Shown here: positions 1 to 51,694 of the stretch, piece by piece
Layout: each line of letters opens with the position of its first letter
Position numbering within the stretch: position 1 is the stretch's first letter
Assembly: GCA_963713615.1 (NCBI GenBank)
Contig: CAVQMM010000003.1
Coordinates: 1 to 51,694, forward strand
Direction: 5' to 3'
Origin: an uncultured Chlamydiae bacterium
GTDB lineage: Bacteria; Chlamydiota; Chlamydiia; Chlamydiales; JAJFMA01
DNA length: 51,694 nt
The notes under the pieces: model-generated
Databases searched by the model: none
The model's input: only the letters and a program-made list of their open reading frames with translations
Told to the model about the DNA's origin: nothing
Position numbers and translations under genes: made by a program

Positions 1-3000
1 TGTGCTCGTTAGGACTTCAGAGTCTCCTGAGCTGCTATCATTGGATAATACACCTGTGCCAACTGCTACTGTGATGGCATTATTCGTTTCTGTAGCATAG
101 CTGTCGTTTGTTGCGACTGGATTTTGGTCTGTTACCACAATGCTGACAGTAGTCGTATTGCTCAGCAGGCCATTTTCATTTTTAGCCTGATAGCTAAAAG
201 TATCGGTGCCTTGGAAATCGTGGTTTGGTGTGTAGGTGAACGAGCCATTCGTATTCAGGGTGACCACGCCATTCGTTGCTTGCGCAGTCAATGCACTCGT
301 TAAGGCTTCAAAGTCTCCTGAGTTGCTATCGTTGGATAATACACCTGTGCCTGCTGCGACTATGATAGCGCTATTCGTTTCTGTAGCATAGCTGTCGCTA
401 TTGGCTACGGGATTTTGGTCAGTAACAACGATGCTTACTGTAGCGCTATTGCTCAACTGTAGACTTGTATCGGTATCCTGATAGGTAAAGGTGTCTGTGC
501 CTGTGAAGTTTCGGCTTGGCGTATAGGTGAAGCTACCGTCAGACTGCAAATTAAAGACGCCACCATTCCCTGACGTAATGAATTCAGGAACTGCCGTGAG
601 GGTTTCCCCGTTACCATTATTGCTATCATTAATCAGAACGCCTGATGTTGCCGATACTGCAAGGACGTTATTCGTTTCTGTAGCATAGCTATCATTATTG
701 GCAAGAATCGGCAAATTGATAACCGTAATGGTTACCGTCGCTGGGGTTGTGCTTAACAATCCATTTTGATTCTCAGCATTGTATGTGAAGGTGTCTGTTC
801 CCGTAAAATTAGAAGTAGTAGGCGTATAGGTGAAGGAGCCGTTGCTATTCAAACTAACAGTACCATTGGTCGCTTGTGAAACTAATACAGCACTAAGTGT
901 CTCGCCATCCCCCGAATTGCTGTCGTTTGCTAACACACCGTTGGTTGCCGTGACGGTCAAGACACTGTTAGTTTCTACCGTATAACTATCATTATTAGCG
1001 ACTGGGGTAACATCAGTAACGGTAATAGCAGCCGTAGAAGTAGCTGTAATACCATACTGATCAGTTGCTTGGACAGAAAGACTGTAATTACTGTTAGCTA
1101 ATGATAGAGCACTGTTTACTTGGATCTGTCCGGTCGAGCTATTGATGACAAAGGCATTGCCAGTATCACCGCCAGTAATGGAGTACGTGAGTGTTCCTGC
1201 ATTAGGATCTGTATCGGTAACCGTACCTACACCAGCTCCTACAGCAGCATTAACCGGAACACTAAACGAGTCATTGGGTGCCATAATGGGTGAGAAGGTA
1301 ACGGTGATAGCAGCCGTAGACGTAGCTGTAATGCCATATTGGTCACTCGCCTGAACGGAAAGACTGTAATTGGTATCGGCCACAGTTAGCCCACTGTTTA
1401 CAGTAATTTGCCCTGTAGAACTATTGATGAGAAAGGCATTGCCCGTATCACCGCCGGTGATGGAATAAGAGAGAGTACCCCCATTAGGGTCAGTATCGGC
1501 GACAGTACCCACAGCGCTACCCACAGCTGCACTGACCGGAACATTAAATGAGTCATTGGGAGCTGTGAGGGGTGAATAGGTTGTTGTGATGGTAGCTATA
1601 GCAGAACCCTGTTCGCCATACTGGTCTGTGACAGTGATGGTTAAGCTATAGGGACTATTCGTTAAATTAAGCGGGTTGCTGACTGTGATTAGTCCTGTAG
1701 CGCTATTGATTGCAAAAGCATTGCCTGTGTCGCCTCCGGTAATGGCATAGAAGAGCGTTGGGCTAGGGTTACCATCGGTTACCGGTAGCGTACCCACTGG
1801 TATGCTTACAGCAGTGTTTACTGGAATAGTAAAGGACTCAGGAGTCACTACAGGCAACACCCCAGCATATTCAGCATTACTGTAATCAGAAGTATTGTTG
1901 TCTATTTGATTACCTGTTGAGGTTACCGTTGCTGAGATATAACTAGAAGTCGTACTGGTGGTTATCATATAGCTAAAGGCATGGGTACCAAAAGCAGTAA
2001 CAGTGTAGACATCAGTGCCAATGTAGAGCTTTCCTTGCCCTAATCCTGGACCCGCCACTGGGCTGGCGTAAAAATCGACATCATAGACGCCATTGCGAGT
2101 AAGGCCGACTAAAGTACCCGAAACCTCTATGCCACCTGCCACCAGTTGTGCGCTGGTGATATTTACCTCTCCCGATGACCCTAAGATGCCTTGGGTGGCG
2201 TTGTTATACATAGAGTTATAGCGAATGACCGCGTTATTGGTACCCACTTCGTCAATGCCATCGACAGTGTTATTGGCGATAATATTACCGGCCTGAACTG
2301 TACCGTATGTGTTTGTTGTTCCAATGTTGAATTCGTCAGTTGAATTTAGATAGATGCCAATACCATCAGGAATTGAGTTCACCCCCATAAAGCCTACACC
2401 AATGTCATTGCTTGTGATCGTAGCACCGATTCCTGCAAACACATTATCCGCGAAAATTCCCGTTGCAAAATCATCAATCACGTTGTTCTCAATGTATACG
2501 TCTTCACAAGGCCCTACATCGATCCCTATAGTATTAGTACCCATCGGCCCGGCTGCCGTGAGGCCCGTCAATGTCGTTCCAATATAGTTATTCTCAATGA
2601 CGGCATCTTGAGATGTGGCTGACATGTTGATAGCCGTATTAGCACTCCAAATCAGGTTGTATGTGACTGTTTGATCATTTGCAGTATTTGGAGTGAATAG
2701 AATGCCAGAAAGGCTTCGTGAATCTGTGGTGATTCCGTTGAGGCCAAAGCCGATGTAGTTATTATTAATCGTGATTCCGTAACTGTCTGATTCAATTTCC
2801 GCATTGGTAAAGCCACTGATAGCGAATCCTTCAATTACAGATCCTGGGTAACCAGAACCAAGGTCTATACCATCTACTGAGCCAGTGAGGTTATCACCAA
2901 CAATACTGATTAATGGTACTCCAGTGTAGGTCGTTCCTGCACCATCTTGTGTCCAGCCATCCATCATGATGGTAGTGGTAATGGTTGGCAGTGCGGTGGT

Positions 3001-6000
3001 GAGGGTAATAATCTGCTGCGACCCTGCGGTTCCAATGCGAAACTCAGAGGTTTGTTCTGAAGCTAGGGCGTTAGCATTGAGAATAAACTGCCTCAGAGAA
3101 CCTTGTCCGGAGTTATTGGTATTACTGATCTCGTCAGGACTAAACCCGAAATCTTCGCTAGTAATATTTGCTGTCGGGGTGAGAATGGCTTCTGCAATGC
3201 TTGTTGCTCCTACAGGTGAGGAACCACCCGGATTATCAGGAATAGAGGGGGTTTCTCCTCCGAAAACAGGCCCACCAGATGCTGTGAAGGTGTAGGTGGT
3301 CCCATTGTATAGAACACTTCCAGCGGGACCATAGCTTTCAACGGATACAGGTTCTGTTCCCCCTGATACCAAATTGAGATCGACGCTGAAGGTCTGCGAA
3401 TTGACGGCGACCCAATAGGTTCCTGCGGGTTCAACGAAGGTGTACTGCCCTCCAGAATTAGTCGTGGTGGTGGCTACTAAAGTGTCTGCAGCATCTGGAA
3501 TCCTATCACCATTGTCCTTATAGAGGTAGACAGTTACTGGAGTAGGACTCGCAAACGTAGAATTAGGATCGGTGCCGGCGGCATACAAATCCAGAAACAC
3601 CTTACCTGTAATCAATGGGTCAAGAGTGATGGTCACCGTGGAAGAGGCCGTAACACCAAAGCTATCCGTGGCCTTAACAGTAAGGGTGTAGGGGTTATTA
3701 GCCAGGTTGAGGGTATTAGCAACCGAAAGGCTTCCTCCAGAACTAATACTAAAGGCACTCCCTGTATTCCCACCGGTAATGGAATAAGCCAGAGTACCAC
3801 CATTTGGGTCTGTATCGGTAACAGAACCTATAACTGTACCTACTGAATCATTGCCTGGAATTTGAAAGGACTCATTTGGAGCGGTTATAGGTGAAGAGGT
3901 TGCCGTTATAGTAGTAGTAGCGGTAGTGCTCAAATTATCATTGGTGTCTGTTACCGTAACCGTCAAGTCATAAGGACTATTTGTTTCATTAAGCGCACCA
4001 GATACTGTAATTTTTCCGGTCGAGGAATTAATGCTAAAGGCACTACTTCCTGTCATCGAATAACTCAAAACAGCGCTAGGATTGTTATCAGTTACTGCTT
4101 CGGTACCTACTACAGTCCCTAGAGAATCATTTACAGGGGTGCTAAAAAATTGATTATTTACCACAGGCGGTTCTATGACCGTTTTTGCTTGGGAAAATAG
4201 TGATGTGTTTGAAGGGTTGTTCTCATTGGTGGCTGTCGCTACGACAGATGGTGGTGTCTCTCCAGTGGTAATCGTATCCATAAAGCTAGCACCACCAGAA
4301 CCATTAGTCGTTACGGTAGCCGTCCCAAAATAGTATATCGCAGCTGGAGAAGTGTAAAAATCGATATAATAGGATGTAGCGGAAGCGTCACCACTCAGGG
4401 TGCCAGTAATCTGCAATCCACCTGATATAGCTACCACGCTAGTAAGAGTCAGATTGTCATTAGGTGCTCCTATAAGGTTTGCACTTCCATTATTGTAGAA
4501 AGCGTCTTCGCGGATAGAGATTCCGGAATTTGTGCCCGTTTCATCAATGCCATAGGTAACACTGTTGTAGATGGAGTTCATACTTATAGATGGTCCACCA
4601 ATATTGACAAGACTAGATGAATGAACGAGTATGTCAATACCATTAGCAATTGATGTCATCAGGTTGTTGCTTAACCCGATATCATTTCCTGAAATGACGA
4701 TATTTGACGCTGAAGAGAGAGAAATTCCCGTTGCCCAATCAGCAATGGTGTTGTCGGTGATATCAGTAACGGAAGTAACACCCGATATCAATACACCGGT
4801 GGTACTTGCACCCCTCGTTCCAGCAGCCTGATCGCCAGTATATGTCGTTCCAATGAGGTTTGAGAGGATCACCGCGCTGCCTCCCGTCATATCGATGCCG
4901 GTACCAGCACTCCAAACCACGTTTTCTTCTACATGATCACCTGTTCCACTACTAATGAGGATACCATTGCTACTTTGAGAATTGGCAGTTGTGCCATTAA
5001 GCTCCAAGCCAATATAGTTATATTCAATGGTAGCATTATTACCTGCTGTTGCAATCTCTGAGCTGGAAAATCCACTGATGGAAAATTCTAAGACCATGCT
5101 ATTTGTTGCTGTGGAAGTGATGTCGATGCCATTTCCTGAACCAGCGCTGTTACCAATGATACTGATTAATGGAGCTCCAGAGTCGCCTGCGCCACCCTGG
5201 GTATAGCCATTCAAGGTTACTGCATCGGTGACATTTGGCAATATACTGCTAAGGCTAATCGTTTGCGACGACCCCACTGTCCCAATGTGAAACTCGCTGG
5301 CTTGTGTTCCTTTGAGGTCGTTGCTATTATCGATGAATTGCGCCAGGGAACCTTGCGAGGAATTGTTCGTATTAACGATGGCACTAAAGCTAAACCCAAA
5401 GTTTTCATTAGTGATATTTGAAGAACTGACAACAACATCAGCAATGCTTGTTGCACCTACTGGGGATGAACCACCGGGAGCATCCGGTGTAGATGGCGTT
5501 TCTCCTCCAAAGACGGCCCCAGCAGAGCTTGTAAAGGTATATGAGCTTCCGTTGTACAGAACACTTCCGGCAGGACCATAAGTTTCCGTCGCCCAAGGTG
5601 TTCCCGCCCCAGTATTTAAACCCTCAGAAGGCGTAACAGAGATCGACTTGACAACAACAAAATAGTCTCCAGGCGTAACGTTGTTAAACGTATAAACCTG
5701 GGATCCCGAAGTTAGCGTCGTCGTCACTGTCTGCACGAGCGGATCATTAGAAGCTGGAATTCCAGTACTATTAACATCTTGATAGAGGTAGACGGTGACA
5801 GCACTCGGTGGTGTTGTTGCACCAGTCATCGTTCCAGTGGCATTAGGGTCTTCAAAAACCGTACCCGAAATGCTGACACCTGTCAGCTCGCCAGTCCACT
5901 GACTCAGGGCCGTGGGATTAAAATAGAGATTAGTGACATTCACACCGCCATAGGACAAGTACCAGCTCCCTCCCCCCGCTGGGTTACCTACCAGCCCAGT

Positions 6001-6684
6001 TGAAGCAGCCAGTGTGATGTTGCTATGACCATCCTGGTTTGTATTTAGCATTGTGTCGACCTGTGTCAGCTCGGTCGTATTCCCCTGAGCTACAAAGCAG
6101 GCCAGCAGGTCGACTTGACCGCCTGTTTGAACCATATTGCCGATCTCTTGCCAAAATTGCTGCAAAGCGACATTAGAAGCCATCGTATTGGCGTCAACAG
6201 TGACATTCTGAGTGAGTACAAATTGACCAGCCTCGCCATGACTGGCAAATCCGATGCTACTGGCTGTGCGTCCATTCAAAGCAGCTGAAATAGAGTTGCT
6301 AATATCCGCCAAGGTAGCTGTCTGTTCATTATAAGTGACGACGACAGTATCCTTATTCACCGCAGCAATAAACTGCTGCAAATTAGGAATATCCGATGCA
6401 ACGACCAGCACGTTCACGGGCTGATGCGCATGAGAATGTGGGTCGGAATGAGACTCGCCACCAGAGTTTGTCGCTGTTGCATTTGGAGAAGGGATTGCCT
6501 TTTGATGAGATACTGGCACTGACTCATGACTGGAATTGCTTGTATCTGATATTGCCAAAGGAGCGGGCGCAGCAGTATCACCCGCAGATTGGCCCAATGC
6601 ATCGTGGTGCGCATGAGCCACTATCGCCGCTATGCTAGCATCAAATAGCAAGCGTTGGTCTAAAGGGATAAATCTAAACAGCAT
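1..6684 (-). CDS. Giant adhesin-like protein, 3' end outside the window (>=2228 aa): LEPR-XLL motif, DUF4347, two SdrD-B-like/beta-helix modules, cadherin-like and Ig-like (Big_9/tandem-95) repeats
   Basis: Hand translation from ATG 6684 gives MLFRFIPLDQRLLFDAS..., then VLVVASDIPNLQQF, IGFASHGEAGQF, DLLACFVA and AASTGLVGNPAGGGSWYL (DUF4347-like), later NTNNSGQGSLRQFILNAN, and GVLSNDSSSGDSEVLTST at the window edge. The same frame was checked at 6684, 6000 and 1-54. It is probably missing from the ORF track because its stop lies outside the window. Confidence 0.88.
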   Translation of the reverse strand, partial: MLFRFIPLDQRLLFDASIAAIVAHAHHDALGQSAGDTAAPAPLAISDTSNSSHESVPVSHQKAIPSPNATATNSGGESHSDPHSHAHQPVNVLVVASDIPNLQQFIAAVNKDTVVVTYNEQTATLADISNSISAALNGRTASSIGFASHGEAGQFVLTQNVTVDANTMASNVALQQFWQEIGNMVQTGGQVDLLACFVAQGNTTELTQVDTMLNTNQDGHSNITLAASTGLVGNPAGGGSWYLSYGGVNVTNLYFNPTALSQWTGELTGVSISGTVFEDPNATGTMTGATTPPSAVTVYLYQDVNSTGIPASNDPLVQTVTTTLTSGSQVYTFNNVTPGDYFVVVKSISVTPSEGLNTGAGTPWATETYGPAGSVLYNGSSYTFTSSAGAVFGGETPSTPDAPGGSSPVGATSIADVVVSSSNITNENFGFSFSAIVNTNNSSQGSLAQFIDNSNDLKGTQASEFHIGTVGSSQTISLSSILPNVTDAVTLNGYTQGGAGDSGAPLISIIGNSAGSGNGIDITSTATNSMVLEFSISGFSSSEIATAGNNATIEYNYIGLELNGTTANSQSSNGILISSGTGDHVEENVVWSAGTGIDMTGGSAVILSNLIGTTYTGDQAAGTRGASTTGVLISGVTSVTDITDNTIADWATGISLSSASNIVISGNDIGLSNNLMTSIANGIDILVHSSSLVNIGGPSISMNSIYNSVTYGIDETGTNSGISIREDAFYNNGSANLIGAPNDNLTLTSVVAISGGLQITGTLSGDASATSYYIDFYTSPAAIYYFGTATVTTNGSGGASFMDTITTGETPPSVVATATNENNPSNTSLFSQAKTVIEPPVVNNQFFSTPVNDSLGTVVGTEAVTDNNPSAVLSYSMTGSSAFSINSSTGKITVSGALNETNSPYDLTVTVTDTNDNLSTTATTTITATSSPITAPNESFQIPGNDSVGTVIGSVTDTDPNGGTLAYSITGGNTGSAFSISSGGSLSVANTLNLANNPYTLTVKATDSFGVTASSTVTITLDPLITGKVFLDLYAAGTDPNSTFASPTPVTVYLYKDNGDRIPDAADTLVATTTTNSGGQYTFVEPAGTYWVAVNSQTFSVDLNLVSGGTEPVSVESYGPAGSVLYNGTTYTFTASGGPVFGGETPSIPDNPGGSSPVGATSIAEAILTPTANITSEDFGFSPDEISNTNNSGQGSLRQFILNANALASEQTSEFRIGTAGSQQIITLTTALPTITTTIMMDGWTQDGAGTTYTGVPLISIVGDNLTGSVDGIDLGSGYPGSVIEGFAISGFTNAEIESDSYGITINNNYIGFGLNGITTDSRSLSGILFTPNTANDQTVTYNLIWSANTAINMSATSQDAVIENNYIGTTLTGLTAAGPMGTNTIGIDVGPCEDVYIENNVIDDFATGIFADNVFAGIGATITSNDIGVGFMGVNSIPDGIGIYLNSTDEFNIGTTNTYGTVQAGNIIANNTVDGIDEVGTNNAVIRYNSMYNNATQGILGSSGEVNITSAQLVAGGIEVSGTLVGLTRNGVYDVDFYASPVAGPGLGQGKLYIGTDVYTVTAFGTHAFSYMITTSTTSSYISATVTSTGNQIDNNTSDYSNAEYAGVLPVVTPESFTIPVNTAVSIPVGTLPVTDGNPSPTLFYAITGGDTGNAFAINSATGLITVSNPLNLTNSPYSLTITVTDQYGEQGSAIATITTTYSPLTAPNDSFNVPVSAAVGSAVGTVADTDPNGGTLSYSITGGDTGNAFLINSSTGQITVNSGLTVADTNYSLSVQASDQYGITATSTAAITVTFSPIMAPNDSFSVPVNAAVGAGVGTVTDTDPNAGTLTYSITGGDTGNAFVINSSTGQIQVNSALSLANSNYSLSVQATDQYGITATSTAAITVTDVTPVANNDSYTVETNSVLTVTATNGVLANDSNSGDGETLSAVLVSQATNGTVSLNSNGSFTYTPTTSNFTGTDTFTYNAENQNGLLSTTPATVTITVINLPILANNDSYATETNNVLAVSATSGVLINDSNNGNGETLTAVPEFITSGNGGVFNLQSDGSFTYTPSRNFTGTDTFTYQDTDTSLQLSNSATVSIVVTDQNPVANSDSYATETNSAIIVAAGTGVLSNDSNSGDFEALTSALTAQATNGVVTLNTNGSFTYTPNHDFQGTDTFSYQAKNENGLLSNTTTVSIVVTDQNPVATNDSYATETNNAITVAVGTGVLSNDSSSGDSEVLTST

Positions 6685-6951
6685 AATTACCCACCTCGCC
6701 GCTACAATAAACCACAACAGACATTAAAAAATAATTATAAGCTATAAAACAAATTATAGCACAAAACTAATAATCATTTTCATATTGTCTGTAAAATAAA
6801 TATATTGCACGTTATTATGTAATGAAAATAAAAGAAGAGACAGTTCTTTTTACCAAATGGACGTAAGGACTTAAATGTTAGCTAAATAACACGCGCGCAG
6901 CGCTCTGAAGACTCTGAAGTGCGATCGCTTGCGACCCAAGTAACTCAAAAG

Positions 6952-7111
6952 GGCCTTGTTCACCTTTACGGTCAGAATTTCGGTCGGACGAAAAAGGTCG
7001 GATGTCGTGGTTTGTGACGAGGGCATAGCGCCAGCTATGTCCGAGGAGCAAAACGCGACAGACGATCCTTTTGCAGTCGACCGAAAACTGACCGCAAAGG
7101 TGAATAAGGCC
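6952..7111 (+). mobile_element. 160-bp MITE (family A), copy 1
   Basis: 24-bp TIR GGCCTTRTTCACCTTTRCGGTCAG; 8-bp TSD CTCAAAAG at 6944-6951 and 7112-7119. Confidence 0.93.
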
Positions 7112-7139
7112 CTCAAAAGGTTGACTGGCGCGATTTCCT

Positions 7140-7275
7140 CTGTGGCGGAGTCATTCCATGACTGCGGAGGACGGTTGAAACAGATTCCGTTTGCTTCACG
7201 TAAAACGTTGCTTTCCACGTCTCCACAGTCGCAACGGATTGGTCCATCCGCAGTCATGGAATGACTGCGCCACAG
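7140..7275. repeat. REPIN-like inverted pair of GTGG-type REP (family B)
   Basis: 29-bp arms at 7140-7168 and 7247-7275 (1 mismatch), consensus GTGG-CGCAGTCA-TTCCA-TGACTGCG, 78-bp spacer. Confidence 0.8.
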
Positions 7276-7335
7276 GGGTCCGCCACGATGGTTTGTGTAA
7301 ACAGAAAACACCAATGTTCCTCAACTTAAGAGGTT

Positions 7336-7569
7336 TTATTGGTCGTCCACTGCAGGATGAACACGCGCAATAAGATCTGGCCCTTCTTCTTCAACAAGAG
7401 CTGTAGCTTCTGAAGTAACCTCTTGGTTAGCCTGCATCGCCTTGCCATTTAAAACAGTAGCCTTAAAACGTCTTTTGCCTAAAGGCTTCTGATTTTTTAA
7501 GCAGCAATGCTTATATTTCTTCCCCGAATTACAAGGACAAGGGTCGTTTCTACCTATTTTCTCTGCCAT
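7336..7569 (-). CDS. SEC-C (SecA C-terminal Zn-binding motif) domain protein
   Basis: [23 protein letters not shown] motif; start placed at ATG 7569. Confidence 0.85.
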
Positions 7570-7660
7570 AAGGCCTCTGACTAAATTAGAATGTTTTCGC
7601 TTGTGTAAGAAGAGATTATAGCCTATGCTATACCTTTTAATAAAGAAAAACGTACGCTTA

Positions 7661-8458
7661 ATGGAAATTCGGATCGCTCGACCACCTTGGACCCCTTTGG
7701 GACGTCGATTGGAGAGCGTGATGCGCAAAGCTCTTCATGAGTTTGACATGCTTTCCGGCATCACACGGATAGCGGTGGCGCTCAGCGGAGGCAAAGATAG
7801 CCTCTCACTCCTATTTCTCCTCAAAGCCATCTCCGGTCATGGTTTTCCAAATCTAGAAATTCATGCCATTCACGTAGGCGGTACCTTTACCTGCGGTGCA
7901 GGAGTACACATCCCTTATCTTCAAGAAGTTTGCAACCAACTCGACATCAATTTTATTGTTCGCGAATCCCATCAAGAACTCGAGACTCTGGAATGCTACA
8001 GCTGCTCTCGAGAAAGGCGGCGCCTCTTGTTCCAAGCTGCTAGAGAAGTCAATGTAGATACGATTGCATTTGGCCATCACCGCGATGATAATGCTCAAAC
8101 CGTTTTGATGAACCTCTTTCACAAGGGTTCATTTGAAGGGATACAGCCCAAAATCACCATGCACGCCTATGGGGTGACTATTTTGCGACCCCTGATCTAT
8201 GCGACCGAAGCAGATATCCGTAAATTCGCCGAACAACAGGGTTTTGCGCGCATCATGTGTCGCTGCCCGGTAGGCCAAAATTCCATGCGCAAGCAGGTCG
8301 ACGAATTGTTAGAAAAAATCGAAAACATGTACCCGCATGCACGCAGTAATGTCGCCAATGCAGGCCTACGATTAGGCACTCGCAAGGCGCTCGATAAACC
8401 AACCAAAATTCTCTCCGGTGGGCGATTGGACATTGAGGGGCATGAAAATCTAATCTAG
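7661..8458 (+). CDS. ttcA: tRNA 2-thiocytidine(32) synthetase TtcA (PP-loop family)
   Basis: SGGKDS PP-loop, CYSC, GHHRDD, LRPL and CRCP motifs; start placed at ATG 7661. Confidence 0.88.
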
Positions 8459-8767
8459 AGGGAGGGTGCGAGTCTGCACCTTTTTGATAGCAACGTTAGA
8501 AACTAGACTAGCAAATTCCTCCGGTGAAAGATATTCAGAAAAAGTGCTTGCTGCCCTAAAAACGGACTTTGGTGTGGAATGAAGCGCAATATCTACGCAA
8601 GCTTGAGCAAACGAGTGTACGGAATACCCCTTATGCTGAATGATGGTTTGGACCATATCCCTCATCAGCCCTCGATAGGCAACGCTAGCACTCAACATCT
8701 TTTGCAATAGTACACTACTGTTAAATGCTATTTTTATTTTAGCGACTACAGAGGCATGCAGCAACAT
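8450..8767 (-). CDS. Hypothetical protein, possibly the 3' remnant of a degraded gene
   Basis: 105-aa ORF directly downstream of MITE copy 2; no recognisable motif. Confidence 0.35.
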   Translation of the reverse strand: MLLHASVVAKIKIAFNSSVLLQKMLSASVAYRGLMRDMVQTIIQHKGYSVHSFAQACVDIALHSTPKSVFRAASTFSEYLSPEEFASLVSNVAIKKVQTRTLPLD

Positions 8768-8787
8768 CCGCCTGAGGTCGGATTATG

Positions 8788-8947
8788 GGCCTTGTTCACC
8801 TTTACGGTCAGAATTTCGGTCGGACGAAAAAGGTCGGATGTCGTGGTTTGTGACGAGGGCATAGCGCCAGCTATGTCCGAGGAGCAAAACGCGACAGACG
8901 ATCCTTTTGCAGTCGACCGAAAACTGACCGCAAAGGTGAATAAGGCC
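8788..8947 (+). mobile_element. 160-bp MITE (family A), copy 2
   Basis: Same sequence as copy 1; TSD GGATTATG at 8780-8787 and 8948-8955. Confidence 0.93.
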
Positions 8948-9177
8948 GGATTATGCGTAGGACTTCGACTATGACTTCCCACTGACGTTCTGAACTCACT
9001 TCACAAATGGCACGATAGAGGCGATGTACTTGTCGCATGGCTTCTGGGTGTACTGACCCATAATCCCGTGACCCATAATGCGCCAGCCAACTTTTGAGTT
9101 ACTATTCCATGACTACCTTCCTCCTTCATCGTTAATCGCTCATAACGTATACTGATTCCTTAAACAAGGAAAGGGCC

Positions 9178-10029
9178 ATGAACGAAAAATACGAACATGA
9201 AAGCAAAATCAATATTCAAGGTGTCGAAATCGCTCTAGGCTTTCCCGATGAGCTAGGCTTCGAGTGGATCGGCCAGCGCGATGTCATGGACCAACTTCTC
9301 GCCGCATGGCTTGTCATCGACAAGGACGACCTCCCTCTTAATCCCCGTCTCATCGGTAAGCCTGGTGTGGGTAAAACAACCCTCGCTTATGCAGCCTCCA
9401 AGAAGATCGGTAAAGATGTCTACATCTTCCAATGCACCATGGATACGCGTCCCGAAGACCTCCTCATCACTCCTGTCATCGACCAAAACGGCGGTATTCG
9501 CTATGTTGCCTCTGCCCTGGTAACGGCGATGATCCGTGGTGGTGTATGTATCCTGGATGAAGCTAACCGCATGAGCGAAAAGTCCTGGGCTTCGCTAGCA
9601 CCCTTGCTAGATACCCGTCGCTATATCGAGTCTATTGTAGCGGGCCTTAAGATCAAAGCTAACGAAGAGTTTCGCATCTGTGTAACGATGAATGACGATG
9701 CCTCTACGTTTGAGATTCCGGAATATATCCACAGCCGTCTCCAACCCCAAATCTACCTCGACTTCCCAGAGGCTGAAGAAGAACGCCGCATCCTACGCGA
9801 AAACCTACCTTTCGTTGATGAACACATCATGAGTTACGTGGTGAACTTCCTGCAACGTGCCCATACGGCTAACGAAAATTACACCATTCGCGACGGCATC
9901 AACATTGCGCGTTATGCCGCTAAGCGCATCAAGAGCCTAAACACTACCGATCCAAGGAATATTGAAAACCTCCTACGCCAAGCTATCGTGATGACCCTAG
10001 GTGATGAAGCCCTTGCGCACGTCCTATAA
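9178..10029 (+). CDS. MoxR/AAA_5-type AAA+ ATPase
   Basis: Walker A GKPGVGKT, Walker B CILDEANR, sensor-1 VTMN, HSRL arginine-finger region; purine-rich RBS upstream. Confidence 0.88.
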   Translation: MNEKYEHESKINIQGVEIALGFPDELGFEWIGQRDVMDQLLAAWLVIDKDDLPLNPRLIGKPGVGKTTLAYAASKKIGKDVYIFQCTMDTRPEDLLITPVIDQNGGIRYVASALVTAMIRGGVCILDEANRMSEKSWASLAPLLDTRRYIESIVAGLKIKANEEFRICVTMNDDASTFEIPEYIHSRLQPQIYLDFPEAEEERRILRENLPFVDEHIMSYVVNFLQRAHTANENYTIRDGINIARYAAKRIKSLNTTDPRNIENLLRQAIVMTLGDEALAHVL

Positions 10030-10037
10030 CGGTATCT

Positions 10038-11909
10038 ATGAACGACGACAACATCTTCTATCTACAGAAGGACAACATTTATGCCGTGCCGATCGTCCAT
10101 TACAACATGGAAATGGCCGCGCATGTCAAAATGGTCTTTGAAGCGATCAATCCAGATTGTGTAGCTGTCGAACTCGCCGAAACCATGCATCTGCAGCTGC
10201 TGCACGCTGCCTCACGCCTTCCTGACATCAGCGTTGTGTGCACCTATGACCCTGATCGGCAACCCGTCTTCTACCTAAGTGAACCCTGTGATGGTGCTTT
10301 CGAAGCGATGCGCAGTGCCTTAGAAGCACAGCGACCGGCCTTTTGCATCGATCTAGACGTCAATAACTATCCAGAGATCCGTGAGGGTCTTCCAGATCCC
10401 TATGCTATTCAACGCATCGGTCTAGAGGCCTACTACAAAGCCTACCGCCATTCGATCTGCAGTAAAGGCACCAGCAAAAGCACCCTAGACCAACAGCGTG
10501 AATTGTACATGGCTCGGCGTCTCAAAGAACTCTCCTTGCAATATGACAAGGTCCTCTTCGTCGGTGGCATGTATCATGTCGAAGATGTCCTAAAGCTAAC
10601 CACGCGCGATTCCTTCCCCGATTTGCAACATGTACAACGCCCCGTCGTAGAGATCGCCACGATCACTGAAGAGTCGTGCCGCGAGGTCCTAGCCGAACCA
10701 GCTTTTGTGTCTCTAGCCTATGAGGAATCGCGTCATCTACTGATGCAATATCTTCATGAACCATCCGATTCGAGCTCACACCTATCCTTCAACTTCCCTC
10801 CAGATCGTCAAAAGCTCATCTATCAACTCTACAAACACTCGGCAGTCGCCTACACCGAAAATACAGGTTGCGAATTCCCAGGCTACAATATGCGCAACAT
10901 GATGAAGTTTGTCCGCAACTATGCCCTGCTATACGACAAGTTGATGCCGGACCTCTATCAGCTTCTCACATCAGCAAAGGGTTGTGTCGACCACAACTAC
11001 GCCTATGAGGTATGGCAGCTAGCTACCGCCTATCCCTACCTGCATAATGTAGATGGGCTAAATGAGCTCAACCTCTCGATTGAAGACATCTGGGGGCACA
11101 GCAAAATCCTCCGCTTTCACCTTCGTGAACCACGCCGTAAAGGCAGCATGTTTCGCGAACGCCGCAAAGACCGGTCGAAATTTCGTTTTCAACCTCCGGG
11201 ACCCTTTACGATTTGCTCCTACCCTCCTGAAGATGTTGTGGTCGAACGTTTTGGTCAATTCCTCCAAAAGAAGGGCACCCAGATTCTCACCGAAGAAGGC
11301 GCTCGTACCCTTCCCTTTACTACCAGCCTAGAAGATGGCATAGACACACGTGAAACAATCCGCCACTGGCATGAGCGCAAACTCTACATCAAAGCCCCTG
11401 GCAAACCTCCAGGAGGCGTGGGTTCTGTCGTCATCATCTTCGACGAGGACAAGAATGACGACAAAACGCTACGCGAAGAGAAGTACGCCTGGAGAACGAC
11501 TTGGCTTGGAGAGCATAGTCAGGAGTCTGATATGGCCTTTTATGCCACACCACTAGCCCAGAATGTCGTTGGACCAGGCATCAGCCGCTGCGAGTATGGT
11601 GGGTTCCTCATGTCTTACCCACCTCGACGTATGTTTGATGTATGGTCTGATCCAGACTATCAGGATCTGCGTACTAAGGCAGAGGTTCTCCTCGTCGCTG
11701 CAATCGATTATGCTGTTAAGCCCGTCGTCGTTTATGTCGCAGCGACACCACCTCGCAGCCAAATTAAAAGCTTTGCCAAACGTTTCGGCAAGAAAATCGT
11801 CTTTATCCCCATCGGGCAGCTTTCGCCAATTACACTAGCAAAGCTGCGGATCTTCCACGTCCTGGATGGCCATGATAAACGCGATATTGCGGGCGAATAC
11901 ATCTATTAA
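10038..11909 (+). CDS. Conserved hypothetical protein (623 aa), probable partner of the AAA+ ATPase
   Basis: Starts 8 bp after the ATPase stop; N-terminal PIVH...PDCVAVEL and RELYMARRL...LFVGGMYH motifs (TraB/YehM-like by inference); GIDTRETIR motif. Confidence 0.8.
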   Translation: MNDDNIFYLQKDNIYAVPIVHYNMEMAAHVKMVFEAINPDCVAVELAETMHLQLLHAASRLPDISVVCTYDPDRQPVFYLSEPCDGAFEAMRSALEAQRPAFCIDLDVNNYPEIREGLPDPYAIQRIGLEAYYKAYRHSICSKGTSKSTLDQQRELYMARRLKELSLQYDKVLFVGGMYHVEDVLKLTTRDSFPDLQHVQRPVVEIATITEESCREVLAEPAFVSLAYEESRHLLMQYLHEPSDSSSHLSFNFPPDRQKLIYQLYKHSAVAYTENTGCEFPGYNMRNMMKFVRNYALLYDKLMPDLYQLLTSAKGCVDHNYAYEVWQLATAYPYLHNVDGLNELNLSIEDIWGHSKILRFHLREPRRKGSMFRERRKDRSKFRFQPPGPFTICSYPPEDVVVERFGQFLQKKGTQILTEEGARTLPFTTSLEDGIDTRETIRHWHERKLYIKAPGKPPGGVGSVVIIFDEDKNDDKTLREEKYAWRTTWLGEHSQESDMAFYATPLAQNVVGPGISRCEYGGFLMSYPPRRMFDVWSDPDYQDLRTKAEVLLVAAIDYAVKPVVVYVAATPPRSQIKSFAKRFGKKIVFIPIGQLSPITLAKLRIFHVLDGHDKRDIAGEYIY

Positions 11910-11951
11910 CCTTGTAGAGCAACCAGCATCTATGACCACACATAACGACTT

Positions 11952-11997
11952 ACAATTGTCTCTCGGCGCGCAGCGCTTTGGAGTGCGTGTCGCTCTT
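11952..11997 (+). repeat. Partial family C REP (GGAGTGCG type)
   Basis: CTCGGCGCGCAGCGCTTTGGAGTGCG matches the arm at 33747-33800. Confidence 0.7.
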
Positions 11998-12026
11998 AGA
12001 TGGACTAAAGGACGAAAAGGACATAA

Positions 12027-12449
12027 AGAGGTAATTGCAAAATTATTTGAGCCCTTGAGAATCGATTCTCGGGAAAAAAGGTTACCTTTTTTTGTGAGAA
12101 GGCGATTCTAGAGAGCTTAAGTGGTATGGCACTATCCAGTCTGGAAAGACAGGCTTTTCTCCCTTCCCAGGCCCGAAGGGTCGATATTGCAACAGGCCAT
12201 GGCATCGCCATGGTATATGCCAGGAAGGGATTTCGCAGTCTGAAGGACTGCTACAAGACGCCAGTTTACAAACACCATTTATGCATGCGCTTTATGGCAG
12301 CCCTACAGGCTGCTAAAACCGTTTTGGCATATACCATGGCCTGTTGCAATATCGACCCTTCGGGCCTGGGAAGGGAATGACTCTCTCTTCACCGGCATCC
12401 GATTTTCAGGAAATTGACTTCGGAAAATCGGACTTCTGCAATTACCTCT
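12027..12449. mobile_element. 423-bp nested compound element (family D), copy 1
   Basis: TIR AGAGGTAATTGCA; internal inverted repeat 12160-12203 / 12334-12376; inner CCATGGTATATGCC inverted repeat; GTAG-type hairpin at 12234-12254; nearly identical to 33404-34157 apart from that copy's insert. Confidence 0.85.
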
Positions 12450-12472
12450 AAAACACATAAAGGACACTAACA

Positions 12473-13258
12473 ATGCAAAAAAAAAGACACCTCCTTCTTA
12501 CCAATGATGATGGCATCCATGCTCTTGGCCTCAGACATCTTTGGAAAGCTCTAAGTCCGCACTTCACCATTACTATCGTGGCCCCTCAATCTGAACAATC
12601 TAGCGTAGGCCTATCCATCACCACACGCACTCCACTACAAGTGCAGCAAATCGATTGGCCCGATTCCACCCAAGCATTCTCCGTAACAGGAACTCCAGCG
12701 GATTGCGTCAAACTAGCCTGCAGCAAAATCTTGTCGACTCCTCCTGACCTTATCATTGCTGGTATCAACCGCGGATCCAATGCTGGCAGAAATGTCCTTT
12801 ACAGCGGCACTGTAGCAGGAATTATTGAAGGTGTCATGCGGGACATCCCAGGGATTGCATTCTCAACCGCAGACTACGATCGACCCAACTATGAGCCAGC
12901 AGAGGTTATCATTCCGCTTGTTGTAGACCACGTCCTAGCCCATCCACTACCCACTGGTTCTATTTTAAACGTTAATTTTCCCGAACTTCCACTCGCAGGA
13001 TATCGAGGACTCAAGCTCACTCGTCAAGGCAAACAGTTTTGGACCGAAAATCCAGATGAGCGTATGCATCCCAGCGAAGGACATTCCTACTATTGGTTAG
13101 GCTCTCGACGGGCTGTATTCGAAGAACATGAAGAGAGCGATATCTACTGGCTTGAGCGCGGTTATGTCACCGCTGCACCACTGCATTTTCAGGAACTCAC
13201 CGATCATGGGCACCTAGAAAAACACAAAGACAGTTTTGATAGTCTGTTTAAGGGATAG
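12473..13258 (+). CDS. surE: 5'/3'-nucleotidase SurE
   Basis: LLTNDDG, GTPADCV, GINRGSN and YSGTV motifs. Confidence 0.96.
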   Translation: MQKKRHLLLTNDDGIHALGLRHLWKALSPHFTITIVAPQSEQSSVGLSITTRTPLQVQQIDWPDSTQAFSVTGTPADCVKLACSKILSTPPDLIIAGINRGSNAGRNVLYSGTVAGIIEGVMRDIPGIAFSTADYDRPNYEPAEVIIPLVVDHVLAHPLPTGSILNVNFPELPLAGYRGLKLTRQGKQFWTENPDERMHPSEGHSYYWLGSRRAVFEEHEESDIYWLERGYVTAAPLHFQELTDHGHLEKHKDSFDSLFKG

Positions 13259-13679
13259 CAGCACGCTTCTTCGCAAGCTGCTTTTCAAAAGCATCTAGAC
13301 GGTTAAGGCTAGCTTCCTGATACTTCTCGATCAACTCTCGCCCGCCATCCAGGTTGAAGACGCGCTGTAGCTCTATCTGTAAACGCACATTGAGCTGTAC
13401 ACCATCGCTAGAAAGTTCTGGAACCTCCTCCCATGCATGTTGCTGTTGATACTGACGAGCCGCAATCATAACATCGACCAACTCATCAAAGCGCCGTGTA
13501 AGGCTAGGAGCTGCTGCAACCAATTCATCGCGCGTACGAATGCGCTGAAGCTCGTTGGCTAGCTCCTTGGCGATACGCTGTCCCTCTTGCTGAAAATCCT
13601 CCTGAGAACGCGCTCCACAAGACACACACAAAAACAGTAAACACAACAACCACGCTTTCACAACATCACACCTATTCAT
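13248..13679 (-). CDS. Hypothetical helical lipoprotein
   Basis: Hydrophobic N-terminus ending in CVSC (lipobox-like); 143 aa. Confidence 0.7.
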   Translation of the reverse strand: MNRCDVVKAWLLCLLFLCVSCGARSQEDFQQEGQRIAKELANELQRIRTRDELVAAAPSLTRRFDELVDVMIAARQYQQQHAWEEVPELSSDGVQLNVRLQIELQRVFNLDGGRELIEKYQEASLNRLDAFEKQLAKKRAAIP

Positions 13680-13790
13680 TAGTCACAGCAGTTTAAGAGC
13701 TATTCTCAAAAACCACAAGTCAGTGTATTTTTTTTATGCAGACGCGGTCCCAAGACTGCCGGTGGTGTGTTCTCGTGTCGCGGTAGAGTT

Positions 13791-13902
13791 TTGCTGCGGT
13801 AGCAGCAATTTTCCCTGTAGCCCCGACCTGGGGACGCGGCAGCGTCCTCCAGTCCGGGACCCTGGGAATAAAAAAATAAAATCAGTGCTGCGGTAGCAGC
13901 AC
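13791..13902. repeat. Two copies of the palindrome TGCTGC-GGTA-GCAGCA bracketing GC-rich hairpins (family G)
   Basis: Copies at 13791-13808 and 13885-13902; GGACGC-GGCA-GCGTCC hairpin between them. Confidence 0.6.
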
Positions 13903-13903
13903 G

Positions 13904-14563
13904 TCAATCCCCAACACCCTTTGACTCGACAAGCCCCTGTTCTGTGTAGATCCACCCATTTAATTTGCTATCACTGCGAACAGATAACCTAGAACGTATG
14001 GCTCCCCACTGCATAGGCTTGCCCTCCACCATAATCTTAGGCATGCCATAACGGTAAAGATCTACCTCAACCTTATGACCAAACCGACGCATTGCATGAT
14101 CAATCTTGTTAACCCTTAAAAATTGATCAAATTCCGCATAATTCCTCAGAACTATAGCTGGTACCCCCAAACGTATTCCACGCGCTATTGTGGAAACCTC
14201 ACGCGTCTTTTCATCACCACCCAGCTTAGCTTCAACCCTATCCATATAGGCGGCTACATGATCAGCAAAAGTCACATCCTCAGGGAAAGCGTTTAATACA
14301 CTTGGCAGCAGCGTTGAAAGCAAAACAACATCCTCAGCAACACATTCCTGACACTCACCTTCACCAAAGGTGATTATCGTTCGATCAGAGAAGGTGTCTA
14401 TGTGCATGCATGTACCTGCTGATAGGGCTACACCCAAACTCGCACGCATCTCTGCTGTCATTTTATTTGGATCAGAAAAAGTCATCACGTGGGCACTATT
14501 GAGAGGTGTTGTAGCGACCAATAACGCTCCAACCATGAGAAGAAAAAAAATAAACTGCTTCAT
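13904..14563 (-). CDS. Hypothetical secreted protein, paralogous to the N-terminal domain of the giant repeat protein
   Basis: Signal-peptide-like MKQFIFFLLMVGALLVATTPLNSA; GGAG RBS; LGVP...EFDQFL...FGHKVE...MP motif shared with the upstream gene. Confidence 0.8.
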   Translation of the reverse strand: MKQFIFFLLMVGALLVATTPLNSAHVMTFSDPNKMTAEMRASLGVALSAGTCMHIDTFSDRTIITFGEGECQECVAEDVVLLSTLLPSVLNAFPEDVTFADHVAAYMDRVEAKLGGDEKTREVSTIARGIRLGVPAIVLRNYAEFDQFLRVNKIDHAMRRFGHKVEVDLYRYGMPKIMVEGKPMQWGAIRSRLSVRSDSKLNGWIYTEQGLVESKGVGD

Positions 14564-14717
14564 GAAGAAAACTCCTACAAAAGGTTATGTCTCCCTAACT
14601 CTCCTTTTGCAAGAATATTCATGCTAGCAGAAATGCTTTAAGGCAGTATAAAGAACCAGACCCAAACTTATGATCAACACCATGAGACATTAAAAATTCA
14701 ATAATCAACAATCACTA

Positions 14718-17700
14718 TCAATCTTTTTTTAAATTCAATGAACCAGCGGAACTGTCATAAAGTGAAAGAACCATATTCTGAAATTCTTGTAGGTTACTTC
14801 CATTAGTGCAATTTGAGCCCCTCAACAACCCATTCACACGAACCGACCACAACCTTACCGCATTAGATAGTTGAAATTCAGTAATTGTTTTATCGTTTAA
14901 ATCATAGCCCTCGGTCGCTAAAATAAACCAGTTCTTCAGTTCATAATCGAAAACATATCTTTTATAGTACCAATTTGTAAAATAATTTATTACCGGGAGC
15001 TTGCTGTACCACGCTGTTGATTGAGGCTCCCATTCTTTAAATTTTTCTTTGAAGTTTTTATTAGTTAGTTTGCCATTATTCTTTGTTGCACTTAAATAAA
15101 AGTCCAAGACCCAGGGATAAGTTTCATTGAGATATTTGATGTTATCAACAATTCGGCTTTGTTGCGTACAAGCACTCTCAGACTCCGTGACTTGTGTGGC
15201 AATACCTTGTAGCCTAGCCCTGCTCAACGCGTTGAGAATAGCCTGAGCGTGATCCAACAAATTCGTTAATGACGTGACATTACCTCTATCTTCACCCCAT
15301 TTTATGCCACAAGACTCATCTCCGCACGAATCGCCTGCCCACTTATTGTTAATATCTAGACCTAGGCTGCTTCTAATCATTTGCAAGTTCCCATACCCCC
15401 CCCTCGCACTTAATTCGACATTGTCACCAATTTGTAAAGCTTTACGCGCATAGTCAATAAATTGTTGCCGCTCCTCTGGACTATATTTCTCTATCTCTAT
15501 AAGAAGTGCCTCCCAATAAGCTTCGTGTTGAAAAGGTGCATGCAGATACTCCTTTCCGTTTACTTTTAAATAATTCAGATGATATTTATTTGTTTTCCAA
15601 AATTCCTTTACAACAGGATAACTATTCTCGATTTCAATTAGATTTTTATGAGCCTTCCGCCTTCTAGCTTCGATATCATCGTTGATTTTGGTAGTAGCTG
15701 CAACTATTTGCTCTTTCTCTTCTGGTTTTTGTTCGGTTGTAGATTCTTTATTCGTTTCATTGTTGTTTTTATTTTGATCAGCCTCATAAATATTAAGCAC
15801 CATCTGATAGGGGCGAACCAGTAAAGCATATAGGGACGTGCTACCTTCTCCCCACCTTTTTCCGCAATTTTCGCCTTGGCAGCTTTGATCATACCACTTA
15901 TCCCTAAGACTGTATTGAAGACCTAAACGATCAAGCTCTTTATTTAATGCGCCTTTTATGTCTTCTACTCTTGGTTTGTTACCTTCATTTAGACCATAAA
16001 CCTTACTAGCTAGCGAAAGATAGTCATTTACAAGATTTTTCTCATCTAGATATTCTACCAAATTAACTTTCCCAGTTGTTGTATAGATCCAATTAAACAT
16101 GTACCTATATTGAGGATCATTTTGGGATGCGTATTTTTCCATTTCATTAAGAAATGATGGATATAATTCTGGGTATTTAGCATAGATCTCTTTCAACCGA
16201 TCAAGTTCGTCTTGTCTGGCTTCTTCGATAGTCTTCTGAGCAGGAGGTTTCGCCTGTTCTTCATTTTTATTCGACCCATTGCCACCTGTCGCTCCTTTTT
16301 CTGGCTGCTCCGTTGTTGCGGGTTTTAGATTAACAGTTCTCAGTTGATTTTCTAGCTGGTTGATGCGATCTTTAGCGGCTTGACGAGCTTGATCTCTTTC
16401 TGCCCGAGCTTTATCCAGATCGTTTTGCAAGCTCTTCGCTAATTGACCTGCCTTTGCTTGCTCAGCCGCTATGGCCCTCGATACCGCATCATCTACTGCG
16501 CGTTTTTCTCCAATTTCAAATTCTCTATCCTTTTTCTTGATTAGCTCGGTTATAGCATCGCTTTGGGATTTTTGAGTGGCTTCTGTGGTTGTTTTAACTT
16601 GTCCTTCCAGGTATTTAATGCGATCATTCATCGCATTCACTTGCTTTTGAGACTCACTCAGAGCTGTACTCTTTTCTCCTTGAGCATTCTGGGCTTTGAG
16701 CAACTCTTCTTTGGTTTGCGCTAGCATCTGCTTCAGAGCATCTCTATCCTTAGCTGCTGTCTCTGCCTGCACTTTAGCTGCATCTATTTGTCCCTTCAGG
16801 TCTCTAGTTTCTGTTGTGGCTGTGGTTGTTGTATTTTTCAGTTGTTCTTCCAGATATTTGATGCGATCATTCATCGCATTCACTTGCTTTTGAGATTCAC
16901 TCAGAGCCGTACTCTTTTCTCCTTGAGCATTCTGAGCTTTGAGCAACTCTTCTTTGGTTTGCGCTAACATCTGCTTCAGGGCGTCTCTGTCTTTGGCGGC
17001 TGAATCTACCTGCTCTTTAGCAGCACTTGTATCTTCCCTGGCCTTCGCCTTTGCTAAATCTATTTGCCCTTTCAAATCTCTGATTTCTGTTGTGGCTGTA
17101 GTCGTGGTATTTTTGAGCTGTTCTTCCAGGTATTTGATGCGATCATTCATCGCATTGACTTGTTTTTGAGCTTCACTTAAGGCTGTACTCTTTTCTCCTT
17201 GACCATTCTGTGCTTTGAGCAGCTCTTCTTTAGTTTGAACCAACATCTGCTTCAGAGCATCTCTGTCCTTAGCGGCTGTCTCTACCTGATCTTTCAGGTC
17301 TTGATTTTCCTTGCTAACCCTACGACTTTCATTAATAAGCGTTATTTTTGCGATTGTATTTTCTTCCTTATTTTTTAACCTTTCTGTTAGAGTTTTTATC
17401 TCATCGTTTCCCCTGCCTAGCTGTTCTTCCAGGTATTTGATGCGATCATTCATCGCATTGACTTGTTTTTGAGCTTCACTTAAGGCTGTACTCTTTTCTC
17501 CTTGACCATTCTGTGCTTTGAGCAGCTCTTCTTTAGTTTGCGCTAGCATCTGCTTCAGAGCATCTCTGTCCTTAGCAGCTGTCTCTGCCTGCACTTTAGC
17601 TGCATCTATTTGTCCCTTCAGGTCTCTAGTTTCTGTTGTGGCTGTGGTTGTTGTATTTTTCAGTTGTCCTTCCAGGTACTTGATGCGATCATTCATCGCA

Positions 17701-20700
17701 TTTACTTGCTTTTGAGACTCACTCAGAGCTGTACTCTTTTCTCCTTGAGCATTCTGGGCTTTGAGCAACTCTTCTTTGGTTTGCGCTAGCATCTGCTTCA
17801 GAGCATCTCTGTCCTTAGCGGCTGTCTCTGCCTGCACTTTAGCTGCATCTATTTGCCCCTTCAGGTCTCTAGTTTCTGTTGTGGCTGTGGTTGTTGTATT
17901 TTTAAGCTGTCCTTCCAGGTATTTGATACGATCGTTCATTGCATTTACTTGCTTTTGAGCATCGCTCAAAGCTGTACTCTTTTCTCCTTGAGCATTCTGG
18001 GCTTTGAGCAGCTCTTCTTTGGTTTGCGCTAGCATCTGTTTCAGAGCATCTCTGTCCTTAGCGGCTGTCTCTGCCTGCACTTTAGCTGCATCTATTTGTC
18101 CCTTCAGGTCTCTAGTTTCTGTTGTGGCTGTCGTTGTTGTATTTTTAAGCTGTCCTTCCAGGTATTTGATGCGATCATTCATCGCATTTACTTGCTTTTG
18201 AGCATCGCTCAAAGCTGTACTCTTTTCCCCTTGAGCATTCTGGGCTTTGAGCAGCTCTTCTTTAGTTTGAACCAACATCTGCTTCAGAGCATCTCTGTCC
18301 TTAGCGGCTGTCTCTGCCTGCACTTTAGCTGCATCTATTTGCCCCTTCAGGTCTCTAGTTTCTGTTGTGGCTGTGGTTGTTGTATTTTTCAGTTGTCCTT
18401 CCAGGTATTTGATGCGATCATTCATCGCATTTACTTGCTTTTGAGCATCGCTCAAAGCTGTACTCTTTTCCCCTTGAGCATTCTGGGCTTTGAGCAGCTC
18501 TTCTTTGGTTTGCGCTAGCATTTGCTTCAGAGCATCTCTGTCCTTAGCGGCTGTCTCTGCCTGCACTTTAGCTGCATCTATTTGTCCCTTCAGGTCTCTA
18601 GTTTCTGTTGTGGCTGTGGTTGTTGTATTTTTAAGCTGTCCTTCCAGGTATTTGATGCGATCGTTCATTGCATTTACTTGCTTTTGAGCATCGCTCAAAG
18701 CTGTACTCTTTTCCCCTTGAGCATTCTGGGCTTTGAGCAGCTCTTCTTTGGTTTGCGCTAGCATCTGTTTCAGAGCATCTCTGTCCTTAGCGGCTGTCTC
18801 TGCCTGCACTTTAGCTGCATCTATTTGTCCCTTCAGGTCTCTAGTTTCTGTTGTGGCTGTGGTTGTTGTATTTTTAAGCTGTCCTTCCAGGTATTTGATG
18901 CGATCGTTCATTGCATTTACTTGCTTTTGAGCGTCGCTCAAAGCTGTACTCTTTTCCCCTTGAGCATTCTGGGCTTTGAGCAGCTCTTCTTTGGTTTGCG
19001 CTAGCATCTGTTTCAGAGCATCTCTGTCCTTAGCGGCTGTCTCTGCCTGCACTTTAGCTGCATCTATTTGTCCCTTCAGGTCTCTAGTTTCTGTTGTGGC
19101 TGTGGTTGTTGTATTTTTAAGCTGTCCTTCCAGGTATTTGATGCGATCATTCATCGCATTTACTTGCTTTTGAGCACCGCTCAAAGCTGTACTCTTTTCC
19201 CCTTGAGCATTTTGGGCTTTGAGCAGCTCTTCTTTGGTTTGCGCTAGCATCTGCTTCAGAGCATCTCTGTCCTTAGCTGCTGTCTCTGCCTGCACTTTAG
19301 CTGCATCTATTTGTCCCTTCAGGTCTCTAGTTTCTGTTGTAACTGTGGTTGTCGCATTTTTGAGCTGTCCTTCCAGGTATTTGATGCGATCGTTCATTGC
19401 ATTTACTTGCTTTTGAGCATCGCTCAAAGCTGTACTCTTTTCCCCTTGAGCATTCTGGGATTTGAGCAGCTCTTCCTTGGTTTGCGCTAGCATCTGCTTC
19501 AGAGCATCTCTGTCCTTAGCGGCTGTCTCTGCCTGCACTTTAGCTGCATCTATTTGTCCCTTCAGGTCTCTAGTTTCTGTTGTGGCTGTGGTTGTTGTAT
19601 TTTTCAGTTGTCCTTCCAGGTACTTGATGCGATCATTCATCGCATTCACTTGCTTTTGAGACTCACTCAGAGCTGTACTCTTTTCTCCTTGAGCATTCTG
19701 GGCTTTGAGCAACTCTTCTTTGGTTTGCGCTAGCATCTGCTTCAGAGCATCTCTGTCCTTAGCGGCTGTCTCTGCCTGCACTTTAGCTGCATCTATTTGC
19801 CCCTTCAGGTCTCTAGTTTCTGTTGTGGCTGTGGTTGTTGTATTTTTCAGTTGTCCTTCCAGGTATTTGATGCGATCATTCATCGCATTTACTTGCTTTT
19901 GAGCATCGCTTAAAGCTGTACTCTTTTCCCCCTGAGCATTCTGGGCTTTGAGCAGCTCTTCTTTGGTTTGCGCTAGCATCTGTTTCAGAGCATCTCTGTC
20001 CTTAGCGGCTGTCTCTGCCTGCACTTTAGCTGCATCTATTTGTCCCTTCAGGTCTCTAGTTTCTGTTGTGGCTGTGGTTGTTGTATTTTTCAGTTGTCCT
20101 TCCAGGTACTTGATGCGATCATTCATCGCATTCACTTGCTTTTGAGACTCACTCAGAGCTGTACTCTTTTCTCCTTGAGCATTCTGGGCTTTGAGCAACT
20201 CTTCTTTGGTTTGCGCTAGCATCTGCTTCAGAGCATCTCTGTCCTTAGCGGCTGTCTCTGCCTGCACTTTAGCTGCATCTATTTGCCCCTTCAGGTCTCT
20301 AGTTTCTGTTGTGGCTGTGGTTGTTGTATTTTTAAGCTGTCCTTCCAGGTATTTGATGCGATCATTCATCGCATTTACTTGCTTTTGAGCATCGCTTAAA
20401 GCTGTACTCTTTTCCCCCTGAGCATTCTGGGCTTTGAGCAGCTCTTCTTTGGTTTGCGCTAGCATCTGTTTCAGAGCATCTCTGTCCTTAGCGGCTGTCT
20501 CTGCCTGCACTTTAGCTGCATCTATTTGTCCCTTCAGGTCTCTAGTTTCTGTTGTGGCTGTGGTTGTTGTATTTTTCAGTTGTCCTTCCAGGTACTTGAT
20601 GCGATCATTCATCGCATTCACTTGCTTTTGAGACTCACTCAGAGCTGTACTCTTTTCCCCTTGAGCATTCTGGGCTTTGAGCAACTCTTCTTTGGTTTGC

Positions 20701-23700
20701 GCTAGCATCTGCTTCAGAGCATCTCTGTCCTTAGCGGCTGTCTCTGCCTGCACTTTAGCTGCATCTATTTGCCCCTTCAGGTCTCTAGTTTCTGTTGTGG
20801 CTGTGGTTGTTGTATTTTTCAGTTGTCCTTCCAGGTATTTGATGCGATCATTCATCGCATTTACTTGCTTTTGAGCATCGCTTAAAGCTGTACTCTTTTC
20901 CCCTTGAGCATTCTGGGCTTTGAGCAGCTCTTCTTTGGTTTGCGCTAGCATTTGCTTCAGAGCATCTCTGTCCTTAGCGGCTGTCTCTGCCTGCACTTTA
21001 GCTGCATCTATTTGCCCCTTCAGGTCTCTAGTTTCTGTTGTGGCTGTGGTTGTTGTATTTTTCAGTTGTCCTTCCAGGTATTTGATGCGATCATTCATCG
21101 CATTTACTTGCTTTTGAGCATCGCTCAAAGCTGTACTCTTTTCCCCTTGAGCATTCTGGGCTTTGAGCAGCTCTTCTTTGGTTTGCGCTAGCATCTGTTT
21201 CAGAGCATCTCTATCCTTAGCGGCTGTCTCCGCCTGCACTTTAGCTGCATCTATTTGTCCCTTCAGGTCTCTAGTTTCTGTTGTGGCTGTGGTTGTTGTA
21301 TTTTTCAGCTGTCCTTCCAGGTATTTGATGCGATCATTCATCGCATTTACTTGCTTTTGAGCATCGCTCAAAGCTGTACTCTTTTCCCCTTGAGCATTCT
21401 GGGCTTTGAGCAGCTCTTCTTTGGTTTGCGCTAGCATCTGTTTCAGAGCATCTCTATCCTTAGCGGCTGTCTCCGCCTGCACTTTAGCTGCATCTATTTG
21501 TCCCTTCAGGTCTCTAGTTTCTGTTGTGGCTGTGGTTGTTGTATTTTTCAGCTGTCCTTCCAGGTATTTGATGCGATCATTCATCGCATTTACTTGCTTT
21601 TGAGCATCGCTTAAAGCTGTACTCTTTTCCCCCTGAGCATTCTGGGCTTTGAGCAGCTCTTCTTTGGTTTGCGCTAGCATCTGTTTCAGAGCATCTCTGT
21701 CCTTAGCGGCTGTCTCTGCCTGCACTTTAGCTGCATCTATTTGTCCCTTCAGGTCTCTAGTTTCTGTTGTGGCTGTGGTTGTTGTATTTTTCAGTTGTCC
21801 TTCCAGGTACTTGATGCGATCATTCATCGCATTCACTTGCTTTTGAGACTCACTCAGAGCTGTACTCTTTTCTCCTTGAGCATTCTGGGCTTTGAGCAAC
21901 TCTTCTTTGGTTTGCGCTAGCATCTGCTTCAGAGCATCTCTGTCCTTAACGGCTGTCTCTGCCTGCACTTTAGCTGCATCTATTTGCCCCTTCAGGTCTC
22001 TAGTTTCTGTTGTGGCTGTGGTTGTTGTATTTTTAAGCTGTCCTTCCAGGTATTTGATACGATCGTTCATTGCATTTACTTGCTTTTGAGCATCGCTCAA
22101 AGCTGTACTCTTTTCCCCTTGAGCATTCTGGGATTTGAGCAGCTCTTCTTTGGTTTGCGCTAGCATCTGTTTCAGAGCATCTCTGTCCTTAGCGGCTGTC
22201 TCCGCCTGCACTTTAGCTGCATCTATTTGCCCTTTCAGATCCCTCGTTTCCCTCGTTTCTGTTGTAACTGTGGTTGTCGCATTTTTGAGCTGTCCTTCCA
22301 GGTATTTGATGCGATCGTTCATTGCATTTACTTGCTTTTGAGACTCACTCAGAGCTGTACTCTTTTCTCCTTGAGCATTCTGGGCTTTGAGCAGCTCTTC
22401 TTTGGTTTGCGCTAGCATCTGTTTCAGAGCATCTCTGTCCTTAGCTGCTGTCTCTGCCTGCACTTTAGCTGCATCTATTTGTCCCTTCAGGTCTCTAGTT
22501 TCTGTTGTGGCTGTGGTTGTTGTATTTTTCAGTTGTCCTTCCAGGTACTTGATGCGATCATTCATCGCATTCACTTGCTTTTGAGACTCACTCAGAGCTG
22601 TACTCTTTTCTCCTTGAGCATTCTGGGCTTTGAGCAACTCTTCTTTGGTTTGCGCTAGCATCTGCTTCAGAGCATCTCTATCCTTAGCGGCTGTCTCCGC
22701 CTGCACTTTAGCTGCATCTATTTGTCCTTTCAGGTCTCTAGTTTCTGTTGTGGCTGTGGTTGTTGTATTTTTCAGTTGTCCTTCCAGGTATTTGATGCGA
22801 TCATTCATCGCATTTACTTGCTTTTGAGCATCGCTTAAAGCTGTACTCTTTTCCCCTTGAGCATTCTGGGCTTTGAGCAGCTCTTCTTTGGTTTGCGCTA
22901 GCATCTGTTTCAGAGCATCTCTGTCCTTAGCGGCTGTCTCTGCCTGCACTTTAGCTGCATCTATTTGTCCCTTCAGGTCTCTAGTTTCTGTTGTGGCTGT
23001 GGTTGTTGTATTTTTCAGTTGTCCTTCCAGGTATTTGATGCGATCATTCATCGCATTTACTTGCTTTTGAGCATCGCTTAAAGCTGTACTCTTTTCCCCT
23101 TGAGCATTCTGGGCTTTGAGCAGCTCTTCTTTGGTTTGCGCTAGCATCTGTTTCAGAGCATCTCTGTCCTTAGCGGCTGTCTCCGCCTGCACTTTAGCTG
23201 CATCTATTTGCCCTTTCAGATCCCTCGTTTCCCTCGTTTCTGTTGTAACTGTGGTTGTCGCATTTTTGAGCTGTCCTTCCAGGTATTTGATGCGATCGTT
23301 CATTGCATTTACTTGCTTTTGAGACTCACTCAGAGCTGTACTCTTTTCTCCTTGAGCATTCTGGGCTTTGAGCAGCTCTTCTTTGGTTTGCGCTAGCATC
23401 TGTTTCAGAGCATCTCTGTCCTTAGCTGCTGTCTCTGCCTGCACTTTAGCTGCATCTATTTGTCCTTTCAGATCCCTCGTTTCCCTCGTTTCTGTTGTAA
23501 CTGTGGTTGTCGCATTTTTGAGCTGTCCTTCCAGGTATTTGATGCGATCATTCATCGCATTTACTTGCTTTTGAGCATCGCTCAAAGCTGTACTCTTTTC
23601 CCCTTGAGCATTCTGGGATTTGAGCAGCTCTTCCTTGGTTTGCGCTAGCATCTGCTTCAGAGCATCTCTGTCCTTAGCGGCTGTCTCTGCCTGCACTTTA

Positions 23701-26700
23701 GCTGCATCTATTTGTCCTTTCAGATCCCTCGTTTCCCTCGTTTCTGTTGTAACTGTGGTTGTCGCATTTTTGAGCTGTCCTTCCAGGTATTTGATGCGAT
23801 CATTCATCGCATTTACTTGCTTTTGAGCATCGCTCAAAGCTGTACTCTTTTCCCCTTGAGCATTCTGGGATTTGAGCAGCTCTTCCTTGGTTTGCGCTAG
23901 CATCTGCTTCAGAGCATCTCTGTCCTTAGCGGCTGTCTCTGCCTGCACTTTAGCTGCATCTATTTGTCCTTTCAGATCCCTCGTTTCCCTCGTTTCTGTT
24001 GTAACTGTGGTTGTCGCATTTTTGAGCTGTCCTTCCAGGTATTTGATGCGATCATTCATCGCATTTACTTGCTTTTGAGCATCGCTCAAAGCTGTACTCT
24101 TTTCCCCTTGAGCATTCTGGGATTTGAGCAGCTCTTCCTTGGTTTGCGCTAGCATCTGCTTCAGAGCATCTCTGTCCTTAGCGGCTGTCTCTGCCTGCAC
24201 TTTAGCTGCATCTATTTGTCCCTTCAGGTCTCTAGTTTCTGTTGTGGCTGTGGTTGTTGTATTTTTCAGTTGTCCTTCCAGGTATTTGATGCGATCATTC
24301 ATCGCATTTACTTGCTTTTGAGACTCACTCAGAGCTGTACTCTTTTCTCCTTGAGCATTCTGGGCTTTGAGCAACTCTTCTTTGGTTTGCGCTAGCATCT
24401 GCTTCAGAGCATCTCTGTCCTTAGCGGCTGTCTCTGCCTGCACTTTAGCTGCATCTATTTGCCCCTTCAGGTCTCTAGTTTCTGTTGTGGCTGTGGTTGT
24501 TGTATTTTTAAGCTGTCCTTCCAGGTATTTGATACGATCGTTCATTGCATTTACTTGCTTTTGAGCATCGCTCAAAGCTGTACTCTTTTCTCCTTGAGCA
24601 TTCTGGGCTTTGAGCAGCTCTTCTTTGGTTTGCGCTAGCATCTGCTTCAGAGCATCTCTGTCCTTAGCGGCTGTCTCCGCCTGCACTTTAGCTGCATCTA
24701 TTTGTCCTTTCAGATCCCTCGTTTCTGTTGTAACTGTGGTTGTCGCATTTTTGAGCTGTCCTTCCAGGTATTTGATGCGATCATTCATCGCATTTACTTG
24801 CTTTTGAGCATCGCTCAAAGCTGTACTCTTTTCCCCTTGAGCATTCTGGGATTTGAGCAGCTCTTCCTTGGTTTGCGCTAGCATCTGCTTCAGAGCATCT
24901 CTATCCTTAGCGGCTGTCTCTGCCTGCACTTTAGCTGCATCTATTTGCCCCTTCAGGTCTCTAGTTTCTGTTGTGGCTGTGGTTGTTGTATTTTTCAGTT
25001 GTCCTTCCAGGTATTTGATGCGATCATTCATCGCATTCACTTGCTTTTGAGCATCGCTCAAAGCTGTACTCTTTTCTCCTTGAGCATTCTGGGCTTTGAG
25101 CAGCTCTTCTTTGGTTTGCGCTAGCATCTGTTTCAGAGCATCTCTGTCCTTAGCGGCTGTCTCCGCCTGCACTTTAGCTGCATCTATTTGTCCCCTCAGG
25201 TCTCTAGTTTCTGTTGTGGCTGTGGTTGTTGTATTTTTCAGTTGTCCTTCCAGGTACTTGATGCGATCATTCATCGCATTCACTTGCTTTTGAGACTCAC
25301 TCAGAGCTGTACTCTTTTCTCCTTGAGCATTCTGGGCTTTGAGCAACTCTTCTTTGGTTTGCGCTAGCATCTGCTTCAGAGCATCTCTGTCCTTAGCGGC
25401 TGTCTCTGCCTGCACTTTAGCTGCATCTATTTGCCCCTTCAGGTCTCTAGTTTCTGTTGTGGCTGTGGTTGTTGTATTTTTCAGTTGTCCTTCCAGGTAT
25501 TTGATGCGATCATTCATCGCATTTACTTGCTTTTGAGCATCGCTTAAAGCTGTACTCTTTTCCCCTTGAGCATTCTGGGCTTTGAGCAGCTCTTCTTTGG
25601 TTTGCGCTAGCATCTGTTTCAGAGCATCTCTGTCCTTAGCGGCTGTCTCCGCCTGCACTTTAGCTGCATCTATTTGTCCCTTCAGGTCTCTAGTTTCTGT
25701 TGTGGCTGTGGTTGTTGTATTTTTAAGCTGTCCTTCCAGGTATTTGATGCGATCATTCATCGCATTTACTTGCTTTTGAGCATCGCTCAAAGCTGTACTC
25801 TTTTCCCCTTGAGCATTCTGGGCTTTGAGCAGCTCTTCTTTGGTTTGCGCTAGCATCTGCTTCAGAGCATCTCTGTCCTTAGCGGCTGTCTCCGCCTGCA
25901 CTTTAGCTGCATCTATTTGTCCCTTCAGGTCTCTAGTTTCTGTTGTGGCTGTCGTTGTTGTATTTTTAAGCTGTCCTTCCAGGTATTTGATGCGATCATT
26001 CATCGCATTTACTTGCTTTTGAGCATCGCTCAAAGCTGTACTCTTTTCCCCTTGAGCATTCTGGGCTTTGAGCAGCTCTTCTTTGGTTTGCGCTAGCATC
26101 TGTTTCAGAGCATCTCTGTCCTTAGCGGCTGTCTCCGCCTGCACTTTAGCTGCATCTATTTGTCCCTTCAGGTCTCTAGTTTCTGTTGTGGCTGTCGTTG
26201 TTGTATTTTTAAGCTGTCCTTCCAGGTATTTGATGCGATCATTCATCGCATTCACTTGCTTTTGAGCATCGCTCAAAGCTGTACTCTTTTCTCCTTGAGC
26301 ATTCTGGGCTTTGAGCAGCTCTTCTTTGGTTTGCGCTAGCATCTGTTTCAGAGCATCTCTGTCCTTAGCGGCTATCTCCGCCTGCACTTTAGCTGCATCT
26401 ATTTGTCCCTTCAGGTCTCTAGTTTCTGTTGTGGCTGTCGTTGTTGTATTTTTAAGCTGTCCTTCCAGGTATTTGATGCGATCGTTCATTGCATTTACTT
26501 GCTTTTGAGACTCACTCAGAGCTGTACTCTTTTCTCCTTGAGCATTCTGGGCTTTGAGCAGCTCTTCTTTGGTTTGCGCTAGCATCTGCTTCAGAGCATC
26601 TCTGTCCTTAGCGGCTGTCTCTGCCTGCACTTTAGCTGCATCTATTTGCCCCTTCAGGTCTCTAGTTTCTGTTGTGGCTGTGGTTGTTGTATTTTTCAGT

Positions 26701-29261
26701 TGTCCTTCCAGGTATTTGATGCGATCATTCATCGCATTTACTTGCTTTTGAGCATCGCTTAAAGCTGTACTCTTTTCCCCCTGAGCATTCTGGGCTTTGA
26801 GCAGCTCTTCTTTGGTTTGCGCTAGCATCTGTTTCAGAGCATCTCTGTCCTTAGCGGCTGTCTCTGCCTGCACTTTAGCTGCATCTATTTGTCCCTTCAG
26901 GTCTCTAGTTTCTGTTGTGGCTGTGGTTGTTGTATTTTTCAGTTGTCCTTCCAGGTACTTGATGCGATCATTCATCGCATTCACTTGCTTTTGAGACTCA
27001 CTCAGAGCTGTACTCTTTTCTCCTTGAGCATTCTGGGCTTTGAGCAACTCTTCTTTGGTTTGCGCTAGCATCTGCTTCAGAGCATCTCTGTCCTTAGCGG
27101 CTGTCTCTGCCTGCACTTTAGCTGCATCTATTTGCCCCTTCAGGTCTCTAGTTTCTGTTGTGGCTGTGGTTGTTGTATTTTTAAGCTGTCCTTCCAGGTA
27201 TTTGATGCGATCATTCATCGCATTTACTTGCTTTTGAGCATCGCTTAAAGCTGTACTCTTTTCCCCCTGAGCATTCTGGGCTTTGAGCAGCTCTTCTTTG
27301 GTTTGCGCTAGCATCTGTTTCAGAGCATCTCTGTCCTTAGCGGCTGTCTCTGCCTGCACTTTAGCTGCATCTATTTGTCCCTTCAGGTCTCTAGTTTCTG
27401 TTGTGGCTGTGGTTGTTGTATTTTTCAGTTGTCCTTCCAGGTACTTGATGCGATCATTCATCGCATTCACTTGCTTTTGAGACTCACTCAGAGCTGTACT
27501 CTTTTCCCCTTGAGCATTCTGGGCTTTGAGCAACTCTTCTTTGGTTTGCGCTAGCATCTGCTTCAGAGCATCTCTGTCCTTAGCGGCTGTCTCTGCCTGC
27601 ACTTTAGCTGCATCTATTTGCCCCTTCAGGTCTCTAGTTTCTGTTGTGGCTGTGGTTGTTGTATTTTTCAGTTGTCCTTCCAGGTATTTGATGCGATCAT
27701 TCATCGCATTTACTTGCTTTTGAGCATCGCTTAAAGCTGTACTCTTTTCCCCTTGAGCATTCTGGGCTTTGAGCAGCTCTTCTTTGGTTTGCGCTAGCAT
27801 TTGCTTCAGAGCATCTCTGTCCTTAGCGGCTGTCTCTGCCTGCACTTTAGCTGCATCTATTTGCCCCTTCAGGTCTCTAGTTTCTGTTGTGGCTGTGGTT
27901 GTTGTATTTTTAAGCTGTCCTTCCAGGTATTTGATGCGATCATTCATCGCATTTACTTGCTTTTGAGCATCGCTCAAAGCTGTACTCTTTTCCCCTTGAG
28001 CATTCTGGGCTTTGAGCAGCTCTTCTTTGGTTTGCGCTAGCATCTGTTTCAGAGCATCTCTGTCCTTAGCGGCTGTCTCCGCCTGCACTTTAGCTGCACT
28101 TATATCTTCAGCTACCTTCGCGTTTACAGTCTCCATTTGCCCTTTGAGATCTCGCACATCTGTTAAGGCTGCCGTCTTTTCGGCCTGGGCATTTTTGAGT
28201 TGCTCTTCCAAGTACTTGATGCGATCGTTCATCGCATTGACTTGCTTCTGAGACTCACTCAGCGTTGTGCTTTTTTGTCCTTGGGTATTCTGCGCATTGA
28301 TTAGCTGTTCCTTCGTTTGAATCAACATTTGCTTGAGGGATTCCCTGTCCTTGGCAGAGGCTTCCTTCAAACTTTCTATCTGCCTCAAAAGTTCCTGATT
28401 AACATAGCTTTCTTCATCCTTTGCCCGATTGGCAGCTTCCAACTCACCCTGCATCTTGGCATAATCGGCATTATGAACCTCTGCCCCAGGCACTTCATGC
28501 ACCTCTCCAGGCACTTCTGTGGCCTTCTCCGGCGCTTCTGCTTCCTTAACCTCTGGCATGCCAAGGACTATGCCCAATTTTGGGTCATAATAGGCCCCTG
28601 TCATCACCCAATTAGAGTCATGAGGAACGGTTTCTTTTATCCAAATCCAACCTTCAACCCCAGTTCTGGAATTGAACCCTCCCCTAGGCTTTGTCTTTGC
28701 CCTTAAAACGGGCATTTCCCCCGCCCTCCCCACAGGTACTAGCTCTATCGTATGCCCATACTTTGGAATTAATTGTTGTAGGTGGTTCGCTACAATGAAT
28801 TGCTCAAACTCAGGGTCTTGCTTGAATACCGCCACCCACTTGGGGTTGCCCAACTCGTTAGCATAAACCTCTCGCAAAAACTCTTTGACATGCGCATGCC
28901 CCGGGTAGCGTTTTTCAAACTTCCCGCCATATTGGTCTATAGCTCCCTGCAAATCTCTATCCTGTGCTTGCCTTCTGGCTAAATCACTCAAAAATATTAT
29001 CCCAATATTCGGATCCGTCTCCGGATGGCTTTGAGCAAAAACCTCCCAATCATTACCATGCTGAACAACCGTCAAATCACGATTGGCGGCGGTGGCTTGC
29101 TTGATGGATTCTTCGATGTATGCCTTGGCTGCCGGATTAAGACTTGGCAAGTGAACAGTCATTGAAAGGGTGGGATCTGGAGCTTCTTCTGCCCAGGCGC
29201 CAGGGATGCTCACCCCGATCAACAATATACTCAATAGAGTTGCAAACCATAGTCGACTCAT
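14718..29261 (-). CDS. Giant secreted coiled-coil repeat protein (~4847 aa)
   Basis: Uninterrupted ORF (track 14718-29279). Preferred start ATG 29261 gives a signal peptide MSRLWFATLLSILLIGVSIPGAWA and has AGGTGA upstream; ~47-48 repeats of 81 aa. Confidence 0.92.
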   Translation of the reverse strand: MSRLWFATLLSILLIGVSIPGAWAEEAPDPTLSMTVHLPSLNPAAKAYIEESIKQATAANRDLTVVQHGNDWEVFAQSHPETDPNIGIIFLSDLARRQAQDRDLQGAIDQYGGKFEKRYPGHAHVKEFLREVYANELGNPKWVAVFKQDPEFEQFIVANHLQQLIPKYGHTIELVPVGRAGEMPVLRAKTKPRGGFNSRTGVEGWIWIKETVPHDSNWVMTGAYYDPKLGIVLGMPEVKEAEAPEKATEVPGEVHEVPGAEVHNADYAKMQGELEAANRAKDEESYVNQELLRQIESLKEASAKDRESLKQMLIQTKEQLINAQNTQGQKSTTLSESQKQVNAMNDRIKYLEEQLKNAQAEKTAALTDVRDLKGQMETVNAKVAEDISAAKVQAETAAKDRDALKQMLAQTKEELLKAQNAQGEKSTALSDAQKQVNAMNDRIKYLEGQLKNTTTTATTETRDLKGQIDAAKVQAETAAKDRDALKQMLAQTKEELLKAQNAQGEKSTALSDAQKQVNAMNDRIKYLEGQLKNTTTTATTETRDLKGQIDAAKVQAETAAKDRDALKQMLAQTKEELLKAQNAQGEKSTALSESQKQVNAMNDRIKYLEGQLKNTTTTATTETRDLKGQIDAAKVQAETAAKDRDALKQMLAQTKEELLKAQNAQGEKSTALSDAQKQVNAMNDRIKYLEGQLKNTTTTATTETRDLKGQIDAAKVQAETAAKDRDALKQMLAQTKEELLKAQNAQGEKSTALSESQKQVNAMNDRIKYLEGQLKNTTTTATTETRDLKGQIDAAKVQAETAAKDRDALKQMLAQTKEELLKAQNAQGEKSTALSDAQKQVNAMNDRIKYLEGQLKNTTTTATTETRDLKGQIDAAKVQAETAAKDRDALKQMLAQTKEELLKAQNAQGEKSTALSESQKQVNAMNDRIKYLEGQLKNTTTTATTETRDLKGQIDAAKVQAEIAAKDRDALKQMLAQTKEELLKAQNAQGEKSTALSDAQKQVNAMNDRIKYLEGQLKNTTTTATTETRDLKGQIDAAKVQAETAAKDRDALKQMLAQTKEELLKAQNAQGEKSTALSDAQKQVNAMNDRIKYLEGQLKNTTTTATTETRDLKGQIDAAKVQAETAAKDRDALKQMLAQTKEELLKAQNAQGEKSTALSDAQKQVNAMNDRIKYLEGQLKNTTTTATTETRDLKGQIDAAKVQAETAAKDRDALKQMLAQTKEELLKAQNAQGEKSTALSDAQKQVNAMNDRIKYLEGQLKNTTTTATTETRDLKGQIDAAKVQAETAAKDRDALKQMLAQTKEELLKAQNAQGEKSTALSESQKQVNAMNDRIKYLEGQLKNTTTTATTETRDLRGQIDAAKVQAETAAKDRDALKQMLAQTKEELLKAQNAQGEKSTALSDAQKQVNAMNDRIKYLEGQLKNTTTTATTETRDLKGQIDAAKVQAETAAKDRDALKQMLAQTKEELLKSQNAQGEKSTALSDAQKQVNAMNDRIKYLEGQLKNATTTVTTETRDLKGQIDAAKVQAETAAKDRDALKQMLAQTKEELLKAQNAQGEKSTALSDAQKQVNAMNDRIKYLEGQLKNTTTTATTETRDLKGQIDAAKVQAETAAKDRDALKQMLAQTKEELLKAQNAQGEKSTALSESQKQVNAMNDRIKYLEGQLKNTTTTATTETRDLKGQIDAAKVQAETAAKDRDALKQMLAQTKEELLKSQNAQGEKSTALSDAQKQVNAMNDRIKYLEGQLKNATTTVTTETRETRDLKGQIDAAKVQAETAAKDRDALKQMLAQTKEELLKSQNAQGEKSTALSDAQKQVNAMNDRIKYLEGQLKNATTTVTTETRETRDLKGQIDAAKVQAETAAKDRDALKQMLAQTKEELLKSQNAQGEKSTALSDAQKQVNAMNDRIKYLEGQLKNATTTVTTETRETRDLKGQIDAAKVQAETAAKDRDALKQMLAQTKEELLKAQNAQGEKSTALSESQKQVNAMNDRIKYLEGQLKNATTTVTTETRETRDLKGQIDAAKVQAETAAKDRDALKQMLAQTKEELLKAQNAQGEKSTALSDAQKQVNAMNDRIKYLEGQLKNTTTTATTETRDLKGQIDAAKVQAETAAKDRDALKQMLAQTKEELLKAQNAQGEKSTALSDAQKQVNAMNDRIKYLEGQLKNTTTTATTETRDLKGQIDAAKVQAETAAKDRDALKQMLAQTKEELLKAQNAQGEKSTALSESQKQVNAMNDRIKYLEGQLKNTTTTATTETRDLKGQIDAAKVQAETAAKDRDALKQMLAQTKEELLKAQNAQGEKSTALSESQKQVNAMNDRIKYLEGQLKNATTTVTTETRETRDLKGQIDAAKVQAETAAKDRDALKQMLAQTKEELLKSQNAQGEKSTALSDAQKQVNAMNDRIKYLEGQLKNTTTTATTETRDLKGQIDAAKVQAETAVKDRDALKQMLAQTKEELLKAQNAQGEKSTALSESQKQVNAMNDRIKYLEGQLKNTTTTATTETRDLKGQIDAAKVQAETAAKDRDALKQMLAQTKEELLKAQNAQGEKSTALSDAQKQVNAMNDRIKYLEGQLKNTTTTATTETRDLKGQIDAAKVQAETAAKDRDALKQMLAQTKEELLKAQNAQGEKSTALSDAQKQVNAMNDRIKYLEGQLKNTTTTATTETRDLKGQIDAAKVQAETAAKDRDALKQMLAQTKEELLKAQNAQGEKSTALSDAQKQVNAMNDRIKYLEGQLKNTTTTATTETRDLKGQIDAAKVQAETAAKDRDALKQMLAQTKEELLKAQNAQGEKSTALSDAQKQVNAMNDRIKYLEGQLKNTTTTATTETRDLKGQIDAAKVQAETAAKDRDALKQMLAQTKEELLKAQNAQGEKSTALSESQKQVNAMNDRIKYLEGQLKNTTTTATTETRDLKGQIDAAKVQAETAAKDRDALKQMLAQTKEELLKAQNAQGEKSTALSDAQKQVNAMNDRIKYLEGQLKNTTTTATTETRDLKGQIDAAKVQAETAAKDRDALKQMLAQTKEELLKAQNAQGEKSTALSESQKQVNAMNDRIKYLEGQLKNTTTTATTETRDLKGQIDAAKVQAETAAKDRDALKQMLAQTKEELLKAQNAQGEKSTALSDAQKQVNAMNDRIKYLEGQLKNTTTTATTETRDLKGQIDAAKVQAETAAKDRDALKQMLAQTKEELLKAQNAQGEKSTALSESQKQVNAMNDRIKYLEGQLKNTTTTATTETRDLKGQIDAAKVQAETAAKDRDALKQMLAQTKEELLKSQNAQGEKSTALSDAQKQVNAMNDRIKYLEGQLKNATTTVTTETRDLKGQIDAAKVQAETAAKDRDALKQMLAQTKEELLKAQNAQGEKSTALSGAQKQVNAMNDRIKYLEGQLKNTTTTATTETRDLKGQIDAAKVQAETAAKDRDALKQMLAQTKEELLKAQNAQGEKSTALSDAQKQVNAMNDRIKYLEGQLKNTTTTATTETRDLKGQIDAAKVQAETAAKDRDALKQMLAQTKEELLKAQNAQGEKSTALSDAQKQVNAMNDRIKYLEGQLKNTTTTATTETRDLKGQIDAAKVQAETAAKDRDALKQMLAQTKEELLKAQNAQGEKSTALSDAQKQVNAMNDRIKYLEGQLKNTTTTATTETRDLKGQIDAAKVQAETAAKDRDALKQMLVQTKEELLKAQNAQGEKSTALSDAQKQVNAMNDRIKYLEGQLKNTTTTATTETRDLKGQIDAAKVQAETAAKDRDALKQMLAQTKEELLKAQNAQGEKSTALSDAQKQVNAMNDRIKYLEGQLKNTTTTATTETRDLKGQIDAAKVQAETAAKDRDALKQMLAQTKEELLKAQNAQGEKSTALSESQKQVNAMNDRIKYLEGQLKNTTTTATTETRDLKGQIDAAKVQAETAAKDRDALKQMLAQTKEELLKAQNGQGEKSTALSEAQKQVNAMNDRIKYLEEQLGRGNDEIKTLTERLKNKEENTIAKITLINESRRVSKENQDLKDQVETAAKDRDALKQMLVQTKEELLKAQNGQGEKSTALSEAQKQVNAMNDRIKYLEEQLKNTTTTATTEIRDLKGQIDLAKAKAREDTSAAKEQVDSAAKDRDALKQMLAQTKEELLKAQNAQGEKSTALSESQKQVNAMNDRIKYLEEQLKNTTTTATTETRDLKGQIDAAKVQAETAAKDRDALKQMLAQTKEELLKAQNAQGEKSTALSESQKQVNAMNDRIKYLEGQVKTTTEATQKSQSDAITELIKKKDREFEIGEKRAVDDAVSRAIAAEQAKAGQLAKSLQNDLDKARAERDQARQAAKDRINQLENQLRTVNLKPATTEQPEKGATGGNGSNKNEEQAKPPAQKTIEEARQDELDRLKEIYAKYPELYPSFLNEMEKYASQNDPQYRYMFNWIYTTTGKVNLVEYLDEKNLVNDYLSLASKVYGLNEGNKPRVEDIKGALNKELDRLGLQYSLRDKWYDQSCQGENCGKRWGEGSTSLYALLVRPYQMVLNIYEADQNKNNNETNKESTTEQKPEEKEQIVAATTKINDDIEARRRKAHKNLIEIENSYPVVKEFWKTNKYHLNYLKVNGKEYLHAPFQHEAYWEALLIEIEKYSPEERQQFIDYARKALQIGDNVELSARGGYGNLQMIRSSLGLDINNKWAGDSCGDESCGIKWGEDRGNVTSLTNLLDHAQAILNALSRARLQGIATQVTESESACTQQSRIVDNIKYLNETYPWVLDFYLSATKNNGKLTNKNFKEKFKEWEPQSTAWYSKLPVINYFTNWYYKRYVFDYELKNWFILATEGYDLNDKTITEFQLSNAVRLWSVRVNGLLRGSNCTNGSNLQEFQNMVLSLYDSSAGSLNLKKD
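16600..28350 (-). repeat. Intragenic tandem array of 243-bp units (five 252-bp variants), ~47-48 copies
   Basis: Antisense ORF starts recur every 243 bp, with 252-bp spacing at 22135, 23116, 23368, 23620 and 23872; the end units are diverged. Confidence 0.97.
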
Positions 29262-29528
29262 TGCATCACCTAGCAACATATTAATTATACTTACATCAAA
29301 CCATTCATTTAGTATTATAAAATCAAATTATTTATTTAATAAAGATTTTTATTTAAAAGTGTGGCTTATGGTAGATAAATTTAATCACAATAGAAAACAA
29401 ACGATTACAGGACTGCCGTCTGGCCAAGATTAGGGATGTAAGCCGTGTTGATCCTCTTTAATTCTTGGACCTCCCTGGATAAAAAATAAATTAGAAATAG
29501 CCGAAAGAAACAAGGCTTCCTATGTGCT

Positions 29529-29553
29529 GCAGTCAGAAAATGACTGCGCCACA
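29529..29553 (-). repeat. Single family B REP
   Basis: GCAGTCA-GAAAA-TGACTGC-GCCACA. Confidence 0.65.
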
Positions 29554-29587
29554 TAAGAAGCGCTCCCAATTCTTCGCAAGATTTTTT

Positions 29588-29747
29588 GGCCTTATTCACC
29601 TTTGCGGTCAGTTTTCGGTCGACTGCAAAAGGATCGTCTGTCGCGTTTTGCTCCTCGGACATAGCTGGCGCTATGCCCTCGTCACAAACCACGACATCCG
29701 ACCTTTTTCGTCCGACCGAAATTCTGACCGTAAAGGTGAACAAGGCC
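29588..29747 (-). mobile_element. 160-bp MITE (family A), copy 3, inverted
   Basis: Reverse complement of copy 1; TSD GATTTTTT at 29580-29587 and 29748-29755. Confidence 0.93.
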
Positions 29748-29822
29748 GATTTTTTTAAGCTCTTGTTGCCAAATTAATAATAAAACGTTGACAATACCAA
29801 TCTTGGACCTAAAGGAGAAAAA

Positions 29823-31130
29823 ATGTTTCGGCCGAAATTTAAGCGCACGCTCGTTAATATAGCTCTAACCCTGCTCACCTTTGCCCCCATCGTGATCGAA
29901 GGTACATTTGAAAGTATTAAAGCCGCCGGGATGGGTGGCACCGTAATGGCTCATGGCCAGGATTCGCTCTCCGCAGCGATCAACCCTGCCTTGGCTACTG
30001 AAGTGGGGCAGCGATGGGATATAGGAGTTAGTTTTCGACAGTGGAACAAGAGCTTAACGATCGATCCTCCTCGTCCAGTGCCAGAATTGCAGACGGGAAC
30101 CTTCCGTCCCTCACGCCGGCTAGATCCGTTTCCTGCTCTAGGCATAAACCTGGCACTTGATGATTGTCTTATTTTTAGCATCAGTGGCTATGTATACAAA
30201 GAGATAGATACCCGTTATAATACACAGCTAACCGACTTCTCGGGTGTGTCAATATCAGGCGCGCCTCTCGGAAATAATGCACGCATCACTTGGTGTGTGG
30301 ATACGGTTACCACAGCTTTGGCTTACCAAATCAATGACTATCACTCTCTTGGCATAGGCTTAAACTGGAATTTTGGGCATTTTCTAGCCTCTGGATTTAA
30401 TCGTATGCCCGGTGGTGTCTTTACGATAGCTCCTGGGTCTGTCACGAATAATGGCTATGACGATGCTTTTGGTGTAGGGGCTACCATAGGATGGGTAGGT
30501 CATTTCTGCGATGGTGTCACAGCTGGGCTCTCCTATACTCCCCAAACCAATATGAGCCGATTCCACAAGTACAAAGGCTTGCTGGCGGAAGGGCGCATAG
30601 ACCTCCCAGAAACCATGCGAGGGGGTATCGCTTACGATAGTGGCAATTGCTGGACCGTTGCCCTAGATGGCGAGTGGCGCCGCTATGGTCGTGTCAACTC
30701 ATTGGCAAATCCCTTTCCAGGCGATACCGACGATCCATTCGCATTTATCGGCTTGTTCGGCAACGCTAATGGTCCCGGTTTTGGCTGGAAAGATGAATGG
30801 GTGCTAAAGACGGGTGTTGAATACGCGTTCACACCATGTTTGATAGGGCGATTGGGTTATAGACACGAGTGGAATCCCCTCCGCAATCAAACGACGAATA
30901 CTGCCATGGACGTCTTCATCGTGGAAACCGTTACAGACTACATTACAGGTGGTTTCACCTACCTCTATGAAGACTTTGAGGCTTCCTTCTTTGCTGAGTG
31001 TGGGTCCAAGAGAACGCGGCATAGCTATTACCCAGAAATAAATCCACTAGACTTTGATTTCGACAGCGCAAATTTGATCTATAAATCGCGCAATTATGCC
31101 TTTGGGTTATCGCTAGGAAAGCCTTTTTGA
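29823..31130 (+). CDS. OmpP1/FadL-family outer-membrane transporter
   Basis: Signal peptide; AAGMGG...DSLSAAINPA hatch motif; amphipathic beta-strands; C-terminal Phe; AAGGAG RBS. Confidence 0.85.
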   Translation: MFRPKFKRTLVNIALTLLTFAPIVIEGTFESIKAAGMGGTVMAHGQDSLSAAINPALATEVGQRWDIGVSFRQWNKSLTIDPPRPVPELQTGTFRPSRRLDPFPALGINLALDDCLIFSISGYVYKEIDTRYNTQLTDFSGVSISGAPLGNNARITWCVDTVTTALAYQINDYHSLGIGLNWNFGHFLASGFNRMPGGVFTIAPGSVTNNGYDDAFGVGATIGWVGHFCDGVTAGLSYTPQTNMSRFHKYKGLLAEGRIDLPETMRGGIAYDSGNCWTVALDGEWRRYGRVNSLANPFPGDTDDPFAFIGLFGNANGPGFGWKDEWVLKTGVEYAFTPCLIGRLGYRHEWNPLRNQTTNTAMDVFIVETVTDYITGGFTYLYEDFEASFFAECGSKRTRHSYYPEINPLDFDFDSANLIYKSRNYAFGLSLGKPF

Positions 31131-31182
31131 GGAAAGGTCCTAAACCAGTAGAAGTTTTTTTTATTAAAATAAATTGTTTGGC

Positions 31183-31211
31183 TTGTCAAAAATAGGCTGA
31201 GCAAGTACAGT
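31183..31211 (+). promoter_or_regulatory. Sigma70/sigma66-type promoter of the tRNA pair
   Basis: TTGTCA-N17-TACAGT with an AT-rich upstream tract. Confidence 0.65.
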
Positions 31212-31227
31212 AGTGGCGTTTTAGGGA

Positions 31228-31300
31228 GGGCGTATAGCTCAGTTGGTAGAGCGCCTGTCTTACACACAGGTGGTCATAGGTTCGAGTCCTGTTGCGCCCA
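31228..31300 (+). tRNA. tRNA-Val (TAC)
   Basis: Acceptor stem GGGCGTA/TGCGCCC; anticodon arm CCTGT-CTTACAC-ACAGG; T-loop GGTTCGAGTCC; CCA not encoded. Confidence 0.96.
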
Positions 31301-31307
31301 AGACTTT

Positions 31308-31381
31308 GCGGGAGTAGTTCAATTGGTTAGAGCACCGGCCTGTCACGCCGGAAGTTGCGGGTTCAAGCCCCGTCTCCCGCG
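31308..31381 (+). tRNA. tRNA-Asp (GTC)
   Basis: Acceptor stem GCGGGAG/CTCCCGC; anticodon arm CCGGC-CTGTCAC-GCCGG; T-loop GGTTCAAGCCC. Confidence 0.96.
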
Positions 31382-31513
31382 TCCTTGTTTTCAGCCTATA
31401 GGACGCACGCTTCAGATCGATCACCACTGACTTATCCACCTATACCGATTGTTGTTACTAGGCTGTACAAAGTTCAAGGCCTCCAGTAATTTTAATCACG
31501 GTTTAGGTATTTC

Positions 31514-32455
31514 ATGATAGCCACACCACATGTCCCGCATCCGAAGTCATTCTTCACCGAAGTGGTGTACTTCATGTGGATCTTCGTCGGAGCTCTTCTC
31601 GCAGCTTTCGCCATCGAAGTCTTTCTAATTCCTAATCAGTTGATCGACGGTGGGATTGTGGGTATCGCCATGATCGGCGGTAAAATCTTCGGCAACTCCT
31701 GGATTCCTGCTTTCCTCGTCGTGCTAAATCTTCCTTTTCTCGTTCTGGCCTATCGTTTCATCGGCAAATCTTCGGTACTGCACATGCTTACGGCTGTAGT
31801 CATCTTTGCCGGAGGTATGGTGTTTATGGAAAAGGTCTGGCACCTACCCTTCCATGGCGATATCTTAGAAGTCGTTGTCATTGGTGGTGCCCTGCTAGGC
31901 TGTGGAATCGGGATGATTATTCGAGCCGGTGGATGCCTCGACGGGACTGAAATTCTAGGCATCATCGTCAATAAACGTACAGGCTTTACGGTTGGACAGA
32001 CGGTCCTGGTATGCAATATTTTCATCTTCGGTGCTGCGGGTATTGTCTTTCAAGATTGGCACCCCCCCATGCTATCGCTTATCACTTACATGGTTGCCAT
32101 CAAAGTCATGGATACCGTCATCGTAGGCTTAGATGAAACAAAGTCTGTCTTGATCATCTCGAGAAAATCCAAGGAAATTACTTCTGCAATTGTCCATGAA
32201 CTTGGCCTCGGCCTTACAATTATGTATGGACGCGGAGGCTTTTCCGGCGATGAGCGCGAGATTCTATATGTCATCGTAGAACGTCTGCAGCTTGCCGAGC
32301 TGAAGGAGCTTATTCACCGTGAAGATCCTAGAGCGTTCGTAGCCGTAGAGAACCTCCATGAGGTTGCTAATGGCAATCAAGGTAACAATCGCTTACGCGT
32401 GGGATCAGGCATCGATAAGTTGGTATCCCCATTGTTCCAAAAAAGACATCCATGA
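31514..32455 (+). CDS. YitT-family membrane protein (with C-terminal DUF2179)
   Basis: LIDGGIVGIA, NLPF, GGCLDGTEI, GRGGFSG and DPRAF motifs. Confidence 0.9.
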   Translation: MIATPHVPHPKSFFTEVVYFMWIFVGALLAAFAIEVFLIPNQLIDGGIVGIAMIGGKIFGNSWIPAFLVVLNLPFLVLAYRFIGKSSVLHMLTAVVIFAGGMVFMEKVWHLPFHGDILEVVVIGGALLGCGIGMIIRAGGCLDGTEILGIIVNKRTGFTVGQTVLVCNIFIFGAAGIVFQDWHPPMLSLITYMVAIKVMDTVIVGLDETKSVLIISRKSKEITSAIVHELGLGLTIMYGRGGFSGDEREILYVIVERLQLAELKELIHREDPRAFVAVENLHEVANGNQGNNRLRVGSGIDKLVSPLFQKRHP

Positions 32456-33411
32456 ATGGTCCGCAAGACATTTCGTTCGAAGAGCTGCGCGAACAAGCTC
32501 TAGCCCTCGGATGGGATGATGTTGGCGTCACGACTCCTCAGATACCTGAAGATGATATCACAGCATACCGTGAATGGATAGCAGATGGCCTTCATGCAGA
32601 CCTAGCCTATATGGAGAATGATCTCCGCTGCTATCCTGATCGATTGCTCCCTGGGGCCAAGACAGCTGTCATTTTCGTCACTTACTACAAGCAGGAACAG
32701 CTTCCCTTTCGTTCCGATGCCGGTGTGGTGGCATCCTATGCAAGAGGTCGCGATTACCATAATGTTCACCATAGCCGTCTGAAAAAAATGATTCGCTGGC
32801 TCGAGGAACGCACAGGCCTTCAAGACATTGCAAGGGGTTTTAGTGACTCCAAACCCCTTCTGGAAAAAGCCCTAGCGGTTCGTGCTGGGCTGGGATGGTT
32901 TGGGAAGAATACGTTGCTGATTCACCGACGCTTCGGCACATTCACGCTACTTTCAGGACTTCTGACGACTCTAGAGCTGCATTATGCCAAGGTGGTTGAT
33001 GAGCGCCTACCGCGCTGTGGGGTTTGCACGCGTTGCCTGGATGCGTGTCCTACCCAGGCATTAGTAACGCCCTATAAGCTAGATGCTAACCGCTGTCTTT
33101 CCTATCACCTCATCGAATCCAAAGGGCCTATTCCAGAGGATATCCAAGAAAAAAATCCGGGATATGCCTTTGGCTGCGATATCTGCCAAGATGTCTGTCC
33201 TCACAACCAGCGTAAAGCGGTATCTGAAAATATGGACTTCACGTCTACACAGGGGATTGGGGGATACTTGACCCCGCAGACCGTTGAAGCAATAGAAGCA
33301 AACCCTGAGGAGCTATTCGGCACGCCATTAAAGCGGCGTGGTGCCAAGGGCCTACGCTATACCCTCGATACACTGATGCTCTTGAATGGACTAAACGACG
33401 AAAAGAGGTAA
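32452..33411 (+). CDS. queG: Epoxyqueuosine reductase QueG
   Basis: YARGRDYH, GLGWFGKN, CGVCTRCLDACPT, RCLSY and GCDICQDVCP motifs. Confidence 0.94.
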   Translation: MNGPQDISFEELREQALALGWDDVGVTTPQIPEDDITAYREWIADGLHADLAYMENDLRCYPDRLLPGAKTAVIFVTYYKQEQLPFRSDAGVVASYARGRDYHNVHHSRLKKMIRWLEERTGLQDIARGFSDSKPLLEKALAVRAGLGWFGKNTLLIHRRFGTFTLLSGLLTTLELHYAKVVDERLPRCGVCTRCLDACPTQALVTPYKLDANRCLSYHLIESKGPIPEDIQEKNPGYAFGCDICQDVCPHNQRKAVSENMDFTSTQGIGGYLTPQTVEAIEANPEELFGTPLKRRGAKGLRYTLDTLMLLNGLNDEKR

Positions 33412-34157
33412 TTGCAAAATTATTTGAGCCCTTGAGAATCGATTCTCGGGAAAAAAGGTTACCTTTTTTTGTGAGAAGGCGATTCTAGAGAGCTTAAGTG
33501 GTATGGCACTATCCAGTCTGTAAAGACAGGCTTTTCTCCCTTCCCAGGCCCGAAGGGTCGATATTGCAACAGGCCATGGCATCGCCATGGTATATGCCAG
33601 GAAGGGATTTCGCAGTCTGAAGGACTGCTACAAGACGCCAGTTTACAAACACCATTTATGCATGCGCTTTATGGCAGCCCTACAGGCTGCTAAAACCGTT
33701 TTGCCATATACCATGGCGATGCCACATAGGCCTCAACCTAAGCCTAACAATCGTATCTCGGCGCGCAGCGCTTTGGAGTGCGGTCGCTTGCGACCGCTTT
33801 GGGTTCCTTGCGACGGTCGTGTGCAACGGCATTACTATAATTCCCTAAGGGTAAAATAGTTAGTACATGCAGCCTTCGACGAATCCATACAATGCCGTTT
33901 AGCATTGCCGTCCCAAGGAACGAAAAGCGGTCGCAAGCGACCGCACTCCAAAGCGCTGCGCGCCGAGATACGATTGTGAAGTCCTAAGTCATTGAGATAT
34001 AAGCTCAAAAGACCTGTTAGGTTGAGGCCTATGTGGCGATGCCATGGCCTGTTGCAATATCGACCCTTCGGGCCTGGGAAGGGAATGACTCTCTCTTCAC
34101 CGGCATCCGATTTTCAGGAAATTGACTTCGGAGAATCGGACTTCTGCAATTACCTCT
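33404..34157. mobile_element. 754-bp nested compound element (family D), copy 2, carrying an extra REPIN cassette
   Basis: Same TIR and body as 12027-12449, plus an insert bounded by the direct repeat TGGCGATGCCA (33714-33724 and 34034-34044); supplies the queG stop codon. Confidence 0.85.
33747..33977. repeat. REPIN-like inverted pair (family C)
   Basis: Perfect 54-bp arms at 33747-33800 and 33924-33977 containing GGAGT-GCGGTCGC-TT-GCGACCGC. Confidence 0.88.
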
Positions 34158-34175
34158 TTTCGTCACTTTGGTCTT

Positions 34176-34799
34176 TTAGTCCATGGGGATGCATGACTGC
34201 TCCACGAGCGTCTCAACACCCCAGCGAGGATATAGCTTAGCGTCGATTCCCAAGGAATCCAACGCCCGTCCTACAATGAAATTCTCGACATCACGAAGCG
34301 ATTGTGGGCGTGTATACCAAGCCGGAAGTGGAGGAAGAATGATCCCTCCAGCACGAGTGACTCTCAGCATATTTTCAAGATGAATCTCCGACAACGGGGT
34401 TTCTCGTGGCACAATAACCAACCGACGGCGCTCTTTGAACATCACATCAGCAGCACGACGGATCAGGTTATCTGCTAGGCCAAGCGCAATTCCTGCCAAT
34501 GTGGCCATGCTACAGGGAATCACAATCATGCCATCTACTGGGTAGGATCCACTTGCTATCGGAGCTGTGAAATCACCGATCTTATAAACCGAAATGTTCT
34601 CTTGCTGATGTGGGGAAAAAGAAGACACAAAGCGATCGCTCGAAGCAAACTCTGCACCCATTTCCTCATGAGCCGTTATCAAAGCGGCTCTTGATAAAAT
34701 AAGATGGACACGATGTCCAAGGTGCGTCAATACATCTACTGTACGGTGGCCTAGAACGATACCTGACGCCCCCGTTATGCCTACAATGATTTCTGCCAT
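34176..34799 (-). CDS. ubiX: Flavin prenyltransferase UbiX
   Basis: VGITGASG, APIASGS, PCSMATL, NLIRRAADV, PRETPL and HLENM motifs. Confidence 0.95.
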   Translation of the reverse strand: MAEIIVGITGASGIVLGHRTVDVLTHLGHRVHLILSRAALITAHEEMGAEFASSDRFVSSFSPHQQENISVYKIGDFTAPIASGSYPVDGMIVIPCSMATLAGIALGLADNLIRRAADVMFKERRRLVIVPRETPLSEIHLENMLRVTRAGGIILPPLPAWYTRPQSLRDVENFIVGRALDSLGIDAKLYPRWGVETLVEQSCIPMD

Positions 34800-35653
34800 A
34801 TCACTGCCCCCACACTAAACAACATCAGAAGCCCCCCGACCCAGACATTGCAGCGAAACATAAATGCCGTAGCATCTCCGTCTTTATCATAACGTCGGTG
34901 CAGGTAAAATAGGACTCCCGCAATGATGAGCACACCCAAATAAAACACGGCGGCTAGATCCAACAGCATCGCTAGATCAATGATCATTAGCAAAAAAAGG
35001 GCATGCAATCCTTGCGTCAACCATAATGCTCGCTCTGGTCCCAGCGCAGTGGCAACGCTATGTAGCCTATGCGAGCGGTCGAAACTAAGATCCTGAATGC
35101 CATAGACGATATCGTTAGCCGTTACCAAGCAGAGGATTGCCCCACCCAAATAGAGCGCTGGTATGCCAATGGCACCTGTCAGGGCAGCCCAGACAAAGAT
35201 GGGAATGAAAAAATGGTTTAGAGCCATAACCACATGACAAAGTGGTGTAATCCGTTTTAGGTATGAGTAACCCCATAGCAGCGCCACAAGAATAGGCGCG
35301 AGTGCCAAACAGGTTAGGTTAATCGCACCGCAAGCCACTACAAAGACGGCCACACTGCCCCAGGCAACACATGTCACCTGCTGCCGCGTCACTTCTCCCT
35401 TGGGCAGAACTCGGTCGCGTGTCCGTGGATTAAGCGCATCAAAGGACTGATCGATGAGCCTGTTGAAAGACATGCCAGCAATTCGAGCTGCAATAAACGC
35501 TATCGTCATCCACAAACCCAACCACACCCAAGATTGACCAGCAGGCGCCATAAGAGGATCAGCCAACGCCATCGCCACACTGGTTATCAACCAAGGTAGA
35601 CCAAACAGCGTGTTTGGTAGGACGATTAACTGTTGAAAAGATGTCCATCTCAT
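34781..35653 (-). CDS. ubiA: UbiA-family prenyltransferase (MqnP-like, menaquinone pathway)
   Basis: ARIAGMSFNRLIDQSFDALNPRTRDR, YSYLKR and DIVYGIQD motifs; multiple TM helices. Confidence 0.88.
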   Translation of the reverse strand: MRWTSFQQLIVLPNTLFGLPWLITSVAMALADPLMAPAGQSWVWLGLWMTIAFIAARIAGMSFNRLIDQSFDALNPRTRDRVLPKGEVTRQQVTCVAWGSVAVFVVACGAINLTCLALAPILVALLWGYSYLKRITPLCHVVMALNHFFIPIFVWAALTGAIGIPALYLGGAILCLVTANDIVYGIQDLSFDRSHRLHSVATALGPERALWLTQGLHALFLLMIIDLAMLLDLAAVFYLGVLIIAGVLFYLHRRYDKDGDATAFMFRCNVWVGGLLMLFSVGAVIWQKSL

Positions 35654-35710
35654 AATAGGAAGAGCTTACCACACCAGCACTCAAACGACAATATGGATAA
35701 GCGAAATCTG

Positions 35711-35810
35711 TGTGGCGCAGTCATTCCATGACTGCGGTTGGAGCGCAAACCTAATTCCCTGGAATGATGGTGAGGGTGTGTTTTGCAAGCGTCCTCGCAG
35801 TCATGGAATG
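35711..35810. repeat. REPIN-like pair (family B) with a truncated right arm
   Basis: TGTGGCGCAGTCATTCCATGACTGCG at 35711-35736 and CGCAGTCATGGAATG at 35796-35810; the spacer is unrelated to that at 7169-7246. Confidence 0.78.
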
Positions 35811-35836
35811 CATAGTGTTGCACGCATCTTTTTTTT

Positions 35837-35996
35837 GGCCTTATTCACCTTTGCGGTCAGTTTTCGGTCGACTGCAAAAGGATCGTCTGTCGCGTTTTGC
35901 TCCTCGGACATAGCTGGCGCTATGCCCTCGTCACAAACCACGACATCCGACCTTTTTCGTCCGACCGAAATTCTGACCGTAAAGGTGAACAATGCC
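35837..35996 (-). mobile_element. 160-bp MITE (family A), copy 4, inverted
   Basis: One substitution near the end (AATGCC); T8 TSD on both sides. Confidence 0.92.
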
Positions 35997-36183
35997 TTTT
36001 TTTTGACTCACAATCGTATCTCGGCGGTAAAAACCCTAATTCCTCTCTTCTCATTTTCTCTATCTCCAGGCACTATTAGTAAAATAAGCATAACAAGAAT
36101 CTATTGCACTAAAATACATTTAGCGATTATCGTTAAATACGAGTGTTAAATAAAAGTCACAGATTTCCATAGACAACCTCTGT

Positions 36184-36221
36184 CGGGCATTAGGGTTCTC
36201 CTAGTGTCCGGCTTTTCTTTT
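36184..36221. terminator. Hairpin just downstream of accC
   Basis: CGGGCATTAGG-GTTCT-CCTAGTGTCCG stem; T-tract only on the + side. Confidence 0.45.
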
Positions 36222-36222
36222 A

Positions 36223-37626
36223 TTAGGCACCGGAGATTTCGCTGGGCACGGGTTGATCTCTTCGGGCTGCAGCATCAAACGTACACCCGTCACTAACCAG
36301 CTGATCGATATAACCCAAGTCGTAGCGACTAGCGAGAAAGTTTGGATCCTCAAGCATATAGAGATGGAAGGCTATAGTGGAATGGACACCGCCAATGTGA
36401 AATTCGCGCAAGGCCCTTTTTGCAGTACGAATGGCTTCGTCGCGGTCTTTACCCCTAACAATCAGCTTGGCAATCATGGAGTCGTAGTTAGGGGGAATGT
36501 GATATCCGCTGTAACAGGCACTATCTACTCTAACATGGGGTCCGCCTGGCGGCAGGTAGTATTCCAAGCGTCCAGGTGAAGGAGCAAAGTTGTGTGCAGG
36601 ATTCTCGGCGTTGATTCGGAACTGGATAATATGTCCGCTAAAATCGATATCTTCCTGACGAACAGTGAGGGGCTCACCCTGAGCAATGCGCAGCTGCTCG
36701 CGAACTAAATCGATCCCAGTAAACTCCTCAGTAACGGTGTGTTCTACCTGGATGCGTGTATTCACCTCCATAAAATAGAAATTTTGGTCGCTATCAAGCA
36801 AGAATTCCACAGTGCCTGCGGAGTAGTAGCCTGCGGCTTTGACAATACGGACAGCCGCTTGCCCCATCTGCTCGCGTAATTTTGCAGGAAGCACAGGACT
36901 GGGGGCTTCTTCAATCAGCTTTTGACGTCTGCGCTGAATCGTGCAGTCACGTTCTCCCAAATGGACATAGTTACCGTGCTTATCGCCGAGGATCTGAATT
37001 TCGATGTGTCGAGGGTTCAGGATCATTCTTTCCAGGTAAACATTGGGATTGCCAAAACTTACCTCAGCTTCCGCACGAGCTGCAGCAAAGAAGCGCTTAA
37101 ACTCATCTTTATTGTGAGCAATACGAATTCCTTTGCCACCACCACCAGCCACAGCCTTGATGAATATGGGAAAACCTAACGCGTCTGCTTCCTTTAAGGC
37201 ATCCTCAAGCGTCTCTACTATGCCATCAGAACCAGGAATTGTCGGACACTTTACGCTCTTAGCCATGGCCTTAGCGCGAGCTTTATCTCCGAGGTCTGCA
37301 ATAGACTTCGGCGAAGGACCAATAAAATTGATACCGCAGCTCTCACAGATGGATGCAAAATTATGATTCTCAGCTAAAAAACCATACCCGGGATGAATGG
37401 CATCAGCGCCAGTGATTTCACAAGCCGAAAGGATATTAGGGATTTTCAGGTAGGATTTATGTGCCGGAGGCTCCCCAATGCATACAGCCTCATCAGCATG
37501 CAAAACATGCAAGGCCTCAGCGTCTGCCTGACTGTAGATGCCTACAGTCTGCAAACCTAAGTCATGGCAGGCACGAATGATCCTAACGGCAATTTCGCCG
37601 CGGTTAGCAACTAAAACTTTCTGCAT
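36223..37626 (-). CDS. accC: Acetyl-CoA carboxylase, biotin carboxylase subunit
   Basis: VLVANRGEIA, HPGYGFLAE, GGGGKG, ERDCTIQRRRQK, EVNTRIQVEH and YDSMIAK motifs. Confidence 0.97.
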   Translation of the reverse strand: MQKVLVANRGEIAVRIIRACHDLGLQTVGIYSQADAEALHVLHADEAVCIGEPPAHKSYLKIPNILSACEITGADAIHPGYGFLAENHNFASICESCGINFIGPSPKSIADLGDKARAKAMAKSVKCPTIPGSDGIVETLEDALKEADALGFPIFIKAVAGGGGKGIRIAHNKDEFKRFFAAARAEAEVSFGNPNVYLERMILNPRHIEIQILGDKHGNYVHLGERDCTIQRRRQKLIEEAPSPVLPAKLREQMGQAAVRIVKAAGYYSAGTVEFLLDSDQNFYFMEVNTRIQVEHTVTEEFTGIDLVREQLRIAQGEPLTVRQEDIDFSGHIIQFRINAENPAHNFAPSPGRLEYYLPPGGPHVRVDSACYSGYHIPPNYDSMIAKLIVRGKDRDEAIRTAKRALREFHIGGVHSTIAFHLYMLEDPNFLASRYDLGYIDQLVSDGCTFDAAARRDQPVPSEISGA

Positions 37627-37628
37627 GT

Positions 37629-38147
37629 TTAATCTGTATTGATACGGAACAACTTGCTACCGAATTCAATGGGTTGCCCACTTTCAACCATCATTTCGAC
37701 GACAACACCCTTCATCCCGGCCTTTACTTCATTCATCACCTTCATAGCCTCGATGATGCATACAATGGTATCTGCCTCAATGCGATCTCCAACCTTTACA
37801 AAGGAGGGATCTTCAGGAGATGGTGAAGAGTAGAATGTTCCGACCATCGGCGATGTAATGAAGTCATCAGCTAACCCCACAACGGCGCCTTTGGCATCCG
37901 CTTCGGCGATGCTTTCCTCATCGGCGACGCGTTGAACACGCTTCATAAAAGCTTGTGATCGGTGGTGCTCAATATCGCTACGCAAGGGGTTTTCTTCGCC
38001 AGAGTCAATGCCCTGATCGATATACCGCGAACTGCCAAGCGTCTCGCGCTCCAACTCCAGCTCTACACCTTCGCGCTTGAGAACAAGCCTCTTGATGCCT
38101 GTACGGCCCATAGCCGCCATAAGGTCTTTAATCTGCTTAGCCTCCAC
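37629..38147 (-). CDS. accB: Biotin carboxyl carrier protein
   Basis: SPMVGTFY and EAMKVMNE motifs; GTG start. Confidence 0.96.
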   Translation of the reverse strand: MEAKQIKDLMAAMGRTGIKRLVLKREGVELELERETLGSSRYIDQGIDSGEENPLRSDIEHHRSQAFMKRVQRVADEESIAEADAKGAVVGLADDFITSPMVGTFYSSPSPEDPSFVKVGDRIEADTIVCIIEAMKVMNEVKAGMKGVVVEMMVESGQPIEFGSKLFRINTD

Positions 38148-38192
38148 GCCGACAGACTCCCAATGTCAAATGGTTAAAATTGGACGCATAGA

Positions 38193-38741
38193 TTATACCC
38201 GCTGTATGTATTCGTCGGTCTTGGTATCTACCTTGATCACGTCACCAGCTTCCACAAATGGCGGAACCTCGATCCGTGCTCCGGTTTCCAAAATGGCCAT
38301 TTTAGCGTTGTTGGCACTATTCTCACCGAATTCAGTCTTCGTAACCATCAACTCCAGAAACTGGGGCAATTCAATAGTGAATACCGTGTCCCCATAGAAT
38401 GAAGCTTTTAGTTGAACACCTTCCTTAAGGTATTGTGCACTACCACCAACGACGTCTGGGGGTACAAGAACTTGTTCAAGGTTGCCCAAATCGAGAAAAA
38501 GATAGCTCTTTCCTTCAAGGTATAAAAACTCCAGCGCACGCTCTTCTAAGGCGACATCAGCAATAGCCTGATTAAGCTTGAAGTTGCGCTCCGATACCTT
38601 GCCACTAGCCATGTCCTTGAGCTTAGTCTTGATGAATGGCGTCCCCTTAGGAACAGTCACTCGGACGCTTGTCTCAACACGGTATAACTTACCACTGATG
38701 TTGAGAACCATTCCCGGCGAAATTTGATTTGTTGTTGTCAT
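38193..38741 (-). CDS. efp: Elongation factor P family protein (divergent chlamydial paralog)
   Basis: KMAILETGARIEVPPFVEAGDVIKVDT...YIQRV; tip loop VPKG instead of PGKG. Confidence 0.9.
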   Translation of the reverse strand: MTTTNQISPGMVLNISGKLYRVETSVRVTVPKGTPFIKTKLKDMASGKVSERNFKLNQAIADVALEERALEFLYLEGKSYLFLDLGNLEQVLVPPDVVGGSAQYLKEGVQLKASFYGDTVFTIELPQFLELMVTKTEFGENSANNAKMAILETGARIEVPPFVEAGDVIKVDTKTDEYIQRV

Positions 38742-38757
38742 AACTGAGATCCTATTC

Positions 38758-39513
38758 TTATGCGCGAGTCACGCGTTCTCGCATTCCTTCCTCAGCTGCA
38801 CTTCGCAAGGCGCTGATTGCATCGGACATTTTATCCGCTACAAACAAGCTAGTACCTGCGACAAAATTCGTCGCTCCCGCCTTGGCACATTCACGGGCCG
38901 TTTTATCATTGATTCCGCCATCGACCTGTATGTCCAAAGGAGGCATAGCAGCAGCTTGTGCCGCTGTTTCACAAGTCACTCCACCAGCTCTGATGTGCAG
39001 TCGTTCGCATACATCGCGAGCAAAGGCGATCTTTTCCAATACCTCAGGCATAAATGACTGCCCTCCAAAACCTGGGTGCACAGTCATCAAAAGCAAACAG
39101 TCTATCTTATCTAAAAACTTCAAAACCATCGATGCTGATGTCTCGGGGCAAAAAGCCAATCCCGTCTGAATGCCGCAACGACGAATATAGTTCAGAGTGT
39201 CTTCAACGTCTTCAGTGGCTTCAAAATGAAAGGTCAATCGATCTGCACCAGCTTCTATCATTTTCTCCACATAAGCGAAGGGATTGTAGACCATGAGATG
39301 AACATCCAAAAAGAGCTCTGTAGCGCGGTTAATGGCAGCCACCACCTGAGAGCCAATCGTCAGGTTGGGCACAAAATGTCCATCCATTACGTCGATGTGA
39401 AGACAATCTGCCCCCGAATCAGCAACACGCCGAGCCTCGTCGGCCAAATGACCAAAATCACCAGCTAAAATGGAGGGGGCGATAGTGACGCAATGCTCCT
39501 TTTTTCTAGCCAA
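38758..39513 (-). CDS. rpe: Ribulose-phosphate 3-epimerase
   Basis: IAPSILAGDF, HIDVMDGHFVPN, DVHLMV, MTVHPGFGGQ and QVDGGI motifs. Confidence 0.96.
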   Translation of the reverse strand: MARKKEHCVTIAPSILAGDFGHLADEARRVADSGADCLHIDVMDGHFVPNLTIGSQVVAAINRATELFLDVHLMVYNPFAYVEKMIEAGADRLTFHFEATEDVEDTLNYIRRCGIQTGLAFCPETSASMVLKFLDKIDCLLLMTVHPGFGGQSFMPEVLEKIAFARDVCERLHIRAGGVTCETAAQAAAMPPLDIQVDGGINDKTARECAKAGATNFVAGTSLFVADKMSDAISALRSAAEEGMRERVTRA

Positions 39514-39635
39514 AAAACTACCCCTGAAAGCCTAAGATAAGTTGAAATTAAACCATTGTGATAACGGCATCTAAGGCAAAAGTCAAGGTATTTTGCTTTT
39601 CCCCCCTCTTCGTCAGCGATAAGGATTAGGATTTA

Positions 39636-39899
39636 ACCACAGAGTACACAGAGAGCACAGAGGTTTAGGACAGAGAGAAGAGAATGTTCAATTACTGAAC
39701 AGATCCTCAATTTAATAGAAAAAGTTAGATTGAGTACCTGTCCCACTTGGTAGGCTTTAGATAAAGGTCGGTCTAAGGGCTTTGCTAAAACGATAGGCCC
39801 TCACGAGACTCCTTAGACCGACCTTTATCTAAAGCCTACCAAGTGGGACATTCTCTTCTCTCTGTCCTAAACCTCTGTGCTCTCTGTGTACTCTGTGGT
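39636..39899. repeat. Nested perfect inverted repeats (family F)
   Basis: Outer 52-bp arms at 39636-39687 and 39848-39899 (ACCACAGAG-TACACAGAG-AGCACAGAG); inner 40-bp arms at 39739-39778 and 39811-39850. Confidence 0.9.
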
Positions 39900-39945
39900 C
39901 AAAAACTCCTCTTTCCTCCCCCCTCCTCCTCATGGAATAACTTCC

Positions 39946-39974
39946 TTGATTTAAAGAAGATGTTCTGATATGAT
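39946..39974 (+). promoter_or_regulatory. Predicted promoter for brnQ-1
   Basis: TTGATT-N17-TATGAT, with TG extended -10. Confidence 0.65.
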
Positions 39975-40000
39975 AGCTTTAAATAAATGTAGGCCGATTA

Positions 40001-40060
40001 ATGGTTCGGAATTCGCTTAACATTCTCTTCGCCCTTTGTATTCGTATTATTGCGCTCTAG
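40001..40060 (+). CDS. Putative Ile/Leu/Val-rich leader peptide MVRNSLNILFALCIRIIAL
   Basis: 19-aa uORF between the promoter and brnQ-1; 9 of 19 residues are I/L/V; hairpin TATTGCGCT-CT-AGCGCAATA over the stop codon. Confidence 0.55.
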   Translation: MVRNSLNILFALCIRIIAL

Positions 40061-40136
40061 CGCAATACATCATACCCGCACAATCAGATCCATTATAATA
40101 AATCCCCTCAGCAATCCTTCTTTTTAGGTGTCGTTT

Positions 40137-41261
40137 ATGAGCTTCCTAAATAAGTCAAAAACACTCGCAACCGGCCTGGCGATGTTTTCTATGTTCTTCG
40201 GTGCCGGAAATATCGTGTTCCCATTGGTGGTTGGACAACAAATGCAGGACCAAACTTTGTCAGCCATCCTCGGCCTGCTGATTACTGCTATCTGTGTTCC
40301 CTTTGCCGGTGTCATCGCCATGGTCCTCTATGATGGACAACCACAGCGTTTCTTTGGTCGTATCGGACGAATCCCAGGAATCCTAGTAGCTGCTTGCATA
40401 TTAGCATTGATTGGCCCCTTCGGAGGCATGCCTCGCTGCGTAACACTTGCCTATTCCACTTTGAGCAGCCATGTGCCTTGGCTATCCTTGCCGGCATATA
40501 GTCTTATCGCCACTGTGATTATTTTCCTATGCAGTTACAGAAAAAATCGGATTCTGCCTGTGTTGGGTTACATTTTGACCCCAATCCTCCTTCTTTGTCT
40601 CTCTGGCATGGGTATCTCAGGCCTATTAATGGATGGCGTCCCTGAGGCCACCAACGTCGGTGGATGGGAGAGCTTTGTCTTCGGTCTGCAAGAGGGCTAC
40701 AATACCATGGATTTGTTAGCAGCCTTCTTCTTCTCAGGAGTAGTGCTCACCGGCCTAAAACAACAGCAAAGCGATACGTCCCCTAAAGACCTCTTTATGC
40801 AGGCTCTCAAGGCCAGCGTCATCGGAGCTAGCCTGTTGTCACTTATCTATGTCGTCTTTAGCATCGTGGCTGCCAAATTAGGACCTGAATTAGCCAGCAT
40901 TCCCACCGACAAGCTTTTGGGAGTGGTGAGTGCTCGAGTACTGGGGCCCTATACCAGCCTAATCGCAGGGTTAGCGATCTCTCTAACATGTTTAACAACA
41001 GCTATCGCTTTAGCGTGTGTCTTTGCGGAGGCGCTTCAGAAACAGCTTTTTGGAGGGCGTATTACTTACCTTCAAGCTCTAATGCTCACACTCATCATCA
41101 ACACCGCCACATCGATGTTAGAATTCACGGTCATTGTAGAGTTGTTGGCGCCTTTATTACAGCTGATCTATCCTGGACTGATCATTCTTACCATTGTGAA
41201 TATTGCATGGAAGCTCCTGCCACAGCAAATATTGACGCAACAAGTCTCTTCTCCTCATTAG
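40137..41261 (+). CDS. brnQ: Branched-chain amino acid:cation symporter BrnQ, paralog 1
   Basis: GLAMFSMFFGAGNIVFP, IGPFGGMPR, GYNTMDLLAAFFF and CLTTAI motifs. Confidence 0.93.
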   Translation: MSFLNKSKTLATGLAMFSMFFGAGNIVFPLVVGQQMQDQTLSAILGLLITAICVPFAGVIAMVLYDGQPQRFFGRIGRIPGILVAACILALIGPFGGMPRCVTLAYSTLSSHVPWLSLPAYSLIATVIIFLCSYRKNRILPVLGYILTPILLLCLSGMGISGLLMDGVPEATNVGGWESFVFGLQEGYNTMDLLAAFFFSGVVLTGLKQQQSDTSPKDLFMQALKASVIGASLLSLIYVVFSIVAAKLGPELASIPTDKLLGVVSARVLGPYTSLIAGLAISLTCLTTAIALACVFAEALQKQLFGGRITYLQALMLTLIINTATSMLEFTVIVELLAPLLQLIYPGLIILTIVNIAWKLLPQQILTQQVSSPH

Positions 41262-41411
41262 AGTTCACCCCCTCACAATGTTACTCGACAACCAGAGTCT
41301 TGAAGTGCGTGTCGCTCGCGGCCGCACTTCCAAAGCGTAGCACATCTATTCGATGGTTTGTGGCAGCAAAAAGCTCCCCCAACTCTTCACAAGAGCCCTC
41401 ATTTATTCCCC

Positions 41412-41440
41412 TTGCTATTAATTTTTGTTTACGCTATAAT
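41412..41440 (+). promoter_or_regulatory. Predicted promoter for brnQ-2
   Basis: TTGCTA-N17-TATAAT. Confidence 0.7.
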
Positions 41441-41446
41441 AGTGGC

Positions 41447-41602
41447 ATGTTTAAGCAAACCGAATCACATTCGTCTACTACAATTCAGTCCCCTGGACTG
41501 GTGCCCTATCAGTGCACTTCCAAGGGTCAGTTTGTGATCGCTCCCGCTGCTTTTCCATTTCTCCTTATCCCTTCTGTGCTCGTGCGCCTCGGGCGCATAT
41601 AA
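41447..41602 (+). CDS. Putative leader peptide (51 aa, ending VIAPAAFPFLLIPSVLVRLGRI)
   Basis: ATG 6 nt after the -10 box (leaderless-like); hairpin TGCGCC-TCG-GGCGCA just before the stop. Confidence 0.45.
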   Translation: MFKQTESHSSTTIQSPGLVPYQCTSKGQFVIAPAAFPFLLIPSVLVRLGRI

Positions 41603-41699
41603 TATTGGGTTCTTTTACTTTCATTTCCTTATATCGCTGGAGCCATTGGGGCTTCAGAGATAGTAAATTGATGATAACCTATAAAATTTGAGCATAGAA

Positions 41700-42815
41700 A
41701 TGAAATCAACTTTGCAGCTTTTGAAAACAGGCTTTGCCACCTTCTCCATGTTCTTCGGCGCCGGCAATATTCTCTTCCCTTTGGCTCTAGGTCAGAGCAC
41801 TCAAGATAAAGGCCTATATGCTATCCTAGGTTTGCTACTCACTGCAGTGGCCATCCCTATTTCCGGTTTGGTAGCAATGACCTGGTATAATGGCGATTAC
41901 AGACGTTTCTTTGGCCGGCTGGGCAACATTCCCGGATTATTAATAGCTCTTGTAATCATGCTTTTGCTCGGTCCATTGGGATCTACACCGCGCTGCATCG
42001 CCTTGGCCTATGCAACCATGAAAGTATCTTGTCCCGATTTGTCAGCTATTTTATTCTCTGCCGGCTCATGTATCCTGATTTTCCTGTGTGCAATGCGTAG
42101 AAGGCGCATTATGGATATGCTAGGAGTTCTATTGACCCCACTGCTCTTGGGCACTTTAGCCTTGATCATCATTAGTGGTATTATAGGTGCACCTGAAATT
42201 GGCACCAGCGACTTTACCAGCTCAGGAGCCTTCTACCATGGCTTGACAGAAGGCTATTATACCATGGACCTATTGGCAGCCTTCTTCTTCTCGTCTGTAA
42301 TCATCCGCGGAGTGCAACGCGACTTACAAGATCAAGGCAGTAGCCAAGAACAGATCCGTCAGCGCACGATCCAGGCAGGCTTGATTGGTGCCGCCCTCCT
42401 AGCTTCTGTTTATTGTGCCTTCTGTTACCTTGCAGCTCATCATACAAGTCATATCGAAGGCCTCAGCACAGACCGATTGCTGGGTGCGTTGACCCTACAT
42501 CTTCTAGGTCCTTATGCTGGAATGGTCGCATCGCTAACGGTAGCATTAGCCTGCCTAACCACCGCCATTGCCCTGATTGCCGTTTTCGCTGAATTTTTCA
42601 GCCGTTATATCATGCAGGATAAAATCTCCTATCGTACGGCTTTGGCACTATCGCTAGGAGTTACCTTTCTGGTTTCGTGCGTCGAACTCGTCGGCATCAT
42701 GGCATTTTTGGCGCCTGTCCTAGAAATTCTCTATCCCGTCCTCATAGCCTTGACAGCCTACAATATGATCTCGCGTCCAACAGCCGAATCTAAGCCGCAC
42801 ACTGTTGTAGCGTAA
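41700..42815 (+). CDS. brnQ: BrnQ-family transporter, paralog 2
   Basis: FSMFFGAGNILFP, GPLGSTPR, GYYTMDLLAAFFF and CLTTAI motifs. Confidence 0.92.
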   Translation: MKSTLQLLKTGFATFSMFFGAGNILFPLALGQSTQDKGLYAILGLLLTAVAIPISGLVAMTWYNGDYRRFFGRLGNIPGLLIALVIMLLLGPLGSTPRCIALAYATMKVSCPDLSAILFSAGSCILIFLCAMRRRRIMDMLGVLLTPLLLGTLALIIISGIIGAPEIGTSDFTSSGAFYHGLTEGYYTMDLLAAFFFSSVIIRGVQRDLQDQGSSQEQIRQRTIQAGLIGAALLASVYCAFCYLAAHHTSHIEGLSTDRLLGALTLHLLGPYAGMVASLTVALACLTTAIALIAVFAEFFSRYIMQDKISYRTALALSLGVTFLVSCVELVGIMAFLAPVLEILYPVLIALTAYNMISRPTAESKPHTVVA

Positions 42816-42892
42816 AATCGAGGTCAATGATTTTCTGCTAGTCCGACTTATATTAAAAATATGTTATAATAGTTTTAAATAAGCGGATTAGC

Positions 42893-43303
42893 ATGAAAAA
42901 AGAACTAAAAGAGCTAACGAAAACCGATGTTACAGGCGTAAGTCACTCTCTACGCCATCAGAAAGAATTGTGCGATATCATTTCGGTATCGGGCGGCAAG
43001 ATCTATGCCAATTTTGGCGACAAAGTGGGAATTCCGCAGCGCCAGCGTTTTGAAGATAACTACCGTTTAGCGATGGCTATCCGCAGCTACTATCGCACAA
43101 ACGAAGGTCGCATACACAGCAGACGTTCTTTTTTAGCGTTTCTCACACTCCTAAAAAACAAGCTATCATCTCAAGCCCGCCATCTTGAAGAAACCAGCCT
43201 AGATGCCGAGCAAGCACAGAAAATAGACAAAAAGGCCCTTTCTACCATCCAGAAAATTTTTGAAGATCTCACACCCAACGACAAATTGGACGAACTGAGG
43301 TAA
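42893..43303 (+). CDS. Hypothetical protein (136 aa)
   Basis: ORF fills the gap between brnQ-2 and brnQ-3; TGTTATAAT extended -10 about 25 nt upstream. Confidence 0.7.
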   Translation: MKKELKELTKTDVTGVSHSLRHQKELCDIISVSGGKIYANFGDKVGIPQRQRFEDNYRLAMAIRSYYRTNEGRIHSRRSFLAFLTLLKNKLSSQARHLEETSLDAEQAQKIDKKALSTIQKIFEDLTPNDKLDELR

Positions 43304-43328
43304 CTGCAGAAGTATTTGCGCTGCTCCC

Positions 43329-43369
43329 CTGTGGCACTCATGGAGTGACATGGAGTGACTGCGCCACAG
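43329..43369. repeat. Collapsed family B REP pair
   Basis: CTGTGGC...CATGGAGTGA-CATGGAGTGACTGCGCCACAG. Confidence 0.6.
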
Positions 43370-43443
43370 AGGACTTCTGAAGAACTAGAAAAGAAACTAT
43401 ATGGTCAGATATTATTACGTAAAGATTGAAATCAATAGGCCTT

Positions 43444-44607
43444 ATGCTTGGATCCCTGAAGTCAAATACCGTTAGTACAGGCCTTGCCATGTTTTCCATG
43501 TTCTTTGGCGCGGGAAATATTGTATTTCCGCTAGCCGTGGGCTTGGCTGCTGGAGGTTATAACCACTATGCAATGATCGGCTTGACCATTTCAGCCGTCT
43601 TGGTTCCTTTTTTGGGATTGATTTCGATGACGGTATTTGACGGTAAGTACCGACATTTCTTTGCACGCATAGGAACGGTTCCCGGAATGTTGCTTGCTGC
43701 CGCTATATTGGCATTAGTCGGACCATTCGGAGCTATCCCACGCTGCATCACGCTAGCCTATGCTACGCTAGCTCTGTTTGTTCCCAACACATCGCTGATC
43801 TGGTTCAGCATAATTTCCTGCATCATCATTTTTCTTTGTGCCTATCGGCGCAGTCGCTTACTAGATCTTTTGGGGTATGTACTGACGCCCCTACTGTTGG
43901 TGTCACTAATTATCATTGTCACGCTAGGTATTGCGAATGCACCTGGGATTCCTATCCCAACACTGTCACCACCAGAAGCCTTTCAATTGGGCCTGGTCAA
44001 TGGGTACCAAACGATGGACCTTCTCGGAGCCTTCTTCTTTTCTTCGGTGGTGATGGCTTGCTTGCACCATGAGCTAGACCCGAATCAAACTCGTCCCTAT
44101 CATCAGTTGGTGATCTTAGCCTTAAAAGCTAGTATCCTAGGTGCCGGGTTACTTATTCTCTTCTATGTGGGCTTCAGCTACGTTGCGGGCTACAACGCAA
44201 CATCCTTAGCAGGCACCGCTCCTCAAGCTCTTTTAGGGATGCTAGCCCTACATACTCTGGGCCCTTTTGGTGGAATTGTCGCATGTGTGGCAGCCGCCTT
44301 GGCTTGCCTAACCACTGCAGTCGCCCTCTCGGCTGTGTTTGCTCAGTTTCTTAATCAGGATATTTGCCGTGAAACGATCAACTACCCAACAAGTCTCGCC
44401 ATTACTCTAGCGATTTCATTTCTCGTGTCCACCCTGGATTTTCATGGCATCGCTGCCGTATTGACGCCTATCCTACATATCTGTTATCCAGGCCTGATCG
44501 TCCTTGCATTAGTCAATCTTCTTTATAAATTAACCGGCTTTGCTCCAGTAAAAACTCCGGTCTATCTAGCCTTTATCTTGTCGCTCATCGTCTATTTGAC
44601 CTCATAA
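43444..44607 (+). CDS. brnQ: BrnQ-family transporter, paralog 3
   Basis: GLAMFSMFFGAGNIVFP, GPFGAIPR, GYQTMDLLGAFFF and CLTTAV motifs. Confidence 0.93.
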   Translation: MLGSLKSNTVSTGLAMFSMFFGAGNIVFPLAVGLAAGGYNHYAMIGLTISAVLVPFLGLISMTVFDGKYRHFFARIGTVPGMLLAAAILALVGPFGAIPRCITLAYATLALFVPNTSLIWFSIISCIIIFLCAYRRSRLLDLLGYVLTPLLLVSLIIIVTLGIANAPGIPIPTLSPPEAFQLGLVNGYQTMDLLGAFFFSSVVMACLHHELDPNQTRPYHQLVILALKASILGAGLLILFYVGFSYVAGYNATSLAGTAPQALLGMLALHTLGPFGGIVACVAAALACLTTAVALSAVFAQFLNQDICRETINYPTSLAITLAISFLVSTLDFHGIAAVLTPILHICYPGLIVLALVNLLYKLTGFAPVKTPVYLAFILSLIVYLTS

Positions 44608-44634
44608 AAAAATGGGTCAGTGGCAGCAAATGGC

Positions 44635-46596
44635 TTAAGACAGGGGTATTCCCAACAAGGTTGATCGAATGACATCCTGAAAAGTCACGCGCCGATGAAC
44701 GCTATCGCACCGGTAAATGTAGCCGACACCGGGCGTATCTCTGAACATGGTGTAAGTCGTTGCCAAGGATGTGGGGGCGATATCCAAGCCTTGAATGGCA
44801 TCGTCAAGAATGCCACGAACGGAAGGGTCATCAGCAATGACCACAGCATAGAGAAACTCGGCATCTTCACGAAACCGGCAGCTATAGCTTTCGCTGGGCA
44901 AAAACCCTTCATCAAAGGCTTTTAGAAGCATTAAATATAAATTGCGCAATGCTATAGGCTCCATCACACTGCGCATAATGACAGGAGTCAGAGAGTAGAA
45001 GAAGTTTTCTAATAAAAAGTTATTGACCGCACCATCCTTCAATAGCAGATTACGCACAGAGCGCAAAAGCTCATTCTGCTTAGCGATCATACCTCCATTA
45101 TAATCACGAACCTCACCAACCACTCGCGCAACTTCAGCAACCACCCATTGACGTGCCTTGTAGATATCGATAGAGTGATCTTCGCGTAAAAATTCTTCTT
45201 TGGCCAATTTAACACGAAACACCGTTGCTTCTTTAGGATATTTTCGCCGCAACATGCCGATGCGACGGCAGCGATCGTGAATATATTCTAGGGGACAGTT
45301 GGCGTGCTGGAACATCTCTTTTAAAGGAACATCCCCCTTGCCCAATACCCTGGCTAAAACAACCGTAAAATAGAGATGTGCATAGGATTGCTCATCAAAC
45401 GATACATGCAGTTGGGGTAAATCTCTAACATACTTGATCTGATTACCCAACGTCAGAATATTCCGCATGATCTCTTCTTCATTGCGCGGATTGAAGACTG
45501 GATGCATCGGGTGCTCAATGCGGTCTTTAAGATCATTGGGCAGCTGCTTTTCGAGCTGTTTGAGCTCTGGCAAACACCACTCCGAACCATCTCCCTTGTC
45601 TATTTCCAAGTATAGGGTAGCGATGTTTTCCGATCCCCTCTTGTTAGCAAGAAAAGACCCTTCAACAGCTCGAGCTTTATGAAAGTGCCTTCTGACAGCC
45701 CTAATAAGGTGCCTTTCCTCCAAGACCTCCTTATTCCGAAGGAAAGTGACGCCAATAATCATGGCTAACCGAAAACGTGGCGCCTCCTTATCATCTTTGA
45801 CGTGCACCTTATAAAGCTTGAGCACCAAATGACGCTTGTTAGGTGTTCGTACAACCGACTCTTGAAGAGCCTTTCGGAACAAATAGAAAACGCTAATGAT
45901 TCTAGTGAGGTGACGGCAATCACGTACGGCCTTGAATTCATCAGGACACATCACCAAAACGTGCTGCATTTCCGTGAAAACATCGTTGTCAAATTCTTTA
46001 GGGAGCCTATTAACAAGATGAGCCATGCGTTCATGAATCTCAGCTGTCTGCTGGTCTGCCGTCCAACCTTTACTCTCTAAAATGCGTCGCGCATGATACG
46101 CCGAACGCACGCCAACCAGGATCTCTGCCTCAATAATCGGAAGGTTGCGCCGGACCTGTTCGAGTTCTTCACGGTCTTCAATGCGCATAACCATTTGGCA
46201 AACGGTATAGATTTGCGGTCCCCCAAATTGGGGTATCTGAAAATCTGCAGCATAAAACAAGAGGTTGTTTAATCCCGTGCCTGGCACCAGCCAACTGGTC
46301 ACCATCTCAAAGAAAAACCTGCAAGTCTTGCTACGCAGGCGCGCCAGCAGTGAAAAAGAAATATTGGCAGGCGCCTCGCGGAGAGGGGAGCACGACATCA
46401 TTGGCAACAATGATGCCAAACGTTTAGCCCTTTCTTCCTGGGACAACCCCGCTGCCTGCATATCCCTAAAAAAGTTGTCAGGCAACATTGCCTTCAGGAT
46501 AGCTCTAATGGCCTGCGGATAGTAGCGATTAAGATCGCATCCTTCCGGCAAATGGAAAATCGGCGAGATGTGAGGGAGCCCTTCGGGGTCCAGCAT
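44635..46596 (-). CDS. Hypothetical protein (653 aa)
   Basis: Long ORF of globular composition; RNEEE and RDYNGG motifs; no function recognised. Confidence 0.8.
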   Translation of the reverse strand: MLDPEGLPHISPIFHLPEGCDLNRYYPQAIRAILKAMLPDNFFRDMQAAGLSQEERAKRLASLLPMMSCSPLREAPANISFSLLARLRSKTCRFFFEMVTSWLVPGTGLNNLLFYAADFQIPQFGGPQIYTVCQMVMRIEDREELEQVRRNLPIIEAEILVGVRSAYHARRILESKGWTADQQTAEIHERMAHLVNRLPKEFDNDVFTEMQHVLVMCPDEFKAVRDCRHLTRIISVFYLFRKALQESVVRTPNKRHLVLKLYKVHVKDDKEAPRFRLAMIIGVTFLRNKEVLEERHLIRAVRRHFHKARAVEGSFLANKRGSENIATLYLEIDKGDGSEWCLPELKQLEKQLPNDLKDRIEHPMHPVFNPRNEEEIMRNILTLGNQIKYVRDLPQLHVSFDEQSYAHLYFTVVLARVLGKGDVPLKEMFQHANCPLEYIHDRCRRIGMLRRKYPKEATVFRVKLAKEEFLREDHSIDIYKARQWVVAEVARVVGEVRDYNGGMIAKQNELLRSVRNLLLKDGAVNNFLLENFFYSLTPVIMRSVMEPIALRNLYLMLLKAFDEGFLPSESYSCRFREDAEFLYAVVIADDPSVRGILDDAIQGLDIAPTSLATTYTMFRDTPGVGYIYRCDSVHRRVTFQDVIRSTLLGIPLS

Positions 46597-46789
46597 GGCA
46601 TCTTACCCTAAAACTAGTGATATTTGTAGACGCCTTAAGCGTTTGCAAAAGTACACCAACGTTAATACCATGCATGACCTTTGGCGACAAGCATCATCGT
46701 ATCGGCGCATAGAAGCTCGTAGGGCTTTTTTAGGATTTTTACCGCCTAGGCGCCGAGACACCGAGACAGGAAAGAGAGGAGAGAGGGGA

Positions 46790-47566
46790 TTAATTTTCAT
46801 ATACTGGAATGGATACAAACTCTCCATTCGCCTCACGGATGAAGGTACCCCCATTAGAACTCAACGCATCGCGAAAAGATCGCACTAGCAATGGTACCCT
46901 ATTTCGCGCAGCCAAATTCAAACAACGGGGATGCAAGATCTGCCCACTCTTACAGACAACCTGACTCGCCTGCTCATATGATAATTCGGACAATAAACGC
47001 GCATCAGGATACTGCTTGGGGTCAGCTTCAAAAACCCCGGGAACGTCTTTAAAAAACTCCACGCGCTCAGCACCCAAGGCTACCCCTAAAGCCACGGCTG
47101 TGGTATCTGACCCTCCACGCCCCAACGTAGTAATCTCACCATCGCTGCTGACCCCCTGAAAACCAGCCACAATAACCACAAAACGATCCGCGAAAGCCTC
47201 TAAAAGACGCTTTGGACGCACATCAGTAATCATCGCATTACTGTGCTGTCGGCAAGTAATAATTCCCGACTGGCTGCCCGTAAAACTCTTGGCCGGACAT
47301 CCCTTTCCCGCCAGCGCCATAGCCAGTAACGCGATGCTGATGCGTTCCCCCACACTGACCAACATATCATATTCACGTCGTGGAGGCGCTGGATTCACCT
47401 TCCTGGCCAACGCATCCAACTCGTCAGTGGTATCTCCCATCGCACTAACGACGATGGCAAGCCGCGAATATTCGCGTAATCGATCTATGACGATATCCGC
47501 CACATGGAAAAAATGTTCGGGAGTAGCCACAGAAGCTCCACCGAATTTCATGACTAATGTCTTCAT
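46790..47566 (-). CDS. lysC: Aspartate kinase, catalytic domain only (no ACT domains)
   Basis: MKFGGASV, VVSAMGDTTD, GERIS, AGFQG, TTLGRGGSD and DPK motifs; ends at ~258 aa. Confidence 0.88.
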   Translation of the reverse strand: MKTLVMKFGGASVATPEHFFHVADIVIDRLREYSRLAIVVSAMGDTTDELDALARKVNPAPPRREYDMLVSVGERISIALLAMALAGKGCPAKSFTGSQSGIITCRQHSNAMITDVRPKRLLEAFADRFVVIVAGFQGVSSDGEITTLGRGGSDTTAVALGVALGAERVEFFKDVPGVFEADPKQYPDARLLSELSYEQASQVVCKSGQILHPRCLNLAARNRVPLLVRSFRDALSSNGGTFIREANGEFVSIPVYEN

Positions 47567-47779
47567 CACATCACCCATCTTTTGAGCTTATTGTTCCATA
47601 ACCCTTCTTGCTTTCGAAAATTTGCCTCTTACCTGCCAAAGGTCATTTGGATTTTTTTTCAGACTTTCGCTATAATCGCACATCTGAATCTATTGAAATT
47701 CCGCAAACTCTTGGTTTGTGGCCAAGTTGGCTATACGATAGGGCAGGCTTGGCGGCAAGTCAAACGCTATTTGGATATT

Positions 47780-48145
47780 ATGTTTGAGTTAGAAAAAAAC
47801 TTTTCCTTCGAAGCGGGACATGTCCTGCCCCACCACGAGGGCAAATGCAGCCGTCCGCATGGCCATTCCTACGGTCTCACCGTGCGCCTACGCTCCGCTC
47901 AGCTCATCGGCGAAGGTGCCAGCACCAATATGGTCATCGACTTCTGCGATATTTGCGCTGTGGTAGACCCAATGATCAAAGAATATCTCGACCATTATTG
48001 GCTTAATGACAGCCTTCAATGCGAGTCACCTACCGCGGAATTTATTGCACGCTGGATCTACAAATATCTCAAGCCTAAACTTCCCTTATTGCAGTCCATC
48101 TCCATTCACGAAACTCTATCAGCCTCCGTAACCTATTCGGAATAA
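47780..48145 (+). CDS. queD: 6-carboxytetrahydropterin synthase QueD (PTPS family)
   Basis: FEAGH...CSRPHGHSY, MVIDF, LDHYWLN and PTAE motifs; start placed at ATG 47780. Confidence 0.9.
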   Translation: MFELEKNFSFEAGHVLPHHEGKCSRPHGHSYGLTVRLRSAQLIGEGASTNMVIDFCDICAVVDPMIKEYLDHYWLNDSLQCESPTAEFIARWIYKYLKPKLPLLQSISIHETLSASVTYSE

Positions 48146-48368
48146 GAGTGCGTCAGTCCCTCCATGACCGTTTTTCGCAAGTTAAGCCACACGCGCGGAT
48201 AGGTTTATGCCTGTAGTGATTGTTATACCACATGTAGGTAGTAAAACTTTGAATAGCTGGGCCTACTCTCCGTTGCTCCTGACCCGGTATAAAGTTTGTC
48301 GTTGCTTTTTTTCACAATCGCCTGCTACTCTCTTTGTTTTAGTATGAACACCGAGGAGAAACCTTTAA

Positions 48369-50139
48369 ATGTCTAAAAACCCCGAATTCAGCTGGAACGA
48401 CGACAAGCTTGTTGATGACGTCGACTATGAGAAAACCGAGGCTGAGCAATTTAAGTCTCTGCTAAATCAAGGTACTATAGGTCCTAAACAAATGCCCACG
48501 GAGCCTACTCCTGGAGCCATTTTAAAAGGACGAATTGTCGAATTCACAAAAGATCACGTGGTTGTCGATGTCGGCTTGAAATCTGAAGGCCTCGTGCCAA
48601 TCCATGAATTTTCCGATCCCTCGCAGCTTATTCTAGATGGAGAAGTCGAAGTTCTATCTGGACCAAGCAGAAGATGAAAATGGTCAAATCGTGCTCTCCC
48701 GCGAAAAAGCCGAACGCACTCCGTCAGTGGGAATACATCCTCGAACACTGCGAAGAAGGCTCGATCGTTAAAGGACGAGTTATCCGCAAAGTTAAAGGCG
48801 GCTTGATGGTCGATATCGGCATGGAAGCCTTCCTGCCAGGCTCGCAAATCGACAACAAGCGCATCAAAAACCTCGATGATTACATCGGCAAGACCTACGA
48901 ATTCAAGATCCTCAAGATCAATATCGATCGCAAGAACGTCGTCGTTTCTCGCCGCGAACTCCTCGAAGCTGAGCGCATTTCCAAGAAAGCTGAACTGCTC
49001 GAGAACTATCAAAGAAGGCGATGTCCGTGAAGGCGATCGTCAAGAACATCACCGACTTCGGTGTATTCCTCGATCTCGACGGCATCGATGGACTCCTCCA
49101 TATCACCGATATGACCTGGAAGCGTATCAAGCATCCTTCAGAAATGGTCGCCTTCGGTCAGAAACTTGAAGTGATGATCCTCAACGTCGACAAAGAAAAA
49201 GGGCGCGTTGCCTTGGGTCTGAAGCAGAAAGAGAACAATCCTTGGGAAGAAATCGAAGCGAAATACCCTCCAGGCACACGAGTCAAAGGCAAAATCGTCA
49301 ACCTGCTGCCTTACGGCGCATTCATCGAAATCGAACCAGGCATCGAAGGTCTGATCCACGTTTCCGAAATGTCCTGGGTGAAAAACGTCACTGATCCTAG
49401 CGAAGTCGTCAATAAAGGCGATGAAGTTGAAGCGATTGTTCTCTCCGTCCAAAAAGAAGAAGGCAAAATTTCCTTGGGACTCAAACAGGCTGAACATAAT
49501 CCTTGGGACGACGTCGAAGACAAATATCCTGTCGGCGCAAGCGTCAAAGTCGAAGATCAGGAATCTGACAAACTATGGTGCGTTTGTCGAACTCGAGCCA
49601 GGCGTTGAAGGACTGATCCACATCTCCGATCTAAGCTGGATCAAAAAAGTCTCCCACCCATCAGAAGTTCTGCAGAAAGGCGACATGGTCGAAGCGGTTA
49701 TTCTTTCTGTCGATCCCAGAAGCAAAAAAATCACCTTCGGCGTTAAACAGCTCAGCCAAAATCCATGGGAAAGCATCGAAAAAACAATGCCTGTTGGGAC
49801 TCTGGTTAAAGGTGTCGTCACCAAGATCACCGCTTTTGGCGCCTTTGTCGAACTCGAAAGTGGCATCGAAGGACTCATCCACGTCACCGAATTGTCCGAT
49901 CAAGCATTCGGAAAAGTCGAAGATGTGGTATCAAAAGGAGAGAAGTCACTGCAAAAGTGATCAAGCTAGACCGTGAGCACAAAAAAATCGCGTTGTCCAT
50001 CAAGGAATACCTGATCGACACGAACAAAGTGAATCGCGATGACATCGTCGTCGCAGATACTAACACCTCTGAAAGCGCAAGTGCTGAAGCCAGCAAAGGC
50101 CCACGTGGTGCTTCCAAAGGCGAAGAGGAGGAGTCCTAA
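48369..50139 (+). CDS. rpsA: 30S ribosomal protein S1, frameshifted in this sequence (probably sequencing indels)
   Basis: S1 repeats ([61 protein letters not shown]) are spread over several frames; GAGGAG RBS. Confidence 0.93.
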
Positions 50140-50194
50140 GAGGCCCCTTTCCCCTTCCTATTGGAACGGGAAAAAACCTCGGTTGGTGGGCATT

Positions 50195-50223
50195 AAGAAC
50201 CGAAGGCTAACCTTCGGTTCTTT
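50195..50223 (+). terminator. Hairpin between rpsA and nusA
   Basis: AAGAACCGAAGG-CTAA-CCTTCGGTTCTT with a short T tract. Confidence 0.65.
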
Positions 50224-50259
50224 ACGTCAATTAATAGGCTAAATTTCAAGGCGAAACGG

Positions 50260-51541
50260 ATGAATAAAGACCTAGTTGCAATATTCGAATACCTGGAACG
50301 TGAAAAAGGAATCAAAAGGGATATCGTCATCGAAGCTATCGAAGAATCGCTCCGCGCTGCGGCAAAAAAGAGCATCGAGGGTGCCTCAAATGTCACCGTC
50401 AAAATCCATCCCAAAACTGGCAATATTGAAGTGTTCTGCGAGAAAGAAATCGTAGAAGAAGTTGAAGTCCACTTAGGAGATCTCCCTGGAAGAAGCCAGA
50501 GAGATCGACCCCGATTGCGAACTCGGATCAATTCATCGATATCCCAGTTACACCAAAAGATTTCGGCCGTATCGCTGCTCAAAAAGCACGCCAGATCATC
50601 ACTCAAAAACTGCGTGGCGCTGAACGCGATGTCATCTATGAAGAATACCGCCACCGCGCCAACGAATTAATCTCTGGTACCGTGAAACGCTTTGTACGCG
50701 GCGCCAACCTTATCGTTGATCTTGGTAAAGTTGAAGCAATCATCCCGGCCGCAACTACCCGAAAACCGAAAAATACCAGGTCGGCGACAAAGTGCTCGCT
50801 CTACTTATCGGCGTCTGCGACACCGAAAATGGCGGTGCTGAAGTCGTTCTAAGCCGCAGTGACCCGGAATTCGTGCGCCAGCTCATGATTCAAGAAGTTC
50901 CTGAGATCACCGATGGCACCGTCATAATCGACAAAATCGTACGGGTCGCGGGATACCGTACCAAGCTTACAGTCCGCTCAACAGATGGCCGTGTAGACCC
51001 CGTAGGGGCTTGCGTCGGTATGCGTGGTATCCGCGTAAAAAATATCGTTCGCGAACTTAATAATGAAAAAATCGATATCGTTCCATTCTCTCAAGATCCT
51101 ATTGAGCTTCTTCAGAATGCCCTTGCTCCGATAGAAATTCGCAAAATCAGCATCGATGATGAAGAGGCTGAGCATAAGGTCGTATCGATCGTCGTCGACG
51201 ACGAGGACTATCCAGCAGTCATCGGTAAAAAGGGCATGAATGCCCGTCTTAATAGCGAACTGATTGGTTGTGAGCTAGACGTCCAACGCATGAGCGATTA
51301 CAATCGCGCTATGGCACTACAACGGACGGAGCTGGCCTCCTGTGAAGACCCTACGCTCGACGAACCTGTCAACCATATTGAAGGCGTCAGCTCTCTGATC
51401 CTTGAACACCTCATCGCAGAAGGCTTTGGCACGACACGCAAGCTGCTAACAGCCTCACCAGAACAGCTTGCGCAGCTATCAGGAATCAGTCTCGAGGTGG
51501 CTGACAATATCCTGGAAAAAATTCGCAAGCAAAGGATGTAA
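50260..51541 (+). CDS. nusA: Transcription factor NusA, frameshifted in this sequence (probably sequencing indels)
   Basis: MNKDLVAIFEYLEREKGI; FGRIAAQKARQ in another frame; DPVGACVGMRG and IGKKGMNARL. Confidence 0.93.
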
Positions 51542-51545
51542 GACA

Positions 51546-51694
51546 TTGGCCAAGAACCTGAAGTTAAAGATCAAGAATGAACAGATCGCTGCGGCGGTCA
51601 GTCTTGGTGGTCTCAAAGAGAAGCTGGCGAAGAAGAAGGCGGAAGCTAGTGAAGCGAAAGCCACTCAGCCGGCTCTAGAGGCTCCTAGCGAAGT
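51546..51694 (+). CDS. infB: Translation initiation factor IF-2, 5' fragment
   Basis: TTG start 4 nt after the nusA stop: MAKNLKLKIKNEQIAAAVSLGGLKEKLAKKK; nusA-infB gene order. Confidence 0.8.
   Translation, partial: MAKNLKLKIKNEQIAAAVSLGGLKEKLAKKKAEASEAKATQPALEAPSE

Follow-up and report, generated by a model that had tools for sequence, protein, structure and literature searches.

The window analysed here, a complete 51.7-kb contig broken at both ends, carries one giant gene, and the question that it raises is what so long a protein does and where it does it. The gene lies in a single uninterrupted open frame on the minus strand (14718..29279), which encodes 4,853 aa from an upstream in-frame ATG at 29279; the second ATG of the frame, at 29261, is the likelier start because it is preceded by the Shine-Dalgarno motif AGGTGA, and it gives a coding sequence of 4,847 aa (14718..29261, minus). 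Either length agrees with the ~4,850 aa of a preliminary description of this DNA, and the host genome looks chlamydial, as that description had also supposed; it holds 12 nucleotide-transporter matches, a mark of an intracellular lifestyle. From N to C terminus the product consists of a signal peptide, an N-terminal domain of ~200 aa (N-dom), 48 tandem units and 596 unique residues, and the mature protein has a mass of ~533 kDa and a pI of 8.6. A transcript trace of the gene consists of two short contigs from one RNA library. A literature search turned up no account of the giant protein, of a chlamydial repeat of 81 residues or of a module linked to FadL.

The repeat array and its copy number

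The array was delimited by repeat parsing and periodicity (16509..28352, minus; aa 310–4257) and is predicted to form a continuous coiled-coil stalk of 3,948 aa. What had been described as ~47 repeats of 81 aa is indeed a near-identical array, with the count corrected to 48 units, of which 40 have that length, five are 84 aa long (81 aa plus an extra ETR) and one each is 95, 101 and 92 aa long. Tandem Repeats Finder reports a period of 243 bp at 17419–28098, with 43.8 copies and 95% matches, and the regularity of the array is far beyond chance. The composition (A 15.0, K 12.3, T 11.9, Q 11.0, L 9.8, E 8.2, D 6.9%) confirms a sequence without Pro and rich in A, K, E, Q and L, but Thr, the third commonest residue, was missing from the earlier list. 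Pro, Cys, Trp and His are all absent from the array, and aa 300–4260 contain no Pro. As had been suspected, the repeat matches no named family above cut-off in Pfam, NCBIfam or the PDB sequences; PDB sequence searches with alignments A1 and A2 and with 3 units yielded nothing meaningful. At the DNA level there are 39 distinct units, encoding 15 distinct protein units. When 38 of the 81-aa units were aligned, mean DNA identity was 96.2%, and 26 of the 35 variable codons differed synonymously only while 9 altered the residue; since the units differ mostly at synonymous sites, this indicates purifying selection.

The gene could be real and the number 48 an assembly error, either because units of the array were gained or lost during assembly or because polishing evened out the differences between them. 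Besides the broken ends of the contig, it would be consistent with this that frame errors split rpsA and nusA in the same contig and that the public data examined contained no spanning read or contig: 18 public runs matched, each with at most 0.15 of the sampled words, and assembly from 4 of them gave only contigs of 56–273 nt, none of which spans the array. Against an error, 39 of the 48 DNA units can be told apart, and no long duplicated block of the kind that artefactual expansion would leave was seen. Exact internal duplicates reach 1,350 bp at most, the second longest being 542 bp, so reads longer than ~1.5 kb place every unit. The frame is also open throughout its 14.5 kb despite the broken essential genes elsewhere in the assembly. 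We consider an erroneous copy number very unlikely.

A continuous coiled coil or a chain of bundles

The preliminary description had argued from heptad arithmetic that 81 residues, as ten heptads plus one hendecad, fit a continuous coiled coil. The hydrophobicity spectrum of the array bears this out: the k=23 harmonic is dominant (period 81/23 = 3.522 residues, 23 turns per unit) with a power of 917, a value reached by 7 of 1,000 shuffles of the unit, and all other harmonics are at or below 134. The three helix-prone segments have phases of -158, -151 and -164 degrees, i.e. within 13 degrees (P = 0.004 for three random phases that close), and a 28-residue window, moved round the whole unit, keeps its phase to within ~40 degrees. 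Hydrophobic positions thus return at intervals of ~3.5 residues, in a single register that is kept across the Gly- and Thr-rich stretches, as expected with one stutter per unit; deviations from 81 aa among the variant unit lengths include 3, 11 and 14 residues. This single in-register period is better accounted for by an unbroken coiled coil than by a string of helical bundles, and at 0.1485 nm per residue the array is predicted to be one continuous rod of ~586–590 nm. Of the helix breakers, Pro is absent; three Gly and a Thr-rich run of nine residues do occur in every unit as possible loops, which count against a rod. A complex prediction with 2 copies of 3 units scored 0.03, which, in a run without controls, is uninformative on chain pairing either way. 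An ER/K single alpha-helix was considered for the repeat and rejected: both composition and the 3.52-residue hydrophobic stripe differ from the charged ER/K spacer of a paralog, which as a control gave no 3.5 period (power 1.0). The suggestion that the protein is a molecular ruler found no support of its own.

Each 81-aa unit might instead be a three-helix bundle, spectrin- or Ebh-like, whose last helix enters the next unit, and the protein would then be a shorter, thicker monomeric string of roughly 190 nm. The low-helix stretches QGEKS and NTTTTATTET, which divide the unit into segments of ~24, 26 and 18 residues, are compatible with such beads, as are the 42-aa units of an orthologous gene in a second genome (G001), which are Gly-rich (41 Gly in 470 residues) and have a helix-loop-helix look. 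However, the helices of independent bundles need not share a heptad phase over loops, and here all segments do; unit 1, moreover, has an Ala-rich stretch favourable to helix in place of the Thr-rich run. Ebh of Staphylococcus aureus is likewise a giant secreted rod of dozens of near-identical helical repeats. Its units are three-helix bundles and its anchor is C-terminal, whereas in the giant protein the heptad phase is continuous through the whole unit. A string of bundles appears unlikely to us, and the continuous coiled coil is the reading carried forward.

The two ends of the protein and the surrounding cassette

The first 24 aa, read from the translation (29190..29261, minus), look like a Sec signal peptide: the N terminus reads MSRLWFATLLSILLIGVSIPGAWA up to a GAWA/EE junction, and since the signal peptide contains no Cys it is not a lipoprotein signal. 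N-dom follows (28515..29165, minus), a member of an unnamed alpha/beta domain family recognised by profile match, by alignment A2 and in an AlphaFold2 model (pLDDT 73.6, pTM 0.68); a Pro/Glu-rich linker and a short helical lead-in, seen in the sequence (28353..28514, minus), then precede the array. N-dom has no Pfam or NCBIfam match. Foldseek of the model against the PDB was unconvincing (best E 0.038, TM 0.24), a VIA wide search gave at best Z 6.8 over 75 residues, within the tool's stated noise range, and ESM Atlas offered no usable match. Homologue searches with N-dom against proteins of 544–2000 aa and with A2 against proteins of 430–2000 aa found nothing, and the N-terminal region retrieved only the giant protein itself from proteins of 2669–8493 aa.

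A profile of 210 positions, built from the 9 members of A2, nevertheless defines a family, which has 7 matches in the host genome and, across the order, is represented in 66 of 400 genomes and 47 of 216 genera. The E value of 2.6e-69 for the giant's own N-dom is circular, because this domain is among the nine profile-building sequences; independent support comes from paralogs found by tblastn before the profile and from the G001 ortholog, whose N-dom is 40% identical. Within the genus, N-dom is preceded by a signal peptide and followed by a helical spacer, beyond which the cargo varies, its end being GT34-like, DUF3638 or J-domain-like (the last with an HPD motif, at 22.5 bits against a cut-off of 27.8). 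In its behaviour N-dom resembles an address or anchor module common to several proteins, in line with its earlier description as anchor-like. As it has no recognisable fold, the word 'anchor' derives from gene context only, and, as a point against a tether, the more distant members of the N-dom family, from other bacterial families, show no obvious signal peptide.

The C-terminal end proved longer than the ~500 unique residues first given, at 596. It begins with a unique helical segment, then a Pro/Gly-rich linker (16233..16508, minus; placed from the sequence, the helix in a low-confidence model being a hint only). Domain 1 (15759..16232, minus) was defined by sequence comparison and alignment and has a YxKYP motif and CxxxxCGxxW; domain 2 (15189..15686, minus) aligns with it as a diverged duplicate (Smith-Waterman z 9.3, 0 of 300 shuffles). 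Domain 3 (14721..15188, minus), placed by alignment, lies between two ortholog-conserved Cys and is not alike by sequence: against domains 1 and 2 its Smith-Waterman z is 1.7 and 0.6, with an hhalign probability of 1% and E 0.05. The proposed triplicated tip is thus reduced to one recognisable pair, and a blastp self-comparison of the C terminus, a less sensitive test, showed no internal repeat. The only six Cys of the giant protein lie in these domains as three pairs, all conserved in the G001 ortholog. The last 596 aa match no Pfam family above cut-off and no NCBIfam family, a representative library of 1.84 billion proteins returned only the giant protein itself, and ESM Atlas gave no usable match; an AlphaFold2 model of this region made without an alignment was unusable (pLDDT 40.5).

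Synteny places the giant gene in an accessory cassette of ~17 kb (13900..31130) together with a small N-dom gene and a FadL-like gene. The small gene (13904..14563, minus) encodes a 219-aa protein of signal peptide and N-dom only, identified by tblastn and profile as a paralog of the giant's N-dom. It is probably co-transcribed with the giant gene: a consensus scan, the only method used here, found no terminator-like site between the two and a terminator-like hairpin followed by a T-run just past the small gene (13885..13902, minus). On the other side, and head-to-head with the giant gene, is a gene for a FadL/TodX-family outer-membrane barrel (29823..31130, plus; Pfam Toluene_X, 44.8 bits against a cut-off of 29.7). 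The two are inherited together: the best relative of this barrel is the copy adjoining the G001 ortholog (48%), and the barrels adjoining both giant genes are sisters with 100/99 support. The head-to-head arrangement of an N-dom gene and a FadL-like barrel gene recurs at four loci (G000 C3, G001 C84, G001 C17 and G003 C8). Counting against a link, only a minority of the FadL-like genes adjoin an N-dom gene (G000, 1 of 7; G001, 2 of 7; G003, 1 of 4), and a tree of 13 FadL-like rows does not unite the barrels next to N-dom genes in a single clade.

The cassette is absent at the syntenic site of a congener (G003), while in G002 this site coincides with a contig end and is uninformative. In G001 the ortholog has the same flanking genes. 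Its N-dom is 40% and its C terminus 22.5% identical to ours, as against 65–93% for the flanking genes, and its 42-aa repeats differ from the 81-aa unit. A profile of alignment A1 matched 2 of the 400 genomes of the order (G000 and G001), and a related-locus search with A1 found the G001 contig only among genome contigs and nothing among metagenome contigs. That the cassette is accessory, evolves much more quickly than the genes flanking it and has exchanged its stalk repeats between species fits a host-interaction protein.

Tether, effector or scaffold

The giant protein is likely a surface tether, on which a binding tip with paired cysteines would be held well away from the cell. It would be exported by Sec, with the signal peptide cut after AWA, and N-dom would dock it at, or pass it through, the FadL-like barrel, leaving the N terminus cell-proximal. 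The 48 units would form one continuous left-handed coiled coil of ~590 nm with one stutter per 81 aa, and at its distal end the C-terminal domains, disulfide-stabilised and extracytoplasmic, would bind a target of host origin. That the protein is a very long envelope-anchored tether or adhesin is the assignment we tentatively favour, while stopping short of calling it probable.

N-dom and barrel could also be an export route that releases the rod, as an effector, into the inclusion or into the host cell, where it would mimic eukaryotic coiled-coil tethers (golgins) and bridge host membranes. The cargo of other N-dom proteins makes most sense in a host compartment (J-domain-like with HPD, eukaryote-type GT34-like, a DUF3638 P-loop giant), J-domain-like cargo in particular because it would need Hsp70, which argues for delivery there over surface display; the nucleotide transporters of the genome, too, speak of an intracellular lifestyle. 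On the other hand, the J-domain score is under its cut-off, the three conserved Cys pairs of the tip fit an oxidising extracytoplasmic site and not the host cytosol, and recurrent long stiff spacers between N-dom and cargo are easier to understand if N-dom is a fixed point. We find release doubtful, and still less likely is a periplasmic or envelope scaffold, a spacer or cytoskeleton-like cable comparable to Omp-alpha or Lpp. A signal peptide with no recognised outer-membrane export signal would suit such a scaffold, and coiled-coil periplasmic spacers are known; a length of ~590 nm is, by established knowledge, some twenty times the width of the periplasm, and an accessory, fast-evolving locus that is missing in a congener is unlike a core structural element. 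For comparison, a passage of PMC5082667 describes Omp-alpha as a 50-nm rod.

With the anchored tether as the preferred reading, the locus can be set beside known systems. Two-partner secretion (TpsA/TpsB, as in FHA/FhaC and EtpA/EtpB) resembles it in signal peptide, ~200-aa N-terminal module, giant fibrous passenger and adjoining barrel gene. In that system the passenger is a giant beta-helix and the gene next door encodes an Omp85/POTRA transporter; here the passenger is alpha-helical and the barrel of FadL/TodX type, and Pfam detected neither a TPS (Haemagg_act) domain in the N-terminal 310 aa nor an Omp85/ShlB-type neighbour. Trimeric autotransporter adhesins (BadA, SadA, YadA) likewise have a repetitive coiled-coil stalk of hundreds of nm, with a length that varies by whole repeats, and a binding head. 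They have a C-terminal anchor and an Asn-at-d core, whereas the giant protein has the reverse polarity, with a presumed N-terminal anchor, and a hydrophobic core; no YadA-type anchor was found in its last 596 aa (Pfam, NCBIfam). Streptococcal M proteins are also secreted, fast-evolving coiled-coil fibrils with tandem repeats and imperfect heptads, but they are about ten times shorter and wall-anchored via LPXTG in monoderm bacteria, and the giant has no LPXTG. RTX/type I adhesins carry C-terminal RTX repeats or a secretion signal and no Sec signal peptide; the giant protein has a Sec-like signal peptide, and its C terminus has no RTX family match in Pfam. PorV of type IX secretion is, like the neighbour, a FadL-family barrel; it holds a domain of the secreted cargo at the outer membrane, and type IX cargo signals are C-terminal. 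The neighbour reaches only 33 bits against the PorV_fam cut-off of 90, the giant's C terminus has no family match, and no type IX system is implied at this locus. Giantin and other golgins are, like the giant, multi-thousand-residue coiled-coil tethers fixed at one end and binding at the other; they differ from the 3,948-aa array in being eukaryotic, cytosolic, transmembrane-anchored and unrelated in sequence.

Taken together, N-dom and the FadL-like barrel might constitute a novel route in environmental chlamydiae, dependent on Sec and resembling two-partner secretion, by which a range of cargo is displayed or exported on helical spacers: DUF3638, J-domain-like and glycosyltransferase-like ends as well as the fibre. 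The fibre would then be the longest continuous coiled coil yet described (3,948 aa, ~0.59 micrometres, versus 3,056 aa for giantin), and its ~390 Thr would perhaps be glycosylated by N-dom-bearing transferases of the same genome. This joint reading is speculative, and we think it improbable as a whole.

Knowledge of environmental chlamydiae comes almost entirely from genomes, and little is settled about the means by which they attach to their protist hosts and manipulate them. N-dom gives this question an unnamed module, present in about a fifth of the sampled genera and marking signal-peptide-bearing proteins in this genus. A rod-forming repeat of such exceptional length and regularity could serve as a natural ruler or nanomaterial scaffold, and the comparison with G001 indicates that a stalk can exchange its whole set of repeats from one species to another and still retain the domains at either end. 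Finally, the repeated linkage of N-dom to FadL-type barrels hints at an undescribed route to or beyond the outer membrane.

A giant, probably secreted protein and its repeat array

A single open frame of 4,853 aa occupies the minus strand at window positions 14718–29279; the second ATG (29261), which follows an AGGTGA motif, is the likelier start and yields 4,847 aa. Judged by its sequence, the N-terminus (MSRLWFATLLSILLIGVSIPGAWA followed by EE) has the look of a Sec signal peptide and lacks a lipobox, and the mature protein has a computed mass of ~533 kDa and a pI of 8.6. All six of its cysteines are C-terminal and make up three pairs, which are kept in the ortholog of the congener G001. At the DNA level, Tandem Repeats Finder detects 43.8 copies of a 243-bp period with 95% matches (17419–28098); parsed as protein, the array consists of 48 units spanning aa 310–4257 (16509–28352): 40 of 81 aa, five of 84 aa (lengthened by ETR) and edge units of 95, 101 and 92 aa. 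The 3,948 residues of the array include no Pro, Cys, Trp or His, and A, K, T, Q, L and E are abundant. Every unit across 16509–28352 carries the Thr-rich run NTTTTATTET (~390 Thr summed over the array), which could be a candidate O-glycosylation tract.

The 48 units comprise 39 distinct DNA sequences encoding only 15 protein variants. Among 38 aligned 81-aa units, mean pairwise DNA identity is 96.2%. Variation affects 42 of the 243 nucleotide columns and 35 codons, 26 of which differ only synonymously and nine of which change the residue. Mostly synonymous variation and so few protein variants are the mark of purifying selection acting on every unit.

Could the array have been miscounted? The longest stretch repeated exactly within it measures 1,350 bp (19713–21062 = 26562–27911; the runner-up is 542 bp), so that reads longer than ~1.5 kb would place every unit, and nothing in it resembles the long duplicated block that an artefactual expansion leaves. 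The genome holding the window (G000) is assembled in three contigs (3.97 Mb, 99.1% complete), one of which is the 51,694-bp window itself. On this same contig rpsA (S1) is broken into four or more frames (48369–49960, +) and nusA into two (50260–51541, +); as both genes are essential, these breaks are probably assembly indel errors near the contig end, showing that base-level errors exist in the assembly. Public sequencing runs contained at most 0.15 of the sampled words. The contigs from four such runs were 56–273 nt long and none spanned the array; several matched the unique 3' part of the giant gene at 100% identity, including two from one RNA library. The assembled count of 48 units is plausible.

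Rod or beads

The preliminary description had divided 81 residues into 10 heptads plus one hendecad, and hydrophobicity analysed over 16 consecutive units agrees, with 81 residues making 23 turns: a single harmonic dominates the spectrum, k = 23, with a period of 3.522 residues and a power of 917 versus at most 134 for any other harmonic, a level reached by seven of 1,000 unit shuffles. The 84-aa unit corresponds to 24 turns. At this period the phases of the helix-prone segments (aa 1–24, 29–54 and 64–81 of the unit) are -158, -151 and -164 degrees (P = 0.004 for three random phases so close), and the phase read in a 28-residue sliding window keeps to within ~40 degrees round the whole unit, across QGEKS and NTTTTATTET too. 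As a control, the ER/K-type spacer of a paralog lacks the 3.5 period. A single in-phase period with 23 turns per 81 aa favours one continuous left-handed coiled coil, with a predicted length of ~586 nm at 0.1485 nm per residue (~600 nm with flanking helices). Because every unit contains three Gly and the Thr-rich run, among other caveats, a string of bundles like that of spectrin or Ebh, beads instead of a rod, stays a rival. If the coiled coil is continuous, its 3,948 aa would compare with 3,056 aa for the giantin segment, which a passage of a 2016 review names as the longest known coiled coil (PMC5082667).

The terminal domains and a putative partner barrel

The N-terminal domain (N-dom) matches no Pfam or NCBIfam family, and a search of PDB sequences found no relative. 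An AlphaFold2 model from a nine-member alignment (pLDDT 73.6, pTM 0.68) gave no convincing match in fold searches. The profile of that alignment matches seven times in G000, where the domain has paralogs, and, across the order, in 66 of the 400 genomes and in 47 of 216 genera. Members within the genus share a plan of signal peptide, N-dom, helical spacer and cargo. Two proteins on another G000 contig, C1 (1732116–1734731, +; 3529836–3531698, -), have weak GT34-like ends and ER/K-type charged helical spacers of very different lengths, one end sitting behind an ER/K helix of ~350 aa; the second gene adjoins a duplicated PI3/4-kinase-like protein and a GT92 gene. A 3,619-aa giant (C1 421802–432661, -) has a signal peptide, N-dom, a Lys/Glu-rich linker and a very large body that includes a DUF3638 P-loop region. 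A 509-aa G001 protein (C17, L052:2258–3787, -) has a signal peptide, N-dom, coiled coil, Thr/Pro-rich linker and, at its end, a J-domain-like region that carries an HPD motif (DnaJ 22.5 bits, below the cut-off of 27.8); its gene neighbours are a FadL-like gene and one for a 253-aa N-dom-only protein. N-dom-only proteins measure 203–315 aa. Distant members in other families (430–520 aa) have a different C-terminal domain and no obvious signal peptide.

At four loci (G000 C3, the window, with the barrel at 29823–31130, +; G001 C84; G001 C17; and C8 of a further congener, G003) a FadL/TodX barrel gene lies head-to-head with an N-dom gene across ~140–560 bp. Assuming 4–7 FadL-like genes in ~3 Mb, random adjacency is roughly 1% per locus, a back-of-envelope figure for related genomes that are not independent. 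In a tree the barrels beside the two giant genes (G000, G001) are sisters (support 100/99), and the other two N-dom-adjacent copies fall outside this pair. A tandem of four FadL-like paralogs at G000 C1 780177–785449 has no N-dom gene nearby.

The tip had been described as triplicated. C-terminal domains 1 and 2 (~160 aa each, with YxKYP and CxxxxCGxxW motifs) are significantly related (z 9.3), while sequence comparisons gave no demonstrable kinship of domain 3 to either. A single-sequence model of the C-terminus reached a pLDDT of only 40.5. The C-terminal module was found only in G000 and G001 (two of 400 genomes of the order), with no further match among 1.84 billion representative proteins and none in metagenome contigs.

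An accessory locus and its possible working

In the G000 genome there are 12 matches to the TLC nucleotide transporter and an OmcB-type match below threshold, and the window has the gene order rpe-efp-accB-accC, as in Chlamydia trachomatis. The G001 ortholog has the same flanking genes and is divided between two contigs at its repeats; identity is 40% in N-dom and 22.5% in the C-terminus versus 65–93% in flanking genes, and its stalk has different, 42-aa units, likewise peaking at period 3.5. In G003 (99% complete) the ~17-kb block of small N-dom (13904–14563, -), giant and FadL-like genes is absent from the syntenic site, where YitT lies only 165 bp from a 143-aa gene. Elsewhere in the window, a second giant gene (1–6717, -; >2,239 aa, continuing past the contig start) looks adhesin-like from its predicted DUF4347, cadherin, Big_9 and Cadherin_4/5 domains, and 40128–44607 (+) holds three consecutive BrnQ-type branched-chain amino-acid carrier paralogs.

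Fibrillar adhesins share the anchor-stalk-tip plan, and the gene arrangement is reminiscent of two-partner secretion; none of the defining family features tested for these known systems was found in the protein or locus. Three things are new: the 81-aa repeat, the N-dom family, used as a module, and that family's association with FadL-type barrels. Rival accounts make the protein a released effector or an envelope scaffold, or take the array to be miscounted. In the best-supported picture, the protein would be exported via Sec and N-dom would hold it at the partner barrel or thread it through; the recurrence of stiff spacers after N-dom suggests that N-dom is the fixed point. The coiled coil of ~0.6 micrometres would act as a spacer, and the C-terminal domains, putatively disulfide-paired, would bind something host-derived. 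A fast-evolving, accessory locus that has swapped its repeats is in keeping with such a host interaction.
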